Positions 1-64,000 of a DNA stretch of 64,000 nucleotides are shown here, piece by piece. The stretch's first letter is position 1. Every line of letters begins with the position of its first letter. The position numbers were made by a program, and so were the translations under genes. The notes below the pieces were generated by a model, which ran no database searches, was not told the origin of the DNA, and saw only the letters and a program-made list of their open reading frames with translations. This DNA is from Escherichia phage BP9: the sequence record PP488543.1; one strand, 5' to 3'.

Positions 1-651
1 TATGACAGTGTCGGCATGTACGATCCTCGTGCTGATAAAGATTTTCCAGAGGGTGGTATCGTAGGCGCTATGGCATCCAACGATCCGTCTTACGGTGACA
101 GCTTGCACTTAAAACAGATGCCGGGTGTGATTGCACCATCTCTGACTTTAACTCAGCGCATGGCGATTTGGGAAAACCACGTTAACTTCTATAGAATGAT
201 TAACGGTGTTGGTGCTTTCTGGGAAGGTAAGTGTGCTTCAGGTCAGTATGCAGACGCTATTCGTTTTGCACACTGGATCAAGTTCAGATCTGAAGAATCT
301 ATGTTTGGGTACATGCATCGCCGCTCCAACATGGGTTTAAGCATGAAGATGTCTGATGATGATCTTCCGGTTATCAAGTCTGTCTTGATGAACAACCCAA
401 TCAACACTGGCATTAAGAATGGTGCGATCCTGACAGGTTTCGACGAAGACAATAATGTATTCTACGACCCGATCATTACAGTTCCTAAACGTGCAGAAAT
501 CCCAACTAATCAGTTGGCTGCTCGTGTTCTGGAAGGTGTGAAAGTAGAACTGGTGTATAACAACGCCCTGCACTTCGTTCGTATCCGGATCAACGTCCTT
601 CTGGACAAAGTTGGTTCTAAATCCACCAATGCTGTTGCAATGACTGAATAA
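1..651 (+). CDS. tail structural protein, 5'-truncated at window start (C-terminal ~216 aa; tail sheath or major tail protein)
   Basis: Reading frame is open from base 1 (first ATG at 16 has no upstream in-frame stop). Sits directly upstream of a tube-sized gene, a chaperone pair and the tape measure gene. No diagnostic motif recognised; sheath versus major tail is inferred from gene order. Confidence 0.4.
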   Translation, partial: YDSVGMYDPRADKDFPEGGIVGAMASNDPSYGDSLHLKQMPGVIAPSLTLTQRMAIWENHVNFYRMINGVGAFWEGKCASGQYADAIRFAHWIKFRSEESMFGYMHRRSNMGLSMKMSDDDLPVIKSVLMNNPINTGIKNGAILTGFDEDNNVFYDPIITVPKRAEIPTNQLAARVLEGVKVELVYNNALHFVRIRINVLLDKVGSKSTNAVAMTE

Positions 652-661
652 GGAAGCCTAG

Positions 662-1135
662 ATGGAAACTCAAATTTTAACTCCTTATGCGTATGACCCT
701 AAAAAGGTCAAACTGTATCTGATGCAGCAGCGTGTCACTGGCTTCGCTGCTGACACCAAGATTGTTGTTTCAAGAAACGAAGACAACATTTATCCTCACG
801 TTGGTGTGGATGGTGAAATGTCTGCGGCTCTGTCCCGTAACCAATCTGGTGTTATGACTGTATCTTTGCAGAACACTTCTGTATGGAACGCTTACCTTTC
901 TGACTGGCAGAAACAGGCATCGATCACTGGCCTGGTATTCTTCCCGGTTCTGCTGGAAGGTAGCCAGGGCCCCGGTATTTCCACAATCGGTTGGATCCAG
1001 AAACAGCCTGACCTGACTTACGGAACCGAAGTAGGTCAACTGGACTGGGATATCGGTATTCTGGATGCATGGCTCAACCGTGACAACATCACTGGTGCTC
1101 TCACTGGCCTCGCAGGTCTTGCAGGTATTATCTAA
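662..1135 (+). CDS. putative tail tube protein (157 aa)
   Basis: Size and position between the truncated tail gene and the chaperone/tape-measure genes; followed by a strong intrinsic terminator. Assignment by synteny only. Confidence 0.3.
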   Translation: METQILTPYAYDPKKVKLYLMQQRVTGFAADTKIVVSRNEDNIYPHVGVDGEMSAALSRNQSGVMTVSLQNTSVWNAYLSDWQKQASITGLVFFPVLLEGSQGPGISTIGWIQKQPDLTYGTEVGQLDWDIGILDAWLNRDNITGALTGLAGLAGII

Positions 1136-1153
1136 GGGCACACTTTAGCATAG

Positions 1154-1180
1154 GCCTCACCTTCGGGTGGGGCTTTTTGC
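1154..1180 (+). terminator. rho-independent terminator (8-bp GC stem, UUCG loop, T-run)
   Basis: gcctcacc-ttcg-ggtggggc followed by ttttt, immediately after the stop at 1135. Confidence 0.7.
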
Positions 1181-1225
1181 TTTTATGGTTTTGACACACG
1201 TTCTTGAATTGCTTGAAAGGTTAAA

Positions 1226-1254
1226 TTGACAATGCACCATAATCATGGTAAAAT
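1226..1254 (+). promoter_or_regulatory. sigma70-type promoter with extended -10 (TTGACA-17 bp-TGgTAAAAT)
   Basis: -35 TTGACA at 1226-1231, 17-bp spacer, TG at -15/-14 and TAAAAT at 1249-1254; about 44 bp upstream of the 1298 start. Confidence 0.6.
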
Positions 1255-1297
1255 ACACAAATATGGTGCACAACATGACTAATAAGGATGCTATAAA

Positions 1298-1771
1298 ATG
1301 GCTATAAACTTTAGACCTACAACAGAGATTGATTTAGCAGGGCACAACTTTGTGATCACCCACTGGGGACCGATGAAAGCAATGAAAAATATGCCTAAAA
1401 TCGGTAAGATTGTGGCTGTCCCGCTAGGTGCTATCGGTGGATCTATTATCTCAGGTGGTCAGAATATGGCAGAGGTCCTTCCTACTGCTCTGGCTTACCT
1501 GTTCCAAGAACTTGATGATAACTCTATTGAAGAGTTATTTAAAATTTTGTTCGAAGATATTACCGTAGATGGTGTGGATAAGCTTAACCCGGATGTTGTG
1601 TTTGCAGGGCATCTGCTGGAGATGATTAAGCTGGCAGGTAAGGTTCTGGAGGTTAACTACGGCTGTTTTTTCACACAAGACGGTTTAGGAAGCCTTCTGG
1701 AGATGTTACAGCAGATGGGTATGATTCAGCAGGTGAACAACCTGGATCAGACTCCGGAAGAGCAGGAATAA
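1298..1771 (+). CDS. tail assembly chaperone (lambda G / P2 E-like)
   Basis: 157-aa acidic protein immediately upstream of the tape measure gene, with an overlapping -1 frame ORF and a slippery heptamer at 1666-1672. Confidence 0.55.
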   Translation: MAINFRPTTEIDLAGHNFVITHWGPMKAMKNMPKIGKIVAVPLGAIGGSIISGGQNMAEVLPTALAYLFQELDDNSIEELFKILFEDITVDGVDKLNPDVVFAGHLLEMIKLAGKVLEVNYGCFFTQDGLGSLLEMLQQMGMIQQVNNLDQTPEEQE

Positions 1772-2031
1772 GCAAGGTTGTTGTGAGGGCCAGTGAGTGG
1801 GCAGCCAAGAACAGTTCACTAAACTGGTTCGACTTTCTTTGGTGCAGGGTGCTCAAGAATTTCAAAGGGGAAAATTTTGAATCGCTAAATCTTGCAGATA
1901 TGGCGTATTTCCTGAAGCTCTGTGAGTATCTTGATATCGAAGAATTCCTAGATACCGTCCAAAACAGGGAAATGGAGCGGGAGCAGAAGGCTGCCGCAGC
2001 TGCTGCGAAAGCTAAGCGCAGGAGAGGATAA
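1657..2031 (+). CDS. -1 frame extension ORF of the tail chaperone (GT / E+E'-like frameshift product region)
   Basis: The -1 frame is open from 1657 to the stop at 2031 and overlaps the 3' end of the 1298..1771 gene. T_TTT_TTC at 1666-1672 is a classic X_XXY_YYZ slip site. The track ORF 1783..2031 is the GTG-initiated part of this frame. Confidence 0.5.
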   Translation, partial: LRLFFHTRRFRKPSGDVTADGYDSAGEQPGSDSGRAGISKVVVRASEWAAKNSSLNWFDFLWCRVLKNFKGENFESLNLADMAYFLKLCEYLDIEEFLDTVQNREMEREQKAAAAAAKAKRRRG

Positions 2032-2085
2032 TCTAAGGGCCGGATTCCTTTTCTGGGATCTGGCCCTTTTTATTATGAGGAAACC

Positions 2086-4422
2086 ATGGCTACAAACAAA
2101 ATAGTTGCCACAACAGTCAACAAGATTGGCTTTGAGATAGAGAACTCCTCCTACAAAAAAGCTGTAGAGAAAATTCGCAGTATTGGGAGGGAGTTCAGGA
2201 AACTGGGCGAAGATTTTAACTCAGCCAACCCCATGAGTAGATGGCAGGCGGTAGCTGTTAAAACCCAGCAGACAATGCAGCGGGTTGCCAGACAGCAATC
2301 TCAGGCAAATGCTAAGCTGCACAGGGAGAGCGTAGCACAGGCCAAGAAAGAGGCTGCAGTAAGGGCTGCAATAGAACGTAGGGAGAATGCGAGACGTAAA
2401 CAAGCTGTAGGTAATCTTACCGCTAAAAATCCAGAAATGGCTAGGATGCGTAAGTTCTACCAGCAGCAAGCTAAAGAGGCCAAAAAGGCTGCCAAATCTG
2501 CACCAGTGTCTTACGGTGGTTATAAGGCACCTAAGGCAAGAGTTCTTGCTAACGCCAAGTCTTTCAGATATATTCCAGGCAACCCGAACATGGGTGGGGT
2601 GGCTTCAGATCCTAATCTTGTTAAAGCCCAGACCGCTGCCATGAACCGTTATCACAGACAGCTAAGAAGGGACGGTAAAGCTGGTATGGATAATAGGCTT
2701 ATGTCGGATCGTGAGGCAAGAAGAACCCACCTCTACAACTCCGCGATAAGACTTTCTGCCAAGTATGGTGCCGGATTCCGTGGAAGCTTGCCAGGATACT
2801 CAGAGTTAGAGTCCAGGTTTGCTCGCGGGGAGATGAAAAAGTCAACATTTAACGCCCACTTGTCAGCGCTGCAGTCTGGATTTAAAAGCGCCACCAGCCA
2901 AACGCTTACACTAGGCGATGCCATGAGAGACTTACGTAGATCTGTTATTAATGCAACAGCTGCGTATACAGCTTTTTCTGGATTTGCTGCGGTTAACAGA
3001 TCCGGTCACATGATGGAGGGGGCAAGTGCTGCTCTTACTGCTGTTACTGGAGATCCAAACAAAGCCAACAGTGAGGTTGCGTTTGTCCAGCAAGAGGCTA
3101 TGCGTCTTGGTTTTGATCTCAAATCTGGTCTTCAAGGTTACGCCCAGATGTCGGTAAACGCCAAAAACCAGATGACAAATCAGGAAGTGCATGAGCTGTT
3201 TTCTGCATACTCCCAGTATGCTGCTGCTTATGGTGCTGATGAGGTAAAATATCAGCGCGGTATCATGGCAATCCAGCAGATGCTTGGCAAGGGACAAGTA
3301 ATGTCCGAGGAACTGAAGCAACAGCTTGCTGAAGCATTACCTGGTGCATACGAACCTTTTATCAAGGCCACCAAAGAGGCTTTTGGTCTTTCTGAACTCT
3401 CCATGGATCAGTTCATGGACATGATGAAGAAAGGTGAGGTTAAAACAGCCAAGATCATGAAGTATGTGGCTAAGTACATGAACGAGGCATCTGCAGCTGG
3501 TTATGAAAGAATGCAGAAGTCTAACGTGCTGGCAGAAAACAGACTGAAAACCTTCATTGAACTGACTCGTCAGAAACTGTTCACCCGTTGGTCTGACGAA
3601 CTAACAGAGTTCTATTATACACTAATCCGCACTGGTGAGACTCTGCAATTTGTGTGGGATGCCTCTGGTGATTTTGTTAGCGGGTTTGTGAGAGGCCTTA
3701 ACTGGGTAGTTGGTGAACTAAACAACACTATAGTCAAGATCCGCATGTTTTTCCTTGAATGGGGGATTAAATGGGGATTCATAACAGCTAAGACGAAGGA
3801 ATATTCTGAAGAGCTTCATGACACCTTTAGCTATGCTAGATGGGCAGGGTTTGCTGCTGCCATCATGCTGGTAGTCAACGCCCTAACAAAAGGTTTTGTC
3901 ATGGCATCCATGCTTGTAAAAACCTTTAAATTCCTTAACTCTTTAAGAGGTGCAGCTGGAGCAGCTGGTGTCGCTACTGCAGAAGGATCTGGTGGTGGAG
4001 CTCCGGCAGGAAAAGGTGGAGGTGGCCTCAAGACACCTGGTGGCAAAGTTGGTCTGCTTGGTAAGCTGGGTATTATCGGTACAATATTAAGCGCAGGGGA
4101 ATTATTTAATGACCGTTTCAACCCACTAAGTGAAAGAAATCAGCAGCTGGACACTATCAGCGATATGATTCGCAAAGATATCATATCAGGAGGTAACGGG
4201 TTTGTTAATCCTTTGGACACCTTACCGGGCGGGACTCTTCCGTTGCCAGGTGGCCCCGGTTTTGCTTCTCAATTAAGAACTATGGAAATGCTACCTTTAG
4301 AGATCAGTGATGGGAAAATCACGATTTCAATAGATGAGGGTGAGTTTAACAAAATATTTGATGCAAAACTTGAGTGGGAGAACAATAAAGATATCAACTT
4401 CATGTCTACCGACCTTTGGTAA
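2086..4422 (+). CDS. tail tape measure protein (778 aa)
   Basis: Long alpha-helical, Ala/Lys/Gln-rich N-terminal half; conserved tape-measure motif (GIMAIQQMLGKGQVMSEELKQQLAEALPGAYE); hydrophobic segment and Gly-rich region (GAAGAAGVATAEGSGGGAPAGKGGGG); position after the chaperone pair. Confidence 0.85.
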   Translation: MATNKIVATTVNKIGFEIENSSYKKAVEKIRSIGREFRKLGEDFNSANPMSRWQAVAVKTQQTMQRVARQQSQANAKLHRESVAQAKKEAAVRAAIERRENARRKQAVGNLTAKNPEMARMRKFYQQQAKEAKKAAKSAPVSYGGYKAPKARVLANAKSFRYIPGNPNMGGVASDPNLVKAQTAAMNRYHRQLRRDGKAGMDNRLMSDREARRTHLYNSAIRLSAKYGAGFRGSLPGYSELESRFARGEMKKSTFNAHLSALQSGFKSATSQTLTLGDAMRDLRRSVINATAAYTAFSGFAAVNRSGHMMEGASAALTAVTGDPNKANSEVAFVQQEAMRLGFDLKSGLQGYAQMSVNAKNQMTNQEVHELFSAYSQYAAAYGADEVKYQRGIMAIQQMLGKGQVMSEELKQQLAEALPGAYEPFIKATKEAFGLSELSMDQFMDMMKKGEVKTAKIMKYVAKYMNEASAAGYERMQKSNVLAENRLKTFIELTRQKLFTRWSDELTEFYYTLIRTGETLQFVWDASGDFVSGFVRGLNWVVGELNNTIVKIRMFFLEWGIKWGFITAKTKEYSEELHDTFSYARWAGFAAAIMLVVNALTKGFVMASMLVKTFKFLNSLRGAAGAAGVATAEGSGGGAPAGKGGGGLKTPGGKVGLLGKLGIIGTILSAGELFNDRFNPLSERNQQLDTISDMIRKDIISGGNGFVNPLDTLPGGTLPLPGGPGFASQLRTMEMLPLEISDGKITISIDEGEFNKIFDAKLEWENNKDINFMSTDLW

Positions 4423-4432
4423 TAAACTGTGC

Positions 4433-4458
4433 AGGGGGCTCCGGCCCCCTTTATTTTA
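4433..4458 (+). terminator. rho-independent terminator
   Basis: agggggc-tccg-gccccct hairpin followed by ttattttat, right after the tape measure stop. Confidence 0.65.
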
Positions 4459-4464
4459 TCGGTG

Positions 4465-4493
4465 TTGTAAAAACAGCTATTTTATGATACAAT
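4465..4493 (+). promoter_or_regulatory. sigma70-type promoter with extended -10 (TTGTAA-17 bp-TGaTACAAT)
   Basis: -35 at 4465-4470 and -10 at 4488-4493 with 17-bp spacer and upstream TG. Confidence 0.5.
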
Positions 4494-4526
4494 ATCTAGA
4501 TGGTATCGGAGTGTCCTGGAGAGGTT

Positions 4527-5411
4527 ATGCCAAGCAATATAGTTGATGAAAAAGACCTGTACAAGCCTCAAGAGGTTAAATCTCCAAAGGCTGAAAAGGC
4601 AGAGCAGCAAACTGAAAGCGATGTAAAGTACACTATGTTTGTCAGCGGTCTTAACTATGGTGGTCGCAATACGGAGATGAAGGGTAAAAACTTTACTAAC
4701 GATCTTGCCATTATCTTCGACCAGGTTGAGAACTATTCTTTCAAACATTCTGTTGATAAGACTGATTTTGCAGTGGAAGATAAATCTACCCTGTCAGACC
4801 ACGCTGTAATTAAAGATGGTGTATTTTCTTTTACTGGTAGGGTAAATACATCACCACATATAATCTATGAGCAAAACTACATTGACAGGAATACTGACTC
4901 TAAAAACCCTGCAGCATCTATGCGACCGGGCGCTGCACTGGAGGCTTTGACTGAAATCATTAATAAGCGCCAATTGGTTTCTTTGGTTACCGAGGAAAGA
5001 CTCCTTGAGAACTACATTATAACCAGCCTTTCTGCCAGCAAGTCTGTTGGCGAAGGTGCTGCAATGGTTTTTGATGTAGAGCTTACAGAGTTCCGCACAT
5101 TCTACTTGAACAAGGTTGTTAATGCAACTGTATACAGCAATCCTAAGAAAGTAGGCAAGACCCAACAAAAAGGTGCTGTCAACGACTGTAAGAATGGTAG
5201 TAACGTAGGTAACAAGAGGGACACAGGAGCATTCGCAGACACTGCATCCACAAACGCTGCAGAGGAGTGGCAGCCATACAAATCTATGATGTGGACAGAT
5301 GAAAACGGTGTTACCCAATCGGCTGCGGATTGGTATTATCAGGAATATGGAAGACCTTCTACCATAGTCCCATCTGAGCAGGGAAACTACAACAAAGTTA
5401 ACGGGAAATAA
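4527..5411 (+). CDS. tail/baseplate assembly protein of unknown function (post-tape-measure gene)
   Basis: ATG at 4527 has a GGAGAGG Shine-Dalgarno; the track start at 4500 overlaps the promoter -10 and is unlikely. Occupies the position of LysM/DNA-circulation-type proteins in contractile-tail operons; no motif recognised. Confidence 0.35.
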   Translation: MPSNIVDEKDLYKPQEVKSPKAEKAEQQTESDVKYTMFVSGLNYGGRNTEMKGKNFTNDLAIIFDQVENYSFKHSVDKTDFAVEDKSTLSDHAVIKDGVFSFTGRVNTSPHIIYEQNYIDRNTDSKNPAASMRPGAALEALTEIINKRQLVSLVTEERLLENYIITSLSASKSVGEGAAMVFDVELTEFRTFYLNKVVNATVYSNPKKVGKTQQKGAVNDCKNGSNVGNKRDTGAFADTASTNAAEEWQPYKSMMWTDENGVTQSAADWYYQEYGRPSTIVPSEQGNYNKVNGK

Positions 5412-5423
5412 GGGGAGCGTATA

Positions 5424-5804
5424 ATGGAGCTTAAAGATTGGTGCATAATCACCTTTGTGTGGGACATTGACGGCTTTCCTGATCAAACCATGCGTGTTGT
5501 TTTAGACAACGAAACGTATGAAATGCGTATGCAATGGAATGAGAGGGATGAGTCTTGGTGGTTATCTCTTGGTCCAGTAGGTGACAGCCCTTTAGTAACC
5601 AGAAAAGTAACAGCTTGTCAAGATATCTTAGACGGACTGCATTATAGAGACGATTTACCGAAAGGTAGATTGATGGCACTGTCGTTTAAAGATGATCAAT
5701 ATTGGGGCAGGGTTGGAAGATACAACCTTGGAGCAAGATCCGAGCTACAACTTGTATACGGCACTCCAGTTGATCTTTACAAGGAACAGCAAGGGTTAGA
5801 ATAA
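5424..5804 (+). CDS. small baseplate/tail protein of unknown function (126 aa)
   Basis: Translationally coupled (stop/start overlap at 5804) to the gpD-like hub gene. Confidence 0.3.
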   Translation: MELKDWCIITFVWDIDGFPDQTMRVVLDNETYEMRMQWNERDESWWLSLGPVGDSPLVTRKVTACQDILDGLHYRDDLPKGRLMALSFKDDQYWGRVGRYNLGARSELQLVYGTPVDLYKEQQGLE

Positions 5805-6808
5805 TGGCAGAGTACAGACGTAGAACATGGCGATTATTGTTTGGTCGTCCTGTAGAACATGGCGGTAAATCAAAAACCAATATCCCAAAATCTGTTGAAA
5901 AGAAAGGGGAGAGTGATTCCGGAGTTTATGAAGTTAGCTCAGACACTGGTGCTGCCAATATAGAGTTTGACATACAAAAGGACAATACCAAAGAGCCAAA
6001 CAAAGGTTATGTGACAGTTTACAACCTGTCCGACGATACAGTTAACTATCTGGATATGCATCAGGCTGATGCTCTTGCAGTTATGTTTGAAGCTGGCTAT
6101 GATAATGAGAACCAGTTGATATTCTCCGGAACTGTGGAGTTTGTTGAAGACAGATGGGAAGGTCCTACCAGAAAAACTAAGTTCATCTTTGGGGATGGCA
6201 CTGAGAACATCATTAAGTGCCAAAGCACAAGATCTTATCAGAAAGGCACACCTCTGAACTCTGTGCTTAATGACTTACTGAAGGATATGAACTTGCCAAA
6301 AGGTAGGGTTGTTGGTTTTGGAAACCAGACTTTGCAATACTCTATGGCTTTCTCTGGAAACACTGCAGAGAACCTCCGCAGGTTTGCAAGGCTGACCAAC
6401 TCAACATTTAGCGTTCAGGATGGGGCTTTGTATTGGACCAAGGTTGGAAAAAGGTTCAAAGACTCTGTGTTTGAAATAAGCGCAGAGTCTGGGATGCACG
6501 GATCTCCTACCCCTAAAAACCCAGAACCTGCTAAAAAACGAAAAGCTAAAGCTGCTGCCAAAGGTGGTTCGACATCTAAAAAGAAAAAGAAAAACCCGAG
6601 AGAGGATGTTGGCCTTACTGTAACCACATGCCTTAACGGAGCTATCCTCCCAGAGTCCACTATTTATCTTAAAAGCAAGCAATATACAGGCTTCTATAAG
6701 GTGATCACGGTGCATCATAAGGGCACCATAGAAGGTGGTGATTACACTACAGAGCTTGGCCTTGGGGAAACAGTGGGTGGAGTTGTTGACAAAACTGAGG
6801 AGGTATAA
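5804..6808 (+). CDS. baseplate hub protein, Phage_GPD (P2 gpD / Mu gp44 / gp27-like) family
   Basis: C-terminal signature similar to the P2 gpD terminus (GFYKVITVHHKGTIEGGDYTTELGLGE versus GFKPEID..WIITRVTH..GYQTTLELE); size 334 aa; located upstream of the spike and wedge genes. Confidence 0.55.
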   Translation: MAEYRRRTWRLLFGRPVEHGGKSKTNIPKSVEKKGESDSGVYEVSSDTGAANIEFDIQKDNTKEPNKGYVTVYNLSDDTVNYLDMHQADALAVMFEAGYDNENQLIFSGTVEFVEDRWEGPTRKTKFIFGDGTENIIKCQSTRSYQKGTPLNSVLNDLLKDMNLPKGRVVGFGNQTLQYSMAFSGNTAENLRRFARLTNSTFSVQDGALYWTKVGKRFKDSVFEISAESGMHGSPTPKNPEPAKKRKAKAAAKGGSTSKKKKKNPREDVGLTVTTCLNGAILPESTIYLKSKQYTGFYKVITVHHKGTIEGGDYTTELGLGETVGGVVDKTEEV

Positions 6809-7485
6809 TGGCAATAAATAGGAAAGATGCTGCTGTAAGATCCTTCATAGAAAAAATAATGAGGGACTACCACACCAGTATCAGGGCCAGAGTTGTCAGT
6901 GTAGACTACAGTATCCCTTCTGCATCTGTGCAGCCAATAGCTGAAACCACGTTTGATGACGGAGATGTGGAGAGATACCCCCTTATCTATGACGTTCCAA
7001 TTCAGGTGATGTCTGCAAACAGCGGAAAGGCAAGGTTAACACTTCCTATTAAGGCCGGAGATGTTGTAGGATTGCAGTTTTCAGAGAGGAATGAAAACAA
7101 TAACGACGATCAACAAACTCACGGCCTGTTTCCAGGGTGGGCAATCACCTCCGTTCATTCAGACTCAAACGCTTTACAGATCGATCCTGATAACGTAGAG
7201 TTATGGAATGATAGGGTTTATTTTAAACTGACACCTTCTGGCGATTTTGAGCTTCAGACACCGGGTGGAACATTACGGTGCGACAGCAGCGGGGAGTTTT
7301 CTTTCACTAACGGTGCTGCCAATTTGCGAGCTGCTGTGGATGGAAATATCAGAATGAATGGTGCCACAATAGACCCATCTGGTAGAATTATAACTGCTGC
7401 TGGCGTGGATTTGGATTCATTCTATGCAGAATATAAAGGTCATACCCACTCTTGCCCTGATGGCGAGACAAGTGGACCGCACTAA
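6808..7485 (+). CDS. baseplate central spike protein (P2 gpV / Mu gp45-like, OB-fold plus metal-binding apex)
   Basis: C-terminal GHTHSCPDGETSGPH matches the gpV terminus HTHKHPGDSGGTTGSPL; N-terminal region resembles the gpV OB-fold; start overlaps the hub stop. Confidence 0.7.
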   Translation: MAINRKDAAVRSFIEKIMRDYHTSIRARVVSVDYSIPSASVQPIAETTFDDGDVERYPLIYDVPIQVMSANSGKARLTLPIKAGDVVGLQFSERNENNNDDQQTHGLFPGWAITSVHSDSNALQIDPDNVELWNDRVYFKLTPSGDFELQTPGGTLRCDSSGEFSFTNGAANLRAAVDGNIRMNGATIDPSGRIITAAGVDLDSFYAEYKGHTHSCPDGETSGPH

Positions 7486-7497
7486 TAGAGGGCTTTC

Positions 7498-8214
7498 ATG
7501 GCTACGCTTTATAGTGATATATTGATGGACCCACAGACAGGCGATTTGGCGATAGACAAAGGTCTTGAGTTGATAGATTCAAACCAGGTAAGTCTGCGCC
7601 AGCGCTTGTGGATGAGATTTAATACGTGGAAGGGGAGCTGGTACTTTGACGAGCTGTTTGGCTTCCCTTATATGGACTTTCTCAGCAAGAAGGTCATGAA
7701 GACTGTTCTTGATAACAAGATTATGGAAGTGGCAAGACAAGAGCCGGATGTGCTAAACATCATAAACTTCCAATCTACCATGGATAGAAGATCGAGAACA
7801 TACCAAGCGTTCTTTGAGGTTGTTACCAAAGAGAACGAGATTGTAAGGCTGGCTTTTGTAGGTCTTGATCAGTTCACCTACCCACAGCCTGATTCTGGGA
7901 CAACCTCCCTCTGTGATGATGAGGGTTGGATTAAGTGGGCTAATAAACTGTACTATCTGATCAACTTCAGATTGCCTAGAACCGGAGATGCCACATGGTG
8001 GAACCAGTATGCTGGTCCTGAGATGGAAAACCCGATCCCTGTAGGCTCTCTGTTGACTCAGGATAAAGATCTGCTGATGACTGAGGCAGAACAAACCATT
8101 AACCGCAATACCTGGACGCTTGCTCCAGATGAGCGCGAATACTCTGGTGTTATTGCTACCTCCAATGATGAGGCTATTGCCAACCAGTCTGGTCGTGCTA
8201 TTGATGTTAACTAA
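7498..8214 (+). CDS. baseplate wedge protein, gp25/gpW-like (DUF2634-type) with C-terminal extension
   Basis: N-terminal pattern D..TGDLAIDKG..L..QRLWMRFNTWKGSWYFDELFGFPY resembles the gp25/W family consensus. Confidence 0.45.
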   Translation: MATLYSDILMDPQTGDLAIDKGLELIDSNQVSLRQRLWMRFNTWKGSWYFDELFGFPYMDFLSKKVMKTVLDNKIMEVARQEPDVLNIINFQSTMDRRSRTYQAFFEVVTKENEIVRLAFVGLDQFTYPQPDSGTTSLCDDEGWIKWANKLYYLINFRLPRTGDATWWNQYAGPEMENPIPVGSLLTQDKDLLMTEAEQTINRNTWTLAPDEREYSGVIATSNDEAIANQSGRAIDVN

Positions 8215-8223
8215 GGAGAAATC

Positions 8224-8892
8224 ATGGCTGTAGCTTATCCTACAATACCAATTCCAGATCTTGAAGATGCAGAAACAGTCCTGAGTGATGACTTCTTGGT
8301 TGTCAACCAGACTGATGGGACAAGAAAGGCTAAGATTGACGATGTTGTCAACGATCTTAGCATCACTAAGATAGTCTATTTCACAGAGGGTGGTTATCTT
8401 AAGAGCAAGAAGGACTTTGCTTATGATCCAGAAACTAAGCGCTACTACACGTGGAACGGGGATTATCCTAAAATAATCCTCCCAGACTCCACTGTAGAGG
8501 GTGCTGGGGGTGTGTCTGCAAATGCCTGGTCTGTTTTTGGTGAGCTTGCTGCAACTTCTTCTGGCAGAATAGTTGATTACGGATCTATCGGTGGTCAGCT
8601 TGATATGGATCTTGAAGTTGCGGATACCTTTAAGGTTCGACTAACTTCAAATACCACAATCTCTTTTGAAAATCAAACAGAAGGTCTTGAAGGGGTGGCG
8701 AGAACTATAACCGTATGCATTACTCAGACCTCTGGCGGCAACAAAGTCTATTGGCCAGGTAATGTTAAATGGTCCTACGGAAGAGATCCTATCCTAACAT
8801 TTACAGCTGGTGCAACAGACATTTTCAAGTTGGAAACCTACGACAACGGGTTAACTTGGTACGGGGCACTGATTATCGCAGGAGCTATCTAA
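8224..8892 (+). CDS. short fibre/adaptor protein sharing the N-terminal anchor domain of the long fibre
   Basis: N-terminal ~100 aa (DDFLVVNQTDGTRKAKIDDVV..GGYL..DFAY) are clearly paralogous to the N-terminus of the 11528..15340 fibre (DDYLVVQQPDLTRRVKIGDVV..GGKL..DFAY). Confidence 0.5.
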   Translation: MAVAYPTIPIPDLEDAETVLSDDFLVVNQTDGTRKAKIDDVVNDLSITKIVYFTEGGYLKSKKDFAYDPETKRYYTWNGDYPKIILPDSTVEGAGGVSANAWSVFGELAATSSGRIVDYGSIGGQLDMDLEVADTFKVRLTSNTTISFENQTEGLEGVARTITVCITQTSGGNKVYWPGNVKWSYGRDPILTFTAGATDIFKLETYDNGLTWYGALIIAGAI

Positions 8893-8893
8893 G

Positions 8894-11491
8894 ATGCGTA
8901 TTCAACATAACATTGATAACGTATTTCAGATGATTGAGGGGCACAGGAAGTGCCTCGATAACAACACAGGCATTACCAATCTCCCTACGCAGAACAAGCT
9001 GGTAAACCCTGATGGTCTTATAGCTGCAGGGTGGGCAGGTAATAAGATAAATAATGATTGGGCAATGCATGAGTCCCAAGCTGTGTTGATTCTGGGATAC
9101 ATTGAAGCATACAGGGCATCGAAAAGCGATTTCTATCTGGATAGGGCAAAAGATGCTTGGGAAGCTTACAATAGTCATCTTCTGGGTGCATATGCAGTAG
9201 AAAGTAAAATGCAAAGATTGTCCCACTACCCTCTATCTACAGATGGGGTTCCATCACATGGTGGGTTTAAAGATGTGGTGGTGTCTTTTACCAATGGTAG
9301 AGGAAAAATCCCAGCTGGATCTCCGACATGGGGAGAATACCTGGACAAGGCATTCCAAGCGTATAACGGTGTGTTAGGAAGAAACACGGTAGACTCCGAT
9401 GTTTACGGTGGCACAGATGCTAACCCAGATTGGACAACATCCGGATTAAGTTGGTGGGTTGAGTGGTATATAGCATGGGATGGTAACCGCTATTGGGCTA
9501 ACGGTAGCATAGCCGACAGTGGGCATACGTCTGTAGAGTTCGGCACAATCCAATTACAAGATAAGGGTGTTACAGGAAGCCACAAGGTAACCTATTGTGT
9601 AAGATTACCTCAAGAGCAGGGTGGATCGGTGATACCTGCAGGATCCCCTGTAATTGTGAATCCTATAAACGTGGTTGCAGACAATCAAGCCCCAGAGTTG
9701 GACGGGGAAGAAATGTGGTGTGACGCTTGTTATCAACTCTACACCTTGACAGGTGAGGAAAAGTATTACACCGCGTTTAAACAGTCTTACAACAAGTTGC
9801 TTAATTTCAGTGATATAAACGCCTACGACAAACTGTTTAGAAAGACCACGTTGATTAAGGCACCATTTACAGATGGTGCTTGTCTTGTTGCAGGAACAGT
9901 TCCTGTCATGATCAGGGATAGTGACGGGTATATCAATTTTAGAATGAACGCACGCCAGCCTTGCGAAATAATTCAAAAAGGGACTACATACAAAATAGGC
10001 AGAGATGCTGAAATTGTTATGAATTTCGGAGGAGAAGGGGTTCTGTTCCAGCCACATTTCATCCTTAATGATGGCAACAATAACAAAAAACAGTACAGGA
10101 TAGGTGTTCCTTTTGGAGGTGCAGAGGTAACAGAAATAGTTGCCAAGGTTACTGATTTCGTAGAGGTAGTTGGTAAAGACGGTAATCCGTACCTCTTACC
10201 TAAAGAGGAAAACATTGCCGTGAGCGGTGGTGCCAGTGTTAGTATGCAGTACGATACCGACATTTACAACCACTCTGACAACTTCACCCGTTGTAATATA
10301 GCAAGGGGCAAAGTAACTTTCAATTTTGGAAGAGAGATTTCTTTAAACTCAGTAACTTATCGATCAGATGATGAGATGGTAAGGGTCAAATTTCTTGACA
10401 AAGACAGGTGGTTATGGTATGCTGATCTATATGCCACTAATGGACAATGGATAACAGAAACTCTTACTCTAGGAGATTTCAAACTAGATCCGACACAACC
10501 TCATCACACCGAAGAAGAGATTAAACCTTTCTTTGCTAATCCTAAGGGGCTCACCTCTGTAGATTTCAGCCTAAGCGACAGGCAGATAGGTAATGGCTTG
10601 TTTGACCTATATTGTGTCAACACACTGCCGCAATTTTATATTGCAGATAGAGATGCTTATCTAATCTGGTTTAGCGTATGGATGGCAAGCAAGACAGAAT
10701 CAACCGCTAGGGTTGGCGATTGCTATGTCAGAAACTACAAGCAAGGCGCATACAGGCACACACCGGGTGTGTTCCCTGCCGGAAAGGTGATAGATAAGGA
10801 AAACTATCTCTTAGAGGAAAAGCCAAATTGGCCCTACCCTGGCATGCAATATCCAGCAGTCTACTGCATGGGTGCAGAAAACATAGATCGCCATAGATTG
10901 TCAAATACAATAGGCTTTCTGTATGACGCTCAAGTCTGGTATAATAATACATTTAAGACAGAGGGTCCAGTTGCCTCGCGTTATGTATGGCAGAGAGGTA
11001 ATGAAGGGCTGACTGGTTGGTGGGAGATGGTAGATAACTCTAAACTCCAGTCAAGATCTTTTGTTGCTGCGTGCCGCACAATATATGAGCTCAAGAAACA
11101 TAAAGAACCTGTTGATGAAAGACTATTCCTGTTCTGCCAGAAATGGGCATGGTTCCTCAACAGATTCCAGTCATCTCATTCAGGAAATCTGCCCACAGAC
11201 TTTAACACCTCTGGGGGATATTCTTATCAAGACAGAGGAGACAGGATGTGGGTGGTAGGTGAATGGCTTGCAGGTTGCTGCTGGCTAGGTCTGTGCGGGT
11301 ATTCAGAGACAATACCTCAAATAGATATTGTTGTGGAAGCCTGTGTGAAGCTACTGCAAAAGCACCACTTCATTAATGGGGATAATATTTTAAACGGCTG
11401 CTGGGCAGTTTCTGATCCGGTTGGCTATCACTCTGGCGAAATCCTTCGCGGTCTGGGCCTTTATGCTCAATACCGTGGATTGTACCTTTAA
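8894..11491 (+). CDS. putative virion-associated polysaccharide-degrading protein (alpha/alpha-toroid-like ends with a beta-rich insert), 865 aa
   Basis: Trp/Tyr-rich N- and C-terminal segments reminiscent of (alpha/alpha)6-barrel glycosidases/lyases; located among fibre genes. Weak, composition-based inference. Confidence 0.3.
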   Translation: MRIQHNIDNVFQMIEGHRKCLDNNTGITNLPTQNKLVNPDGLIAAGWAGNKINNDWAMHESQAVLILGYIEAYRASKSDFYLDRAKDAWEAYNSHLLGAYAVESKMQRLSHYPLSTDGVPSHGGFKDVVVSFTNGRGKIPAGSPTWGEYLDKAFQAYNGVLGRNTVDSDVYGGTDANPDWTTSGLSWWVEWYIAWDGNRYWANGSIADSGHTSVEFGTIQLQDKGVTGSHKVTYCVRLPQEQGGSVIPAGSPVIVNPINVVADNQAPELDGEEMWCDACYQLYTLTGEEKYYTAFKQSYNKLLNFSDINAYDKLFRKTTLIKAPFTDGACLVAGTVPVMIRDSDGYINFRMNARQPCEIIQKGTTYKIGRDAEIVMNFGGEGVLFQPHFILNDGNNNKKQYRIGVPFGGAEVTEIVAKVTDFVEVVGKDGNPYLLPKEENIAVSGGASVSMQYDTDIYNHSDNFTRCNIARGKVTFNFGREISLNSVTYRSDDEMVRVKFLDKDRWLWYADLYATNGQWITETLTLGDFKLDPTQPHHTEEEIKPFFANPKGLTSVDFSLSDRQIGNGLFDLYCVNTLPQFYIADRDAYLIWFSVWMASKTESTARVGDCYVRNYKQGAYRHTPGVFPAGKVIDKENYLLEEKPNWPYPGMQYPAVYCMGAENIDRHRLSNTIGFLYDAQVWYNNTFKTEGPVASRYVWQRGNEGLTGWWEMVDNSKLQSRSFVAACRTIYELKKHKEPVDERLFLFCQKWAWFLNRFQSSHSGNLPTDFNTSGGYSYQDRGDRMWVVGEWLAGCCWLGLCGYSETIPQIDIVVEACVKLLQKHHFINGDNILNGCWAVSDPVGYHSGEILRGLGLYAQYRGLYL

Positions 11492-11527
11492 CATAGGGGG
11501 GCTGTTTGCCCCCTTTCAGGAGAAAGA

Positions 11528-14500
11528 ATGGCTGATATTAAAGTTGTCAGAATTGAATCTCTTCCTGCCACTACCGCAGTGACAGAGGATGATTACCTGG
11601 TTGTTCAACAACCAGACCTGACCCGTCGTGTAAAAATTGGCGATGTTGTCCATGTTGATGGGACTGTTTCTCATGTAATCTCCTTTAAGGAAGGTGGTAA
11701 GTTAAACGGCCCAATGGATTTTGCCTACTTCGAAGAGGAAGACCTCTACCTGCGTTGGAAAGGCGAATTTCCGCACACTGTTCCTGCACTATCTTCACCG
11801 TACTCCGATGGCGGGATTACTGACGCTGCATGGATGGTATATACTGACCCGTCCTTAAGGGAGGAGCTGGAATCTACCATTGGCGCATCCATGATCATGA
11901 CAGCCGAAGGGCAGTCTGTCCAGGATGTAATGGATGTTACTGTTCAGACAGCTAACGATGCCAAAGCACTTGCACAGCGTGTAGATTTTGGTACAGTGCA
12001 CACTGTAGGCGATGTTATTCACCTTGATAACTTTGTTGGCCCTGCAGTTATTGAAGAGGGAAGAACTACCAACTACCCTTCTGTAGCAGCTGGTGAAAAA
12101 TTTCTGAACGGTGTGGTATCTCGTCGTGATACTACAACTGTTGATGGTATTTTCCGTGGCGCTACCTCCGGAGCAATGTATACCATTGCAGTAACCAACG
12201 GTGTAGCAACAACAAAAAGAATAGCACTTCGTGATGAATTTAAACGCCTGGAGGCAAACAACCAAACAAGAACAATTATCCGTGCTGGAGATGATTTAAA
12301 CACGGCAGGGTACTTGCAGCTTGATGCAACAGGCCGTTGGGGTATGTGGAACCAACAAACAGCTTCTTGGCAGCCTCTTGCTATAGAGCAGGGCGGCACA
12401 GGGGCTAGAGATGCCGCTGGAATCCGTACCAATATCGGTGCTTTCTATAAGCAACGTGCAGCCCTTGAGCCAAATTTCAATATCAATAACTTGACTGGTA
12501 ATCAGGATGGTATATACTACCAGCCGATGACTGCTTATGCAACTGAGGCAAATGGTTATCCTGCAGGTTCTGGTGCTGGTCACTTGATTGTTTGGCAGAA
12601 CAATGCTAACGGTGGTACAGGTTGTCGTCAGGAATACTATCCATTCTCCAACGTAGATGTTTGGTATTTGAGAACCTATCAGGCCAACACAAATCAGTGG
12701 ACTGCATGGCAGCCGATGGTCAGACCTCGTAACGATGATACCTTTAGAGCGCACATCGGTCTCGGGTCTAGAAACTCCCCTACCTTCGGGCACCTTTACC
12801 TGTCTCAAAGCTCTGCGGATGTTAAGTCAGCATCAGGTATTGTTAACGGAGACAAATACAACGCTGACGGTGTCCTTGAGCATGGGTATAGGATCTACTC
12901 TGAGGTAAGGAACGACAATAAGGCTTGGTTGACAATCCACCTGCACAAAGGTGCAAAAGGATCTGAAACTCATAGATATTTAGGCTTCCGTGAGGATGGG
13001 GTCTTAGATTGTCCTAAATATATGCAGGTTGGTGATCTGAACGGTCAGATGGCAAACTGGGGACTTGGAGAATGGATCCGCAGTTCAGGAGCAGAAAGAG
13101 GTTTCTGGGGATCTAAGAAAGCCGCCAAGATGGTCATCTGGGATGGCGGTATGGACGAGCAAGGTGAAGGAACGCTTGAGTGGGGTGTTTATAACAACCG
13201 GAAAGCCAAATGGGAACCACTACCGATAGCTTGTGGTGGTACCAGTGCCAGGACTGTAGGGGATGCTCAAGCACAATTCAGAATCCCTCTGGCAGCAGGT
13301 ACTAGACCATATGTAAACCTGCCTAGAACTGCAGCTATGCAGGACGGTAAGTATTATCCTATTATCGTCAGAACTGACCCCAACTTTGCAGCAACTATCG
13401 GGACAGATTTAACCATTGTCACCAGATCTTCTTCTGGCGGCGACCCAATGAACTGTGCTACACTACAGTGTCACTACAGAATTGGTGGCTGGACAGACAG
13501 AGGTGATTCTTTCCAAGGGGTTATTAATTTCTACCAAAACGAGAAAGCAATCCTCGGATGTGTATCTCCAACCAGAGGTAAGCAGGAGTATGTTGCATTC
13601 TATGTAGAGGCACGTGCATTCCCTGTTACAGTATATGCTGGCGCTACTGTAATAGAAGTGTCAACCAGGGAGGTTGATTGGCAGGTAGGCAACGTGGAAG
13701 GTAACCAAGATGGTGTCAAGTTCTGTGCTCCTCTGGCATCTGCAGATTTGAGTCTTGCAATCAAAGGTGATGATGTAACAAACACTAGACCTCTGGTTGA
13801 GTTCAAAGGGACATCAGGTTTCTACACTGGTGGTGGAACTATGTGGCACTACCTGGGAACTCCTGAACGCTATGCAGTGATGAGCAAAATGAACATGCCT
13901 AAAGTCGAGCTTTGGGCAGACGGTATTGACTACATTTGTCCTGGTAGTCAGACCACTAGAAAAGCACTGTTCTCTAACGCAGGGTTCCAAGCTGCATCGG
14001 AAGGAACAGAGGATCTGATCAACAACACCTTTACCTCTAAATGTGGTAATGGTGCAAGACTACAAGGCCAGGCAGAGTTCAGATCTACTCCAGAGGCTGG
14101 TCAAGTTATTGTTCGTGATGTTGTAGGCACAGCTCATAGATTCTATAACTTCAACAAAGATGGCACTTTCTCAGCCCCTGGTGGTTTTGTATGTCATACT
14201 GGTGCAGACTGGAACAACCAGTTTGGGCCTAACAACCCTTCTAAAATAATGGCAGGCAATGTCAACGGACCTGAAGGATCGATGGTTGTTGGTGGGTTGT
14301 CTGTGGCGTTTTCTGGAAACTATGCCTTCCAAATGGCTGGTCGCCTTGATCAGTTATACACCAGATCTATCGAGGGTGGTAACCATAGGGCATGGAACAA
14401 AGTTATTCAGCACCGTGGTCAAGGTCTGGGGACAGAAGACCTTAATGACTACGATGGTAGCCGTGAAGGTTTCTATCACCAGGGTTCAAACGCTGACGCA

Positions 14501-15340
14501 CTTGTAATAGCTCGTCACTACCCTGCTCCGTACGCTGGTACGCTGCTTGTTTACAAAAACACAGCCAACAGACCGCAAGGTTGTGTGCAGGAATACATTA
14601 CCTATTTTGGTGACAGATATACTCGTGCTGGTAACTACGTTGGCGATGTCTTTACTTGGGAAGAATGGAGACACGATGCTGGTAAGGGCATTCAGTTAAG
14701 ACCTAATTACACTTTCGGTGAAAACAGTACTCAGCTGGAAATTCATGTTGGTGCTAATGGTCTTCCATCCAACGCCGATAACTTACCTACCAACAATGCT
14801 ATACTCCATTATTGGGGTAACGGCAGTGCAGGGACTCGTCCAAACGTGTTAGAGTTTAAGGTTCTTGACGAGTCTCAATCGGCTTATGTATGGCATTGCG
14901 GTACCTTGCCGGATAAATCAAGATATCTTTCTGTAAACGGTGCTGTGAATTGCACATCTGTCAATCAGAGTTCTGACAGAGATCTGAAAGATAACATAGC
15001 TGTTATTCCTGATGCGTTAGAAGCTATCCGGAAGATGAGGGGTTATACTTACACTCTTAAAGAGAACGGTATGCCTTATGCAGGTGTTATAGCACAAGAA
15101 GTTCTTGAAGCGCTGCCGGAAGCAGTTAGCTCTTTCGTGCAAAGAAAGGAAATCCCAAACCCTGATCAGGATGGAACTCCTTTAATAACAGAGGAAAGAT
15201 TCTACAGCGTGGATTACGCAGCTGTAACAGGCTTGCTTGTCCAGGTTTGCAGGGAACAGGATGATAAAATAACCGCCCTTGAGGAGCAGGTTAAAAAATT
15301 GACAGAGGTTGTTACTGGGTTGCAAGAGAAACTGAAGTAA
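11528..15340 (+). CDS. long tail fibre with C-terminal peptidase S74 intramolecular chaperone domain (1270 aa)
   Basis: C-terminus SDRDLKDNIAVIPDALEAIRKMRGYTYTLKENGMPYAGVIAQEVLEALPEAV...coiled coil is the hallmark autoproteolytic chaperone domain of endosialidases and T5 L-shaped fibres; N-terminal anchor shared with 8224..8892. Confidence 0.8.
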   Translation: MADIKVVRIESLPATTAVTEDDYLVVQQPDLTRRVKIGDVVHVDGTVSHVISFKEGGKLNGPMDFAYFEEEDLYLRWKGEFPHTVPALSSPYSDGGITDAAWMVYTDPSLREELESTIGASMIMTAEGQSVQDVMDVTVQTANDAKALAQRVDFGTVHTVGDVIHLDNFVGPAVIEEGRTTNYPSVAAGEKFLNGVVSRRDTTTVDGIFRGATSGAMYTIAVTNGVATTKRIALRDEFKRLEANNQTRTIIRAGDDLNTAGYLQLDATGRWGMWNQQTASWQPLAIEQGGTGARDAAGIRTNIGAFYKQRAALEPNFNINNLTGNQDGIYYQPMTAYATEANGYPAGSGAGHLIVWQNNANGGTGCRQEYYPFSNVDVWYLRTYQANTNQWTAWQPMVRPRNDDTFRAHIGLGSRNSPTFGHLYLSQSSADVKSASGIVNGDKYNADGVLEHGYRIYSEVRNDNKAWLTIHLHKGAKGSETHRYLGFREDGVLDCPKYMQVGDLNGQMANWGLGEWIRSSGAERGFWGSKKAAKMVIWDGGMDEQGEGTLEWGVYNNRKAKWEPLPIACGGTSARTVGDAQAQFRIPLAAGTRPYVNLPRTAAMQDGKYYPIIVRTDPNFAATIGTDLTIVTRSSSGGDPMNCATLQCHYRIGGWTDRGDSFQGVINFYQNEKAILGCVSPTRGKQEYVAFYVEARAFPVTVYAGATVIEVSTREVDWQVGNVEGNQDGVKFCAPLASADLSLAIKGDDVTNTRPLVEFKGTSGFYTGGGTMWHYLGTPERYAVMSKMNMPKVELWADGIDYICPGSQTTRKALFSNAGFQAASEGTEDLINNTFTSKCGNGARLQGQAEFRSTPEAGQVIVRDVVGTAHRFYNFNKDGTFSAPGGFVCHTGADWNNQFGPNNPSKIMAGNVNGPEGSMVVGGLSVAFSGNYAFQMAGRLDQLYTRSIEGGNHRAWNKVIQHRGQGLGTEDLNDYDGSREGFYHQGSNADALVIARHYPAPYAGTLLVYKNTANRPQGCVQEYITYFGDRYTRAGNYVGDVFTWEEWRHDAGKGIQLRPNYTFGENSTQLEIHVGANGLPSNADNLPTNNAILHYWGNGSAGTRPNVLEFKVLDESQSAYVWHCGTLPDKSRYLSVNGAVNCTSVNQSSDRDLKDNIAVIPDALEAIRKMRGYTYTLKENGMPYAGVIAQEVLEALPEAVSSFVQRKEIPNPDQDGTPLITEERFYSVDYAAVTGLLVQVCREQDDKITALEEQVKKLTEVVTGLQEKLK

Positions 15341-15347
15341 CTGTTTT

Positions 15348-15372
15348 GCCCCCGCTTCGGCGGGGGCTTTTT
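15348..15372 (+). terminator. rho-independent terminator (cccccgc-UUCG-gcggggg + T5)
   Basis: Perfect 7-bp GC stem with ttcg tetraloop and ttttt, 8 bp after the fibre stop. Confidence 0.8.
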
Positions 15373-15379
15373 GTTTGTA

Positions 15380-15408
15380 TTGCGTATTAACTCAAAATCT
15401 GGTAAAAT
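15380..15408 (+). promoter_or_regulatory. sigma70-type promoter with extended -10 (TTGCGT-17 bp-TGgTAAAAT)
   Basis: -35 at 15380-15385, -10 TAAAAT at 15403-15408 with TG at -15/-14; same -10 block as the promoters at 1226 and 21196. Confidence 0.55.
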
Positions 15409-15439
15409 AACTATCATGATTGTTTAACCGGGAGGCACA

Positions 15440-16030
15440 ATGTTTTTATGGGAAAGGCCTAGATACCTTCCAGATATTAGATTGGAGCTGCTGGCAGATA
15501 TTGTTACGTTTAAAAGTCCGTTTACAGGTAAAACGCAAAAAGTAACCTATGCCACACCTAACTGGAAAGGCACTTTGACGGTTTCCAATATCAGCGAGTC
15601 ACAGTTGCTAGAGCTTAAGAGCTTTGTTGATCAGGTGTATAAAGATGGAAACATCTTTCTTATTAAAACTTACGGTCACTCAGTAACAGCTAATGAGCCA
15701 ATCGCCCTCGGGCCTACTGGTAACGATGATTTTTTGAGGACGGTTGGGTGGGAGCCAAACAGAGACATAGCCAGAGCTGGGGATAAAATATCTGTCAATG
15801 ATGAATTGAAAGTGGTAACAGCTCCAGTGCGTAGCGATGGTGTTGGGTCTGCTGTTATAAGCATATCTCCAAGACTTAGAAAACCTATTGCCGCAGGGGA
15901 CACTATGAAGATAATAACTCAATCCCCGAAGGGTAGGTTTCATATCAGAGATATTTATAAAATTAAGCAAAAAGTCGATGCTATGCAAAAAGGGGATAAT
16001 ATAGTTATCAACTTCTTTGAGGATTTCTAA
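15440..16030 (+). CDS. putative distal tail / minor tail protein (lambda M or GTA Dit-like position)
   Basis: First gene of a four-gene unit ending in the lambda J-like gene; assignment by synteny. Confidence 0.3.
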   Translation: MFLWERPRYLPDIRLELLADIVTFKSPFTGKTQKVTYATPNWKGTLTVSNISESQLLELKSFVDQVYKDGNIFLIKTYGHSVTANEPIALGPTGNDDFLRTVGWEPNRDIARAGDKISVNDELKVVTAPVRSDGVGSAVISISPRLRKPIAAGDTMKIITQSPKGRFHIRDIYKIKQKVDAMQKGDNIVINFFEDF

Positions 16031-16135
16031 GATGATCAGAGCGCCATTAGATAATTTATTTCTTGAAAGCTGGAGCTTGATGGTGTTGAGATCTTAATTG
16101 CTGCAAAGCTGGAGCTACCGACAGGAACTGTCAGG

Positions 16136-16582
16136 GTGTGCTCAGGCACTGGTGTTGTAGTAATTGAGGGGCAACATTTTATAGGGATAGGTGGGTCAGC
16201 AACATTAACCGCTGTGTCTGAGAAAGATGCCACCAACTTCGGATCTGTGGTAGCGACATTGAACGGGTTTGATCCTAAGTATGTGGGTGATCTGCTGAAG
16301 ACGGAGTATTCTGGTTGTCGTGCCACGTTGTACATTACCGCTATGGAGAATGGTCTGCCTGTTACAACTAATGGCTTGTTTGACGGCCTTATAACAGATA
16401 TGGCTATTCAGACGGGTGAGAATAGCGCTTTGTCCATATCCATCTCTTCCATCTTCAACAGTTGGTTAAGAGGTTTTCCTTATCGGTACACGGAGGAAAG
16501 CCACAGCTCAAGAAACGATAACGACAGATTTTTTAAATATGTGGATCAGGTGGCGAGCCGCCCGATCATTTGGGAGGTTTAA
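16136..16582 (+). CDS. putative minor tail protein (lambda L / hub-associated position)
   Basis: GTG start at 16136 in the track; the frame is open upstream to about 16055 with a possible TTG start near 16076. Synteny only. Confidence 0.3.
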   Translation: MCSGTGVVVIEGQHFIGIGGSATLTAVSEKDATNFGSVVATLNGFDPKYVGDLLKTEYSGCRATLYITAMENGLPVTTNGLFDGLITDMAIQTGENSALSISISSIFNSWLRGFPYRYTEESHSSRNDNDRFFKYVDQVASRPIIWEV

Positions 16583-17007
16583 TGAGCACACATCCTCGTC
16601 TAGTGGACTGGCAAGAAAGATTGTGGAAAGTGTTTGACGAAGAGGCCACCATACCTTTTGAATGGGGATTCCACGATTGTTGCACCTTTGCAGCTAAGTG
16701 TGTTGATGCCCAATACGGAACAGATTTTCTTTCTAACTTCGAAGGAACGTATAAAACAGAGTTGGAAAGCAAAAGATGGTGCATGCTCCGTTTCAAAACC
16801 ACACACCTGCCTACTATTTTTGATCTCTTTATGACTCGGCTGGATACTCCTAAACAGGTTCAGCGTGGAGATATTGTCATTTTCGAAGGTCTGAACGGCC
16901 TCACCGCTGGTGTGTTCTGGAACAACCAGATTTGGGCGAAAGGTGATAAAGGGGTCTTTATGTTCGATATGAAAGATTCTATCGTTGTTGATGTCTGGAG
17001 GTATTAA
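16570..17007 (+). CDS. NlpC/P60-like cysteine peptidase-fold tail protein (lambda K / GTA phage-NlpC family)
   Basis: FEWGFHDCCTFAAKCVDAQYG contains the His-Asp-Cys arrangement typical of phage tail NlpC/P60 proteins; directly precedes and overlaps the J-like gene. Confidence 0.5.
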   Translation: MGGLMSTHPRLVDWQERLWKVFDEEATIPFEWGFHDCCTFAAKCVDAQYGTDFLSNFEGTYKTELESKRWCMLRFKTTHLPTIFDLFMTRLDTPKQVQRGDIVIFEGLNGLTAGVFWNNQIWAKGDKGVFMFDMKDSIVVDVWRY

Positions 17008-20000
17008 TGCCAATTGCAATGATTGATAACATCGTTGCTTCTGCAAGATCTTCAAGTTATGACTGGAACGCATCCAAGGCAGCTCTGGCTGACAGCCTGA
17101 ACACTGTTACCACCAGAACTCTGGATAAGATTTTTGAGGGTAACAAATCTTACAGAAGTCAGCAAGATAGACAAAAGCTTCTCAGATCTTCTGCTGCACC
17201 CTGCTCTGTAGTGTATGGAAAGACACGCACATCTGGATTGCTTGCGTTTTTGGAGCAGGATAGAGACAAAACCCTCCATTGTGCTATTGTTCTTGCCAAT
17301 CACCCTCTGGAAGGTATAGAAGATATACTTATCGATGGTAATCCTATTTCCTCGTATGGAGATTTGGTATCGTGGGAGTTACATAACGACAGAAAAACGG
17401 CTGATCCTTTCATGGGGACACACTGCCCATCGTGGTCACCAGACATGATAGGTAGAGGGATCAGTTGGCTACGTGCCAGCTTCAAGTTCGACCCTAACAA
17501 GTTTCCTTTTGGGTTGCCAAACGTTACACTCGTTAAGGTTGGTAAAAAATGCTATGATCCTCGTATCAGTAAAGAGGTGTACACCAATAACGCATCCTTG
17601 GTGATCCTGGACTATTTAAGAACGTACCTTAAATGTCCTGACGAAACCATCAACTGGGAGTCCTTTAAGGAGGCTGCCAACATATGCGACGAGGCGGTAA
17701 AAAACGCTGACGGAACCAGTGAGCGACGTTACACCATTAACGGTGAGTTTGACATGGATGAGGCCCCAGCAAGTATTATGGCAGAAATGCTGAAAGCTTG
17801 CGGTGCAGACCTTAGTTATGTTGCTGGTAAGTATGGTTTGCTGGTTGGTGCATACTATGGTCCGGCAACAATGACATTGAGTGAGGACTGTGTCTGTGGT
17901 GAGGTTAAGATCTATCCGGAAGCCTCATTTGACAAAAGATCTAACACAATAACTGGCAGATTCACTAGTCCGACCAAAGGGTATTCTGAAACAGATTTCC
18001 CATCAGTGTTTGTCCCAGAGTGGATAGAGAAGGATGGAGAAAGAAAGATAATCGATATAGACTATCGCTTTGTTACCAGTCCTTATCAAGCTCAACGTGT
18101 TTCTGCAATCTTCTTAAGACGTGCTAGAGCTGGCAGGATTATTGAAGTCACCTGCAATATGCGAGGTTTTAAATTTAAGCCTGGCCGTTACGTTACAATG
18201 AATCTCCCAAGTATTGGTATAGTAGGCCAAGAAATGAGGGTTCTTGAATGGGAGTTCACCAAAAAGGGTGGTGTCAAGGTAAAACTTCGTCAAGATGCTA
18301 AAGAGTGGAATGATGCCACAGGGCAACTTCCGGATTCTGGTGATGTAGATATTCCGATATCTCCATCTGGTGTAGCTCAACCGCAAAACTTCAGATACTC
18401 CGTCCTCCAAGCTGGGGAAATAACTCACGGTGTTCTGGCTTGGGACAACGTTGGGACTTACGCTCAAAATATTGTGCAGGTAAGAAAGAACGGAGAGATT
18501 GTTTGGACAGCACAGACAGTTGAGCAGTTTGTCCGAGTAGAAGGCTTGACCAAAGGGTCATACACAGCAACCGTGGTTGCAACATCTTATAAAGGTGGTG
18601 TATCTCCAGAAGCGTACTGCGAGTTTAACATTCAGGCACCTGAAGCTCCTGTTTCTGTAGAGGTTAAGCAGGGATACTTTGCTATCACCTTGATTCCACA
18701 CAGCAGGGATTTAGCAAGTGTAAGCACCCAGTATGACTTTTGGACATCTGGTATGACAAGGTTGCCCGACACCAGCGATGCAACCGTTACTTCAAACGCC
18801 ACCCGTATGGGTGTTGGTTCAACTTGGACATCCGAAGGTCTGCAGAACGATAAGGTTTATTATTGGTATATTCGAACCACAAACGCTTTTGGTAGCTCTC
18901 AGTTTGTAGAGTGTGCTGCACGCTGCTATACCTCCATTGAGGATTTGATGCCTCAGATAGATGCTGAATTCAAAAAGACAGAAACTTATAAAGAGTTGAT
19001 GAGCACTTTGGATTCCTCTATTGAAGAGGTTGAAAATCGTGTCACAGAACTTAACAGGTACATGGATGGTAGAGTTGACGAGGCTTTTGACCACATGGAA
19101 GGTGAGTTCTCTAGAGTAGACAAGCTGTATGCTCAGTTGGGAGATAGGGTTGGAATATTCATCCAAGAAACCCACGACAACTTCCAGGACGTTAATGGAA
19201 CGCTTACCACTCTAGATCAGAAACTGGTAGCCACTCAGAACAAGTTTGCAGATGATCTTTCTAAAGAAAGTGGCAAGCTTGCTTCTCTAATCCAGACCAC
19301 TAACAAAGCTACAACCGATCTGTTAAATCAGAAAACTGAAGCTTTGGACGAGAAGATTGTTTCAACCAGGGGTGAGTTGGAAGATGCTTTAGCGCAGGAA
19401 AGCTCTGAGCTGAACTCCCTGATTGTATCAACCAATAAAACGACTACAGATCTCCTTAATCGGAAAACCGAGGCTTTAGACAATAAGCTGACGGCAACGA
19501 AAGGTGAGTTGACCAACAATCTGCAGAATGAGAGTGCTAAACTATCGTCCTTGATTGAGTCAACCAACAAATCCACCACTGATCTTCTTAATAAGAAAAC
19601 AGAGGCGTTGGATGAAAAACTGGTTGCTGCACAGGGCGAGTTGACTGAGCAGATCGGAGATGTTGAAAAAGGCTATCTGGCTGGTGATAAGAGCCTAGAG
19701 GGCAAGTTGAATACTCAAAGATCTGAGTTGGATGCGAGCATTCTGAGCACTAACCAGGCCACTGTGGACTTGCTGAACAGAACTTCTGAGACTCTTGACC
19801 AGAAGATTAGCCAGACCAACGCCACAGTGTCCAAAAACTACACCACGCTTGATGGTAAGATAAACACCGCCAAGTCTGATCTTAATACGTTGATTTCTAC
19901 CACCAACAAGGCCACAACTGACCTGTTGAATCAGAAAACGGCAGCTTTGACTGAGCAGTTAACCACTGCTAAAGGGCAGATTACAACCAACACCAATAAT

Positions 20001-21152
20001 ATTACTGGGTTGGACAATAAGCTGACTCAGACGAAGAAAGACTTGTCTGCGAATATTTCTGAAACTAATAACGCCACTGTTGATCTGATTAACGGCACAG
20101 CGTCAGCTATTCGTCAAGAACTTGCTGTTGCTAAGCAGGAGATCATTGATGGTGTTGGCGATGTGTCCGAGATCAGGGCTGCAGTAGCTACAACAGCTAA
20201 GGCTGTGACCGACTTAGAGGGTAAAGTAAATGCTCAGTGGGGTACAAAAATACAGGTAGACTCCGCAGGGAATAAATATGTTGCAGGTATCCAGTTGGGG
20301 ATGGAAGGGTCTGGGGGCCAAGTTCAATCCTACTTCATGGTTAGTGCAAACAATTTTGCGGTATACAATCCTGGCAATGGAACAGCAACCCTTGCTTTCG
20401 CAATCAAGAACAACCAAGCGTTCTTGAAAGACGCTTTTATAGAGAATGGCACGATCTCCTCTGCCAAGATCGCACAAGAAATTTCGTCAAACAACTACGA
20501 TGGCAACGGGTACCATAAATACGGTTGGTATATTAACAAGAACGGGCACGCCCAATTTATGGATGTGTGGGTGAAAGGCAACATCAACGCCAGTTCTGGT
20601 AACTTCACAGGGGCAGTTAACGCCACTAGTGGTACCTTCCGTGGGGATGTTTATGCCAATAATGGTAGCTTTAGAGGCACCATAGATGCAACCGGAGGTA
20701 CCTTCCGTGGTCGTGTAGAAGCTTCTGTTATCCGTGCCAACCAGTTCGAAGGTGCAATTGTTGCACACAGGACTTACGGGGATTGTGCTCCAGTATATAA
20801 CTCTCAGCAAAGGGTTTGCCGTTGGAGGTGGAGATACGTAGATAACGTTTCAGGTCAGGGTAAGAACGTAACATTCTTCTTTAAACTGAACGGTACTCTT
20901 GCCAGCTCCCAACTGAATGCATGGATAGCTGGTCATCAGATCCTTGCTGGCAAGAAGTATTTTAACGACAACAACGGCATGTGTGCGGTAGGGATAACAG
21001 GTCTGGGTGAACAAACTATAGACATTGTTATCGAGATTTACACACCGTGGTCAACGTCGAGCGTGACAGGTGTCACAATCTCCTGTCCCACTGTGATAGT
21101 AAGTCGTTCAAACTCTAGCTTCCAGGGACCTTGGAACGAGTCTCACGACTAA
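17007..21152 (+). CDS. lambda J-like host specificity / central tail fibre protein (1381 aa) with internal coiled-coil repeat insert
   Basis: Segment ILDYLRTYLKCPDETINWESFKEAANICDEAV...RYTINGEFDMDEAPASIMAEMLKACGADL parallels the lambda J Phage-tail_3 core (AWCLWDMLTHPRYGMG...DKWALYVIGQYCDQSV...RITCNAYL). Further matches: APEAPVSVEVKQGYFAITLIPH versus lambda [23 protein letters not shown], and KIQVDSAGNKYVAGIQLGMEGS versus lambda [21 protein letters not shown]. Confidence 0.8.
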   Translation: MPIAMIDNIVASARSSSYDWNASKAALADSLNTVTTRTLDKIFEGNKSYRSQQDRQKLLRSSAAPCSVVYGKTRTSGLLAFLEQDRDKTLHCAIVLANHPLEGIEDILIDGNPISSYGDLVSWELHNDRKTADPFMGTHCPSWSPDMIGRGISWLRASFKFDPNKFPFGLPNVTLVKVGKKCYDPRISKEVYTNNASLVILDYLRTYLKCPDETINWESFKEAANICDEAVKNADGTSERRYTINGEFDMDEAPASIMAEMLKACGADLSYVAGKYGLLVGAYYGPATMTLSEDCVCGEVKIYPEASFDKRSNTITGRFTSPTKGYSETDFPSVFVPEWIEKDGERKIIDIDYRFVTSPYQAQRVSAIFLRRARAGRIIEVTCNMRGFKFKPGRYVTMNLPSIGIVGQEMRVLEWEFTKKGGVKVKLRQDAKEWNDATGQLPDSGDVDIPISPSGVAQPQNFRYSVLQAGEITHGVLAWDNVGTYAQNIVQVRKNGEIVWTAQTVEQFVRVEGLTKGSYTATVVATSYKGGVSPEAYCEFNIQAPEAPVSVEVKQGYFAITLIPHSRDLASVSTQYDFWTSGMTRLPDTSDATVTSNATRMGVGSTWTSEGLQNDKVYYWYIRTTNAFGSSQFVECAARCYTSIEDLMPQIDAEFKKTETYKELMSTLDSSIEEVENRVTELNRYMDGRVDEAFDHMEGEFSRVDKLYAQLGDRVGIFIQETHDNFQDVNGTLTTLDQKLVATQNKFADDLSKESGKLASLIQTTNKATTDLLNQKTEALDEKIVSTRGELEDALAQESSELNSLIVSTNKTTTDLLNRKTEALDNKLTATKGELTNNLQNESAKLSSLIESTNKSTTDLLNKKTEALDEKLVAAQGELTEQIGDVEKGYLAGDKSLEGKLNTQRSELDASILSTNQATVDLLNRTSETLDQKISQTNATVSKNYTTLDGKINTAKSDLNTLISTTNKATTDLLNQKTAALTEQLTTAKGQITTNTNNITGLDNKLTQTKKDLSANISETNNATVDLINGTASAIRQELAVAKQEIIDGVGDVSEIRAAVATTAKAVTDLEGKVNAQWGTKIQVDSAGNKYVAGIQLGMEGSGGQVQSYFMVSANNFAVYNPGNGTATLAFAIKNNQAFLKDAFIENGTISSAKIAQEISSNNYDGNGYHKYGWYINKNGHAQFMDVWVKGNINASSGNFTGAVNATSGTFRGDVYANNGSFRGTIDATGGTFRGRVEASVIRANQFEGAIVAHRTYGDCAPVYNSQQRVCRWRWRYVDNVSGQGKNVTFFFKLNGTLASSQLNAWIAGHQILAGKKYFNDNNGMCAVGITGLGEQTIDIVIEIYTPWSTSSVTGVTISCPTVIVSRSNSSFQGPWNESHD
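19240..20180 (+). repeat. tandem ~40-45-aa coiled-coil repeats (about 6-7 units) inside the J-like gene
   Basis: Recurring unit S(L/I)I.STNK(A/T)TTDLLN.KTEALD.KL....GEL seen repeatedly in the translation, with corresponding DNA periodicity. Confidence 0.7.
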
Positions 21153-21160
21153 CCTTTAAA

Positions 21161-21188
21161 GCCCCGCTTCGGCGGGGTTTATTTTTAT
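21161..21188 (+). terminator. rho-independent terminator (gccccgc-UUCG-gcggggt + T-run)
   Basis: Hairpin with ttcg loop followed by ttatttttat, 9 bp after the J-like stop. Confidence 0.8.
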
Positions 21189-21195
21189 GCTCAGA

Positions 21196-21224
21196 TTGAC
21201 TATTGTTACAAAATTTGGTAAAAT
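21196..21224 (+). promoter_or_regulatory. sigma70-type promoter with extended -10 (TTGACT-17 bp-TGgTAAAAT)
   Basis: -35 TTGACT at 21196-21201, -10 TAAAAT at 21219-21224, TG at -15/-14. Confidence 0.6.
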
Positions 21225-21257
21225 ACCTTGTAGAGATTTTCATACCGGAGGAGTGAC

Positions 21258-22748
21258 GTGGCTAAGTATGGATTGACAGAGGCTGGTTTCGTTATACCAA
21301 CCCTAAATGACCTAATCGTTGAAACTAAGCAAAGCCTGATCCGTGCTTTTGGCGAAAACTTCAACGTACAGAGTAACTCCGTTGCAGATAAGCTGACCAC
21401 TATCTTCAACGAGCGAGAGTATCAACTTATTCTTATGGCAGCATCTGTATACGCATCACAGACGCTGTATGGGGCAGAAGGTATTTACCTAGATGAGCTT
21501 CTTGGAAGACAGGGTATTTACCGAAGAGGCCGTTCTAAATCATCAGGTACCTGCCAGTTGACAATCAACACAACTGTGCCGTACAATATGATTTATGATT
21601 CCAAAACTTATACGCTGGACAGTGGCAACTTTGTTCTTAGCAACGATGTGCAAGTAGCAGGGAATCTTATTGCTCACAGAATAAATGCTCCAGACCTAAG
21701 GATTGGGAAATACAACTTCCAAATTACCAACCAGACAGATGGAAGTATCAAAACAAAAAGCCTGGTTTTAACAGATAAGTCTCTGGACTCTTCTGATTTG
21801 CCAAGCTTTTACGGAGAGATTAAGCAATTCATTGTCGATAATACAACCCTGTTGAACGACGATTTGATTCAGATCGATATGTTGACAGGGACGTTGTGGA
21901 TAGGGTACAATTCAAATCTTGATCAAGTTGGACTTAATAGCAGAGTAGATTTCAGAGTATCCCCGATTGTAGGGGAAAGAACTATCACACTGGATGTTAT
22001 CGCTAACGAGGCTGGTGAGCTGTCAAGAGAAGCAGAAACCGTGACAACAATGTCGCCTACTCCTAGTGGATTTATCAAGCTTACCAACCGAGAAAGATTC
22101 AATGAGGGCAGGGATGTTGAGAAAGACTCAGAGTATCGCTTAAGAGCTTCCAGCACAAAACAGTTAACATCGAAGGCTACCCGTCCTGCAATCCTTAGCG
22201 CTGTAAGCGAGGTAAAAGGTGTTGAGAAAGTGAGAGTGTTCTCCAACAACACCGATAAAACTGATGCTAAAGGTATACCTCCTTACAAGTTCCAAGTGGT
22301 TGTGTTTGGTGGTGCAACGGAGGACATTTGCCAAGCACTTTACCAAACTATAGCCTGTACGAACAGGACTTATGGTAATATTTTCTACGATATCACTACA
22401 TCTGACGGTCAAACTGAAAGAATTTATTACTCCAGGGCAAATACCTACCGCCTAGATGTAAGAATTACCTATTCCGGCGCTGCGCTTTCCACAACCGAAA
22501 AAGATGCCATTGTAGAGGCTCTTTTGCAGGTTGTTAACGGACTTGATGTTGCAGATACGTTGTACAATATCCAATTGGTCGGTGCTGCATCCGCTGCTGT
22601 GTCGATAGGTAGATTTAATAGACTGGTAATTCAAGTTAAACCAGTAGGAGCTTCTGATGAAGCTTACACGACAAACGATATTGTTGCGAACATGACCGAG
22701 GTGTTTGACCTCGACGAAAGTAATATAACTTTCCAACAAACTATTTAA
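21258..22748 (+). CDS. putative baseplate wedge protein (baseplate J / gp6-like)
   Basis: GTG start with GGAGG Shine-Dalgarno. N-terminus MAKYGLTEAGFVIPTLNDL...FGENFNV resembles the N-terminal pattern of baseplate J-family proteins as I recall it; downstream partner of a gpI-like position. Not verified. Confidence 0.4.
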   Translation: MAKYGLTEAGFVIPTLNDLIVETKQSLIRAFGENFNVQSNSVADKLTTIFNEREYQLILMAASVYASQTLYGAEGIYLDELLGRQGIYRRGRSKSSGTCQLTINTTVPYNMIYDSKTYTLDSGNFVLSNDVQVAGNLIAHRINAPDLRIGKYNFQITNQTDGSIKTKSLVLTDKSLDSSDLPSFYGEIKQFIVDNTTLLNDDLIQIDMLTGTLWIGYNSNLDQVGLNSRVDFRVSPIVGERTITLDVIANEAGELSREAETVTTMSPTPSGFIKLTNRERFNEGRDVEKDSEYRLRASSTKQLTSKATRPAILSAVSEVKGVEKVRVFSNNTDKTDAKGIPPYKFQVVVFGGATEDICQALYQTIACTNRTYGNIFYDITTSDGQTERIYYSRANTYRLDVRITYSGAALSTTEKDAIVEALLQVVNGLDVADTLYNIQLVGAASAAVSIGRFNRLVIQVKPVGASDEAYTTNDIVANMTEVFDLDESNITFQQTI

Positions 22749-22759
22749 GGCGGCGAGAT

Positions 22760-23446
22760 ATGGCAGAGATTAAGTCGGATGTTAACCACATCCACACTCT
22801 GCCAGATTTTGTTCAGGGAGGTCTTGACTACCTACCTGGAGATTTTCTGGCTGAGAAGGTTAATTTAGTCACATTCTTAACCGTATACCTTAAAAGGTTG
22901 GAGGATGTTGATAAGATGCTGGTAGGTTTGGCTGAAGGAAGATTGCTTAACAATGCCAGCGGAAGATACCTTGACGAAGTTGGTAATCAATTTGGTATTC
23001 TTAGGAATGGACTTTCAGATGCTGATTTTCGTGCCACACTAATTATTCAGCAGGCCGCAGCATCAAGGGGCGGGACTCGCGAAGATGTCATCTCCACCTT
23101 GCGACAATTGTTCGGAAGAGACAATTTCGATACGTGGAAAGGAGACAACTTCAGGTTTGACATAAATATTAGAAAAACTTGCTTTGACATATTGCAGTCT
23201 ATCGATCAGATCTTAGATATGCTACCATTGCCTTGTCATTTGCGTCTTACAGAATCGCAAGGGCAAGCTTTTGGTTTTGAAGGGGACTCTACAGCTCTTG
23301 GCTTCGGATCGGTGTGGGAAGAAAACCAATTCGGAGTTGGTGGGCTGGCTACTTTGCTGTATGTTCCTGACGTAAGACCTGATTGGGACACCACAACCAT
23401 TTATTGTGAAAGTATTACAGTAAACGCAACTAGACAGGAGGGTTAA
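22760..23446 (+). CDS. baseplate/fibre-associated protein of unknown function (gpI-like position)
   Basis: Position between the putative baseplate J gene and the first distal fibre gene; no motif recognised. Confidence 0.25.
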   Translation: MAEIKSDVNHIHTLPDFVQGGLDYLPGDFLAEKVNLVTFLTVYLKRLEDVDKMLVGLAEGRLLNNASGRYLDEVGNQFGILRNGLSDADFRATLIIQQAAASRGGTREDVISTLRQLFGRDNFDTWKGDNFRFDINIRKTCFDILQSIDQILDMLPLPCHLRLTESQGQAFGFEGDSTALGFGSVWEENQFGVGGLATLLYVPDVRPDWDTTTIYCESITVNATRQEG

Positions 23447-25518
23447 TGGCAACAGCTGTTTTTAAACCTTACCGTGATTACTCTACAATGGCTGCACAGT
23501 TTCATTACCGAACAGTTCAGGATACTGCCGTTCCTGGTAGGGATTATAATCATGTTGAGGGCGATGTAACTATCCCAATTGGGGCAACCAGTATTGAAAT
23601 CCCAGTGGAAATTGTTGACAAATTACCCAACAGGTTACCAAGAAGCTTCTTTATGGAGTTTTCATCAAAATCTCAAGGGGTGATGATTGGGACACAAAGG
23701 GCAAAATGTACAATAGTTTCAGATGAGAATCTTGACAGGATATCTTGGGATACTGTTGAGGAGAGAATGTTTCACCCAAGATATTGGGTTACAACCACCC
23801 AGCAGACTGAAAGTACCTGTATTGTTGCAGATGACAACTGTTGTATTAACCGTTTAGTGTCAAGAACATATGGGGGTATGGCTGGGTGCATTTGGGAAAC
23901 AGTTGACAAGTATGACCATTTCGGTATTGGGTTTGATGATCACTATGAGATGAGAAATACCAAGCTTTGGTTCAGAATGTCAATAACCAATGCCAGCAAC
24001 TTCTCCACTCCTGAAAAGATGATTATGACTGTAGACCTTGTTGATGGCACAATCATCTATGTTCCTTTAGCTCAATATGCTGTCAGCATCTCAGAGGATA
24101 AGAATGTTGCAGAAATTCATATTGATTTTGAGGACTGCGTCGGGATGGACCAGAACAACAACATGATGGGTGTTGATCCTCGGCAGGTGAGAAGGATTTT
24201 AATACCGCTCATGCCTAAAGACTGGGTAAGTAATAGCACAGACCCGAGAACGGAAAATGTAGAGTGCGAGTTGCGCTTAGACCTGCTTCAGCCAGACACA
24301 GGTTGGAAAATGATGCAACTTAACAATATTCAGGTTAAAGAGCACGACGTTGGGATCTGCACTGCATATGACGATATGTGGAACGTATCCCCTTTAAGGG
24401 TGTTGAACAATATCAAGCGTCTGGGCTATACCGGAACCATAAACCATTATGTTGGTATGAGTCATTATTATGACTACACGTGGTCAGGAACCCAATGGTC
24501 TATAAACAGAACAGGGGCGCTAAACGCTGCAGCTTATAAATGGCATGATGATTTTATGTACAATGCCAAACGACATAACTTCGACGTTATGCAGTCTGTA
24601 AGTTTTGAGCTTTACAGCGATGCCTGCCCGTTGGAATGGACCCAAAGAGACTGGAACGATAACTACGCTAAAACAGGGTATACACCTTGTAGCTACCTCC
24701 TGTCTCCAACCATTGAAGAGGGTATGAATTTCCTTACTGCAGTATTTAAGAATTTTGCATCAGCCGCTATGAGAAACAACCTGCCAGTGATTATGCAGGT
24801 TGGTGAACCGTGGTGGTGGTACAATACCGATACTCGTAGACCTTGTATTTATGATTACCCTACAAAACAGGCGTTTTATGATGAGACAGGCGAGTATGCA
24901 TTAGATATTGGGACTATTGACGATCCTAAAACTGGCGGTGTTTACGATAAGTATGTAGCATTTTGTCGTGGTAAGCTTGGCGCTCGTATTGCGGCTATTT
25001 CAAAGGCAATAAAGGCACACGCTGCATCAGCTCAGATGACAGCTCTGCTGTTTTTCCCAACCATTATGGAAACCGAGCTTACGCAAAAGCTTAACCTTGC
25101 TGACCAATATAAAAAGGAAGCAGGTGCTCTTGATTTCTTCTGCACCGAGTGCTACGATTGGGTGATGCAGGGAGGTATTGAAAAGGCAAAAGAGTCTGTA
25201 AACATACCTATCGTTAAGTTAGGTTGGCAACCGTCTGAAATACAATACCTTGCAGGGTTCGTTCCTAGCAAAGAGCTTGCTCCGGTATATGGCTACGACC
25301 CAACCAGGAATTACCAAGAATTCTTATGGAGATGTATCTGCGGAAACATGGCAACTATAGAGTATAGATACCCTGAGGTAAAACAGTATGTGTGGGCATA
25401 CCCGCAAGTAATGTCTGACAGCATTACTGTTACCGCTAGAGATTCTACCGTGCTTCATATGGGGCAGGTTGCTCTGAAAGGGTATGTAGAGGATGTTGTC
25501 CCGCCAGACTTCTCATAA
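23446..25518 (+). CDS. putative tailspike/depolymerase: N-terminal Calx-beta-like domain plus TIM-barrel glycoside-hydrolase-like domain (690 aa)
   Basis: N-terminal DYNHVEGDVTIPIGATSIEIPVEIVD resembles Calx-beta; central/C-terminal region has a GEPWWWY segment reminiscent of the NEP acid/base motif of clan GH-A hydrolases. Confidence 0.35.
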   Translation: MATAVFKPYRDYSTMAAQFHYRTVQDTAVPGRDYNHVEGDVTIPIGATSIEIPVEIVDKLPNRLPRSFFMEFSSKSQGVMIGTQRAKCTIVSDENLDRISWDTVEERMFHPRYWVTTTQQTESTCIVADDNCCINRLVSRTYGGMAGCIWETVDKYDHFGIGFDDHYEMRNTKLWFRMSITNASNFSTPEKMIMTVDLVDGTIIYVPLAQYAVSISEDKNVAEIHIDFEDCVGMDQNNNMMGVDPRQVRRILIPLMPKDWVSNSTDPRTENVECELRLDLLQPDTGWKMMQLNNIQVKEHDVGICTAYDDMWNVSPLRVLNNIKRLGYTGTINHYVGMSHYYDYTWSGTQWSINRTGALNAAAYKWHDDFMYNAKRHNFDVMQSVSFELYSDACPLEWTQRDWNDNYAKTGYTPCSYLLSPTIEEGMNFLTAVFKNFASAAMRNNLPVIMQVGEPWWWYNTDTRRPCIYDYPTKQAFYDETGEYALDIGTIDDPKTGGVYDKYVAFCRGKLGARIAAISKAIKAHAASAQMTALLFFPTIMETELTQKLNLADQYKKEAGALDFFCTECYDWVMQGGIEKAKESVNIPIVKLGWQPSEIQYLAGFVPSKELAPVYGYDPTRNYQEFLWRCICGNMATIEYRYPEVKQYVWAYPQVMSDSITVTARDSTVLHMGQVALKGYVEDVVPPDFS

Positions 25519-25530
25519 TCAGGAGATAAA

Positions 25531-26571
25531 ATGTCAAAACCTAGTTTTCCATTAGAGATTTGGGCAGAGGAGGATCAGGTTCTGCCTAACACCCACAGAC
25601 AGAACAGGCTACGCCCGATTGATGATTTGTGGAGAAAAGGTTGGGATCTTGGTCAAAAGCCCTCATGTGAAGAACTTAACTATATTTTCAATATGCTCGG
25701 AACTTGGGCAAAATACATTGCTGACGAGCAGATCCCCGCTCAAGAAGGCCGTTATCTGGTACGTGATAATAACTTGAGTGATCTTTTGAACATCCCTGTT
25801 GCCCGTAGAAACCTTGGGATTATTACCAAGGAAGAGGCAGACGCCAGGTATGTAAAAGTTACAGGTGATACAATGACAGGCCCGTTGGGTTTGCAACGTA
25901 TCAACTTTAAAGCTGCCGAGACAGATAAGGCTTGGATAGAGACAACTATTGGCCCAGATAAGACAACTCTCGACTTCGGGTTAAGTGATAATATTGGGTC
26001 GTTTGATGATGGTGGTACATCTACAGTAGATGCGTTTCGTTGGAGATTCCAGCCAACTCAGCCGGATATTAATCCAGAGTTCACTTTGATGTACCTTAAC
26101 GCGATCACGGCGAACCGTGCGCTGTTGAAAGTGGTAGGCAATGTTGAAGTTGTCGATAACATGAGGTGCAATAACCTTACTATCAGCAATACAGCAACAT
26201 TCACCAACTGTAATGTGGCTAGTCAGTTGACGGCCGGGTCAGTATATGTTAATGGTGGTGCAAGTTGTGACAGCATGGTTGTAAGAAGTCAGCACTGTGT
26301 TGTCGGTAACAGAAATGTGGTTCGCTCTGTGAACGGAGTGACGGCTAACGGTAACGGTGATGTAACGATCACTATCCCGCAGACAGGTGTGCAAGACATC
26401 AGAATCGGTGCAAGACTTGTTGACGGCGTTTCTGAATCTCCAATTCGCAACGGCTACGTTGTCACAGGCTGGCATTTCGGTGACAAAAAAGAGATGCGTG
26501 GTTCAACCTACTGGGCAGGACCTTTACAAAAACTTGTAAATGGTCAATGGATCACTGTTAATTATGCATAG
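25531..26571 (+). CDS. tail fibre protein with P2 gpH / Mu S-like C-terminal receptor-binding region
   Basis: C-terminus ...GWHFGDKKEMRGSTYWAGPLQKLVNGQWITVNYA parallels the P2 gpH end (...AGWHFYSQ...YINGTWYNVAQV); followed by a Tfa gene. Confidence 0.7.
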   Translation: MSKPSFPLEIWAEEDQVLPNTHRQNRLRPIDDLWRKGWDLGQKPSCEELNYIFNMLGTWAKYIADEQIPAQEGRYLVRDNNLSDLLNIPVARRNLGIITKEEADARYVKVTGDTMTGPLGLQRINFKAAETDKAWIETTIGPDKTTLDFGLSDNIGSFDDGGTSTVDAFRWRFQPTQPDINPEFTLMYLNAITANRALLKVVGNVEVVDNMRCNNLTISNTATFTNCNVASQLTAGSVYVNGGASCDSMVVRSQHCVVGNRNVVRSVNGVTANGNGDVTITIPQTGVQDIRIGARLVDGVSESPIRNGYVVTGWHFGDKKEMRGSTYWAGPLQKLVNGQWITVNYA

Positions 26572-26585
26572 ATCGGAGGACTAGC

Positions 26586-27170
26586 ATGAAAATACTTCAA
26601 GAGTTTAAACTTTACCAACCGGGATCTGGCGAATACCACGCCAACAAGGAAACCAAAGAGCTGACCCCTCAAGAGGTTGAGGATTACACCGCATACACTG
26701 GGTATTTTTTACGTAATGATGATGGCGATTGGTATGTGCAGTCACGAACATTACGACAAGAAAATCCGGGTTGTATCTTCCTACTTGTTGACGAGAAGGG
26801 AATTCTTAAGACATCTACAGAAGAACCTGATGCCTTATGGCCTGCTCCAGGTCTTCGTGTGGTTATCGCCAAAAAAGAAGAGGTACCAGAAAACATTATG
26901 CTTCACCACGACGCTTTGCGTTTAGTTGGTGATGAATTTGTCACAGATAATGAATTCTTTGTTCAACAGGCAGAGGGTGTCATAGAGACAGAACTTGCTT
27001 GGGCTACTGCTAGAATTGGTGCCTATCAAGACATGATTGACCTTGAATATGATCTTACTGATGACCAGAAACGTAACATCAGGGATTTGAAAATGTACAG
27101 GGTAAAACTTCTTGAAATAGATACATCTAAAGCCCCTGACATTTTCTTCCCGGAGCGACCTACCCTCTAA
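26586..27170 (+). CDS. tail fibre assembly chaperone (Tfa / P2 gpG-like)
   Basis: C-terminal block QKRNIRDLKMYRVKLLEIDTSKAPDIFFPERP matches the conserved Tfa terminus (..YR..L..VD...AP.I.WPEKP); immediately downstream of a fibre gene. Confidence 0.7.
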   Translation: MKILQEFKLYQPGSGEYHANKETKELTPQEVEDYTAYTGYFLRNDDGDWYVQSRTLRQENPGCIFLLVDEKGILKTSTEEPDALWPAPGLRVVIAKKEEVPENIMLHHDALRLVGDEFVTDNEFFVQQAEGVIETELAWATARIGAYQDMIDLEYDLTDDQKRNIRDLKMYRVKLLEIDTSKAPDIFFPERPTL

Positions 27171-27181
27171 GAGGAGGTGTT

Positions 27182-27496
27182 GTGGAGTTGGATTTGGCGG
27201 CATTGTACGGTATCTGCATGGGTACCGTTGTCCCGATCTGTGTATGGGCTTTCAACCAGTGGCACACCAAATGGAAAGGCATTTCCAAGAGGCTGGATGA
27301 ACTGGAGAAAGACCTCATCTTAGTGAAAAACAGTATGGTTACAAAAGATAAACTTGATTCCGTTATCGAGACCCGGTTAAGCAAGCTAGAGGCCGATATT
27401 AACGACCTTAAGCAGGATGTCAGGACAGATGTCTCCGGCATCAGAGCTGATGTACAAAAGATTTTGCACATGCTTGTAGAGCATAGTAAAAGGTAA
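27182..27496 (+). CDS. small N-terminally membrane-anchored coiled-coil protein (104 aa), function unknown
   Basis: GTG start after GAGGAGG; hydrophobic N-terminus LAALYGICMGTVVPICVWAF followed by heptad-rich sequence; architecture is i-spanin-like, but no partner lipoprotein was seen. Confidence 0.35.
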   Translation: MELDLAALYGICMGTVVPICVWAFNQWHTKWKGISKRLDELEKDLILVKNSMVTKDKLDSVIETRLSKLEADINDLKQDVRTDVSGIRADVQKILHMLVEHSKR

Positions 27497-27505
27497 ACAA
27501 AGGTC

Positions 27506-27540
27506 AGAACGGAAAGGACTCCGTTCTTGCATTTTGTTCT
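27506..27540 (+). terminator. rho-independent terminator
   Basis: agaacgg-aaaggact-ccgttct hairpin followed by a T-rich tract. Confidence 0.55.
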
Positions 27541-27555
27541 CTAAAGTGTTAAAAT
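27527..27555 (+). promoter_or_regulatory. sigma70-type promoter with extended -10 (TTGCAT-17 bp-TGtTAAAAT)
   Basis: -35 at 27527-27532 overlapping the terminator 3' arm; -10 TAAAAT at 27550-27555 with TG upstream. Confidence 0.5.
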
Positions 27556-27582
27556 AGTTCTAAGGAATTTTCTCAGGAGAAC

Positions 27583-28629
27583 GTGATGACTAAACCAGTT
27601 ATCCCTCTTGATATTTGGGCCAATCAGGATGTTGTGCTTGAAAATACGGGAGAGTTGAATAAATCTCAACCAAAAAAAGAAGAGAGATTGAAAGGTTGGG
27701 ATATGACACAAAGAATGGCATGTGAAGTTGTTAACTTTGAACTTCACATGCTTTCTGCGTGGTTGAAGCATTTAACAGAAGATGTTGTCCCTGGATGGGA
27801 TAATAGATTCTTAAGGGTCACTAATAATCTGGCAGACGTTCCAGACAAAGCTGCTGCACGTCAAGTTCTCAATGTATACTCGCCTGAAGAAATGGATGAC
27901 CTTTATGTTGACAAGACTGGAGACACAATGATCCAGACTCAAACTTTAGGTCTTCAAAGGATCGAGTTTGCATCTGCGTCAACAGACAATGCGGCGATAT
28001 ACACCACCATAACTCCAGACAAGACGATGATGGATTTCTGGATTATGGACAACATCGGTGGTGCTGACGGCACAGACCTTGATGACCCTTCTCACCAAAT
28101 AGACGGTTTCCGTTGGAGATTTCAACCTTCTGGTGGGCAGCCTGTGTTTTCGGCTATGAAGCTCAATGCTATAACTGCCAACCGTGCAAGACTGGCTATC
28201 CAAGGAAATCTTGAATGCAATGATGCAAAAAGCTCCTCTGCAAATGCTAATGCGGTAACGATACCAAGAGCCACTGTTAATGGGCAACAATCCTGCGGCA
28301 GCGCTCAAATAGGTGGAAGAGTAGATTGTAACGATAAAACCGCCAGGGGTCAATATGCAACAGTTGGTGGAAGAAACGTGGTCCGCAGGGTAAATGGTAG
28401 TAGCGCAGATAGCAGTGGTAACCTTACTATTCCTATGCCTAGTAGGGGTGTTGAAGATGTAAGGATAGCAAACCGTTTCAGAACCACCTATAGAGAATCA
28501 AGAGTATACCCTGGGCATGTAATGTGCTCCGGCAATTACGCCTATAAACACCCGTATCAGGGCGACTATTGGACTGGAGCTATTCAAAAATTTGTAAACG
28601 GTCAATGGATCACCATATCTTATGCTTAA
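27583..28629 (+). CDS. tail fibre protein, paralogue of 25531..26571 (P2 gpH-like C-terminus)
   Basis: Shared N-terminal (P(V/S)(I/F)PL(D/E)IWA..D.VL.NT) and C-terminal (YWTGAIQKFVNGQWITISYA) blocks with the upstream fibre; probable ATG start at 27586. Confidence 0.7.
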   Translation: MMTKPVIPLDIWANQDVVLENTGELNKSQPKKEERLKGWDMTQRMACEVVNFELHMLSAWLKHLTEDVVPGWDNRFLRVTNNLADVPDKAAARQVLNVYSPEEMDDLYVDKTGDTMIQTQTLGLQRIEFASASTDNAAIYTTITPDKTMMDFWIMDNIGGADGTDLDDPSHQIDGFRWRFQPSGGQPVFSAMKLNAITANRARLAIQGNLECNDAKSSSANANAVTIPRATVNGQQSCGSAQIGGRVDCNDKTARGQYATVGGRNVVRRVNGSSADSSGNLTIPMPSRGVEDVRIANRFRTTYRESRVYPGHVMCSGNYAYKHPYQGDYWTGAIQKFVNGQWITISYA

Positions 28630-28638
28630 AGAGGGTAA

Positions 28639-28905
28639 ATGAAATTAACTCAGTTTTTATGGGGACTGGTTGCAGCATCTGATGACCCTACAAAAGTGTC
28701 CCAATCTAAGCTATGGTCAAACATAGGCATGGCAGTGATGACTGGGGTGTTTATTCATATGGGGTACAATGATACGCTTCCTGAATGGTATGCGTGGATA
28801 TACGCACCTTCGGTAGCCTGCCCCCAGCTTATTAGCAAATTCATCTCGCTCCGGTGGGGTTGCCAGCACCCTGACCACGTTAAAAACGAAGAGCAAAAAG
28901 CTTAA
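28639..28905 (+). CDS. small putative membrane protein (88 aa), function unknown
   Basis: Hydrophobic segment LWSNIGMAVMTGVFIHMGY and charged C-terminus; occupies the position where a Tfa would be expected but lacks Tfa motifs. Confidence 0.3.
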   Translation: MKLTQFLWGLVAASDDPTKVSQSKLWSNIGMAVMTGVFIHMGYNDTLPEWYAWIYAPSVACPQLISKFISLRWGCQHPDHVKNEEQKA

Positions 28906-28914
28906 GGAGAAATC

Positions 28915-30660
28915 ATGGCGCAAGACATGACAAGCTTCGAGCAGGCGGTAGATCAAGTAATTGTTGATTCTGAACGTTTGCACTTGATTGTCAACGGTAA
29001 CGCTGTGGATGAAGTTGTCGTAGAGGATGGGACCACTATCCCTACGGTACGAAAAGCCATGCTTGACACCCTTTATTTTAAAACGCCACCAATCCCTTGG
29101 GCGTATGGTGCATCCACAACAGTTTTTAACCAGTTGTATGAGTTTAAAGGGGATACAGGCACTCAGTGGTGGTACGCCCCAGCAGCATCAAAATCTAACC
29201 CAGTTAGGATGCCAGCAGATCCTTCACAATCTCCGAACTGGAGATTATATACAGATTCTGCAGTAATGGCAAAATACTACGCAAAACTTAACAGCCCAAG
29301 GTTCGAAGGTGATCCGAGAGCACCTACACCTCCAATGGACGATAAGTCCGAGTCTATAGCAAACACAGAGTTTGTTGTTGACTATGTGGATAGTATATTC
29401 AAAGCCATGGAGGGGATGAAAGTAACTGTAGGGTCTTTGGTAGTGAAAGGTCTTACAGAACTGGCTAACACCATAGTTGGTGGCACCCTTACCATACACG
29501 GGCCTGTTAATGGGGCTGATTCTACTGCACGCTTCAGGAACCTAATCCTTACTGCAAATACTTCTACACTAACTTTTGCGTGGAGCGATCCTAAGCATGC
29601 AGACTGGAGAAGCACAGAGCTGCAACCTCATGAAGTGGTCACCCACAGAGTTATAGCTGACACTATAACTTCTGGGAAACCAGTGGCTAATAACAACGAT
29701 GTGCATTTTGATGGTCTAGGTAATAACTTTTTTGACTACGTGTACATTCGTGGTAATGCCATGAAGGCAGCAACCGAACCGACATTGCAGGTTGATGGGA
29801 CCACCAGGGTTAAGAACCTTGAGGTGACAGGCACCGTTACAGGGATAACCTACTCTGTGGATGGCACCATGATCTACCCTAGCTATATTGAAAGCACAGG
29901 GGATGCACTGATCAATGGGGATTTAGAGGTTGGCGGATCTATAGTCATTCGTGGCACAGCATCTGTTCAGAACATATCTTTAAATACTCTGAGGGTGAAT
30001 GAGCGTGCCACTTTTGAAGGGGAAGGGCTTACTGCCAACAAAGGTGTGATTACCGAGCTGACAGCCACCACTCTAACTGCAACAACTGCAAACTCTGAAA
30101 ACTGCAACGTTACCCGCAACTTGCAGGTAAATGGAGATGTTAGTTTAAACGCAGCAGGTACGGGTACCACCTCTGTTCACAACCTTGAAATATCTGGCAC
30201 GGTGACTGGGTGGCTGCCAGACTTCTCTAATGTCAACTTTGTCTGCAACGGCATTAACTCTAGTGGTAAGATAACCACCTCTCAAGAAATTGAGGCTGGT
30301 AAAACTATTACTGCCCCTACTTTCCACGCAGGGAAGGTAGATTTTGATCTAGAGGAGGTTGACGCATCAGGTGGGACATGGACACCTAACGGGCAGGCCA
30401 GCATGTATGTTGTCCACGCGAAAGGGGATTTTACAATAGGCCAATGGCCTGGAACATCGGCTGAAGATAAACCTTACCCGTTTACTGCAATCATCTATGT
30501 CATTCAAGATGCTGTAGGCCACAACGTGACTTTGCACGATAAATATGCCATACTGTCGGCTACCCCTGTCATTAACAACAAAGCCAACAGCGTTACCTTG
30601 CTACAATTGACATATTGTGGTGTTGGTGATATTGTGGATGTGGTTATTGCACAACGTTAA
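28915..30660 (+). CDS. tail fibre protein (581 aa) with conserved fibre collar motif
   Basis: Motif APTPPMDDKSESIANTEFV matches the widespread fibre shaft motif (for example lambda Stf PTAPTALRGTNNTQIANTAFV); C-terminal region Thr/Gly/Asn-rich and beta-like. Confidence 0.6.
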   Translation: MAQDMTSFEQAVDQVIVDSERLHLIVNGNAVDEVVVEDGTTIPTVRKAMLDTLYFKTPPIPWAYGASTTVFNQLYEFKGDTGTQWWYAPAASKSNPVRMPADPSQSPNWRLYTDSAVMAKYYAKLNSPRFEGDPRAPTPPMDDKSESIANTEFVVDYVDSIFKAMEGMKVTVGSLVVKGLTELANTIVGGTLTIHGPVNGADSTARFRNLILTANTSTLTFAWSDPKHADWRSTELQPHEVVTHRVIADTITSGKPVANNNDVHFDGLGNNFFDYVYIRGNAMKAATEPTLQVDGTTRVKNLEVTGTVTGITYSVDGTMIYPSYIESTGDALINGDLEVGGSIVIRGTASVQNISLNTLRVNERATFEGEGLTANKGVITELTATTLTATTANSENCNVTRNLQVNGDVSLNAAGTGTTSVHNLEISGTVTGWLPDFSNVNFVCNGINSSGKITTSQEIEAGKTITAPTFHAGKVDFDLEEVDASGGTWTPNGQASMYVVHAKGDFTIGQWPGTSAEDKPYPFTAIIYVIQDAVGHNVTLHDKYAILSATPVINNKANSVTLLQLTYCGVGDIVDVVIAQR

Positions 30661-30668
30661 TATATCTG

Positions 30669-30694
30669 ACCGCTCCTGACGGGGCGGTTTTCTT
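30669..30694 (+). terminator. rho-independent terminator
   Basis: ccgctcc-tgac-ggggcgg hairpin followed by ttttctt. Confidence 0.6.
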
Positions 30695-30708
30695 ATCTGG
30701 AGAACACA

Positions 30709-33700
30709 ATGCTTCCAATCCCTTTGCTAAAACTTGGTCGTCATTTCCTCGATAAGAGGGGTGGAGTTAAGGAACTTGCTGTTCTGTCATACCCAATAGA
30801 CAACAGTGACGGTACAAGCACTACAGTAGCCTATGTAAATAGTTTAGCTATACTTTTTGACGACGGTCAACTTAATATTACAGGGTACAACAGGTTCGGG
30901 GAGTGTAGGACTGGGGATCTTGACACGATAAACTACCCTAATGAGGCTGCCTGGAACGTTGATCATGTGTGGAGAGCAGATCGTGCGTTTGTGATCCGAA
31001 CTTTTGATAATCAGTTTTTCTACATCGGCTGTACTGCAGGGCTTATTGGGTCTGATGCTGCAGGCGGTAATGATGTTTGTGTAAGGGAGTGGACACCTCT
31101 TCCTGAACAAATCGTTAAAGGATTGCACCTTGACACCCACCCAGAGCGCCTTGTTGAGGTGATGGGTGGTATTAACAACACCGTCTGGGTTATGGCAGAG
31201 GCAGAAGGTACTGGCATTTTACACCTGTACGGATCTGGTAACAACACCTACGGATCTTTGCATGTGGATAAAAACCAGCATGCAACTCCTGTAAAGATTG
31301 GTGAAACATCGGAAAATCCTGAAACAGGTCCTTGGAAAAACCCAAGCATCAACTGTGAGGTGCATGATAACTCTGTTATTTTCGGCGGTCCTAAAGGTTT
31401 CTGGATTGCGGGATACGACTTTCTGAGAAACAACAGTAGAAACGACCTTGTTTGGCCTCCTGCTCAGATTACTCGTGACGATTTGAGAGGTATTCCTGCA
31501 GATGAGGAGTGGAAAGGGTTCATGTGTGGTCCGAACGGGGCAGTGGTTGTAACACAAAGAATGCACAGACCTGATGACCAGCAACTTGTTAACGTATTCT
31601 ACGGGCAAAACATCTGGGGAGATGATACATGGCGTTCCTTAAATCTTACCTACACCCATGAAGTAATAATGGCGCGTGGGTACGGAACAAGCGGCATTTT
31701 CTTCAATAATGGCACTAAGCAGTACCGTGGATTCTCTCGCAACTTATGTAATGATATTGGTGCACAGTCTGCAAACAATAGCCCTAGGGATAATTTTATC
31801 CACTATCAAGCCCTTGCTACAGCTAAATATGTTGAGCAAAGACTGCCAGTCAGCTGGACAGAGAGTGTTTATTTCCAAGGCATTCACAGAGAAGGTTTTT
31901 TAGGAACTTTTACCGTTGTTAATGGTAAACTTTGGTGGTCAGGTATCCCAAGGGGAAGTTTTGCAGGCTCTAATAACCTGTTTGGCGGCAGACTTAATAG
32001 CCAAGGGTTCACGGAGGTCCCTGAGAATTGGTATAAAAATGTCCCAGTAGATAGTTGGGGTGTTGATGATATTTTCGACGTTAACGGTGTTAGCAGCGTT
32101 AGCAATATCTACATTGGCGACACGGTCAAGATGAAATTGAAGCCTCAGCCAGAGGGGGCTACGTTCATTATTGACAAGATTGAACTGGTAAATGCTGCAG
32201 GTACGGTTGTTACAGATGCAAATTACCAATTCTCTACCAACTGGAACCACGGCGGGGCCAACGAAGTTATTGTTACCCAGTATAACAGGAATGTTAACAG
32301 ACGTGGACTGTACTCCGTAAAAATAACCTATCATGACAAACATGGCACAGGCAGGACCCACACAACAAGGACTTTGAACTGGAACACTATTGTCCCTGCG
32401 TATCCGTCTGATGGTAAATGGCATACTGTCGGTAGAAACAAACAGTTCCATGTTAATGACACTGTATACTTTGGACTAAATGCGGCCCAGCCTGCAGTAG
32501 AAGGGGATACATCGTATATGGTCAGACTCCATAGAATGGATGCTGGGTCAGTAACCTATGATGTTACCCAAGAGATTTATAATCAGCGACGAAATACCTA
32601 TGATAACTTGGTGCAGACACAGGCCCTATGGGAGTTCAACCCAAACGGAAGGGGTGGTAAAATGTTGCAGGTCAACGAACAAAACGGGACATCGTTGACT
32701 GTTCACGAACACCCAAACCCTTGGCCTGATCCTGGAAAACCTAACTCTGGTGCTCGTACACTAAAAATTGTCAGCCATGACGTAGGATATTTCGGAATAC
32801 GCTGGGAAGCCACAGTAAGATATGCCGACGGGACAACAAACAATATAGGGATTACCCTTGGTGGCACCAGTGAGAATAACTCGCTGAAAATTGCCTACAC
32901 TCCTAGAGGTATTTCTATTGATAATATGGATGTTGTTCGCAACGGTTACGGGGATGTGAACATCAAAGTTACTCTTGGTGAACATCTTGGCGGGGAAAGG
33001 ATCATCATGTATGCCTTTGATCATGACCCTCGCACCAACGGAACATATGCAGACCAGGCGTGGAGCTACCTGATAAGCGCACCTGAGCCAAATACCAAAG
33101 AATTCTACTACGGTATGAAGCGAGATGTGTGCAAGAAAACAGGGACACATGACTGGATTGCGATCTGTGTTAAAGATGAACGTACCGCTTGGAACGAGCC
33201 TGTTAACAGATGGTTCATAGGTATTCCCACCCGAAGTGATAAATACGTTGAAGAATACATTGTGTGCATGGGCGGCACCAACCTTAATATGTGTTGGAAC
33301 GGGGATGCAAACAACAAATACTCTGATTATGACTATATGCGGGACTATTCTTGCAATCAGTGGTTTAACCAACCTGGATATGCTGATCGACAGGCAAGAG
33401 TGAATCCTGCAATCTTTACAGATACGCAGGTTTTCTTGACAAAACAGGCCAACGAGGTTCAGACCTTCAAGAACAAATACGACCCTAACAAGTGGTTTTA
33501 TAACTGTTATGGCGCATTTTTCTGGGGTCCTGGGGAACTACCTGGCGGGGGATCTTGCTTCGAGTCTGCAACTTACGCCAGTGACTACATCATGGGGCAG
33601 GTTAAGAAGTATAAGATAATCCCCGGCCCTGAAACTTTGGGCAATGCCGTTGACCCTTATATCGTCATGACTGCGCTGAGATCAAACATGGATGGGACAT

Positions 33701-36345
33701 CCATGTCTATGCAAATCCCAGTAACAAATGGGTACAAACGTGTTGTAATGATCATTAAGTGCGACCTAATAGGTAAACAAGTTCTTGCGGAAAACGGTAC
33801 CTCCACACATCCTTTTGAGATCGCTCTACACTATCAGTTTGCTGACTCGCCTTTTGCAGGTGATAAGAGAATATCTGATACAGATACACAGCGTTGTAAG
33901 AAGGTGTTGTTAGGTGCAGGTTGGTGGTGGTATGAATTTGATTTAACAGACAAATTCACCGACACGTCAAAAGTTGTAACGGGTCTTCGCCTAGACCTTG
34001 GCGAGAACATGCATAAAGCTGTTTGTGATGGCACCTATGGTGATCCTACAGTATATCTAAAGTATGTCTCTTTTGAGCATCCGGAAGATGTTGTTTACGG
34101 TCCAAAACTGAGATTGTTTGGCAGTTGGATTGCAAAAGACAGGGTAGGCATGGGTAAAAAGGTAAGAGGGTTCTTAGTTGATGCAGGAACAGAGGACATG
34201 CTGGTTAATGCAGTATGGCCTGAATTGCCCGGCACTCAGTGGGATAACTCTGCCAAATCTATAAACTGGTTCAACATTCACAGGGCTATGTGGACCACTA
34301 ACTGCTACTTGTGGAGAGAGCTTAACGATCAGGCTTTTGGCTTCAGCAACGGCAGAAGGATGGCAATCATTTGCTGGACAACGCTGCAAAGGTGCTATGA
34401 CCATGACTACGAGATTGGCGGTAGGGCATGGAAAAATATCAGGGATAGAATCATAACCAATTTTGCAGACGACAACGGAGGTGGAGCACATAACTTCGGC
34501 ACAAGTAGACTTATTCACTTGAATGGGTCATCTGCATATAAGAAAGAGGGTTATTCTGGGTCTATGATCGAGTGGGGTCTGGTGAAAGATGCTCGCGTAT
34601 TGATGGGTCAACAACTTGCTGCTGCAATAGGACCTAACGCAGTGCAGTCTGTTAAACCAGCGTGGTTCGATATCCCAATATGGTCATCTGGAACACCAGG
34701 AACTGCGGCAATCAACCCTACCACTGGGGATCTGGAAATCTCTTGGGAGGACTTAAAGCAGGTTGGTGGCTGGGATAAGACTGGGTACCAAGTGCAATGG
34801 TGGAGATCTGACGGATCGTTAGCGGCTGATGAGTTTGTTAAGGACAATTTCTACACTATGTCCTCTGCAAAAGCACAGCAATTGTTTGGTCAAGCAACTC
34901 CGTCAACGATCACTATGTCTATGTGCTGTAAAGATACCAGGACTGGAGCTCTGGGGCCAAGGGTTGCTAAAGTTTTCTCAGGTATTAAGTGGAATCTTCC
35001 TGTTCAAAGTGTTTCATGGAAGCAAATAGGTGATAACAAGCTACTGGTTACTCCTGCCTGCCAGTTCAACGCAACTCTCAACGTTGACCCAGCTGTTGCA
35101 GCAAACTCGGCTAGAGCTTCTGACTTCTCTGTGTCTAACACTGCCATGGCAGATGTGAGAAAGATTGACACACTGAATGCCAGAATTACCTGTAAAAACA
35201 CTTATGGCACATTCCAGATCATCAACAACTTTACAGATGTTGATTCTAAGGCAGTGAGGACAGCCAGCCAGACTATGCAGTTAGGCACTCTGGCATACTC
35301 TGCACTGATCACTGAACAGTCTCCTACCCTTCAGGGTGGGGGTGTTGGTAAGTTGATTACAACTCCTGTATGGAAGCCAAATGAGTGGGTTGTATTCGAT
35401 TTGACTGTGGACTTCTCCAGTGATAATAACTGGACATGGGTAAGGAATTGTTTGTCACAGCTGATGGGTGGCCCAAACTCCATTAGTGATAGCCATGACT
35501 CTACTGACCCGAGTGTGTTCCAGGTTGGTAAAACTCACCCAGAAACTGGGGCACAGTTGCCTGACAGGAAGTATGCTTTGGTTTGCATCTCCAACGGCAA
35601 GGCAGATGTAACCTTCTCAGGGACACACACATATAACGGCACTTACAACTTCTCTAAAAAGTACAGCCTCAAGGCAGGTAACATTGTAGACGAGGTTGGT
35701 GCGTTGTATAATCCGGGAAACGGGATAGGGATTGTAGGTGGTAAACTGCAGATGCAGGAACCTTCTATTACCCCTTCCAATGTGCCAGGAATCAGAAAGA
35801 CTTGGGAAAGTAGTAATACCAACATTGCAACAGTGGATGCCACCACAGGATTGGTAACATTTAAAGCTACTGGGAATGTCACCATAAAGTTTGTAGTTAC
35901 AGATGATGCAGGGCGCAAAACGTCTTCAACATCTTTTACTGTCAAACAGATGGCACCGCAGTGGAGAATGTGGATAGGTACAGCAACAAACGGGGCATAC
36001 CCTAATCCGGCAGGTACTTCTGGTATGAAGACTTTCTCTACAAGCAAACCGATGGAGTACGGCAGCGGTCCTAAGGTAGGGCAGATGGTGTACTTTGGTG
36101 CGTATATTCCTGAAATTATAGGGCTTCCGAGAAGTCAGCTTCAGTTGCTGTTTGGGGCTGGTGTTGACGATCTTGCCACTTTCGGGTATAGCGACAACAT
36201 CGAGGCTGCAAGGAGTTCAGGATGGGTAGGGTTCAGAATGGAGTCTGGAAAGGAAGGCAGGATTCTAGGGACAGCCTCTATAGGTGTTATGTTCCCTGGT
36301 GACCAGCAGTATCGTCTAGAAGCCTACGCAACCTTTTCTCGTTAA
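30709..36345 (+). CDS. giant virion-associated protein (1878 aa) with N-terminal RCC1-like beta-propeller repeats and a C-terminal Big_2 Ig-like domain
   Basis: RCC1-like repeats (ITGYNRFGECRTGD, YGSGNNTYGSLH); Big_2-like segment VPGIRKTWESSNTNIATVDATTGLVTFKATGNVTIKFVVTDDAGRKTSSTSFTV; last gene of the fibre cluster before a bidirectional terminator. Confidence 0.5.
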   Translation: MLPIPLLKLGRHFLDKRGGVKELAVLSYPIDNSDGTSTTVAYVNSLAILFDDGQLNITGYNRFGECRTGDLDTINYPNEAAWNVDHVWRADRAFVIRTFDNQFFYIGCTAGLIGSDAAGGNDVCVREWTPLPEQIVKGLHLDTHPERLVEVMGGINNTVWVMAEAEGTGILHLYGSGNNTYGSLHVDKNQHATPVKIGETSENPETGPWKNPSINCEVHDNSVIFGGPKGFWIAGYDFLRNNSRNDLVWPPAQITRDDLRGIPADEEWKGFMCGPNGAVVVTQRMHRPDDQQLVNVFYGQNIWGDDTWRSLNLTYTHEVIMARGYGTSGIFFNNGTKQYRGFSRNLCNDIGAQSANNSPRDNFIHYQALATAKYVEQRLPVSWTESVYFQGIHREGFLGTFTVVNGKLWWSGIPRGSFAGSNNLFGGRLNSQGFTEVPENWYKNVPVDSWGVDDIFDVNGVSSVSNIYIGDTVKMKLKPQPEGATFIIDKIELVNAAGTVVTDANYQFSTNWNHGGANEVIVTQYNRNVNRRGLYSVKITYHDKHGTGRTHTTRTLNWNTIVPAYPSDGKWHTVGRNKQFHVNDTVYFGLNAAQPAVEGDTSYMVRLHRMDAGSVTYDVTQEIYNQRRNTYDNLVQTQALWEFNPNGRGGKMLQVNEQNGTSLTVHEHPNPWPDPGKPNSGARTLKIVSHDVGYFGIRWEATVRYADGTTNNIGITLGGTSENNSLKIAYTPRGISIDNMDVVRNGYGDVNIKVTLGEHLGGERIIMYAFDHDPRTNGTYADQAWSYLISAPEPNTKEFYYGMKRDVCKKTGTHDWIAICVKDERTAWNEPVNRWFIGIPTRSDKYVEEYIVCMGGTNLNMCWNGDANNKYSDYDYMRDYSCNQWFNQPGYADRQARVNPAIFTDTQVFLTKQANEVQTFKNKYDPNKWFYNCYGAFFWGPGELPGGGSCFESATYASDYIMGQVKKYKIIPGPETLGNAVDPYIVMTALRSNMDGTSMSMQIPVTNGYKRVVMIIKCDLIGKQVLAENGTSTHPFEIALHYQFADSPFAGDKRISDTDTQRCKKVLLGAGWWWYEFDLTDKFTDTSKVVTGLRLDLGENMHKAVCDGTYGDPTVYLKYVSFEHPEDVVYGPKLRLFGSWIAKDRVGMGKKVRGFLVDAGTEDMLVNAVWPELPGTQWDNSAKSINWFNIHRAMWTTNCYLWRELNDQAFGFSNGRRMAIICWTTLQRCYDHDYEIGGRAWKNIRDRIITNFADDNGGGAHNFGTSRLIHLNGSSAYKKEGYSGSMIEWGLVKDARVLMGQQLAAAIGPNAVQSVKPAWFDIPIWSSGTPGTAAINPTTGDLEISWEDLKQVGGWDKTGYQVQWWRSDGSLAADEFVKDNFYTMSSAKAQQLFGQATPSTITMSMCCKDTRTGALGPRVAKVFSGIKWNLPVQSVSWKQIGDNKLLVTPACQFNATLNVDPAVAANSARASDFSVSNTAMADVRKIDTLNARITCKNTYGTFQIINNFTDVDSKAVRTASQTMQLGTLAYSALITEQSPTLQGGGVGKLITTPVWKPNEWVVFDLTVDFSSDNNWTWVRNCLSQLMGGPNSISDSHDSTDPSVFQVGKTHPETGAQLPDRKYALVCISNGKADVTFSGTHTYNGTYNFSKKYSLKAGNIVDEVGALYNPGNGIGIVGGKLQMQEPSITPSNVPGIRKTWESSNTNIATVDATTGLVTFKATGNVTIKFVVTDDAGRKTSSTSFTVKQMAPQWRMWIGTATNGAYPNPAGTSGMKTFSTSKPMEYGSGPKVGQMVYFGAYIPEIIGLPRSQLQLLFGAGVDDLATFGYSDNIEAARSSGWVGFRMESGKEGRILGTASIGVMFPGDQQYRLEAYATFSR

Positions 36346-36354
36346 CAAGGGGTA

Positions 36355-36389
36355 AATAAAAAGGGGCCGTTTGGCCCCTTTCTTTTTAT
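36355..36389. terminator. bidirectional intrinsic terminator between convergent gene blocks
   Basis: aggggcc-gttt-ggcccct hairpin flanked by an A-run upstream and a T-run downstream; lies between the 36345 stop (+) and the 36392 stop (-). Confidence 0.75.
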
Positions 36390-36391
36390 AG

Positions 36392-36592
36392 TTAGTAATA
36401 CTCCCAACATGCCCCATCTTCAGACGGCTTGACGCGCTTACCTTTATGGTCAACATAGGTATAGCCACAACCTTCACAAATAACAGGTGCTGCATAGCCT
36501 TCCTTCCACTGATCCTCAGTGATCAGACCTTCCAAATCTTTGCAGTCAAAGCCAAACAACTCTTCAGAGCAATCTTTACAAAAATCAGCCAT
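36392..36592 (-). CDS. small zinc-ribbon protein (66 aa)
   Basis: Two CxxC pairs (CKDC ... CEGC). Confidence 0.4.
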   Translation of the reverse strand: MADFCKDCSEELFGFDCKDLEGLITEDQWKEGYAAPVICEGCGYTYVDHKGKRVKPSEDGACWEYY

Positions 36593-36595
36593 TTC

Positions 36596-37042
36596 TCAGT
36601 CCTCGCATTTAACAAATTTTTCTACAGATCCACCAAGCACAGCTTGTTGTTTGATGGCACTTTCTTCATCATAGTGGATAGACTTATGTTCCGTACCTCC
36701 AAACTTACCTGTGTGGAAGGTGTGCACCCAAATCTCTTTAGGAAGGGATTTATTCTCTTCTTCCACCAACTCCCACATTCCCCATAAGTGATCTGTGATA
36801 TCTCTGATGAAATATCCCTCGCCGAGGTTTGTATTCACACTATAAGCTGATTCGTGATTTCCACAAATATAACGGAAGGCTGTGTACTCTTTACCTGGTG
36901 TGAAGTGAGTGTCCATTAGTATAGCTGTTAAAGAATAAGGGTCTCGAAAGCCCAAGAACTTTAGTTTAACAATTTCGACATTTACATCTGCAAGATTGTT
37001 CATGACGATCTCCTCTGTTTGGTTGGTGAGATAATCATACAT
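36596..37042 (-). CDS. hypothetical protein (148 aa)
   Basis: ORF tightly packed in the minus-strand block; contains a GNHE tetrapeptide but no other phosphoesterase motifs. Confidence 0.35.
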   Translation of the reverse strand: MYDYLTNQTEEIVMNNLADVNVEIVKLKFLGFRDPYSLTAILMDTHFTPGKEYTAFRYICGNHESAYSVNTNLGEGYFIRDITDHLWGMWELVEEENKSLPKEIWVHTFHTGKFGGTEHKSIHYDEESAIKQQAVLGGSVEKFVKCED

Positions 37043-37167
37043 AGATCTGATGTTGGAGTCAAGCTTAATTTTAAACGATTTTGGGGAGGTATTTTGTTCA
37101 GGAGGGTAATCACATAGGGTAGGACAATTTATGAAGGCACAGGCCTCGTTTGAGGCCTTAAAATCGA

Positions 37168-37548
37168 TTATGACACTTTGACGTAACGCTCTGACAGAGC
37201 TGGAAAGCCAAAAGCAGTACCTATACTACCGTATGCTACCCACCATTGAAGTTCATCGTGACACCATTTTCCGATCAGGAAGGTGCTGGGGTAGCGGGTC
37301 AGTATTTTGGCATAAGCTTTAGGGTCTGCATCTTCTGGGATAATGATACTTGGAACATCTTTGTTATGACCACAGCAGCAGTTTAGAGTTTTCAATCCTG
37401 CCGCCCATAGACTCATGATAGGCTTAGCCATGCACTTATCAAGGCACACACGTTTTTTGCCGTCACGGAGCTTTTTAGGCACATCAACGATAACATTTTG
37501 ATGCTTGGCACCTTTCACTTTCCAATTATAGGATTTACACTTGCACAT
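37168..37548 (-). CDS. Cys-rich hypothetical protein (126 aa)
   Basis: Multiple Cys/His (CKCK, CLDKC, CCCGH, WCH), probably metal-binding; family not recognised. Confidence 0.35.
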   Translation of the reverse strand: MCKCKSYNWKVKGAKHQNVIVDVPKKLRDGKKRVCLDKCMAKPIMSLWAAGLKTLNCCCGHNKDVPSIIIPEDADPKAYAKILTRYPSTFLIGKWCHDELQWWVAYGSIGTAFGFPALSERYVKVS

Positions 37549-37754
37549 TTAATCAGTCTCCATCTAGAAAGCAATACTTTACTTAAAATCTTTGTCACCT
37601 ATTACGATTGCACGAATCCACTCATTGTGATGTTCAATGGCGGCAAGGCGTAACATAATGCAGTGATTGTCATTACTAAACACGGTGCGGTAAGCTTTAG
37701 CAGCACCATGATATAACTTCCACATCAGGTAATGATATCTTCGCCTCATAGCTC

Positions 37755-38226
37755 TTACTCCGGTTCAGGATCTGGGTAATCTTCAATAATAAAGGGCCAT
37801 CCGTTCCGCTTAGCCTCAGACTTATACTCAATCTCCTTCATTGCAAACTCTAACTGATTCTTAGCCGGAATACATGCCGGAGAATCATCAATCCAGATGT
37901 CTGGGTAGATATCAAACTGCGCCAGATAGGCTGCCTTCTGAACACCTCCAGTATAAAACACACCAACATCAAGCTCCTTGCGCCAATACTCAATGTCTAC
38001 ATTGTCTTGAGTAATGAATCGGAAAGTCACAAGGTAGACTGTCCACCCCCTCCTTCTTCAGATCCCTGATCAGGCGGGAGAAGATGAAAGGGCTCGCATT
38101 AAATGTTCCATCAAAGTCAATGGCAATGATGTGTGTGCCGTGGCGTGTCTCATATGGATTGCTTGTGGTAAGATTGCTGTAGTTAAAAGGGACCTCTTCC
38201 CCGCAGTAGCTGTAGTCCATATTCAC
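37755..38226 (-). pseudogene. HAD-superfamily 5'(3')-deoxyribonucleotidase-like phosphatase, split by a frameshift at a homopolymer run
   Basis: Track ORFs 37990..38226 (N-terminal part with the HAD motif IIAIDFDGTF) and 37755..38030 (C-terminal part with IWIDDSP) overlap in different frames. Removing one base from the C5 run at about 38046-38050 (G5 on the coding strand) gives one continuous ~157-aa HAD protein reading ...LKKEGWTVYLVTFR.... Confidence 0.6.
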
Positions 38227-38498
38227 ACCTTCTCGTTGATAAATTTACGGGCGGTTTGGTGAGTTGTTTCTGCTGTCTTCAGAATGATATTAATTTTATC
38301 GTCAAGATCATTCATCTCAGCAGTTAATTCAGGAATCTCTCCGGCATGCATGGTGAAATCATACATAGACATGCCAAGGATCTCATTGATTCGGCGGTTG
38401 CATTCTGCAGCACGCTGGTTCATTTTCCAAGCCAACACCAGAGCCTCTTGCGTAGCCTCCAGTGCAAAGTCTAATACGTCAGCTTCTTCTTTCGTCAT
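38223..38498 (-). CDS. hypothetical protein (91 aa)
   Basis: ORF in the co-directional block; stop/start overlap with the neighbouring gene. Confidence 0.35.
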   Translation of the reverse strand: MTKEEADVLDFALEATQEALVLAWKMNQRAAECNRRINEILGMSMYDFTMHAGEIPELTAEMNDLDDKINIILKTAETTHQTARKFINEKV

Positions 38499-38553
38499 CT
38501 CAGTCTCTCTTGTTGTATTGTTAGTAGGTGCATGAACACCTTATATCTCACTT

Positions 38554-39120
38554 TTATTCAAACTGCAATAGCAAGTCCACCACCGCGCTAGGTCTGTCAA
38601 CAAATTCCCCAGGTCCACATGCCCACAGAGGGTATCCGTCCACATACCGCCAAATCCAACCTGCAGTGTGGAGTTCGAGCAGGGCAGTACCGTCCTTACT
38701 GTCAACCACTCTTTCCCACAGTGTTGGGCAGCGAAGCTTGAGAATCGGATCACCTCCCTTATACCCGTCCATGTAGATACCCATTGCAAAGTTCAGCATC
38801 ATCTTTTTGTGCACTGATCTCTTACTGAGGGTGCTCATCACTTCCTCTTTGTGAATGTTTGTAAGCTTCTCTTTGGCTACCTGCAGATCGTTGCAACCAT
38901 TGTTCAGCAGATCTTCCAGACACTTGATCCGGAGGTCGTGAATGTCTTTGTCGTGTACCGTTGGCACAGGGTCGTAGCGGTATAGCACTGTTGATACAAG
39001 GTTGCTCGGGTGTGGGTCTGACAGCAACCCATAACCCCAATACTCTTCTGTATCTGAAAGGACAAGACACCCAATGTCTCTGTCAAGCTTTCCTGTGTTG
39101 TAAGCCACATTGACCGCCAT
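38554..39120 (-). CDS. hypothetical protein (188 aa)
   Basis: ORF in the co-directional block; no motif recognised. Confidence 0.4.
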   Translation of the reverse strand: MAVNVAYNTGKLDRDIGCLVLSDTEEYWGYGLLSDPHPSNLVSTVLYRYDPVPTVHDKDIHDLRIKCLEDLLNNGCNDLQVAKEKLTNIHKEEVMSTLSKRSVHKKMMLNFAMGIYMDGYKGGDPILKLRCPTLWERVVDSKDGTALLELHTAGWIWRYVDGYPLWACGPGEFVDRPSAVVDLLLQFE

Positions 39121-39122
39121 GA

Positions 39123-39368
39123 CTATAGCTCCACTAGCAAAGTGCTTTCAAAGTGCCGTTCATGCAGACCGTTGTAAGGGACCACTTCCACAACACCATC
39201 ACGGACATACGGGGCCATCATAGTGGTATAATCTCCAAACGGGTTGGTATTGTCACTAACCACAACCACCTTCTGCCCTTCCTTGGCAGAGTGCCAAATA
39301 GATCTACACTTCATCAGGTGTTCGAGAGCTCCAGGTAAAATTTTGTTACGTTCTTTACGGGTCTTCAT
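39123..39368 (-). CDS. hypothetical protein (81 aa)
   Basis: ORF in the co-directional block. Confidence 0.3.
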   Translation of the reverse strand: MKTRKERNKILPGALEHLMKCRSIWHSAKEGQKVVVVSDNTNPFGDYTTMMAPYVRDGVVEVVPYNGLHERHFESTLLVEL

Positions 39369-39814
39369 AACAGATATAGCTCCTTATGAAAGTGGTCTTT
39401 TAATTTCTCACTGAGAAACTTCTTGATACCTTCCTCTAAAGTGTTTTCGATGTAGTCCAGCTTAACTGCTTCGATGGACATATCATAGATCGCCAGCTCT
39501 AAGCTGTCAAGTCCCATCATAGCATGAACCATAAGATTTTCATCTTCAGATACATTCAGGGGACTTCCTATAACATCTGTAGGTAGGATAGTTTCCCAAT
39601 TATTCTGAGTGGTAGTTCTCCCACCATCCACTTTACGGCGCAGTTCGAAGGTGTTCTTAGTGTAGAACACTTCATAAGAAACGATACGACTATCGCTCTC
39701 ATAATAAACGAAGTTCAGGTAGGAGCCTAGCCGCAGTCGGCAAACTTCTACCCCAAACCATTGTTTCTTATAAGAATTCAGGCTAATGCTGTCGCATTCA
39801 CGCTTGCTCAACAC
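39365..39814 (-). CDS. hypothetical protein (149 aa)
   Basis: ORF in the co-directional block; 4-bp overlap with the downstream gene. Confidence 0.4.
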   Translation of the reverse strand: MLSKRECDSISLNSYKKQWFGVEVCRLRLGSYLNFVYYESDSRIVSYEVFYTKNTFELRRKVDGGRTTTQNNWETILPTDVIGSPLNVSEDENLMVHAMMGLDSLELAIYDMSIEAVKLDYIENTLEEGIKKFLSEKLKDHFHKELYLL

Positions 39815-39830
39815 GGCTATCTCCTTTTTG

Positions 39831-40064
39831 TTAATCTTCGTAAATCAGGATTTCTGCTTTAGGTTTTCGTGCTTTCAAGTCCAGCTCTATCCAGTGCACC
39901 ATAGCTGTTTCAAGAAAAACAGCTTGGATGCATCCGTCCTCAGCGTGCCCCACCAACATAACAAGATCTTCACCTTCGTCATCTGCATCACGAACATACA
40001 GAATATCTCCAGATTCAAAGTCTTTCACAACCTGATTGCTGGATAATTTACGAATTTTTGCCAT
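39831..40064 (-). CDS. hypothetical protein (77 aa)
   Basis: ORF in the co-directional block. Confidence 0.3.
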   Translation of the reverse strand: MAKIRKLSSNQVVKDFESGDILYVRDADDEGEDLVMLVGHAEDGCIQAVFLETAMVHWIELDLKARKPKAEILIYED

Positions 40065-40065
40065 A

Positions 40066-40329
40066 TCAGAAACCCTCTAAAAAGCTCTTGTAGAAAACAA
40101 TCTCAGTATCAACACCAGTCACGATCTTGTCGTTCCGGATTTCATCGGTAAGATAGGTGTCAAAACGCAGAACCTGTGTGGTGTTGTCACACATCCACTC
40201 AGCTGTGACCATTGCGAAAATCTTAGCATCTTCATTATCTGGTGTGAATGTTACCACCTCGCCGCATTTAAACTTTTCGATAGGTTGCGTGTTAGCTTTC
40301 GGTTCTGCAATAGTGATTTTCGTGGTCAT
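40066..40329 (-). CDS. hypothetical protein (87 aa)
   Basis: ORF in the co-directional block. Confidence 0.3.
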   Translation of the reverse strand: MTTKITIAEPKANTQPIEKFKCGEVVTFTPDNEDAKIFAMVTAEWMCDNTTQVLRFDTYLTDEIRNDKIVTGVDTEIVFYKSFLEGF

Positions 40330-40595
40330 TACTCTTCCTCCATAGTTTCACCAAATACTTCGATACGAGCATCGAGCTCGGTTGCTTTCAGCTCCCCAAC
40401 AAAATCTTTTAGTTCTTTCTCATCCAGATCGTAAGCCCACACACAAGAAGAACATGCAGATTTCACAATCAGCAGCGTAGATACACGACCTGACTCTGTG
40501 ATCATGCTCACAATGGTCCCCACAGGGAACGTGTTGATAGCTTTTTTAACTGGACGTTCAGCTTTAATTACTACCTCTGTTGCCATAAATAACAT
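40329..40595 (-). CDS. hypothetical protein (88 aa)
   Basis: ORF in the co-directional block. Confidence 0.3.
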   Translation of the reverse strand: MLFMATEVVIKAERPVKKAINTFPVGTIVSMITESGRVSTLLIVKSACSSCVWAYDLDEKELKDFVGELKATELDARIEVFGETMEEE

Positions 40596-40601
40596 CCTCT
40601 C

Positions 40602-42083
40602 TTACTTAGCGTACTCGATTAATTCCACAGTTTTACCAAAGCTAGGGATATAATTTTTATTATACCCTTCGGTGAGAACCCATAAAGTATCGTACTTTTT
40701 CCACTTGTTGTCAACAGCCTTTTGTTCAAAGTTATGCTCAAAGTATAGGTCGGTCAGGACGATGACATCTTTTGCATTTGGTATGTTGGCATCCAGATAC
40801 TCGAACACGCAAGCAGCTGTTGTGCCCCATGTTGAGTGGACCTCATAGTTGATCATTTCGTCTATGTTGCCGCGAGTATATACTTTAACCTCTCCGACTT
40901 CAGTTGACCAACAGAACATTGTAACCTTAAACTCTTTATACAGATTGCACAATCCGGTGATTTCATTGAACATTTTCTTTAAAGTTCTTTGAGAGATCGA
41001 GCCAGAAACGTCTAAAGCTACCACAATATCTATGGTGTTTTCCGGATTACGACCAGGAACAATAACGTGCTGGTTCTTGTTTATAGCCCCAACTTTTCGC
41101 ATTGTGCTGGTCAAAGACCCAGATCGGCGACCAGGTTTTCTGTAGGTCAGTTCGGCCTTTCGTTTAGACAACATGCGTTGCTTAATGATGTCTATATAGT
41201 TGATTACAGGCTTACCTCTGTTCTTGACAAACTCACGCACCGCCTCGGGGCAACGACCTCCGGAAGCTTGCATTGCTGCTTCCAGCATGTCACCAGAGTC
41301 TTGCATGGCCTGATCTTTATCAGATTGGCTGATTACAGGTTGTGGCTGATCATACCCCATAGCCTTTCCAAGATCATCGCTGGTGCCACCGTTCCCACTC
41401 ATGTGATCATCGGTTTGTCGCTTATCCCCTTGAGAGTTCTCACCTTTACCGCTCTTACTTTTACCGTTATTCTGATCTCTTTGCTTATCAAGAACCGCAT
41501 AGACGTTCTCAGCAATCCATCCATGAAACCTCATGTCGCAGTAGCAGCTGGCTAAGAAACCAAAAGGCTTACCTTTCACGAACGTAGTGCTTTTCCCCTT
41601 CGGGAAGAAAACACAGGGAGGCTTGCTAAAGTCAACCACAAGACCTGTGTTGATAACATGATCACAAGCAATATTAAACAGTTCCGGCTCGAAGCTTTTA
41701 CCACGGACCAGGTGATCACAGATAATATGCCCCACCTCGTGTGACAGAAGAAAAGCCACCTCTTTCACAGATTTGGGAGAATAGAAAACCTCAGCCATCT
41801 CAAACTGTTCGTCAGTTAGAGAAGCCTTAAGAATAGCCTTGCGTTCATCAGCCAATCCCATAATGAACTCAGGGCTGTAATAGATGCGTTTATGGTCGGT
41901 TGCCATGGTGGAGCACCATGTGTGGTTTTCTACGAACTGCAATCCTGACAGCAGTGTGCCATAAAACGGCAGCTTTTCAAGGAGATACATACGTGCAGCC
42001 TGCAACATTCTCAGGGCATCATCTTTCTGTGAGGCAATGATTTCTGAACTTCTGCTATCCATTAAAACTCCAGAAGGGGCCAA
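40602..42083 (-). CDS. VWA-domain protein with N-terminal zincin-like (HExxH) domain (DUF2201-type), 493 aa
   Basis: HEVGH metallopeptidase motif (LLSHEVGHIICDH) in the N-terminal half and a MIDAS motif (IVVALDVSGSIS) in the C-terminal half. Confidence 0.7.
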   Translation of the reverse strand: MAPSGVLMDSRSSEIIASQKDDALRMLQAARMYLLEKLPFYGTLLSGLQFVENHTWCSTMATDHKRIYYSPEFIMGLADERKAILKASLTDEQFEMAEVFYSPKSVKEVAFLLSHEVGHIICDHLVRGKSFEPELFNIACDHVINTGLVVDFSKPPCVFFPKGKSTTFVKGKPFGFLASCYCDMRFHGWIAENVYAVLDKQRDQNNGKSKSGKGENSQGDKRQTDDHMSGNGGTSDDLGKAMGYDQPQPVISQSDKDQAMQDSGDMLEAAMQASGGRCPEAVREFVKNRGKPVINYIDIIKQRMLSKRKAELTYRKPGRRSGSLTSTMRKVGAINKNQHVIVPGRNPENTIDIVVALDVSGSISQRTLKKMFNEITGLCNLYKEFKVTMFCWSTEVGEVKVYTRGNIDEMINYEVHSTWGTTAACVFEYLDANIPNAKDVIVLTDLYFEHNFEQKAVDNKWKKYDTLWVLTEGYNKNYIPSFGKTVELIEYAK

Positions 42084-42095
42084 TGGCCCCTGTCA

Positions 42096-43151
42096 TTATT
42101 TAACGTGTTTGAAAATACCTGCCAACTCGGTCATTGTCATGCGGGTGGTCTTCATAAGATCTGTCATAGCTTTCTCCATAATTGGAGATACTACCATAAA
42201 GTTACCCTTGGTGAAACCTTTATTCCAGTCGGTCACTAATAGTGGTTTAAGTCCGACCCCGAGACGCTCACCAGTTAAAGCACAACATTTTCGAATGTAC
42301 GTGCTCTTAAATTGACTGAATGACAGATCAACTTTCATACCTGCATCGTAGAACGTCTGACAATAGAAAGTGTAAGCTTTGGCAATCTCAACATCGTCAG
42401 GCAGTGCAGGAACCTCTTCTGTGAGCTCTTCTTCGTCCCCTTGAGGCTCTTTTTCCTCTTCGTAAGCCTGTTGCGCCACTTCTTTAATCTCCTCTGCTGC
42501 AGGCTCGTTTACAATGTCAGAAATGTGCTTGTTGGCTCCACGGTTAGCCATGAAGTTTTTAAAATCCTGCATTGGTGACATATCTTCCTCCCATTCTTCG
42601 TCAAAGAGTGCCAGTTTATCCTCTTCCGTCCCATATTGCAAGATGAAATCTTCAAAAGTGTAATCACCTTTCAATTTCTCCATGCGCTCTTCGCTCAGGT
42701 GGAGCATCATCTGCTGGACAATTTTTCGATCAGTTTTGTCTTTAATCAAGATTGCGGTCTTTTTATCTACCAGGCAGTCTTTCAGAGAGTTACACCTCAA
42801 TCCTACCACACAACAGTTATCAATTGCGTAAGGACCTTCATCATCTATCCGCTCCAGAGATGGGTAGAAAGGATTCCCCAGCCCGTTTTCATCTGTGTAC
42901 ATGTCGAAAGGTATAAGGGTATAGTCGCATACCCCCTCTCCTAAAAGTTTTTTACCAAATAGGAGGTATTCTTCCCATGACAGGTTGAACTCTATATCCC
43001 GTTTCCGTGCATTATTCTGTTTGCGTCTATATTTTTTGAGCAGGCGCTCTAACTCTTCTGGTGTATAATATTTTTCAAGATTCATGAGTTGTCTCTTGTG
43101 CTCTGTAGGTGAAGAAATCTTATCAAGTGCCTCAACAGATGTCAACCTCAA
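42096..43151 (-). CDS. hypothetical protein (351 aa) with acidic linker
   Basis: TTG start at 43151 in the track; first gene of the minus-strand block, read from a divergent promoter region; no family recognised. Confidence 0.4.
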   Translation of the reverse strand: MRLTSVEALDKISSPTEHKRQLMNLEKYYTPEELERLLKKYRRKQNNARKRDIEFNLSWEEYLLFGKKLLGEGVCDYTLIPFDMYTDENGLGNPFYPSLERIDDEGPYAIDNCCVVGLRCNSLKDCLVDKKTAILIKDKTDRKIVQQMMLHLSEERMEKLKGDYTFEDFILQYGTEEDKLALFDEEWEEDMSPMQDFKNFMANRGANKHISDIVNEPAAEEIKEVAQQAYEEEKEPQGDEEELTEEVPALPDDVEIAKAYTFYCQTFYDAGMKVDLSFSQFKSTYIRKCCALTGERLGVGLKPLLVTDWNKGFTKGNFMVVSPIMEKAMTDLMKTTRMTMTELAGIFKHVK

Positions 43152-43158
43152 AAACGTG

Positions 43159-43187
43159 TTGACTTTACCCTAAATCCACGATATAGT
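43159..43187 (+). promoter_or_regulatory. sigma70-type promoter (TTGACT-17 bp-TATAGT) for the plus-strand accessory block
   Basis: -35 at 43159-43164, -10 at 43182-43187 in the divergent intergenic region; AGGAG Shine-Dalgarno precedes the ATG at 43228. Confidence 0.5.
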
Positions 43188-43227
43188 GCACCCATTCGAA
43201 AGAAAACGAACACAGGAGTACTTAATC

Positions 43228-44127
43228 ATGGCAAATCTTAACAGCTTTAGCACTCGGTGGAAACAAGATATCACAACCAATCTCTCAGCAGGCGATATCC
43301 TTTCTGCAATTTACGAGGCTTTGGATGATAAAGCTACTTCAAAAGCGGTTTGTACCAACCCACTAATTCCTGTAGTGATGAAGGTTATTGAGCGTAGATT
43401 GGTATCTGGGTCTGATAAGTGGACATATTTAGATAATGAAGGACACACCTATTCCAATGGGTACGTCGATATAAAAGTAGAATACGCGGTATCATACCGC
43501 CGGAGCGGTTCTGTAACTTTCAACTTCTCTGGAGGTTTTCGATCTCTGGCTACCTCACCTTTTGTTTCCTCAGAGGAGAAGTATGAGCTTCCATTTCTTT
43601 GGATGATGGCTAACGCGACAGGAAAAACCCCCGTTAGCATCCGAGTAAAATACAACTACAACGGATCTAGTAAGATCTATGCCGAGAGTGTCTCAGCAAG
43701 TTTTTATTTTGTGATGGGGGATGGAATCCTCAAACATATAAAGATGTGCGATATGCATGATGTTATAAATGAAGTGACTGATAAGAATGTTCTGGTGAAG
43801 GATCTCAACAATTTTTATACACCCGGAGACTATTACGTCAGCCGTCCACTGTGCATCTTTAATGCCGCACACCCTCTAGGTGAGTATTTGATCGCCAATA
43901 GCGATATTGCCAATAACCGCTTCGAGGTAGCAAGAGTACAGAATGAGGTATTGACATCTTGCAAGAGCGGTGATAAGTTTACCGAAGAAGAGATGGGTGT
44001 TTTAGAAATGATGGGATATAAGTGTAGCCTTTGGGTAGATGAGGTGTTTAATGATTGCATCTATGGACAGGATATTTACCCATTAAAGAAGTATACTGAT
44101 TCCAGTTTAATTTACGCGGAGATTTGA
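43228..44127 (+). CDS. hypothetical protein (300 aa)
   Basis: ATG at 43228 with AGGAG Shine-Dalgarno; the track start at 43186 overlaps the promoter -10. Confidence 0.45.
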   Translation: MANLNSFSTRWKQDITTNLSAGDILSAIYEALDDKATSKAVCTNPLIPVVMKVIERRLVSGSDKWTYLDNEGHTYSNGYVDIKVEYAVSYRRSGSVTFNFSGGFRSLATSPFVSSEEKYELPFLWMMANATGKTPVSIRVKYNYNGSSKIYAESVSASFYFVMGDGILKHIKMCDMHDVINEVTDKNVLVKDLNNFYTPGDYYVSRPLCIFNAAHPLGEYLIANSDIANNRFEVARVQNEVLTSCKSGDKFTEEEMGVLEMMGYKCSLWVDEVFNDCIYGQDIYPLKKYTDSSLIYAEI

Positions 44128-44402
44128 CTATGATGAAGTCATGTGGTAGTGTATATTATGTTGGTGAGAATGTTCAGGCAGATAGTGTGTGGAAATCCAT
44201 TAAGTCCACCACCGATGATGCCTTTCTGAGCGGGTTATGCTTTCCCAGCCCAGGGGACACTCTCCCTTACCCTGGAGATTTTGTTGTCAACAAGATGGAC
44301 GGTTATACCGTGTGCCTGATGGTTGAAAAAATCTTTTTAGACACTAGACACAATCACCGTCTTGTGTTAAAATTTCAAGAATGTAAAATGACAATTGCCT
44401 AA
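44124..44402 (+). CDS. hypothetical protein (92 aa)
   Basis: 4-bp start/stop overlap with the upstream gene. Confidence 0.35.
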   Translation: MTMMKSCGSVYYVGENVQADSVWKSIKSTTDDAFLSGLCFPSPGDTLPYPGDFVVNKMDGYTVCLMVEKIFLDTRHNHRLVLKFQECKMTIA

Positions 44403-44415
44403 GGAGACCTTGCCG

Positions 44416-44772
44416 ATGTCTAAAGTTACTTATCGTGCAGCTATTTACTGCAATGAACACCCAATCTATAATGATGGTCACTGCCTTTTTAAAGAAAATC
44501 AATTGGGCTGTATTGTCCTCCCTGATGAAGGTGAAGGTTATCTGATTGCGTTGACAGGGTTTGAACCTGAAGCTCTGGAAACCAATCTTGACTACCTGGT
44601 AGAAGAGGGTGCTGCAGACCTGGTTGCCAATGGCCTATCCGTAAGCCTTGATGAAGTGGAGCGCTTCATGGGCAATTACCGTGTAGTGCGTGAGTTTACT
44701 ATCGAGGTGGAAACTCCAGAGTGGGGTAGCACTGAAACTAATGCCGAAGAAAAAGAAGAGGAGGTAGAATAA
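44416..44772 (+). CDS. hypothetical acidic protein (118 aa)
   Basis: ATG at 44416 preceded by TAAGGAGA; the track start at 44395 is less likely. Confidence 0.4.
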   Translation: MSKVTYRAAIYCNEHPIYNDGHCLFKENQLGCIVLPDEGEGYLIALTGFEPEALETNLDYLVEEGAADLVANGLSVSLDEVERFMGNYRVVREFTIEVETPEWGSTETNAEEKEEEVE

Positions 44773-45029
44773 TGAAAGTGCAGATCTTGACTAATGCCGA
44801 GAAGATGTTTATTGAAGATACACCTTTTGAAGCTGGTGAGCTACAGTTCGTTTATTTTGTTGACTTAGATAAGGTGTTCCCTGCACTGAATCTGGGTCTG
44901 GATGAAGTTCCTCATAAGGTTTTGTGCCAAGTTGTTCGTGCCTTAGCGGCAGAGGGGGAGTTCCACACCCTTCAAGATATCCAGACCTACGGGTATCTTG
45001 AACTACAACGAGAAGAAGAGGTGGACTGA
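44772..45029 (+). CDS. hypothetical protein (85 aa)
   Basis: Stop/start overlap with the upstream gene. Confidence 0.35.
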   Translation: MKVQILTNAEKMFIEDTPFEAGELQFVYFVDLDKVFPALNLGLDEVPHKVLCQVVRALAAEGEFHTLQDIQTYGYLELQREEEVD

Positions 45030-45031
45030 TA

Positions 45032-45412
45032 ATGGCTCAGTGGAAGACAACAGTTGACCTTCATGATCAGTGGTTAGGACGCATCACTGAAGACGGGAAG
45101 TTAGTTGAGTGGGACAATAAGCATGTTAGCGAGTTGGCAAGTATTGTGGCTGGCAAGTTACGATCCAAGTTCCCTGAACAACTGGATCCTGATAGTTCAA
45201 AGTTCGATCCTGAGTTGGAGGATGTTGTATACTACTTCGACACCGTGGATGACTACGATGCGTGGTTTGCAGCACGGGAGCTTTACCCACAAGGATCTGC
45301 TATGCGCCAGATGGAAGAAGATTATCCTCCGTGCGAGCAATTCAATAGTGCAATGACTTGCCTCTACGATTGGGCAGATAAGAACCTTGTCTGGATTCGG
45401 ACTGCATTTTAG
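45032..45412 (+). CDS. hypothetical protein (126 aa)
   Basis: Tightly packed ORF. Confidence 0.4.
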   Translation: MAQWKTTVDLHDQWLGRITEDGKLVEWDNKHVSELASIVAGKLRSKFPEQLDPDSSKFDPELEDVVYYFDTVDDYDAWFAARELYPQGSAMRQMEEDYPPCEQFNSAMTCLYDWADKNLVWIRTAF

Positions 45413-45456
45413 TGGGCAGGAATGGCGGCAAGGATGCTGCTTAAGGAGTAGTAGAG

Positions 45457-45726
45457 ATGTTATACCAGCAATATGAACTTCGTGCAGAAAAAGAGTTAAA
45501 TTTTGACAAAGATATTCACAGATATTATTATGGGAAAGTTAGAGGGCAAGCAAGAAAGTGTACTCCAACACTCTTTTATGCCAGCAGACGACTAGCGCCA
45601 GAAGAGGCAACAGCAGAAAGGGTTGCGTACAACTGGAGAGTCACGTATGATATTGACAGATCCGATGTGATATCTGTTTTGGAAAACTTTGAAAACACTT
45701 ACACACAAGTAGAGGACTTTTACTAA
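45457..45726 (+). CDS. hypothetical protein (89 aa)
   Basis: Tightly packed ORF whose stop overlaps the ATPase start. Confidence 0.35.
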   Translation: MLYQQYELRAEKELNFDKDIHRYYYGKVRGQARKCTPTLFYASRRLAPEEATAERVAYNWRVTYDIDRSDVISVLENFENTYTQVEDFY

Positions 45727-46910
45727 TGTCAAGAAACGTATTTGAAAGTGGTCAAATCACTGTCCGTGAGTTGCCAGCTATCATTCAGTTTGCCCAGCGT
45801 CATAACCGATCTGTCCTGATTTTAGGACCAATGGGTGTGGGAAAGAGCCAGGTGATGAAGCAGATCGCAGACAATATGTTCGGTGAGCGAGATGACAACT
45901 TGGTTGACGTGCGGTTGTCAGATAAAGATCCTGCCGACTTATCTGGGCTACCTATCCCTGTAGAAGCGGATGGAACTACACGTACAGTGTTTGCAATTCC
46001 AGAATTTTGGCCTGCGGATCCTGGCTGGAGCGGAATTATCTTTCTGGATGAGCTCACTCATGCAGATAACTACCTGCAAAAGGTTGCAATGCAAATTATG
46101 CTCGACCACAAGTGCGGTACCTATGCATTCCCTAAAGGTTCTGTTTTTGTGGCTGCTGGTAACCGTTCTACAGATGGTGCGGTTCTTTCGGCGCTCGAAG
46201 CCCCTCTGGCTAACCGTTTTATCATTGTAGAAGTTACAAGCAATGCAGAGGTGTTTATTGAGGACTACGCATTCCTTAATGGGGTGCACTCCTCTGTAAT
46301 TGGATATTTGAAAAGAGTTCCATCAGCTATCGATAATTATGAGGCTATGGCTGAGATTAATTGTCCATCTTTTGCCACACCACGATCTTGGGTTGCTGCA
46401 TCTGACATCTTGCACGATTTTGACAGCGGTATTATTTCTGACGCTATGGCCCGTGTTCTTCTGCAAGGTGCTGTTGGTCACACTGCAGCGGTAGAGATCT
46501 GGACTTACCACATCAAGAAACGTAACTTACCGGAAATCGGTCGGATTATGGCAGGAGGTTGCAAAGAATATGTAGGTCCTAAACAGCCAGACATCTTGTG
46601 GATTCTTGGATCTGAAGGTTGTATCGCTATTCGTAATATGATGGAAAATGCAAGTATCTCCGACGAAGATCTTGTTAGCTGTGTGGCAAACTTCCTCGAT
46701 TTCCTTTGGGAAAATTTCAAGGACGAGAACCGAGATTTTGTATTCTCAGTCTTTATGGCGATGATGAAACCTAATGCCTTAGGAAATGCCTTGCTTATCG
46801 GTAAAGGGCGTGACAAGATTGTTGCTCAGCTGATCAAAGCATACCCAAACCTAATGAAGATTGTAAAAGAGTTTGGTGAAGAGTTTAGCGCCATTTTGGC
46901 TAAAGCTTGA
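45726..46910 (+). CDS. MoxR-type AAA+ ATPase (AAA_5 family)
   Basis: Walker A LILGPMGVGKSQ, Walker B IIFLDELTHA, sensor region VFVAAGNRSTDGA..LANRF typical of MoxR/RavA-like ATPases. Confidence 0.8.
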   Translation: MSRNVFESGQITVRELPAIIQFAQRHNRSVLILGPMGVGKSQVMKQIADNMFGERDDNLVDVRLSDKDPADLSGLPIPVEADGTTRTVFAIPEFWPADPGWSGIIFLDELTHADNYLQKVAMQIMLDHKCGTYAFPKGSVFVAAGNRSTDGAVLSALEAPLANRFIIVEVTSNAEVFIEDYAFLNGVHSSVIGYLKRVPSAIDNYEAMAEINCPSFATPRSWVAASDILHDFDSGIISDAMARVLLQGAVGHTAAVEIWTYHIKKRNLPEIGRIMAGGCKEYVGPKQPDILWILGSEGCIAIRNMMENASISDEDLVSCVANFLDFLWENFKDENRDFVFSVFMAMMKPNALGNALLIGKGRDKIVAQLIKAYPNLMKIVKEFGEEFSAILAKA

Positions 46911-46919
46911 GGAGGTTGT

Positions 46920-47300
46920 ATGGCTAAAGTAGGTAAGCGGGGAAACTACTTGGTAGTATTGACCGAGGAGCCGGAGAAGGAGTACGAATGCAGCTCCACT
47001 TGCGTGATCGATATCCGAGAAAAAGATGTAGATGAAATCTGGTTTGAAATATTAGACGCTTGCGACAGCAGTGATTATTTCTTCATCTATGTCAACGATA
47101 AAGCCGGGTTCTTCCATGACGACGGAGAGTTGCCGTATGAAATCTATGAGCTTGTAGAGGCTTGCCATCGTGGAGATGCGGAGTTGTTTGGCTTACGGCT
47201 GAAAAGCGGTAAATTCTTCTATCAAGATGAGTGCATGAATCTTCATAACTTTGTAGAGGGAACTTGCAACGATGGAGAGATTTTGGTACACTACGATTAA
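46920..47300 (+). CDS. hypothetical acidic protein (126 aa)
   Basis: ORF followed by a strong terminator. Confidence 0.4.
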   Translation: MAKVGKRGNYLVVLTEEPEKEYECSSTCVIDIREKDVDEIWFEILDACDSSDYFFIYVNDKAGFFHDDGELPYEIYELVEACHRGDAELFGLRLKSGKFFYQDECMNLHNFVEGTCNDGEILVHYD

Positions 47301-47311
47301 TTTCTAAGACA

Positions 47312-47340
47312 CCCCCGCTTCGGCGGGGATTTTCTATTTG
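47312..47340 (+). terminator. rho-independent terminator (ccccgc-UUCG-gcgggg + T-rich)
   Basis: Same hairpin core as the terminators at 15348 and 21161. Confidence 0.75.
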
Positions 47341-47348
47341 GAGTTATT

Positions 47349-47849
47349 GTGAAAATTAAGATCTTTGCTATTATTTTGAGCGCACTTTTATCGCTGCCTG
47401 TTGTTGCAGCACCAAAACAAAAAGTATATCATACTTGCAAGCCATCGGATACTAAGGAAAACATTCTGGCATGCAATATCTACAGGGAAGCTAGAGGAGA
47501 TGGCACGATGGGTATGCTGGCATCTGGGTTTGCCACCCTAAACAGGAAATCTCATCCCAAATACCCGGACACTATAAGAAAGATTGTCTACCAACCTAAT
47601 CAGTTTTCGTGGACAACCTACGGCAAAACTTTTAAGGTGACAGAAAAAGATTCATGGGATCACGCTAAAAGTCTTGCAAAGATGCTTCTAAAGGTCTATA
47701 ATAACAACCATGTTGCATACATGGCTATGGATATAACAGGTGGAGCAACACACTACCATACGACCAAAGTACGACCGAAATGGGCAAAAAAGATGCAGAG
47801 GACAGCTCAATTCGGGAGTCATATCTACTACAAGGAGCGCAATAAATGA
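47349..47849 (+). CDS. secreted cell-wall hydrolase, SleB/CwlJ (Hydrolase_2) family, with N-terminal signal peptide
   Basis: GTG start after GGAG. Signal peptide MKIKIFAIILSALLSLPVVAAP. Conserved block NIYREARGDGTMGMLASGFATLNRKSHPKYPDTIRKIVYQPNQFSW matches the SleB-family consensus (..EARGE..GQ.AVA.V..NR..S..FP.T...VVFQP.QFS). Confidence 0.7.
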   Translation: MKIKIFAIILSALLSLPVVAAPKQKVYHTCKPSDTKENILACNIYREARGDGTMGMLASGFATLNRKSHPKYPDTIRKIVYQPNQFSWTTYGKTFKVTEKDSWDHAKSLAKMLLKVYNNNHVAYMAMDITGGATHYHTTKVRPKWAKKMQRTAQFGSHIYYKERNK

Positions 47850-49828
47850 TTGTAAACAGTAATGAAACTAAAGCAGTGCTAACTGGAAATATGGAGGTCA
47901 CCAGGGGCTCAATTTCTCTGAACAAAGAGACTTTTGGGCTAATCATTAAAGGGATTTACGAAGATAAGGTGCTGGCAAGCTGCCGTGAACCAATCTTCAA
48001 TGCTGTGGACTCTCATGTTGAGTCTGGACGGGGTGATGTACCGATCATCATTCACTCTCCTACAGACCTTGAACCATACTTCTTTGTGCAGGACGTTGGA
48101 TTAGGCATGTCAGAAGAGATGGTCCGCAACACTTTCATGAACCTCGGAGAGTCAACCAAGCGCAACAGCAACGCTCTGGTGGGTAATAAAGGTGTTGGTT
48201 CAAAGGCCCCGTTCAGCATGGTGGACACTTTCGATGTGATCAGTGTACACAATGGTGTTGAAAGCACATATCTATTGTTCTTGGATCAGGGTATCCCAAA
48301 CGTTACCAAAATCCGCGAGCGGAAGACCGAAGAGCACAATGGGGTAAAAGTTCAGTTCCATGTTAAGAAAGAGCATGTTCTGAAATATCGCACTGCTATT
48401 GCATCATGCCTACGCTATGCAAAGTTTCCGTTTACCGTTACCGATCCTATGACCAATAAGATGCTGGAAGGTGACAAGGTTGAGGCGCAGTATCGCTACG
48501 AGAAAGATGGTTGGAAAATGACCATCCTAAAGGGCTATACCAGCTCTGACGAGAGTCGCGTGGTAATGGGTCACCAACCTTACCGTTCTAAGTTCCTGGA
48601 GACATTAACAGACTACCCTGCAATCTGTGTAGAGATCCCTATCGGGGATTGCAATATTAACCCTGGGCGCGAATGGACCATAGAGGGGCACGACGATGGT
48701 GGATTCCAAGAGCGGTTGGAGGCTTTTGTCAAAGAGGGTATCCGTCTTCGTGGGGCAGAAGTTGTTGCGGAATTGGAGACAGCAAAAACATCCTCAGAAG
48801 CACGTGAGATGATGAAGAACAGTGGAGTGTTCGGGCACATCTTCGGTAAGAATTTTATGTGGGACCGATGGGAAGAGACAGGACTAGGAAGTTTGGGAGA
48901 TTGTGAGATCTTCGCTGGCGGCTTAAATAAAGGCCGCATAGGTTACGCCTGCTACGGAAAGTCGGAGTTCTTACGAGGGGTCTACTTAGTGTTTAACGAC
49001 GGAGACGGCAAATATAACCGAAATAAGTGTAACTACTTAAGCGAGATCACCGGACGCAACGTTTTCTATTGCCGTAACACGGATTTGGTGGAAGAGTTTA
49101 AAGAAGCGGCACACCACCCGTTCTTTGCAGATACGGTCAAATTGTTATCAGAGCTTCCTCGCCGACCTGTGAAGAAAGGTGAAACCAAAACTCGTTACGA
49201 GCCAGGCTATTGGGTTAAAAAACTTGAGAAGGATGGTTACTTCCGTCGTGAGCGTATTACTAAGGCAGAGTTCAGGAAGATTAAGCACTGCATTCCTTAT
49301 GAGGGTGATATCCAACGTGGAAGTTGTTGGCTGGGACAGCTGAGTAACATCTACCAGCAAAATTATGACCGTGTGCGTGCGGCACTCCAGATTCCTGAAG
49401 GGGAAGATCTGTACCTAGTATCAGAATCTCGTCTGCTTTGGACTGATCCTGATTGCCAGTATGTTACAGAGAAGAATGTGGAACATTTGTTGAAAGAGGA
49501 CGCCTGGAAATTCTTACTGACTCGCGCAGCAAATGAAACTTCATATGACAGCCTGTATAGACAATTAGGGAAAATTATTCCCATGCAAGATTTTGGAAAT
49601 TATCGGCCACATTTCCACAAGTGGGAAGGTAACACCGCGTGGAAGCACAGTGAGCTAAATCATCGTGCCAAAATCTTAATCGCCAACCGAGTTAAATGCG
49701 GGAAGGCCTATATTGCAAGATTGGAAAAGAAATACCCACTTTTGAAGCATGTAGGCTTGAAATATTGGGACACTCCTGCTATGATTGAATACCGTGAACT
49801 GATCGATACAAAGAATAACATCAAATAA
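47846..49828 (+). CDS. GHKL (Bergerat-fold) ATPase-domain protein, possibly rIIA-like (660 aa)
   Basis: N-box FNAVDSHVESG, G1 box VQDVGLGMS and G2 box GNKGVGSKAPF in the N-terminal 150 aa; start overlaps the hydrolase stop (ATGA). The rIIA relationship is an inference from domain architecture. Confidence 0.55.
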   Translation: MIVNSNETKAVLTGNMEVTRGSISLNKETFGLIIKGIYEDKVLASCREPIFNAVDSHVESGRGDVPIIIHSPTDLEPYFFVQDVGLGMSEEMVRNTFMNLGESTKRNSNALVGNKGVGSKAPFSMVDTFDVISVHNGVESTYLLFLDQGIPNVTKIRERKTEEHNGVKVQFHVKKEHVLKYRTAIASCLRYAKFPFTVTDPMTNKMLEGDKVEAQYRYEKDGWKMTILKGYTSSDESRVVMGHQPYRSKFLETLTDYPAICVEIPIGDCNINPGREWTIEGHDDGGFQERLEAFVKEGIRLRGAEVVAELETAKTSSEAREMMKNSGVFGHIFGKNFMWDRWEETGLGSLGDCEIFAGGLNKGRIGYACYGKSEFLRGVYLVFNDGDGKYNRNKCNYLSEITGRNVFYCRNTDLVEEFKEAAHHPFFADTVKLLSELPRRPVKKGETKTRYEPGYWVKKLEKDGYFRRERITKAEFRKIKHCIPYEGDIQRGSCWLGQLSNIYQQNYDRVRAALQIPEGEDLYLVSESRLLWTDPDCQYVTEKNVEHLLKEDAWKFLLTRAANETSYDSLYRQLGKIIPMQDFGNYRPHFHKWEGNTAWKHSELNHRAKILIANRVKCGKAYIARLEKKYPLLKHVGLKYWDTPAMIEYRELIDTKNNIK

Positions 49829-49838
49829 GGAGACCAAG

Positions 49839-50738
49839 ATGATTTTCATCTACGAACATTTCAAAACCCGTAAAGAAGCAAGAGACCGCCGTGCAGAACT
49901 TGAGAAGAAGGGTTTCATATGTGCCATTGAGAAAGGCGACACAACCTGGACACTGGCAGTTGGTGCCCCAGAGTTGTTCGATCCTGACCGTGACAGCGTC
50001 TGCTACACCCGTGAAGATTTTGAAACCCGCGAAGAGGCCCGTTTATTTCGATACGGTCTGGAAGATAACGGTAAGTACGCCATGATCTTAGATTTAGGCG
50101 AAGGGTCCGTTAAACGTTGGGGCGTGGTATACCCACTGTGTGTTGTTCATGGTGTGGGGTTCACTGGGGTAGCAATCAAGTCAGAAGAACCTTTAGTAGA
50201 AGTCAAAGATCCGGTGCTGGAGGTGGTGAGCAGTGTATCTCAGCAACAGACTCGAAGTATTGAGCCTTTGGTAGTTATTTGTGGGGAACTCCTCCAGATC
50301 ACCTGCAACGAAGGCATTTTTGAAATTCGCCGCAGTGAAAGTGAGGAAGTTTACCAGAAAGTCTTCGACCATATCTCTGTCCAGAAATATGACGAGGCAA
50401 TTGGTGAAATCCTTGTCTGGTTGGAACGCAAGAATGAGTTCACTACACTTGCAGACAACCTGATCATGAAAGATGGTAAGCTCTACTACTACGGTGTAGA
50501 GATGCGATCCACCATTGCAAAGAAAATTGAGAAAGATTATGCAGACGGAACACTAGATGACCGCTATGTGAAATTCCTAGTTCGCCTGCTACGCAATCCT
50601 TCTGCAAAATCTGTAAACATGCTCTACGATTTTATGCAGGCCAACGATATCCAGCTTGCAGAAGATGGTCGAATCATTTGCTACAAAGGAGTTCATTTTC
50701 CATCGTTTTTTTGCCGAGCAGGAGCTGGAGTTCTTTAA
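49839..50738 (+). CDS. hypothetical protein with two N-terminal repeats; 3' end replaced by IS2 sequence (possible rIIB-like partner, unverified)
   Basis: Repeats [19 protein letters not shown] / [18 protein letters not shown]; the last ~17 codons are encoded by IS2-derived DNA (IS2 homology begins at about 50688), so the native C-terminus is lost. Confidence 0.4.
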
Positions 50739-50976
50739 TCTGCTTCATGGCAGCAGCAAGTTCAGAGGCAGGAACGACCTGTTCTCCTGCGGCCACAGCA
50801 GTAAGACTTCCCTCCTGGTATTGCTTGCGCCAGAGAAATAACTGGCTGGCTGCCACACCGTGTTGCCGGGCAACAAGGGAGACCGTCATTCCCGGTTCAA
50901 AGCTCTGCTGAACAATAGCGATCTTTTCCTGTGTAGTACGCCGTCTGCGTTTCTCCGGTCCTAAGACATCAATCAT
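50674..50976 (-). pseudogene. insC: truncated IS2 insC (orfA) reading out of the IS fragment into phage DNA
   Basis: InsC N-terminal ~96 aa are intact, then the frame runs across the junction at about 50688 and terminates at 50674. Confidence 0.8.
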
Positions 50977-51067
50977 CTGCTCTCCAATGACTAGTCTAAA
51001 AACTAGTATTAAGACTATCACTTATTTAAGTGATATTGGTTGTCTGGAGATTCAGGGGGCCAGTCTA
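50688..51067 (-). mobile_element. IS2 fragment (left inverted repeat plus 5' part of insC/orfA), truncated internally
   Basis: Reverse complement matches the IS2 left end TAGACTGGCCCCCTGAATCTCCAGACAACCAATATCACTTAAATAAGTGATAG... and the start of InsC ([84 protein letters not shown]..); only ~380 bp of the 1.3-kb element is present. Confidence 0.9.
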
Positions 51068-51386
51068 TATTCCACGCTGTACTGCAGTGATGAATGGAGT
51101 ATCTTCTGATCTTATCGGTTCAAATTCGTTTCAGGTAAACCCATCTATTTTTCACAAACATACTAGTTCAATCGATGTCAATAATGGAATTCATTCTATG
51201 GCATACGATAATCACATGGCCTCTGGTAACATTGCAGAAACTGAAATATCTGAACTTACTCAGGATATTGTATCTAAAATAAAACTTGGTTATGCAAGTG
51301 AAACGACTTCTGGAGTTGATGTTGTTATTGCCAGAGTGCAGGTTATTTTTGATGGATTAACATCATCTGGAGTTTGCAGGAAATAA
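51068..51386 (+). CDS. 3' remnant of a gene interrupted by the IS2 insertion (product unknown)
   Basis: The frame is open across the IS2 end at 51067; the encoded C-terminal ~100 aa are Gly/Ser/Asn-rich; no family recognised. Confidence 0.3.
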
Positions 51387-51549
51387 ATTTTGGCAACTAA
51401 TAAACCGCCTTACATTTATGGTTGTTTATGAATATTGTCATCAAAAACCAATGAATTGATAGTTATTTCAGAATATCTGATGGTTAAACATATATGGTTT
51501 GTTGTGTGTGGTGAGCTGTAAGTGAAGAGGTTCGATATGTACAAAAAAA

Positions 51550-51966
51550 ATGGTGTGTGCTATGTCGGTTAACATAACAACTGAGTCTTTAAATCAATGG
51601 CTTAGTGTGAGCTCTCTTGCTGCGGTTATCGTAGGCGTTCCGCCAGAGGTGGCGCTCGGTGCTCTTGCTGGCGCGGTAATTTTTGTTACCTCTGCGGTAG
51701 AGTATCCAATTCGTCGTCGCGTACTCTTGTCGATGCTCAGCTTTCTCTGCGGACTTCTTTTCTACAAACCAGCAGCATCAATTCTTATCGGCATAGCCAG
51801 CCTGATCCCTACCATCACGCAGGACTCTTTTGAAAAAGGTATTGTTTTCTCTGCTGGCGCATTCGTGTCAGCAATTGTCGCTGTGCGTATTGGTATATGG
51901 CTCTACCACCGTTCAGACAATCCACGCGATTTAATTCCGGGGAGAAAAGACGATGGTAACGCATGA
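51550..51966 (+). CDS. putative holin (multi-pass membrane protein, 138 aa)
   Basis: 3-4 predicted transmembrane helices; first gene of a cassette containing endolysin and spanins; alternative in-frame start at codon 5. Confidence 0.5.
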   Translation: MVCAMSVNITTESLNQWLSVSSLAAVIVGVPPEVALGALAGAVIFVTSAVEYPIRRRVLLSMLSFLCGLLFYKPAASILIGIASLIPTITQDSFEKGIVFSAGAFVSAIVAVRIGIWLYHRSDNPRDLIPGRKDDGNA

Positions 51967-52261
51967 GTTTTTTTTGCTTATCACCAATGCAGTTATTTGT
52001 ACTGGCATAGCAATTCGCGTTGTCACATTCCGGCGTAACGGATCTCAACACCGAAGATGGGGTGGGTGGATTGCTTATTTCCTGATTGTTGCTGCGGCCA
52101 GTATTCCTGTTCGTGTCGTTTATGCAATCTGGTTACGCACGCCAATGGCTGTGGATTTATCTGAGGTCATTATCAACGCTGTCATGCTTGCTGCGGTTAT
52201 TAAAACGCGCGGTAACGTCGTTCAGATTTTCAAAATAACGAGGTCTAAACATGGAGATTAA
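51953..52261 (+). CDS. putative second lysis membrane protein (holin/antiholin-like, 102 aa)
   Basis: Three hydrophobic helices; overlaps the holin stop and the endolysin start. Confidence 0.45.
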
Positions 52262-52880
52262 ACAATTCCAGCGAGCTGCTGGTATTAGAGAGGCGCTGGC
52301 CGCTCGCTGGTTCTCGCATATAACTTCTGCGATGAAAGAGTTTGGTATCAGCAAAGCAGAGGATCAGGCAATGTTTATTGCTCAGGTCGGGCATGAATCT
52401 GTGGGCTTCACCAGATTGCAGGAGAATTTCAACTACAGTGTCAGCGGTCTGGCTAACTTCGTTCGGGCTGGGCGTCTCACTCAGGGGCAGGCTAATGCAC
52501 TGGGTCGCCGTGCTGGTGAACCACCATTGCCACTCGAGCGCCAGCGAGCGATCGCCAATCTGGTGTACAGCAAACGCATGGGGAACAATTCCCCTGGTGA
52601 CGGCTGGAATTACCGAGGCCGTGGACTTATCCAGATTACCGGTTTGAATAACTATCGTGACTGCGGAAACGGCCTGAAAGTGGACCTGCTGGAGAATCCT
52701 GAACTGTTAGCGCAGGACGAATATGCGGCTCGTAGCGCGGCGTGGTTCTTCTCCAGCAAAGGTTGCATGAAGTATACCGGCGATATTGCACGTGTAACTT
52801 TGATTATCAATGGTGGCAGGAACGGCATCGACGACCGGAGAGCGCGGTACATCACTGCCAGTAAGGTGCTGGCGGTATGA
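52251..52880 (+). CDS. endolysin, glycoside hydrolase family 19 (chitinase-like lysozyme)
   Basis: GH19 signatures ([12 protein letters not shown] ... [16 protein letters not shown]) in a lysis-cassette context. Confidence 0.8.
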
Positions 52881-53359
52881 TCTGGGCATTCGTAAAAGCA
52901 TACTGGAAACAGTTGCTTATCGTGGCGGTGCTTGCTGTTCTGGTCATATCAGGGGTTGTTGCCTGGAATGTACACGGTAGTCGTCAGTACGACGCCGGGT
53001 ATGCACAGGCGAAAGAAGACCGCAAAACCGAAGATGAGAGAGTTCGTCAGCACTACGAACAGGAGAAATCGATCAATGAACGTGAAGCGCAGCAGAGGAT
53101 CGACCAGGCGCGCAATGATGCTCTTGATGCTGCCGCTCGCGCTGGCCGGTTGCAGCAACAGCTCGTTGCCATCCGTGAGCAGCTCAGGCAGTATAACGCC
53201 ATTGTCGGCGCTGGGACGTCAGCCGCAGACACCGGAGTTTTGCTTGCCGACGTGCTCAGTAAATCTCTCGAGAGAAACAGACAACTGGCAGAGTATGCTG
53301 ACCGGGCAGCCGAAGCCGGAAGAGTCTGTGAAAAACAGTACGACACCCTGACCAGATAG
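52877..53359 (+). CDS. Rz: i-spanin (Rz-like)
   Basis: N-terminal transmembrane segment ([18 protein letters not shown]) followed by coiled-coil periplasmic domain; contains an embedded lipoprotein gene in another frame. Confidence 0.65.
53076..53351 (+). CDS. Rz1: o-spanin (Rz1-like outer-membrane lipoprotein) embedded within Rz
   Basis: ATG at 53076 preceded by AGGAGAAATCGATCA; lipobox LALAGC ([30 protein letters not shown]), Pro-rich mature part; entirely inside the Rz gene in a different frame. Confidence 0.7.
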   Translation: MNVKRSRGSTRRAMMLLMLPLALAGCSNSSLPSVSSSGSITPLSALGRQPQTPEFCLPTCSVNLSRETDNWQSMLTGQPKPEESVKNSTTP

Positions 53360-53532
53360 CATGGCATTTTTCATGGTACTGATTTCCGGTGACGGTATAT
53401 AAAACGGTACGGTAAAAATTGAGATTTGGAAAAATGTTATCACTCAATTGGTTATGGTATCCGTAAATAATTGAGTGGGAATGATTAACAGCTAACTCAT
53501 AGCAAATCATTCCTATTCAGATGCTAACTCAA

Positions 53533-53566
53533 CCCTCTGTTTTTGCAGAGGGTTTTTGTTTTTATG
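53533..53566 (+). terminator. rho-independent terminator downstream of the lysis cassette
   Basis: ccctctg-tttttg-cagaggg hairpin followed by tttttgtttttat. Confidence 0.6.
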
Positions 53567-53676
53567 TATTCATTTCTATTCACTCTACACCATATTTTTC
53601 GGCGGTACAGGTGACGGTATTACCTTAAAGGTATACTCTCATACCGTCATGAAAATGGTTTCTATATGGGTGAATT

Positions 53677-54933
53677 GTGCTTACCGATACAAAATTAAAA
53701 AACCTCAAGCCGCAGGACAAACTGTACAAGGTCTCCGACCGTGACGGGCTGTATGTAGCTGTGCTTACGTCAGGCACGGTCTCGTTTCGCTATGACTACC
53801 GTATCAACGGTCGCCGCGAAACACTGGTAATCGGGCAGTATGGGCGTGACGGTATCAGCCTGGCAGAAGCGCGAGAAGAACTGATTGCTGCAAAGAAGCT
53901 GCTTAAAGCAGGCCAGTCACCGGCTGCGGCTAAACGTGACGGTATCAAAAAGATTCGTGGTGCCGAGACGTTTGCGGTACATACCGACAGTTATATGAAA
54001 CACGTCATCCTGGCTGACAGTACCCGCGCAATGAAGCAGGCGGTGATCGACCGTGACATACTTCCGGTTCTTGGCAACAAAATGATGGCTGAAATTACCA
54101 CATCGATGGTTCGTGATTTGTGTGACCGGATTGTCGAACGCGGTGGTCGGGCAACAGCAGTACAGGCCAGGGAGATCATCAGCAGCGTATACCGTCACGC
54201 CAATGACCGTGGTCATGGTTTGTTTAATCCTGCGGCTGACATTAAACCTTCGTCTATCGCCATATTTAAACCACGAGAGCGAACACTGACACCAGAAGAA
54301 ATTGGCCTGTTCTTCCGCACGCTGGATGCCATTGGTGCTATGGGCACTATGAAAATGGCTTTAAAGCTGGTGCTTATCACTATGGTTCGTAAAGGCGAAT
54401 TCACCAATGCAACGTGGGATGAAATAGATTTTAAAAAATGGACATGGACAATTCCTTCAGACCGCATGAAGGGAAGCCGGGCGCACGTTATTTACCTGCC
54501 TAAACAGGCACAGGATATATTGGTTGGGTTGCAGATGTGCGCTGGTGGAAGTGAATATCTGGTTCCTGGTCGTTACAATTTCCGGAAGCCATTATCTAAT
54601 GCCGCGCTGAACTCTCTGATCGACAGAACGGTGAAAATAATAAATGAAGATGGTGAGCATATTCAGGGCTTCACCGTACACGATATGCGCCGTACAGCCA
54701 GTACGTTGTTGCATGAGGCTGGTTATCCTTCAGACTGGATTGAAAAGGCGCTGGCACATGAGCAGAAAGGTGTGCGCGCCGTATATAACAAAGCGGAATA
54801 CGCCAGACAGCGCGCCTGGATGTTGCAGCAGTGGGCCGATATGATTGATTCCTGGATTAACGGGGAGCATACGGATCTGATTCCGTTCTCCCCGTCGAAG
54901 TTTGAGAGGTGGATGGAAGACAGTAATAAATAA
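53677..54933 (+). CDS. int: tyrosine integrase, P4-like family
   Basis: N-terminus MLTDTKLKNLKPQDKLYKVSDRDGLYVAVLTSGTVSFRYDYRINGRRETLVIGQYG is the classic P4-type integrase arm-binding domain; the C-terminal catalytic region contains HDMRRT and a tyrosine near the end (RAVYNKAEY). Confidence 0.9.
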   Translation: MLTDTKLKNLKPQDKLYKVSDRDGLYVAVLTSGTVSFRYDYRINGRRETLVIGQYGRDGISLAEAREELIAAKKLLKAGQSPAAAKRDGIKKIRGAETFAVHTDSYMKHVILADSTRAMKQAVIDRDILPVLGNKMMAEITTSMVRDLCDRIVERGGRATAVQAREIISSVYRHANDRGHGLFNPAADIKPSSIAIFKPRERTLTPEEIGLFFRTLDAIGAMGTMKMALKLVLITMVRKGEFTNATWDEIDFKKWTWTIPSDRMKGSRAHVIYLPKQAQDILVGLQMCAGGSEYLVPGRYNFRKPLSNAALNSLIDRTVKIINEDGEHIQGFTVHDMRRTASTLLHEAGYPSDWIEKALAHEQKGVRAVYNKAEYARQRAWMLQQWADMIDSWINGEHTDLIPFSPSKFERWMEDSNK

Positions 54934-54935
54934 TT

Positions 54936-55595
54936 CTATCCTTCCTGGACTTTGGTAAGCGTCAGATTTCCGCAGAACACTGCGCCGGTGTCGATGTACA
55001 TCTGGTTTGCATACACCAGTGGGTGATGTGCTGGCGTATGACCGAAGATGAACAAATCGGCACCGGTTATCTCCGAGACAATACCGTCCTGCGCGTCGCT
55101 AACCCGCTCACGATTCCATATCACCATTTCTTCTGGTACTGGCTTATCGAATGCGTATTCGTTGTGCGGGTAGTCTGCGTGACAGATGACGACCTTCTTA
55201 TTGCCGGTAACCAGTTCGATAATCATCGGGAGGTTGGTAATCTTTGGCAGAAGGTATTTGAGTTGCACATCCTGCTCAGAATCAAGTTGGTGCCACCATC
55301 CACCGCCGTTTGACATCCAATGTCCGAAACTTCCGCCGTTGACCAGTGCATCCAGCATCATCTGCTCATGGTTGCCACGAACAGCTCGGAACCACGGCAT
55401 AGTAATCAAATCCAGGCATTCGACGTTTTCAGCGCCGCGGTCAACAAGGTCACCAACGGAAATAAGTAAATCGCGCGCCGGGTCGAATGAAACTTTGTCG
55501 AGTTCGTTCATCAGCAGCGTGTAGCACCCATGCAGATCGCCGACGACGAAGATATTGCACCAGTCAGCACCATTGATGCGTTGATATAGGTTCAT
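54936..55595 (-). CDS. Ser/Thr protein phosphatase (lambda NinI / PP-lambda-like metallophosphatase)
   Basis: Metallophosphatase motifs GDLHGC, GDLVDRG, GNHE. The probable start is the internal Met ([12 protein letters not shown]) at about 55595, giving ~219 aa and a 4-bp overlap with the upstream gene; the track ORF extends to 55715. Confidence 0.85.
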
Positions 55596-56242
55596 GCTGC
55601 ACGCTCCCGCCCCTGGTTGTCTATTGGTGACACCGGAGCATTGCTGAATGCATTTGTTAATCCGCCAATATCCAACGCGTATCCAGGGTGTAGTTGCACT
55701 ACCGGGTCTTCGCACTGATTACCCCAAACATCGAAGCCATGAGACGTCTGGCGGGCGAACAGTTCAATGCGAGAAACATCGCCTAACAATTGCACAAGTT
55801 TTTCACGAACGACATCTGGTTTTCTTGAATGCTCAAGCCGCGGTGCGGTAAATGCCTGAACGATCCCTGCATTAATGCGTGGAGGTAGTTTTCCCTTTAC
55901 TGCAAACAGGCAATCTTCACTATTGGCGCGAGTCATGTGTCCCATACCCATAACCAGTTTATCTGGTTGTCGACTACCACATTTTATCCACGTGAAGCCC
56001 TTCATCGTCATCAGACGAAATCCCCAGGCTTCAACAACTTTTAGTGCTTCGAGTGGTTGTGTTGGCACCCACCACATGGCCAACAGACAGTTTTCATCGG
56101 CCAAATCCCACACAGGAAGGCGGCAGATATCCAGCACACTCATAACCGGATATTTAAAACCGGCACCGCGATTACCATCTGCGGCTTTGTCCCGGTATAC
56201 CCAGGGTGGATCTGCATAGATTAGCGTGTATTTCTTAGTCAT
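55592..56242 (-). CDS. MT-A70 family N6-adenine DNA methyltransferase (orphan, no cognate nuclease seen)
   Basis: Catalytic DPPW motif ([10 protein letters not shown]) and the MT-A70 fold pattern. Confidence 0.8.
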
Positions 56243-56534
56243 AAACCACCCCGCAACATCCTATGCCGCTATAGTCGCCACGGCGAAGGCCGTTACCTTT
56301 TGTGATACATTGGTCCCTGCGAACCGCGATCCTTGCACGCTCAACATCACCAGAAGCAACATCCATACACTTAAGCCAAAGGTGAGCGGCAATGCGGAAC
56401 TGTCCTTTTTTCTCTCTTTCAATTGCGCGTTTTTCGAACTCTATCGCCGCAGGAGTAACGGCGACAATCTTTGACGGACTGCGCATTGAAACCTTGTTCA
56501 TGTGATATTTTTCAAGTCGGCTTAACTTTCTCAC
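56235..56534 (-). CDS. hypothetical early protein (99 aa)
   Basis: ORF in the leftward early operon overlapping the methyltransferase start; no family recognised. Confidence 0.35.
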   Translation of the reverse strand: MRKLSRLEKYHMNKVSMRSPSKIVAVTPAAIEFEKRAIEREKKGQFRIAAHLWLKCMDVASGDVERARIAVRRDQCITKGNGLRRGDYSGIGCCGVVYD

Positions 56535-56643
56535 TTAATCCAACCCTCTCTGAAAATTAATGCCAGCAGATAAAGCCATGCTGAAACAGAGGCCAGGAAT
56601 AAGTACCATCCTGACCATTTGCTCCAGTGCCTTAGCAGCACAC

Positions 56644-56892
56644 TCATGCAGCGTTGCTCACAGGACGATATACACGTTGCTGAACAGGAGGCTTTTTACC
56701 CTGGAACTCTGCCGGGCTTGCTGCCTGACGTTCATCAAGCCAACGCTCAACTTCATCACGGTTCCATGCGCAGCGTTTGTCAGTGATATACCAGCGTTTA
56801 GGAAATTCCCCTGCGCGCTCCATGCGGTCGATAGTGCTCCATGACAGTGGCACCACCGCCAGGAGTTCCTTCTTACCTAATGCACCTTTCAT
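56644..56892 (-). CDS. AlpA-family transcriptional regulator / putative excisionase
   Basis: MerR-like helix-turn-helix (..ELLAVVPLSWSTIDRMERAGEFPKRWYITDKRCAWNRDEVERWL) typical of AlpA/Xis proteins that accompany P4-type integrases. Confidence 0.6.
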   Translation of the reverse strand: MKGALGKKELLAVVPLSWSTIDRMERAGEFPKRWYITDKRCAWNRDEVERWLDERQAASPAEFQGKKPPVQQRVYRPVSNAA

Positions 56893-56941
56893 AAATACCT
56901 CTCTTGGTTGCAGTGCGGCGCGCGTGGCGCCGCGGTGGTGG

Positions 56942-57910
56942 TTACATAGATGTTTCGTTTAATTCTTCCCGACGAACGCTGTAAACGTCGGTGGCTTTTG
57001 CCAGCAGTTCGTCATCATCTGAAAGTTTTTGTGCAATGTATTTGTAAGCTTTATCCAGTTCGGAGACAGTGCTGTAATTCATCGCTGCGCTGGTAAAGGC
57101 CATCAGCATTTCTTCTGGATCACGGCTATCCGCTTTACGCGTTTGCTCATCAGGCTTTTTCACTTGTTTAGCGTTGATCAGACTGTTCATTCCCGCAGCA
57201 GTGGTCGTTTGCGGAGTAATGTCTCGCTCAACGCGCGGTGCCGTTTCCTGTAATTCGTCTGGTGTGTAGACGCCCATGATTACGTCAGGACAGTGCAAGC
57301 GAGACCAGCGTTTTGTCGCAAGGTATGCGAGTTGTTGTTTCGGATCACTGGCCCAAAGTGTGGAGTTTCTTACCTGTGCTTGAGATAGCATTAACTCAAG
57401 CACTCGAGGTTGATCCTCGCCCTTCATGGTTGCCCATACGCGAACACCGCAGCCTTCTTCGTCTTTTAGAGTCCAGCCTGGTGCAATATATGGATTGCCG
57501 TTTTTGGATGTTTTCTCAACAAACTTACCGATCACGCGTTCCCACGGCCCGAACCACTCGTAGTTGATGCGATCTTTTGTTGGCGACATCGTTGAGATAA
57601 CTGCGTTTACTAATTGGGCTTCATAACCTAGCGTGCCGTTCACAACATGGGTTTTCTGAGCCACGGCAAACGGGTTCATTCCCCACTGCGCAGCCTGCAT
57701 TGCCACGGCCATGCAATCAGCTGGTTTCCCGGCGAGGTGCGCCGGTACCGTTACGCGGCTTTGCGCCATTACCTCGGCGAATTTCATCAGTTGGTTCAAG
57801 CCGTCTGGGCTGAAAATAGTTGCAGCAGTTCCAGCGATTGCTGTGTCTACTGGTGCGTTGATGTTTGCGATGTCGTTGCTCATATGTACATATCCTGTTT
57901 GCGTGCCCAC
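56942..57910 (-). CDS. RecT/Red-beta-family single-strand annealing protein
   Basis: Domain order and conserved C-terminal block (QQLAYLATKRWSRLHCPDVIMGVYTPDELQE) resemble RecT; overlaps the upstream exonuclease gene as in recET/red operons; probable ATG start at about 57883. Confidence 0.55.
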   Translation of the reverse strand: MGTQTGYVHMSNDIANINAPVDTAIAGTAATIFSPDGLNQLMKFAEVMAQSRVTVPAHLAGKPADCMAVAMQAAQWGMNPFAVAQKTHVVNGTLGYEAQLVNAVISTMSPTKDRINYEWFGPWERVIGKFVEKTSKNGNPYIAPGWTLKDEEGCGVRVWATMKGEDQPRVLELMLSQAQVRNSTLWASDPKQQLAYLATKRWSRLHCPDVIMGVYTPDELQETAPRVERDITPQTTTAAGMNSLINAKQVKKPDEQTRKADSRDPEEMLMAFTSAAMNYSTVSELDKAYKYIAQKLSDDDELLAKATDVYSVRREELNETSM

Positions 57911-58701
57911 TCAGGGCGTTTAATGATTTCCACACCGCCCCATTCATCATTGATGCGGCATTCGTGATAGGTATTCAGATCCCGGCGGAACAGAGCGTGC
58001 CCGGCATCGACATCCTGCGCATCCAGCTCGAACACGCGTACCGGATACCGACCACAATCAATGCTTTCGCTCACGGCAAGAAAGAAAAAACCATGCGGCT
58101 GACCAGTAACCCTCATTGCGCCTTCGCGGTACATTGCGTCCTGCACGTGGTAGCGGAATTCCTCGATGTGGCGTGCAAAACGGTCCATATCTGCAACCTT
58201 TTTCACGTCGACGATCACGTTGTGCTCGTTCAGCCATTTGTCTGGACGAATTCGGCACAACTCACCCGTCTCTTCATCGTTCCAGTACATTGACGCTTCG
58301 CAGTAACCAGGTGCTTCCAACATCCAGCGTGCAGCCGGGTGAGCCATTGTGCTATCACGCATCAGCTCCAGTTTTCGCCACTGCTCGACATCAAGTACCG
58401 TAATACCCATATCCGCCACATCACGAAGAAATGCTTCTTCGTCAGCTTTACCTTGTTTTGTCCGACGATCGAATTTCGGTGAAACGATGAAGCGTTTGTC
58501 GAATTCTCCAGGTTCCAGAAGCAGACAGTGCAATGCGGTTCCCATATCCAGTGCAGACTTTTTCTCTTCGTCTTCTGGTGCTGCCTGAACCCATTTAAGA
58601 AGCGCCGGATTCTTGGCAACCATGTCAAGTTGCGACTTACTCACGCCGTCACCGGCGTGGTAGTCTTCGTTGCTGATGCCGAAATAAATTCCCGGTTTCA
58701 T
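57880..58701 (-). CDS. PD-(D/E)XK-family phage exonuclease (YqaJ/RecE-like recombination exonuclease)
   Basis: Catalytic motif arrangement (..CRIRPDKW..VIVDVKKV..) and genomic pairing with a RecT-like gene. Confidence 0.55.
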   Translation of the reverse strand: MKPGIYFGISNEDYHAGDGVSKSQLDMVAKNPALLKWVQAAPEDEEKKSALDMGTALHCLLLEPGEFDKRFIVSPKFDRRTKQGKADEEAFLRDVADMGITVLDVEQWRKLELMRDSTMAHPAARWMLEAPGYCEASMYWNDEETGELCRIRPDKWLNEHNVIVDVKKVADMDRFARHIEEFRYHVQDAMYREGAMRVTGQPHGFFFLAVSESIDCGRYPVRVFELDAQDVDAGHALFRRDLNTYHECRINDEWGGVEIIKRPEWARKQDMYI

Positions 58702-59012
58702 GCCGCGTCCTTCTGTCCATCAAGCTGATCCGCCAGATCCCAGCGGGCGATAATTGCCATTGCCTCTCGCCGGTAGGCATCCATTAGTTCTTCGAACTCA
58801 GGGCTGTCTTTAGCGGCCTCCAGCACTTCCTGACGAACGCCTTTGCCTGTTACAACGTCAAAAGTTGAGGCCAGTTGATGAAGCCGGATACTCTCAATCA
58901 GTTCGACTTGTCGGTCATATAGCTGTTCTGACAGGCGGTAGTCCTTGTCGAATGCCAGCATGATTTTTTGAAGATTTTTCTGCTGATTAACGTTCATTAT
59001 CAGCCCTCCCAT
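58698..59012 (-). CDS. hypothetical early protein (104 aa)
   Basis: ORF in the leftward early operon, at the position held by gam/kil-type genes in lambda; no motif recognised. Confidence 0.35.
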   Translation of the reverse strand: MGGLIMNVNQQKNLQKIMLAFDKDYRLSEQLYDRQVELIESIRLHQLASTFDVVTGKGVRQEVLEAAKDSPEFEELMDAYRREAMAIIARWDLADQLDGQKDAA

Positions 59013-59171
59013 ATCTCGTTATCGTTGGCCACATCGCGAGCTTCTTTGCTGACGAAAGCCCACTTAATGCCTTCCTGTAAGGTGCGGAACTTCCAGCTCA
59101 TGAATCCGCATGCAGTAACGCAGTACCAACCGTTGATGATTTTCCACTGCATAACTTGTTACCTCGGTCTG

Positions 59172-59186
59172 TTACCGTTGAGGTAA
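59172..59186. promoter_or_regulatory. operator half-site pair TTACC-N5-GGTAA (leftward early promoter region)
   Basis: TTACCgttgaGGTAA; an extra TTACC half-site lies 9 bp upstream. Confidence 0.5.
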
Positions 59187-59232
59187 TGATTATGCGTATT
59201 TGGTTTGGTGTCAATAGATATGAGTTAAAAAA

Positions 59233-59249
59233 ATTACCCTTAAGGTAAT
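59233..59249. promoter_or_regulatory. 17-bp operator ATTACC-N5-GGTAAT (leftward early promoter region)
   Basis: ATTACCcttaaGGTAAT, perfect inverted half-sites, located between the repressor terminator and the leftward early genes. Confidence 0.6.
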
Positions 59250-59260
59250 TGTGTAGACAA

Positions 59261-59283
59261 TAAAAAAGCCGCCAGAAGGCGGC
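59261..59283 (-). terminator. rho-independent terminator of the repressor gene
   Basis: On the minus strand gccgcc-ttct-ggcggc followed by a U-run (the plus strand shows AAAAAA then gccgcc-agaa-ggcggc), 20-45 bp downstream of the repressor stop. Confidence 0.7.
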
Positions 59284-59305
59284 TTACTTACTGAAAAATA
59301 TGATT

Positions 59306-59890
59306 TTATTGTTTGTTTTTTTCGTTCTGGTTGATGACAAATTCAATGTAACTTTCGATCTTTGCTTTCTCGGTTTCGGGTAACAATGCGTAGCGCGAGC
59401 GGTCATAGTTGATGGTCGCAGGGTCGTGCGGGTGAATCAGTAATTCATAGCCGTGACGCCCGAATGCGGATGCAACATTCTCCAGGGTGGAAATGGAAAC
59501 GCTGACCTCATTGTTTAACAGGCGGCTGATTGTCACCTGGGCGACGCCGGATGCGCGGTGAAGTTTTCCCTGTGTTGAAAGGTCGCGGCTTTCGCTCATC
59601 CAGCGTTCCAGGTTGTGAGCCGCCAGCTGACCAATGTCGCTTGGGCCGACAGGCTGAAAACCTTCCTGAGAAAGCGAGCGATCGATATCAAGCCAGTTAC
59701 GGGGTTTATTGGCGGCAGCTTCAATTTTTCGCGCAACCTGGTCGCCGATAACCTTCTTGCCAAGAGCCCAGCGGTTTACCAGATTTGCCTGAGTTCCAAG
59801 TTTTTCTGCCATCCGCGTCTGAACACCATTGAATTCACGGTCGATCAAGTCGTTGAGATTTTGCCTGCGGACGTCCTGGATACTTTTCAT
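59306..59890 (-). CDS. CI-like repressor with helix-turn-helix domain(s) and no recognisable LexA/S24 peptidase domain
   Basis: Divergent from a cro-like gene; helix-turn-helix segment QTRMAEKLGTQANLVNRWALGKKVIGDQVARKI and a second HTH-like segment ASGVAQVTISRLLNNEVSVSISTLENVASAF; operators on both sides. Confidence 0.6.
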   Translation of the reverse strand: MKSIQDVRRQNLNDLIDREFNGVQTRMAEKLGTQANLVNRWALGKKVIGDQVARKIEAAANKPRNWLDIDRSLSQEGFQPVGPSDIGQLAAHNLERWMSESRDLSTQGKLHRASGVAQVTISRLLNNEVSVSISTLENVASAFGRHGYELLIHPHDPATINYDRSRYALLPETEKAKIESYIEFVINQNEKNKQ

Positions 59891-59944
59891 TTTCTGGAAA
59901 ATCGCCTCGTATATGAATCAGTAGATGATTCAATTTAAAGCAAT

Positions 59945-59961
59945 ATTACCCAACAGGTAAA
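59945..59961. promoter_or_regulatory. 17-bp operator ATTACC-N5-GGTAAA in the divergent repressor/cro control region
   Basis: ATTACCcaacaGGTAAA, 55 bp from the repressor start. Confidence 0.6.
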
Positions 59962-59990
59962 TGCACCCCATAGGTAACTATCCTTGATTT

Positions 59991-60019
59991 TTGTTACCTT
60001 ATGGGTGAATATTTATTAT
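59991..60019 (+). promoter_or_regulatory. putative rightward early promoter (TTGTTA-17 bp-TATTAT) with overlapping operator TTACC-N5-GGTGA
   Basis: -35 at 59991-59996, -10 at 60014-60019; the imperfect operator at 59994-60008 lies in the spacer; cro-like ATG at 60045. Confidence 0.45.
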
Positions 60020-60044
60020 CTGAAATAAATATCAGGCAATAGCT

Positions 60045-60275
60045 ATGAGCGATAACGGACATTTCGATTTCAAAAAGCACTGGCTTGCACTTACTCCGGA
60101 TGAGCGTGAAGCCTTCGCACAGGAAGCCGGAACGACGAGTCACTATATCCAGACTCACTTAACAGGTAAGCGCAAAATGCCAGGTAAAGTATTGATGAAT
60201 GGGCTTTTTAAAGCCTGTAAAACAAGACAATGGCTGCGCTCAAAAGCAGAACTGGCATACTTCTTCTACTCATGA
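60045..60275 (+). CDS. Cro-like / YdaS-like small DNA-binding regulator (76 aa)
   Basis: Small basic protein transcribed divergently from the repressor, in the canonical cro position. Confidence 0.5.
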   Translation: MSDNGHFDFKKHWLALTPDEREAFAQEAGTTSHYIQTHLTGKRKMPGKVLMNGLFKACKTRQWLRSKAELAYFFYS

Positions 60276-60425
60276 TATCCAGCCACAACCCTCTGTAGAC
60301 CGCCACCCGGCGGTCTTTTCATATCTATTCGCACCTCAAAGGTAATAAAAAACCAAATCTGGTTGATCTTTTTTTTGTGTCAGCACAAAATGACCGTAAT
60401 CCCAATACTAATAACAGGGCTTACC

Positions 60426-60626
60426 ATGGAAATCATTACACGTATTGATGCCGCAAAGCGCGGACTTAAACGCTACTACACCGGAAAACCATGTAAGCAC
60501 GGACATGACAGTGAACGTTGGGTTTACAACGGACACTGTGTTGAGTGCACCATGGAATCAAACCGTCGCATCAGGGCTGAGATTAAGCAGATCATGATTA
60601 ATTCCTCCCCACAACATTCAAGCTGA
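60426..60626 (+). CDS. small zinc-binding protein in the cII position (about 66 aa from the internal ATG)
   Basis: CKHGHDSERWVYNGHCVEC Cys/His cluster; the track ORF starts at 60363 but its N-terminus is hydrophobic junk-like, so the internal Met is preferred. Confidence 0.4.
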   Translation: MEIITRIDAAKRGLKRYYTGKPCKHGHDSERWVYNGHCVECTMESNRRIRAEIKQIMINSSPQHSS

Positions 60627-60641
60627 TAGCGGAGATTAATC

Positions 60642-61433
60642 ATGAGCAGACATGCAACAGATTGGGCCTGGGAGACAGATCCAGGTAGCTCATCATTAAA
60701 GCTCATACTGCTCTCGATGGCTGACAGAGCCGATGAATATAACCTCTGCTACCCCAGCATAGAACGCCTCGTTAAAGACACTTGCCTGAATAAAAAAACC
60801 GTGCAGGCCGGGCTTATATCGCTCATGAAAATGGGGCTTATTTCAGATACCGGAGAGAGAAAGGGAGCGACAAAAAGAGTGCGGGTTTTCTCTCTTAATA
60901 TAACCAAAAACGGGAACATTAAAGGCAACCGGGAGGGGGGCAATGAACCCGAAAACGGTAATGTTACCGAAAACGGGAATATACCCAAAAACGGGATGTT
61001 GAATGATCCCAAAAACGGGATCCAGAACCAGTCATATAACCAGTCATTTAACCAAGAGAGGGAGAGCAGGACAAAAAACGGGGATTCTGTGCCTCATGAC
61101 CCCGACGCAAACAACGCCGTGATGAATAACTTTGTTCCTCCTGGTGGGCCAGGGCAATTAGGCAAATTTGTCATGCATGAACAATGGCAGCCATCAGATG
61201 ACTTTCTTCGGAAAAGCTCATTGCAGGGGATCTACCTGGACAGTCTGCCAACGGCACAGGAACTTGCAGAGTTCAGAATTTACTGGATGGCTGAGGGTAA
61301 GGCATACCATCAGGCACAGTGGGAGCAGAAGCTGGCAAGGCGGCTGCAGATTAGCAGACAGAAGCAATCAACATTACCTGATAACAACGTTCCGCACTGG
61401 AACAGCCCTGAAGCATGGGAGGATTTCTTGTGA
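60642..61433 (+). CDS. replication initiator / replisome organiser (lambda O-like) containing the putative origin
   Basis: N-terminal winged-helix pattern like lambda O; six AAAACGG(G/T)AA iterons lie inside the gene; directly followed by a lambda P homologue. Confidence 0.65.
   Translation: MSRHATDWAWETDPGSSSLKLILLSMADRADEYNLCYPSIERLVKDTCLNKKTVQAGLISLMKMGLISDTGERKGATKRVRVFSLNITKNGNIKGNREGGNEPENGNVTENGNIPKNGMLNDPKNGIQNQSYNQSFNQERESRTKNGDSVPHDPDANNAVMNNFVPPGGPGQLGKFVMHEQWQPSDDFLRKSSLQGIYLDSLPTAQELAEFRIYWMAEGKAYHQAQWEQKLARRLQISRQKQSTLPDNNVPHWNSPEAWEDFL
60906..61088. repeat. iteron array (six copies of about cc.aAAAACGG(G/T)AA), candidate origin of replication
   Basis: Copies begin near 60906, 60951, 60968, 60986, 61011 and 61073, inside the O-like gene, followed by an A/T-richer stretch with ccagtcat repeats. 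Confidence 0.6.
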
Positions 61434-62215
61434 ACAACGTTTTTACCGCGATACAAAACCGTGACGGAGAAGCCCTTTCTCGCATGTCAGGTTATGAGCA
61501 TCAGTACGTCAACAATGACAATGTGGTGAACATGTCAGCAGAGAGGCTTGTTGATGCCCTTTTTAAACAGCTGAAACAACTGTTTCCGGCGGCAGTGGTA
61601 ACCAACCTGAAGACGCCAGAGCAGGAAGTTGCTGCAAAACAGCAGTGGATTGCTGCGTTTGCCGAAGGGGGGATCCGAACCCGTGAACAGGTTTCTGCTG
61701 GTATGCGCCACGCCCGCGCCAGTGAATCTCCGTTCTGGCCGTCTCCAGGGCAATTTATCAAGTGGTGCAAAGACAGCAAGATGGTTCTTGGCGTCACCAT
61801 TGACGATGTGATGGCGGAGTTTCACCGGTACAGCAAGGAAAAAAGTTTATATCCTGGTGGTCCCGAAAGATTCCCGTGGCGACATCCGGTTATGTACTGG
61901 GTCGTATGTGATACCCGCCGCGCAATGTATCAGCGCCAGCTTAGCGAGATTGAGGTTGAGAAACACGCACGCAGGCTGCTCGATGATTGGGCGAAAAAGG
62001 TGGCTTCCGGACAGCAGATACCCGATCCGGTGATCAGCATACAGGCAAAGCCAGAACCCATGAGTACGCCTCCGGACACAGGGAGAGACGTTTACCATCC
62101 ACCAGGGCGAAGTTTCGGGTGCATGCCTAACGCCGCCACCCTTGGGGGAATAACACCGGCGCAGTGGCTGATGGAGGAATACAGGCGGGGAAAGGCGGCA
62201 GGATTTATCAAGTAA
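61415..62215 (+). CDS. P: replication protein P homologue (DnaB helicase loader)
   Basis: Strong similarity to lambda P: AAFAEGGIRTREQVSAGMRHARASESPFWPSPGQFIKWCKD versus lambda LAFRENGITTMEQVNAGMRVARRQNRPFLPSPGQFVAWCREE. Confidence 0.85.
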   Translation: MGGFLVNNVFTAIQNRDGEALSRMSGYEHQYVNNDNVVNMSAERLVDALFKQLKQLFPAAVVTNLKTPEQEVAAKQQWIAAFAEGGIRTREQVSAGMRHARASESPFWPSPGQFIKWCKDSKMVLGVTIDDVMAEFHRYSKEKSLYPGGPERFPWRHPVMYWVVCDTRRAMYQRQLSEIEVEKHARRLLDDWAKKVASGQQIPDPVISIQAKPEPMSTPPDTGRDVYHPPGRSFGCMPNAATLGGITPAQWLMEEYRRGKAAGFIK

Positions 62216-62220
62216 TACCA

Positions 62221-62240
62221 GCGCGATAGCGCATTTTTTT
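62221..62240 (+). terminator. rho-independent terminator after the P-like gene
   Basis: gcgc-gata-gcgc hairpin followed by attttttt, beginning 6 bp after the P stop. Confidence 0.5.
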
Positions 62241-62245
62241 ACGTC

Positions 62246-62274
62246 TTGATAATTACCTGTTGGGTAATAAAATA
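62246..62274 (+). promoter_or_regulatory. repressor-gated promoter: TTGATA -35, 17-bp operator ATTACCtgttgGGTAAT as the spacer, AAAATA -10
   Basis: The 17-bp palindromic operator (62252-62268) exactly fills the spacer between the -35 (62246-62251) and -10 (62269-62274) hexamers. Confidence 0.55.
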
Positions 62275-62313
62275 TTCTAAAATCTATTGATTTCGTGTCT
62301 TATGTGGTTTTTA

Positions 62314-62330
62314 ATTACCTTAGAGGTAAA
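62314..62330. promoter_or_regulatory. second operator ATTACC-N5-GGTAAA overlapping the Shine-Dalgarno of the 62333 gene
   Basis: ATTACCttagaGGTAAA ends 2 bp before the ATG at 62333; the GAGG ribosome-binding site is inside the operator. Confidence 0.55.
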
Positions 62331-62332
62331 TC

Positions 62333-62680
62333 ATGAGAAAACAGATACAGGCTCTTGGTCGACTCAAAACAGGCCAGATGAACAAAACAGAATCTGCGTA
62401 TTGCCAGCACCTTGAGCAGCGTAAACGTGCAGGGGAAATCGCCTGGTATCGATTCGAGGGTATTAAGCTGCGGTTAGCTGACAACACGTTCTATACGCCC
62501 GATTTCGCTGTGATGCTCGCCACCGGAGAGATGGAACTGCACGAAGTGAAAGGGGGATTCTGGACCGACGACGCCAGGGTGAAAACCAAAGTAGCCGCAG
62601 ATCAGTATCCGTTCCGAATCATCGGGGTAACGGTTAAACCAAAGAAAGCAGGTGGCGGCTGGAACATCGAAGAGTTCTGA
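62333..62680 (+). CDS. DUF1064-like PD-(D/E)XK nuclease-fold protein (115 aa)
   Basis: Pattern ..MNKTESAYCQHLEQRKRAGEIAWYRFE..L.LA..TFYTPDFAV....ELHEVKGG....AR.KTKVAADQYP matches the DUF1064 layout with a PD..E.K core. Confidence 0.5.
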   Translation: MRKQIQALGRLKTGQMNKTESAYCQHLEQRKRAGEIAWYRFEGIKLRLADNTFYTPDFAVMLATGEMELHEVKGGFWTDDARVKTKVAADQYPFRIIGVTVKPKKAGGGWNIEEF

Positions 62681-62741
62681 ATCGACGATCTTTTTAGTTA
62701 TCAATGTAATCAATAAGTTATGTGGATAAGCGAGGGTAAAG

Positions 62742-63278
62742 ATGGAAAGTAATATCAAAGGGTTAGTTTCCGCCGGGCATGAGATGGCTTCGGAACTGAA
62801 AGCTGAATGTGGTGCCGTTGATATGCGTAGTGTGGCAAAGCTGCTCAGCGATTTGGCAACGCAACTGGAAGTGCAACTGGTGCGTGCTAATGCGCTGGCA
62901 GCGGAGAGTGCGGGGCTGAAGTCTGCGCACCCTCAACCATTCGGACATGAGATGATGAAGGCTCTTGATGCGTATGAGAAGCATCAGGATGAAGTGCCAG
63001 AGACTGGAATGCTCAATGCATTTTTCATCTTGCGCGACAGCATCCGTGTTGACACCCCAGCCACCGACGCTTTCCTGGCTGAAGTACGGGCGCAGGGCGT
63101 GGATGCTGCTATAGAAGCTGCAAAAAATCTGGTGGCCCAAGAATATGAGTATAAGGATTTCAAAGCGGCGCAGAGTGATTGCTGTATGCACCCTGGTTCA
63201 GACCTGGTAGGGAAGGTTGAAATGACTGAGTGGTTAGTTGACTTTGCTGCCCAGCTTCGCAAAGGAGGCAACCAGTGA
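62742..63278 (+). CDS. hypothetical protein (178 aa)
   Basis: ORF in the rightward operon; 4-bp overlap with the downstream gene. Confidence 0.4.
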   Translation: MESNIKGLVSAGHEMASELKAECGAVDMRSVAKLLSDLATQLEVQLVRANALAAESAGLKSAHPQPFGHEMMKALDAYEKHQDEVPETGMLNAFFILRDSIRVDTPATDAFLAEVRAQGVDAAIEAAKNLVAQEYEYKDFKAAQSDCCMHPGSDLVGKVEMTEWLVDFAAQLRKGGNQ

Positions 63279-63826
63279 GCGAAATTAATTACCAGGCACT
63301 GCGTGAGGCGGCGGAACGTGCAATTCCAGCAATGGAACGCCTGTTAATGTTGCCAGCTGATGATGATTTGTTAAGTGAACAGGAACTTAAAGATTACGGT
63401 GTGGATATTGATGCGCTCAACGCCTTCAAATTTCTGGCCGGACCAGAAACCGTGCTGGCACTACTGGATGAACGGGAAAGGAACCAGCAATACATCAAAT
63501 CCCGCGACCAGGAGAACGAGGATATTGCGCTAACGGTAGGGAAGTTGCGCGTTGAGCTGGAAGCAGCAAAATCAAAACTCAACGAGCAGCGTGAGTATTA
63601 CGAAGGTGTTATCTCTGATGGGAGTAAGCGCATAGCAGAGTTAGAAAGTGGTTCTCAGGCACAAAAGTTAGTTGAAGCAATCATTGTTGCGATAGAAAAC
63701 GAACAGGAACGTCTTTTTGATGAAGATTACCTAATGGATTCGAAAGAATGCATTGACGTAATTCGTGAAGAAGTAAAGCGATGGGATGATTCCCGCGCCG
63801 CTGGCATTGGCATCAAAGGAGAGTGA
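63275..63826 (+). CDS. ead/Ea22-like coiled-coil protein (183 aa)
   Basis: N-terminus MSEINYQALREAAERA resembles the Ea22-family start as I recall it; acidic coiled-coil rest. Confidence 0.4.
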   Translation: MSEINYQALREAAERAIPAMERLLMLPADDDLLSEQELKDYGVDIDALNAFKFLAGPETVLALLDERERNQQYIKSRDQENEDIALTVGKLRVELEAAKSKLNEQREYYEGVISDGSKRIAELESGSQAQKLVEAIIVAIENEQERLFDEDYLMDSKECIDVIREEVKRWDDSRAAGIGIKGE

Positions 63827-63828
63827 TA

Positions 63829-64000
63829 TGGCAACTTTGACAAAAAAAGAACAAGCATGGTTGAGCGAATTACAGGACGTTCTTGATCGCTGCCCATCAC
63901 CGAAAAAAATTGGTTTTTACACCATTGGCGATAAAAGCATTTACCTGTATGACCTGCGCCGCATGGATGAAATCATGGAGGCTCTTGATAATCGTTCGTC
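63829..64000 (+). CDS. hypothetical protein, 3'-truncated at window end
   Basis: ATG at 63829 (MATLTKKEQAWLSELQDVLDRCPSPKK...) with the frame open to the window edge. Confidence 0.35.

Follow-up and report, generated by a model that had tools for sequence, protein, structure and literature searches.

The analysed window, 64,000 nucleotides of Escherichia phage BP9 (PP488543.1), contains a repressor gene, rep, which is divergent from a cro-like gene and surrounded by predicted promoters, terminators and copies of an inverted repeat, (A)TTACC-N5-GGTAA(T). This switch region is 98% identical at the nucleotide level to phiV10 (genus Uetakevirus), where the counterpart of Rep is PhiV10p40, and to vB_EcoP_ZX5, and the gene order int - methylase - PerC - AlpA - recT - exo - rep / cro-like - dnaT-like - P - resolvase is that of Uetakevirus. 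The window is collinear with phiV10 at 96-98% identity from 52431 to 62921, the phiV10-like DNA extending only from the holin through the early-right genes. This DNA is flanked by Vequintavirus DNA within the window, whereas the complete prophage of E. coli AR_0086, which is integrated at guaA and has an early region 99.5% identical, lies between host genes, so the window is not that prophage. Phage PH444 matches the window at only 93-97% identity and only from 51575 onward. Prophages of the phiV10 type are common in E. coli (561 of 5,426 complete genomes). The features, with operator names as predicted here, are:

53620-53634, no strand: int-proximal site TTACCTTAAAGGTAT, 1 mismatch, role uncertain
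59172-59186, no strand: O_L proximal operator TTACCGTTGAGGTAA, sharing 1 base with the -10 and lying over the predicted start site
59186-59214, minus: P_L promoter, TTGACA (59214-59209), 17 nt, AATCAT (59191-59186)
59233-59249, no strand: O_L distal operator ATTACCCTTAAGGTAAT, exact motif, 19 nt upstream of the P_L -35
59266-59285, minus: rep intrinsic terminator between rep and P_L, 8-bp stem with 6 GC pairs and a T-run, annotated in phiV10
59306-59890, minus: rep, encoding the prophage repressor (194 aa; domains for DNA binding, dimerisation and tetramerisation/Ant binding; no S24 peptidase)
59946-59960, no strand: O_R site a, rep-proximal, exact motif
59963-59977, no strand: O_R site b GCACCCCATAGGTAA, left half degenerate, centre 17 bp from site a
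59994-60008, no strand: O_R site c TTACCTTATGGGTGA, 1 mismatch, within the P_R spacer, centre 31 bp from site b
59984-60019, plus: P_R region, -35 TTGATT (59984-59989), -10 near 60007-60012
60045-60275, plus: Cro-like 76-aa HTH protein (phrog_35 'transcriptional repressor', E 5.6e-13)
60297-60316, plus: intrinsic terminator after the cro-like gene, from the scan and phiV10
60331-60345, no strand: half-degenerate site GCACCTCAAAGGTAA, preceding a 66-aa gene and the replication genes (dnaT-like, P)
62221-62240, plus: putative terminator after the P gene, a short GC hairpin with T7, annotated in phiV10
62253-62267, no strand: P_res distal operator, exact motif, half-sites invariant
62287-62315, plus: P_res promoter, TTGATT (62287-62292), 17 nt, TTTAAT (62310-62315)
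62315-62329, no strand: P_res proximal operator, exact motif, running over the end of the -10 and the GAGG ribosome-binding sequence of the gene that follows
62333-62680, plus: DUF1064 / Holliday-junction-resolvase-like gene, first of the P_res unit (Pfam DUF1064; phrog_190, E 1e-43)

Predicted promoters and the sites around them

P_L, with 10/12 matches in the promoter scan, falls in the leftward early promoter region to which the initial annotation had assigned the motif, the proximal site abutting its -10 and spanning the start, and the centres of the proximal and distal sites are 62 bp apart. Both GTCAATAG at P_L and the half-sites of the distal operator, a 17-mer palindrome without mismatch, are invariant across seven phages, whilst the spacer of the distal operator occurs in 14 variants among 80 loci with an identical Rep. 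The pair described far downstream (62252-62268 and 62314-62330) was recovered as exact matches at 62253-62267 and 62315-62329, also with centres 62 bp apart, and is here reinterpreted as a second copy of the P_L arrangement. Judged from the sequence, one cassette is present twice, as P_L and as P_res (the latter ahead of the DUF1064 resolvase-like gene), in ungapped register with 52/92 positions identical and with the same order of distal operator, 19 nt, TATTGA (-35), 17 nt, -10, and proximal operator across the start site. At P_res the TATTGA is invariant in seven phages, as is the T7 of the 62221-62240 hairpin, a putative terminator not called by the scan because its stem is only 4 bp, and the distal operator has about 20 spacer variants (80 IMG/VR loci). 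The promoter reported by the scan at 62246-62273 (TTGATA-16-TAAAAT) was set aside in favour of the P_L-like TTGATT-17-TTTAAT because its -35 is not conserved.

Both sites originally placed between the divergent CI-like and Cro-like genes are real, but there are three sites rather than two. Site a lies within ATTACCCAACAGGTAAA (59945-59961), is identical in 80/80 IMG/VR loci and has half-sites invariant in eight phages. Site b came from a scan allowing 2 mismatches; its ACC...GGTAA is invariant in eight phages, with a full TTACC in ε15 and SPC32H. Site c, starting at 59994, lies inside the P_R spacer, as had been proposed for a putative promoter here. The P_R given above, whose TTG at 59984-59986 is invariant in eight phages, was chosen by eye over the promoter-scan alternative TTGTTA (59991-59996), 17 nt, TATTAT (60014-60019). 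No placement was found for P_RM, the rep promoter, the best by-eye candidate reaching only 8/12.

Site b and the site at 60331-60345 are conserved half-degenerate copies absent from the initial annotation. The latter lies downstream of the terminator of the cro-like gene and occurs as GTACC, ATACC or TTACC variants in phiV10, Tyrion, two further relatives (L090 and L092) and the 80 IMG/VR loci; we infer that it is a putative operator. The degenerate copy said to adjoin int was located 43 nt ahead of the GTG of int (53677). This copy is also found in phiV10, SPC32H and the AR_0086 prophage, and in ε15 with a different spacer; it sits within a larger inverted repeat annotated with RNase III and Int sites in the ε15 record, and a search for a sigma-70 promoter at the site found none.

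Enrichment and conservation of the motif

A scan of the whole 64-kb window, a check of the kind proposed in the initial annotation, returned five exact matches to TTACC-N5-GGTAA against 0.05 expected, an enrichment of about 100-fold over chance, all of them inside 59172-62329, and 0/100 shuffles gave five exact matches. With up to one mismatch there were 11 matches against 1.6 expected. The four core sites (59172-59186, 59233-59249, 59945-59961 and 59994-60008) all stand at the coordinates first given for them, and degenerate copies start at 59994, 59963, 60331 and 53620. Further one-mismatch matches at 4831, 23623, 36438 and 51686 fall in unrelated coding or foreign DNA and were taken as chance.

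The motif recurs at matching positions in phiV10, Tyrion, ε15 and SPC32H and in four genomic relatives, one of them a Serratia phage, with both half-sites 100% conserved in 44/44 sites and the spacers free. Across eight diverged relatives (Rep 42-78% identical) the positions of the sites and their half-sites are likewise conserved, whilst the 5-bp spacer varies; the invariant blocks of the alignment are the half-sites and the -35 boxes. The 80 IMG/VR loci encode identical repressors only and so measure population variation rather than Rep diversity, and among them diversity was 0.0009 in half-sites, 0.075 in spacers and 0.022 at other intergenic positions. The operators overlap predicted promoters, and the promoter scan and the eight relatives agree with the earlier claim that the sites lie on promoters and recur at the same positions.

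These observations bear on whether the repeats could instead have a structural role, as hairpins, terminators or RNase III sites, or be palindromes that arose by chance. A 5-bp hairpin is possible at each site, and the int-proximal copy is labelled an RNase III site in the ε15 record. However, the enrichment is far above chance, the 5-bp stems, being AT-rich, lack the strength of a terminator, real terminators adjoin the sites, and the sites occupy -35, -10 and +1 positions on both strands; moreover, the arms are invariant and the loop variable without compensatory changes in the arms, which indicates a sequence-specific rather than a structure-specific constraint. We therefore consider this explanation extremely improbable, and the ATTACC-N5-GGTAAT sites are almost certainly, on the evidence of their sequence and arrangement, operators of the prophage repressor Rep.

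A different reader of the same sites is conceivable, the Cro-like protein (60045-60275) being their primary ligand and Rep recognising something else or a subset. This protein has an HTH and its phrog_35 match (with no Pfam or PDB sequence match), and it is better conserved than Rep (76% identity to ε15 gp39, with an invariant AGTT..YI motif, against 42% for Rep to ε15), parallel to the invariant half-sites, and might itself be what keeps the sites constant. In the Serratia relative, however, the Cro-like HTH is altered (TTAKYIMAHTQR against TTSHYIQTHLTG, 53% identity), yet Rep keeps its N36, R40 and W41 and the operators keep their TTACC/GGTAA half-sites. In the ε15 record the sites are credited to the repressor, and SPC32H Rep is reported, in the summaries of that work, to bind palindromic sites. 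Priority of the Cro-like protein is thus improbable; in lambdoid switches both proteins share operators, so the idea is more a complement to Rep binding than a rival of it.

The repressor and its probable route of inactivation

Rep matches SPC32H Rep over its full length (5D50_A, E 4e-42, aa 1-190 against 2-197; phmmer, PDB), and the three-domain SPC32H structure covers all 194 residues. In that protein an N-terminal DNA-binding, a middle dimerisation and a C-terminal tetramerisation/Ant-binding domain follow one another, and residues F187 and F190 are the C-terminal aromatic residues of tetramerisation, as outlined in PMC9986798; an alignment count found Tyr or Phe at both of these positions in 8/8 Reps. 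The predicted recognition helix (aa 35-42, ANLVNRWA, with N36, R40 and W41 invariant) is unchanged across Reps 42-78% identical. The HTH segments claimed for Rep held in part: the N-terminal HTH corresponds to the DNA-binding domain, but the second (Pfam HTH_3, aa 106-147) lies in the dimerisation domain. ZX5, phiV10 and others reportedly share one repressor sequence, which corresponds to that of the window, and its over-expression in ZX5 demonstrated repressor function, lowering lysis-gene transcription by >99.9% (PMC9782041).

Pfam found only HTH and no S24 peptidase in Rep, the AF2 model is all-helical with 5D50/5D4Z as top Foldseek matches, and the fold search returned 5D50/5D4Z and HTH_3-type domains only, with no LexA/CI C-terminal domain among the matches; the absence of an S24 domain noted from the sequence is hence confirmed. 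For the idea that Rep, like λ CI, cleaves itself under RecA stimulation by means of a cryptic module, nothing was found in favour apart from general lambdoid repressor precedent, and the 194 residues are already accounted for by the SPC32H structure. SPC32H Rep, in work attributed to Kim and Ryu in 2013, is reportedly not cleaved. Review passages describe SPC32H induction as Ant-mediated, and self-cleavage is very unlikely. SPC32H Rep binds palindromic sites as a tetramer that tetrameric Ant disassembles, as summarised in PMC9638917 and in PMC9986798 (citing Kim 2016), and the full-length homology makes it probable by analogy that the antirepressor route originally suggested, rather than RecA-stimulated autocleavage, applies here.

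Homologues of SPC32H Ant and phiV10 gp24 were sought in the window by tblastn and none was found, nor was one of Bro-N (gp23) in the 64 kb; the LexA box CTGT-N8-ACAG gave two matches, a number not above chance, and both fall in the foreign left part. The window lacks ant because it is a chimera, and since it has neither ant nor a good LexA box, the induction route must be deduced from relatives. The AR_0086 prophage carries an 85-aa Ant that is 89% identical to SPC32H Ant (PDB 5D50_E, E 2.5e-47), its gene preceded by a perfect LexA box, CTGTATATTTATACAG, in the same arrangement as in SPC32H; a search for a sigma-70 promoter in the ant/tail-fibre intergenic region of this prophage (L007) found none.

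Induction might alternatively proceed through the Bro-N/KilAC 'antirepressor' (phiV10 gp23; ZX5 ORF4) instead of the small SPC32H-type Ant. Over-expression of Bro-N in ZX5 lowered prophage numbers and rep transcription (PMC9782041), and the AR_0086 prophage has a Rep-type site at L007 37608 upstream of a PGAP 'phage antirepressor Ant' gene (L007 36680-37336), taken to be of the Bro-N type from the position of phiV10 gp23. The effect in ZX5 is mild, however, and with its gene behind a Rep operator Bro-N would have to await derepression before being expressed; the small Ant alone combines a perfect LexA box with a solved structure in complex with the homologous Rep. We consider the Bro-N route unlikely and retain the small Ant as the probable inducer.

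Overall, the region very probably confers immunity in a temperate phage of the phiV10 kind (ε15 family, Uetakevirus), with (A)TTACC-N5-GGTAA(T) as the Rep operators and with induction expected by the Ant route. The paired N-terminal HTH domains of Rep would bind each palindrome, the middle and C-terminal domains holding the protein as dimer and tetramer. At P_L and P_res the two operators bracket the predicted -35 and -10, so that one Rep tetramer could clamp each promoter. The three O_R sites would span P_R and the region upstream of rep, and the Cro-like protein may compete with Rep for them. Following SPC32H, DNA damage would cause LexA to leave the ant promoter, and the Ant then made would bind Rep and remove it from DNA.

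Known systems and wider implications

The switch is already known as one of the phiV10/ε15/SPC32H type. The ε15 record (NC_004775.2) gives ATTACC-N5-GGTAAT the label 'protein_bind, repressor, lysogeny' at the counterparts of 59172, 59234 and 62253, its RefSeq 'protein_bind: repressor' sites lying at P_L, the resolvase, terS, the head operon and the tail fibre; the O_R sites and the promoter-proximal resolvase site are unannotated there, and ε15 spacers are A/T-rich. The phiV10 record and the ZX5 paper define no operators, and the latter tested the Bro-N protein, not the small Ant. SPC32H Rep-Ant (PDB 5D4Z, 5D50) is of the same genus, its Rep homologous end to end with the same three-domain layout, and its genome has the same TTACC-N5-GGTAA sites and spacings at P_L, at O_R and ahead of the resolvase gene. 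In contrast to the window, P_L carries three sites rather than two in SPC32H and ε15, spaced by 76 and 62 bp, and the middle O_R site of these phages is a full palindrome rather than half-degenerate; SPC32H Rep is only about 42% identical to that of the window, which, unlike SPC32H, lacks ant.

As in λ CI/Cro, divergent repressor and cro genes flank a tripartite O_R, a terminator and then O_L/P_L come after rep, palindromic operators overlap promoters, and repression may be cooperative or looped. Unlike λ, Rep has no S24 domain or RecA cleavage but a p53-like C-terminal tetramerisation domain, the half-site spacer is not conserved, and further Rep-controlled promoters follow terminators with no antiterminator evident. 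The repressors and antirepressors of Gifsy/Fels-2 and 186 are unrelated proteins to those of the SPC32H type. Their logic of a non-cleavable repressor and a LexA-controlled antirepressor (Tum in 186) is the same, as sketched in PMC3121763.

Three further proposals hang together, and jointly we hold them tentatively, as somewhat likelier to fail than to stand. The 62-bp geometry could mirror, on the DNA, the unusual 'trans' Rep tetramer, with one micro-loop per promoter, although copying of the cassette alone may explain the conserved spacing without any need for a tetramer; Rep could also directly gate all phage transcription units, early and late, without an antiterminator, and single in-spacer operators were predicted by eye at other promoters of the complete relatives. 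The hypervariable 5-bp spacer would tune operator affinity. Lastly, with half-sites and recognition helix invariant from Salmonella to Serratia phages, and Ant 89% against Rep 42% identical, ε15-like phages would, if this is true, share immunity and induce one another even across different hosts.

As a discovery the switch carries little weight. The family of the repressor, the motif of its operators and inactivation through an antirepressor are all on record for ε15 and SPC32H. The practical use lies in a map of operators and promoters in the phiV10 lineage, comprising the tripartite O_R, the twin 62-bp cassettes and the extra site before the replication genes, which can guide footprinting, tests of the SPC32H-type tetramer on DNA and the prediction of cross-immunity among ε15-like prophages.

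Probable operator sites of the immunity region

Over 58900-60700, the immunity region matches phiV10-type phages (phiV10 and relatives; genus Uetakevirus, ε15 family) at 98% identity, and amongst 5,426 complete E. coli genomes 561 contain this stretch. Leftward genes are int, an MT-A70 methylase, PerC-like, AlpA-like, RecT, a PD-(D/E)XK exonuclease, two small ORFs and rep, encoding the repressor Rep, whilst the rightward genes are Cro-like, a 66-aa gene, DnaT-like, λ-P-like and DUF1064 resolvase-like. On inspection of 58800-60500, all four core sites listed in the initial annotation were present, and the two distant sites that it reported downstream are exact motif copies. A scan allowing two mismatches added two unlisted sites, both kept in relatives.

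Operators, promoters and terminators in the window (P_L, leftward early promoter; P_res, promoter before the resolvase-like gene)
59172-59186, core site, TTACCGTTGAGGTAA
59214-59209 and 59191-59186, minus strand, P_L, TTGACA, 17 nt, AATCAT (promoter scan)
59233-59249, core site, perfect 17-bp palindrome, ATTACCCTTAAGGTAAT
59285-59266, rep terminator, directly ahead of the P_L cassette
59945-59961, core site, ATTACCCAACAGGTAAA
59963-59977, extra site, GCACCCCATAGGTAA
59994-60008, core site, TTACCTTATGGGTGA
60331-60345, extra site, GCACCTCAAAGGTAA
62221-62240, short GC hairpin plus T7 after the P gene (the phiV10 record annotates a terminator)
62253-62267, P_res distal operator, then 19 nt to TTGATT
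62287-62292 and 62310-62315, plus strand, P_res, TTGATT, 17 nt, TTTAAT
62315-62329, P_res proximal operator, also spanning the GAGG ribosome-binding site of the DUF1064 gene

The repeats might in principle be RNA hairpins or chance matches. This reading is excluded by their enrichment, TTACC-N5-GGTAA matching five times over 64 kb where 0.05 matches are expected (at most once in every shuffled sequence) and 11 times against 1.6 with one mismatch allowed, and by arms that are constrained sequence-specifically, without compensatory changes. In the ε15 RefSeq record, features labelled 'protein_bind, repressor, lysogeny' are already present: three lie at P_L, one ahead of the resolvase gene and a single one ahead of each of terS, the head operon and the tail-fibre gene; the four whose sequence was read (those at P_L and before the resolvase gene) are ATTACC-N5-GGTAAT. 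A motif scan found copies at equivalent positions in phiV10, Enterobacter phage Tyrion, ε15, Salmonella phage SPC32H and four more relatives from a protein search, which include Raoultella and Serratia prophages (Rep 54-65% identical). Amongst 44 exact sites from eight phages, in which the ten half-site positions are invariant by construction, the five spacer positions showed no preference except A/T richness, and position -1/+16 was A/T in about 60%. In the P_L, O_R (sites between rep and the cro-like gene) and P_res alignments the invariant blocks are the half-sites, -35 boxes and T-run, and the rest drifts. Across 80 IMG/VR loci with identical Rep, per-column diversity rose from 0.0009 in half-sites through 0.011 in rep and 0.022 in the remaining intergenic positions to 0.075 in spacers, with 14 variants of the distal P_L spacer (59239-59243). 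Together, these sequence comparisons support the repeated sites as operators of the ε15-family repressor. The 5-bp spacers at 59239-59243 and 62258-62262 were variation hot spots, with 14 to about 20 variants in the same 80 loci.

The degenerate site reported next to int was located at 53620-53634. This site, TTACCTTAAAGGTAT, lies within a larger inverted repeat, GACGGTAT...ATACCGTC (53613-53648), in which no sigma-70 promoter was detected; both are retained in ε15, where the spacer differs and the record labels the stretch as RNase III and Int sites. A minus-strand 259-aa ORF (54936-55715) located between int and the methylase is Ser/Thr phosphatase-like, with metallophosphoesterase motifs GDLHG and GNHE recognized by eye. 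A small DUF1382 gene occupies its place in phiV10 and in the prophage of E. coli AR_0086, and identity to both is interrupted between 54916 and 55590. The window is a chimera in which phiV10-like DNA begins only at ~51484 and part of the DNA to its left matches Vequintavirus; an artefact of assembly or construction is the probable cause. Vequintavirus comprises rV5-like, strictly lytic, 137-kb myoviruses; identity is ~95% over the tested stretch, 27000-50700, and the match stops within rIIB. An IS2 insC fragment (381 bp) occupies 50687-51067, and the phiV10-like genes run as on a phage map (lysis, attP, int) rather than as in a prophage.

Promoter cassettes and rightward units

At P_L, the first base of the proximal operator is the last base of the -10 element, and this operator spans the predicted start site; on the upstream side, 19 nt separate the -35 element from the distal operator, and the two operator centres are 62 bp apart. 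The cassette is repeated on the plus strand as P_res, after the P gene and hairpin, the two aligning without gaps (52/92 identical), and each of the four elements is in register. The spacing is 62 bp in 7/8 phages at P_L and 6/8 at P_res, the Serratia relative, and phiV10 at P_res, falling outside the alignments. Since both cassettes copy one design, this spacing may be set either by how the promoter is laid out or by how far a Rep tetramer reaches. A scan-called alternative P_res (TTGATA-16-TAAAAT) was rejected, its -35 being unconserved in contrast to the invariant TATTGA. A leftward promoter-like match between the P_res operators (62274-62301, minus strand, AAGACA-16-TAGAAT by scan) is probably due to chance.

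O_R comprises three sites, centred at 59953, 59970 and 60001, at intervals of 17 and 31 bp (in ε15, 17 and 30 bp), with ACC...GGT invariant in 8/8 phages. Site a is the closest to rep, and site c lies within the spacer of the rightward promoter whichever assignment of it is taken; no convincing position was found for the rep promoter (P_RM). The half-degenerate site at 60331 follows the terminator of the cro-like gene (60297-60316) and precedes the replication genes. Given the terminators and sites between them, every rightward unit is therefore terminator-bounded with its own Rep-type site; no antiterminator was evident.

Repressor architecture and the Cro-like protein

Rep is the 194-aa product of 59306-59890 (minus strand). 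The initial annotation saw no S24 peptidase domain in it, and Pfam likewise returned helix-turn-helix (HTH) matches only. Residues 1-190 align with SPC32H Rep (E 4e-42; PDB 5D50, the complex of Rep with the small antirepressor Ant), of which PDB 5D4Z covers residues 92-198. An AlphaFold2 model (21 homologues as input; mean pLDDT 73.5) was helical throughout, with a helical block at 4-59, a disordered linker at 65-82, a second helical block at 82-151 and a tail at 164-193, and Foldseek against PDB retrieved 5D50/5D4Z, then generic HTH_3 domains and nothing else. Within the limits of sequence and fold comparison, cryptic self-cleavage is excluded. PMC9986798 describes SPC32H Rep as having N-terminal DNA-binding, middle dimerisation and C-terminal tetramerisation and Ant-binding domains, a layout by which the Pfam HTH_3 match (aa 106-147) falls in the dimerisation domain rather than the DNA reader. 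Within the predicted recognition helix (aa 35-42, ANLVNRWA), N36, R40 and W41 are shared by 21/21 homologues, a constancy that fits the unchanged half-site.

The Cro-like protein (60045-60275) might instead be the main binder, being an HTH protein (phrog_35 match; no match amongst Pfam and PDB sequences) and far better conserved to ε15 than Rep (76% vs 42%). Its HTH is nevertheless altered in the Serratia relative, where the sites and Rep helix are unchanged, and it is more likely that the two proteins share the sites.

Antirepressor, late-gene sites and the ε15/SPC32H family

The initial annotation suggested that, with no S24 domain, induction may depend on an antirepressor; we judge this correct, but it is already a published property of the SPC32H/ε15 Rep family. 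PMC9986798 and PMC9638917 describe a Rep tetramer on palindromic sites that tetrameric Ant disassembles. Neither an Ant homologue nor a credible LexA box was found in the window, because the phage is only partly present there. The complete prophage at guaA of E. coli AR_0086 (99.5% identical to window 55590-64000) encodes, divergently from the tail-fibre gene, an 85-aa protein (L007 37654-37949) 89% identical to SPC32H Ant (PDB 5D50_E, E 2.5e-47). A perfect LexA box, CTGTATATTTATACAG, lies upstream, as does CTGTATAAACATACAG at the same position in SPC32H (L004 19676-19973). Kim and Ryu (2013) reportedly placed ant under LexA control, with Rep not cleaved.

Rep-type sites also occur in the AR_0086 prophage, near the terS start, ahead of both the head operon and an annotated 'antirepressor Ant' gene, and in the spacer between ant and the tail-fibre gene. 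Across complete relatives, the same operator stands ahead of terS, the head operon, the tail-fibre gene, the annotated 'antirepressor Ant' gene and another leftward gene.

Operator sites in complete relatives
AR_0086 prophage (L007): 15774, 18919, 36593, 37608, 37989
SPC32H (L004): 12, 3175, 20013

Judged from these positions, Rep seems to exert direct control over both early and late units. The annotated 'antirepressor Ant' is presumably of the Bro-N type (phiV10 gp23); the Bro-N protein was weighed as the true inducer, but may rather be a secondary amplifier, because its gene is behind a Rep site.

The phiV10/ZX5 repressor has been tested previously: one sequence is reported to be common to ZX5, phiV10 and others, and its over-expression in ZX5 lowered endolysin and holin transcription by >99.9% (PMC9782041). 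The observation is confirmed and its interpretation supported, and the immunity system belongs to the described, already known ε15/SPC32H Rep-operator-Ant family. To this we add, as features that we infer and for which no description was found in the accessible literature, the division of O_R into three sites, the duplication of the 62-bp cassette, the site that precedes the replication genes, the hypervariability of the spacers and the contrast in conservation between AR_0086 and SPC32H, where Ant is 89% identical and Rep only 42%, which suggests that the Ant-binding surface is conserved and that cross-induction may occur.

Follow-up and report, generated by a model that had tools for sequence, protein, structure and literature searches.

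In the 64,000-nucleotide stretch of DNA from Escherichia phage BP9 analysed here (PP488543.1; hereafter the window), positions 62221–62332 are probably a promoter-operator cassette internal to the early region of a temperate phage of the ε15/phiV10 type (Uetakevirus), laid out on the plan of the phage's own leftward early promoter PL. Judged by its sequence, the cassette is real and functional-looking, and it is best read as the control region of a separately repressor-controlled unit, because genuine immunity operators under strong selection are combined with a terminator-like element before a PD-(D/E)XK nuclease gene. The original prediction had proposed such a separate unit, and all of the features on which it drew (a hairpin followed by seven T residues, two palindromes, promoter-like hexamers and a DUF1064 gene) were recovered in place.

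Downstream of the stop codon of the P-like gene (62213–62215), two exact TTACC-N5-GGTAA palindromes are present, neither being assigned to a strand: operator 1 (TTACCTGTTGGGTAA, 62253–62267) and operator 2 (TTACCTTAGAGGTAA, 62315–62329). The proposal that both are copies of the immunity operator is borne out, as the same motif flanks the repressor gene, and positions 62253–62269, which contain operator 1, form a 17 nt inverted copy (100% identity) of 59944–59960 beside that gene. The second operator was also correctly said to overlap the Shine-Dalgarno sequence of the next gene, its right half being the GAGG (62323–62326) that precedes the DUF1064 gene. The sites of the cassette fit the operator of the ε15-type (Uetakevirus) repressor Rep, a 15–17 bp palindrome of the form (A)TTACC-N5-GGTAA(T), and are identical to the sites annotated in ε15. 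With at most one mismatch allowed, 11 occurrences of the motif were counted in the window (1.6 expected), a total that none of 100 shuffles attained, and the six exact copies all fall within 59172–62329, around the repressor gene and the post-replication cassette.

The immunity repressor Rep is encoded on the minus strand (59306–59890), displays two helix-turn-helix regions and no peptidase domain in Pfam, and is a full-length homologue of Rep of Salmonella phage SPC32H (5D50 chain A, 5d50_A; E = 4e-42, residues 1–190). The rep terminator (59285–59266) precedes the OL/PL module (59172–59248, minus strand), in which operators at 59234–59248 and 59172–59186, 62 bp apart, flank PL (-35 TTGACA at 59214–59209; -10 at 59191–59186). 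On the plus strand, the OR/PR region (59946–60019) carries operators at 59946–59960 (exact), 59963–59977 (two mismatches) and 59994–60008 (one mismatch), together with PR (TTGTTA (59991), 17 nt, TATTAT (60019)). A gene for a Cro-like 76-aa protein (60045–60275), which matches phrog_35 ('transcriptional repressor'), is then followed by the terminator t1 (60297–60316, plus strand) and a degenerate operator, GCACCTCAAAGGTAA (60331–60345), whose equivalent has a single mismatch in phiV10 (33112) and L091 (8012). Together, t1 and GCACCTCAAAGGTAA represent the first instance of a 'terminator then operator' punctuation in the rightward early region.

Sequence diversity was assessed across 77 near-identical copies of the region, which is present in E. 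coli in roughly 530 copies. The half-sites of operator 1 were invariant (π = 0.000) and those of operator 2 nearly so (π ≤ 0.005), as against π = 0.44 and 0.21 for the respective spacers, which points to strong purifying selection on the half-sites of both operators. The 5-bp operator spacers, which Rep presumably does not contact, and the patch adjacent to operator 1 evolve several-fold faster than nearby third codon positions (π = 0.04 and 0.12 in the flanking genes, compared to 0.44 in the spacer of operator 1). Such speed could stem from repressor binding that is itself mutagenic, from sequence transfer among the operators or from selection that adjusts the strength of the individual promoters.

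The operator pair, with a separation of 61–62 bp, was identified in phiV10, SPN1S, BUCT554, two Klebsiella phages, Tyrion and ε15, as well as in prophages of Superficieibacter, Erwinia, Klebsiella, Citrobacter and Scandinavium, and is carried by every ε15-like relative examined. Furthermore, all Rep homologues found (41–78% identical to that of the window) use TTACC/GGTAA half-sites, and neither the search of viral contigs with Rep (80 loci, in which Rep was 100% identical) nor the search of genomes with a Rep alignment returned a relative with different half-sites; among the remoter, N-terminal-only matches of the genome search the TTACC/GGTAA motif was not found. The cassette survives replacement of the gene to its left, as nucleotide homology with SPN1S and BUCT711 begins exactly at 62219/62220, and it is likewise kept in Tyrion, L091, L092, L094 and ε15, in which a RuvC-like resolvase gene occupies the DUF1064 slot. 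The motif excess, the presence of the pair in relatives and the invariance of the half-sites rule out that the operators are chance or incidental occurrences, one of the outcomes that would have undermined the original prediction.

The terminator-like element t2 (62221–62240, plus strand) consists of GCGC (62221–62224), a GATA loop, GCGC (62229–62232), an A and seven T residues (62234–62240). That an element of this kind lies here, as had been claimed, is clear: including the T run it is invariant among the 77 close copies (π = 0.000), its hairpin is kept with a differing loop in distant relatives and its T run in all relatives, the equivalent hairpin of the Klebsiella relative L004 is predicted to have six pairs, and the phiV10 record annotates its counterpart as a putative terminator. 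However, the unqualified designation as a terminator has to be softened, as the stem of only four G-C pairs falls below the five-pair rule of the terminator scan and the fold, at -8.7 kcal/mol (z = -2.1), is weak beside those of the other two terminators nearby (-15 and -18.7 kcal/mol); t2 is probably leaky. No Rfam match near gathering scores was observed for 59000–64000.

Two candidate promoters were compared. The promoter initially proposed, P1 (62246–62273, plus strand), comprises TTGATA (62246–62251) and TAAAAT (62268–62273) and is the top consensus match in 58900–64000 according to the promoter scan (10/12). Its hexamers do flank operator 1, in agreement with the earlier description of the operator as the promoter spacer; however, the length of 17 given for that spacer is obtained with AAAATA as the -10 element, and 16 nt separate the hexamers when TAAAAT is used. 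The second candidate, P2 (62287–62315, plus strand), is located between the operators and is composed of TTGATT (62287–62292; 4/6 consensus matches), 17 nt and TTTAAT (62310–62315; 5/6, with T at position 2); it is missing from the list of the promoter scan because its -10 element lacks the normally critical A at position 2. The start site predicted for P2, at approximately 62322, falls inside operator 2 and would give a leader of only approximately 11 nt, and the centre of operator 1 lies at approximately -62 relative to P2. The hexamers of P2 are invariant in 76 of the 77 close copies and its TTGA is invariant across genera. A promoter-like match on the minus strand (62301–62274) and minus-strand open reading frames at 62320–62487 and 62474–62758 were treated as spurious on the grounds of overlap with the conserved plus-strand gene and of missing support in annotated relatives.

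The layout around P2 is that of the phage's own PL/OL region, in which a terminator, an operator, 19 nt, CTATTGA (-35), 22 nt and a further operator occur in the same order with the operators 62 bp apart; in the window and in six relatives the registers of P2 and PL agree to the base. Additionally, the spacer of the promoter-distal operator and the terminator-adjacent patch are hypervariable in both regions. The two regions differ in that PL possesses a consensus TTGACA and a -10 element with A at position 2, that its ribosome-binding site lies beyond the operator, and that the remaining sequence between the operators is unrelated.

It was considered whether P1 is instead the functional promoter, alone or in tandem with P2, in which case operator 1 would serve as its spacer and operator 2 as an auxiliary site or roadblock over the ribosome-binding site. 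Besides matching the consensus better than any other site in the 5-kb region, P1 retains its -10 element in all relatives (as TAAAAT, CAAAAT or TACAAT), would yield a leader of normal length (approximately 53 nt), and would parallel PR of the same phage, where an operator is also situated within the spacer. Its -35 element, however, is situated where the region varies most (π = 0.205 in the 77 copies): only 12 of these close copies have TTGATA, and in other genera, which show CAATGA, AGCACA or CACACA at this position, the hexamer can no longer be recognised, and a TG extension that might offset the missing -35 element was not detected. Nor would P1 explain the near-invariant CTATTGATT...TTTAA or its identity to PL, and TAAAATAT, a conserved A/T-rich sequence, might belong to P2 as an UP-like element. 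A functional P1 is therefore considered unlikely, and the conserved promoter-like element is P2, which mirrors PL, so that the promoter probably lies downstream of its originally predicted location.

The other readings either dispense with a local promoter or place the use of the sites mainly in the lytic cycle. If the DUF1064 gene and the genes beyond it were expressed by read-through of t2, the operators could act as a roadblock or as anchors for long-range bridging by Rep to OR and OL, stabilising repression of PR and PL in the manner of the lambda OL-OR interaction. The weakness of t2 and the imperfection of both candidate promoters would fit read-through, and bridging over the 2307 bp from OR to operator 1 would suit a tetrameric Rep with a p53-like, looping-type tetramerisation domain, as described in PMC9986798. 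Yet the cassette copies PL, which is necessarily a promoter, including the exact place of the -35 element, the -35-like TTGA of P2 is invariant across genera, and the strictly conserved hairpin with its T7 run suggests that it is important to shield the unit from transcription arriving from upstream; this account is thus deemed improbable. Use of the sites mainly in the lytic cycle, by the Cro-like 76-aa protein or a late regulator, such that they would set timing rather than lysogen silence, seems very improbable. Proteins of the Cro type commonly bind the operators of the repressor, and the phrog_35 match of the 76-aa protein is in keeping with this. With regard to a late regulator, phiV10, SPN1S and BUCT554 carry ATAT(G/A)(T/A)GGTT in their late units, 30–42 nt beyond the single operators, and TATGTGGTT at 62301–62309 might accordingly mark an activator-dependent promoter similar to the late ones; its register relative to the -10 element, however, differs from that of the late promoters, and lytic use would in any case be compatible with control by Rep, the motif being the one that flanks rep.

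The first gene behind the cassette (62333–62680, plus strand; ATG at 62333) was expected to contain a PD..E.K core, and the comparisons agree with a PD-(D/E)XK nuclease of the T7 endonuclease I type. Its product matches Pfam PF06356 (DUF1064) just over threshold (26.2 bits, cut-off 24.7), its homologues also carry PF06356, and E20, P56-D57 and E71-V-K73 are invariant among 27 homologues. Profile comparison by hhalign with T7 endonuclease I (gene 3) gave a probability of 91% and 40% identity over 53 columns, a likeness limited to the catalytic core, in which D57/E71/K73 align on D55/E65/K67 of the T7 enzyme (YTPDF...E.KG.W). A profile search of the PDB yielded weak matches to T7 endonuclease I (1m0d, 1fzr and 3cae; E = 0.21, not significant alone), a single-sequence search of the PDB returned no match, and the AlphaFold2 model (27-sequence alignment, 79–98% identical) was unusable at a mean pLDDT of 47.6. 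The nuclease assignment also draws on PMC1189080; the resolvase SPP1 G44P, considered as a DUF1064 protein, proved to be RusA-like and was discarded. The protein further matches phrog_190 ('Holliday junction resolvase', E = 1e-43), and because of this label and of the RuvC-type replacement at the same slot an ordinary phage resolvase of Holliday junctions is its most likely identity. The suggestion that it is a nuclease in need of special gating was not upheld, as ε15-type genomes carry 13–15 operator sites, located before the terminase, portal, tailspike, lysis and int genes, at PL and PR and at the post-replication unit; with an operator on nearly every transcription unit, the DUF1064 gene is not singled out.

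The cassette has close counterparts in related phages. The ε15 record (GenBank AY150271.2) already labels the counterpart of operator 1 'protein_bind repressor' (35906–35922), an annotation which is itself a prediction: ATTACC-N5-GGTAAT lies between the last replication gene and the resolvase gene, with a hairpin and T7 run upstream, and a second site follows at a distance of 62 bp, where it overlies the ribosome-binding site. In ε15 a RuvC-like gene takes the downstream place of DUF1064, the upstream genes differ, and the record annotates the first site alone, leaving the promoter and terminator without annotation. The ZX5 paper mentions four predicted promoters and no operators. SPC32H, besides its Rep homologue, shares the DUF1064 gene, which follows the corresponding region there as well, and its near-identical relative SPN1S is among the carriers of the operator pair. 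The Rep/Ant switch of SPC32H (PDB 5D50, 5D4Z; Kim and Ryu 2013; Kim et al. 2016) is described in PMC9638917 and PMC9986798, according to which Rep binds palindromic sites as a tetramer and is released by the antirepressor Ant. In BP9, the antirepressor gene lies outside the window.

In lambda, antiterminated transcripts from PR extend into the post-P genes, which lack an operator of their own. The nin region of lambda uses the same slot after the replication genes for a structure-specific nuclease (the resolvases Rap and RusA) and small accessory genes, but a terminator and a dedicated operator pair intervene in BP9. The equivalence of the resolvases that occupy this slot in lambdoid phages is pointed out in PMC3485210. 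The arrangement was thus correctly called atypical by comparison with lambda; among ε15-like phages, however, it is universal. The C1 repressor of phage P1 has many dispersed operators and mycobacteriophage L5 has stoperators, and both share with the ε15-type phages a single immunity repressor with sites at many separate transcription units. The repressor family is an unrelated one, and L5 stoperators are asymmetric, intragenic and orientation-dependent, whereas the ε15-type sites are palindromic, intergenic and promoter-associated; the BP9 sites do not conform to the stoperator type, being palindromic, intergenic and promoter-proximal.

The preferred reading, a PL-type promoter between two Rep operators, would operate as follows. 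The short and probably leaky t2 would end the replication-gene transcript; it is succeeded by operator 1, an A/T-rich stretch, TTGATT, the 17-nt spacer and TTTAAT abutting operator 2, an operator that overlies both the start predicted for transcription and the ribosome-binding site ahead of the first gene. While repression holds, an SPC32H-type Rep tetramer may occupy both operators, which are expected to lie on the same face of the DNA because their centres are 62 bp apart (approximately six helical turns), and bracketing would close the promoter. Upon induction, removal of Rep, achieved in relatives by the antirepressor, would allow P2 to fire alongside PL and PR and to drive the putative Holliday-junction resolvase together with the accessory genes that are closely packed behind it. 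Where relatives are complete, this operon ends with a putative regulator directly before the terminase genes. A more far-reaching model, which is offered as a tentative and rather doubtful one, has a single p53-like, tetrameric repressor govern the whole ε15-type genome through dispersed operators; at PL and at the post-replication promoter, one tetramer would clamp two operators 62 bp apart and so enclose the promoter in a micro-loop. Closure of a 62-bp loop by a single tetramer would be tight, a point against the proposed bridging.

By sequence comparison, the cassette is the normal design of the whole ε15/phiV10 group and of a kind already known, the ε15 site being annotated, and these findings do not overturn current understanding. 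Existing records could be supplemented with the second operator and the promoter, and DUF1064 proteins in the post-replication slot could be named putative T7 endonuclease I-like resolvases; gating does not mark such a protein as a dangerous nuclease, because nearly every ε15-like transcription unit carries an operator. Phages of the ε15/phiV10 type, which are common in E. coli (approximately 10% of complete genomes), Salmonella and Klebsiella, serve as reporter and typing phages, and the terminator-operator-promoter-operator arrangement represents a compact, portable cassette that should respond to Rep and the antirepressor. With respect to their biology, these phages appear to depart from the lambda scheme, in which one rightward promoter and antitermination serve the post-replication genes: their early region would be split into units, with a terminator at the end of each and transcription restarted from a repressor-gated promoter that belongs to the unit itself.

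All elements of the original prediction were found where it had placed them. The TAA stop codon of the P-like gene (62213-62215; Pfam Phage_lambda_P, E = 1.5e-56) is followed by the terminator-like t2, in which a GCGC/GATA/GCGC hairpin (62221-62232) and a single A lead into seven consecutive T residues (62234-62240). The predicted promoter, P1, comprises a TTGATA -35 (62246-62251) and a TAAAAT -10 (62268-62273, followed by an A/T-rich stretch) on either side of operator 1, the palindrome TTACCTGTTGGGTAA (62253-62267), while operator 2, the palindrome TTACCTTAGAGGTAA (62315-62329), includes GAGG at 62323-62326 and precedes a 115-codon ORF with its ATG at 62333 and its end at 62680. A second candidate promoter, P2, lies between the operators (TTGATT at 62287-62292, a 17-nt spacer and TTTAAT at 62310-62315).

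The operator motif TTACC-N5-GGTAA, with at most one mismatch, occurs 11 times in the 64 kb as compared to 1.6 expected, and none of 100 shuffled sequences reached 11. Six copies are exact, all inside 59172-62329, including two to the left of the repressor gene (59172 and 59234), one to its right (59946, followed by degenerate copies at 59963 and 59994), and operators 1 and 2. Over 17 nt, operator 1 perfectly matches the operator adjoining the repressor gene in inverted orientation, confirming its proposed identity as the immunity operator. The repressor gene (59306-59890, minus strand) encodes two helix-turn-helix regions and no Pfam peptidase domain, and its product, Rep, is homologous over its full length to a repressor of known crystal structure, that of Salmonella phage SPC32H (5d50_A, E = 4e-42). 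The latter is described, in the discussion of PMC9638917, as a tetramer on palindromic sites that is freed by an antirepressor, and its tetramerisation domain, in PMC9986798, as akin to p53 and the DNA-looping repressor Rco.

Comparison with the post-P region of relatives sided with the original prediction on the operators, as an exact operator pair, 61-62 bp apart, was present just upstream of the first post-replication gene in every relative examined, i.e. phages phiV10, SPN1S, BUCT554, ST512-KPC3phi13.3, BUCT711, Tyrion and ε15, and prophages of Superficieibacter, Erwinia, Klebsiella, two Citrobacter species and Scandinavium, the Rep proteins of these relatives being only 41-78% identical to that of the window. 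The cassette is kept where the gene to its left differs, nucleotide homology with SPN1S, SPC32H and BUCT711 starting at 62219/62220, where the hairpin region begins, and likewise where the gene to its right differs, a RuvC-type resolvase of ~153 aa replacing the DUF1064 gene in Tyrion, ε15 and related loci L091, L092 and L094.

Among 77 copies from phages with identical Rep, nucleotide diversity (pi) was 0.000 for the hairpin and T-run, 0.000-0.005 for the four operator half-sites and 0.004 for the P2 hexamers TTGATT and TTTAAT. The corresponding values were 0.44 for the operator 1 spacer (27 different pentamers), 0.21 for the operator 2 spacer, 0.205 for the 12 nt from the T-run to operator 1, and 0.04 and 0.12 for third codon positions of the P and DUF1064 genes, respectively. 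Such unvarying half-sites inside a hypervariable patch are the sequence signature of a site that would be contacted by protein. The hypervariable stretches in the close copies (L011-L090) correspond to 62241-62262 and 62320-62324, and the promoter-distal OL operator displays the same hypervariable-spacer pattern. Candidate causes are a hotspot for mutation where the DNA is bound, sequence transfer from one operator copy to another, or selection.

P1 (TTGATA-16-TAAAAT) is the top consensus match in 5 kb (10 of 12 positions) and its -10 is kept as (T/C)AAAAT or TACAAT; however, its -35 sits in the hypervariable patch, TTGATA being present in 12 of the 77 close copies and replaced in other genera by CAATGA, AGCACA, CACACA and so on, and thus P1 was only partly upheld. 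When compared with the reverse complement of OL/PL, the operators and promoter to the left of rep, the post-replication region shows a base-for-base identical layout, both in the window and in six relatives: a terminator T-run, ~9-12 variable nt, an operator, 19 nt, CTATTGA(C/T), 22 nt and an operator. The rep terminator before PL is equivalent in position to t2 before the cassette. Since PL is the sole promoter available to the leftward early operon, its post-replication twin, P2, would by analogy also be a promoter. With the predicted P2 start at ~62322, operator 2 falls at ~+1 and operator 1 at ~-62; the A/T-rich TAAAATATT, which is conserved, would occupy the UP-element position. The weak points of P2 are a -10 without A at position 2 and a leader of just ~11 nt. 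Overall, P2 (alone or with P1) appears more likely than P1 alone.

The predicted terminator received mixed support. The t2 stem has four G-C pairs and a GNNA-type loop that varies in relatives (GATA, GGCA, AGCA, GGAA); t2 is strictly conserved and its phiV10 counterpart is labelled a putative terminator, but it falls short of the 5-pair criterion of the terminator scan, with a folding energy of only -8.7 kcal/mol (z = -2.1), compared to -15 and -18.7 kcal/mol for the terminators downstream of the cro-like gene and of rep. It is thus probably a real, but leaky, terminator.

The gene downstream of the cassette encodes a DUF1064 protein (26.2 bits in Pfam; cut-off 24.7) matching phrog_190, 'Holliday junction resolvase' (E = 1e-43), and E20, P56-D57 and E71-x-K73 are unchanged across 27 homologues. 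According to PMC1189080, DUF1064 belongs to the PD-(D/E)XK superfamily, its fold-recognition templates including TnsA, and T7 endonuclease I was the template for families related to DUF1064. A PDB profile search returned weak matches only, three of the four being T7 endonuclease I, while hhalign aligned the family with T7 gene 3 (91% probability, 40% identity over 53 columns), D57/E71/K73 falling on catalytic D55/E65/K67. These findings support the nuclease fold, and bear out the PD..E.K core, originally proposed. The AlphaFold model (pLDDT 47.6) was too poor for use. Based on the family and profile matches and the RuvC-type resolvases swapped in at this slot, the best functional call is a putative junction- or branch-resolving nuclease, which would correspond functionally to Rap and RusA of the lambda nin region (equivalence: PMC3485210). 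The DUF1064 coding sequence shares 76.6% nucleotide identity with a Pseudomonas phage F116 gene (21902-22231), and Vibrio, Erwinia, Burkholderia and Serratia phages also have matches; this suggests that the gene cassette moves between host genera, apparently without the operator module.

A repressor-gated promoter after P had been considered atypical, yet this feature is the rule in this genus. In the complete phiV10, SPN1S, BUCT554 and ε15 genomes, the motif (exact or with one mismatch; ~0.04 exact matches expected per 39 kb, as genome length / 4^10) recurs at conserved intergenic sites: before the genes for the small terminase, a small protein preceding the portal, and integrase, before the lysis cassette, in the tailspike region, at OL and OR (2-3 sites each), at the post-replication pair, and after the terminator following the cro-like gene, this last site being absent in SPN1S and ε15 at one mismatch or fewer. 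Seven operator sites in the ε15 record (AY150271.2) are labelled 'protein_bind: repressor', of which 35906-35922, between the replication gene and the RuvC-like gene, is the exact counterpart of operator 1; the operator 2 counterpart and any promoter are without annotation. Single operators of the late units are located at 3252, 20877 and 24692 in phiV10 and at 3203, 20041 and 24808 in SPN1S, and also occur in BUCT554; 30-42 nt past them stands a conserved ATAT(G/A)(T/A)GGTT, 7 nt and a -10-like TAATAA or TATAAT, the lysis promoter alone having a good -35. The motif may mark late promoters for recognition by a phage regulator. TATGTGGTT occurs at 62301-62309, just before operator 2, and ATCTGGTT after t1, the terminator following the cro-like gene.

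The rightward early region comprises three units: PR, the cro-like gene and t1 (60297-60316); a degenerate operator (60331-45), a small gene, a DnaT-like initiator gene with putative iterons, P and t2; and operator 1, promoter, operator 2, resolvase and Eae/Ea22-like genes, which in complete relatives continue without gaps up to a putative regulator (phrog_536) that immediately precedes the terminase genes. The degenerate operator reads GCACC...GGTAA and is surrounded by sequence blocks common to other modules; near t1, TCATATCTATTCGCACC resembles the PL -35 region and ACCTCAAAGGTAATAAAAAACCAAAT shows 88% complementarity with 62302-62327. The replication genes have a candidate promoter consisting of TTGATC (60363), 17 nt and CAAAAT (60391). 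Five direct repeats of ~18-21 nt (consensus near AATATAACCAAAAACGGGAA; 18-45 nt spacing; 60896-61021) sit inside the DnaT/HTH_36 initiator gene (60642-61433); like those in lambda O, they are probably iterons of the origin.

The cassette region is 96-98% identical to phiV10, PAS61, ZX5, TL-2011b and similar Uetakevirus (ε15-like) podophages, and is present in 530 of 5426 complete E. coli genomes. The window is composite, as ε15-like homology starts only at ~51562, within a lysis-cassette membrane-protein gene, and 29000-50700 shares 95% identity with rV5-like (Vequintavirinae) 136-kb myoviruses; the assembly may be chimeric, and the post-replication finding is unaffected. An IS-type ORF lies at 50674-51021 (minus strand). 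The att core ATTGAGTGGGAATGATT (sequence from PMC9782041) at 53470-53486 has the lysis genes to its left and int to its right, all contiguous, which is the layout of phage attP and not of an integrated prophage. Between the att core and the int start, TTACCTTAAAGGTAT (53620-53634) is kept with the same one-base departure (GGTAT) in phiV10, SPN1S, BUCT554, ε15 and several prophages, and integrase and RNase III sites are predicted in the equivalent ε15 region; TTACCTTAAAGGTAT is a candidate Rep operator or recombination-related site. Directly after int, a minus-strand ORF (54936-55715) contains the lambda-type Ser/Thr protein phosphatase motifs GDLHG, GDLVDRG and GNHE, its slot being occupied by a small DUF1382 gene in phiV10 and strain AR_0086.

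The core of this arrangement is already predicted for the type phage ε15; added here are the paired-operator design identical to PL, a promoter with better support, the role of the cassette as a fixed mosaic boundary, the swapping of resolvase types, the link to T7 endonuclease I, and the hypervariable operator spacers. Beyond the sequence architecture, we infer that in the repressed state Rep would occupy both operators, the centres of which are 62 bp (~5.9 helical turns) apart, either as one tetramer clamping both or as cooperating tetramers. Either mode would block the -10 together with the start site and ribosome-binding region, while t2 would keep upstream transcription out of the post-replication unit. 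Removal of Rep by an antirepressor would then allow the post-replication promoter to fire in parallel with PL and PR.
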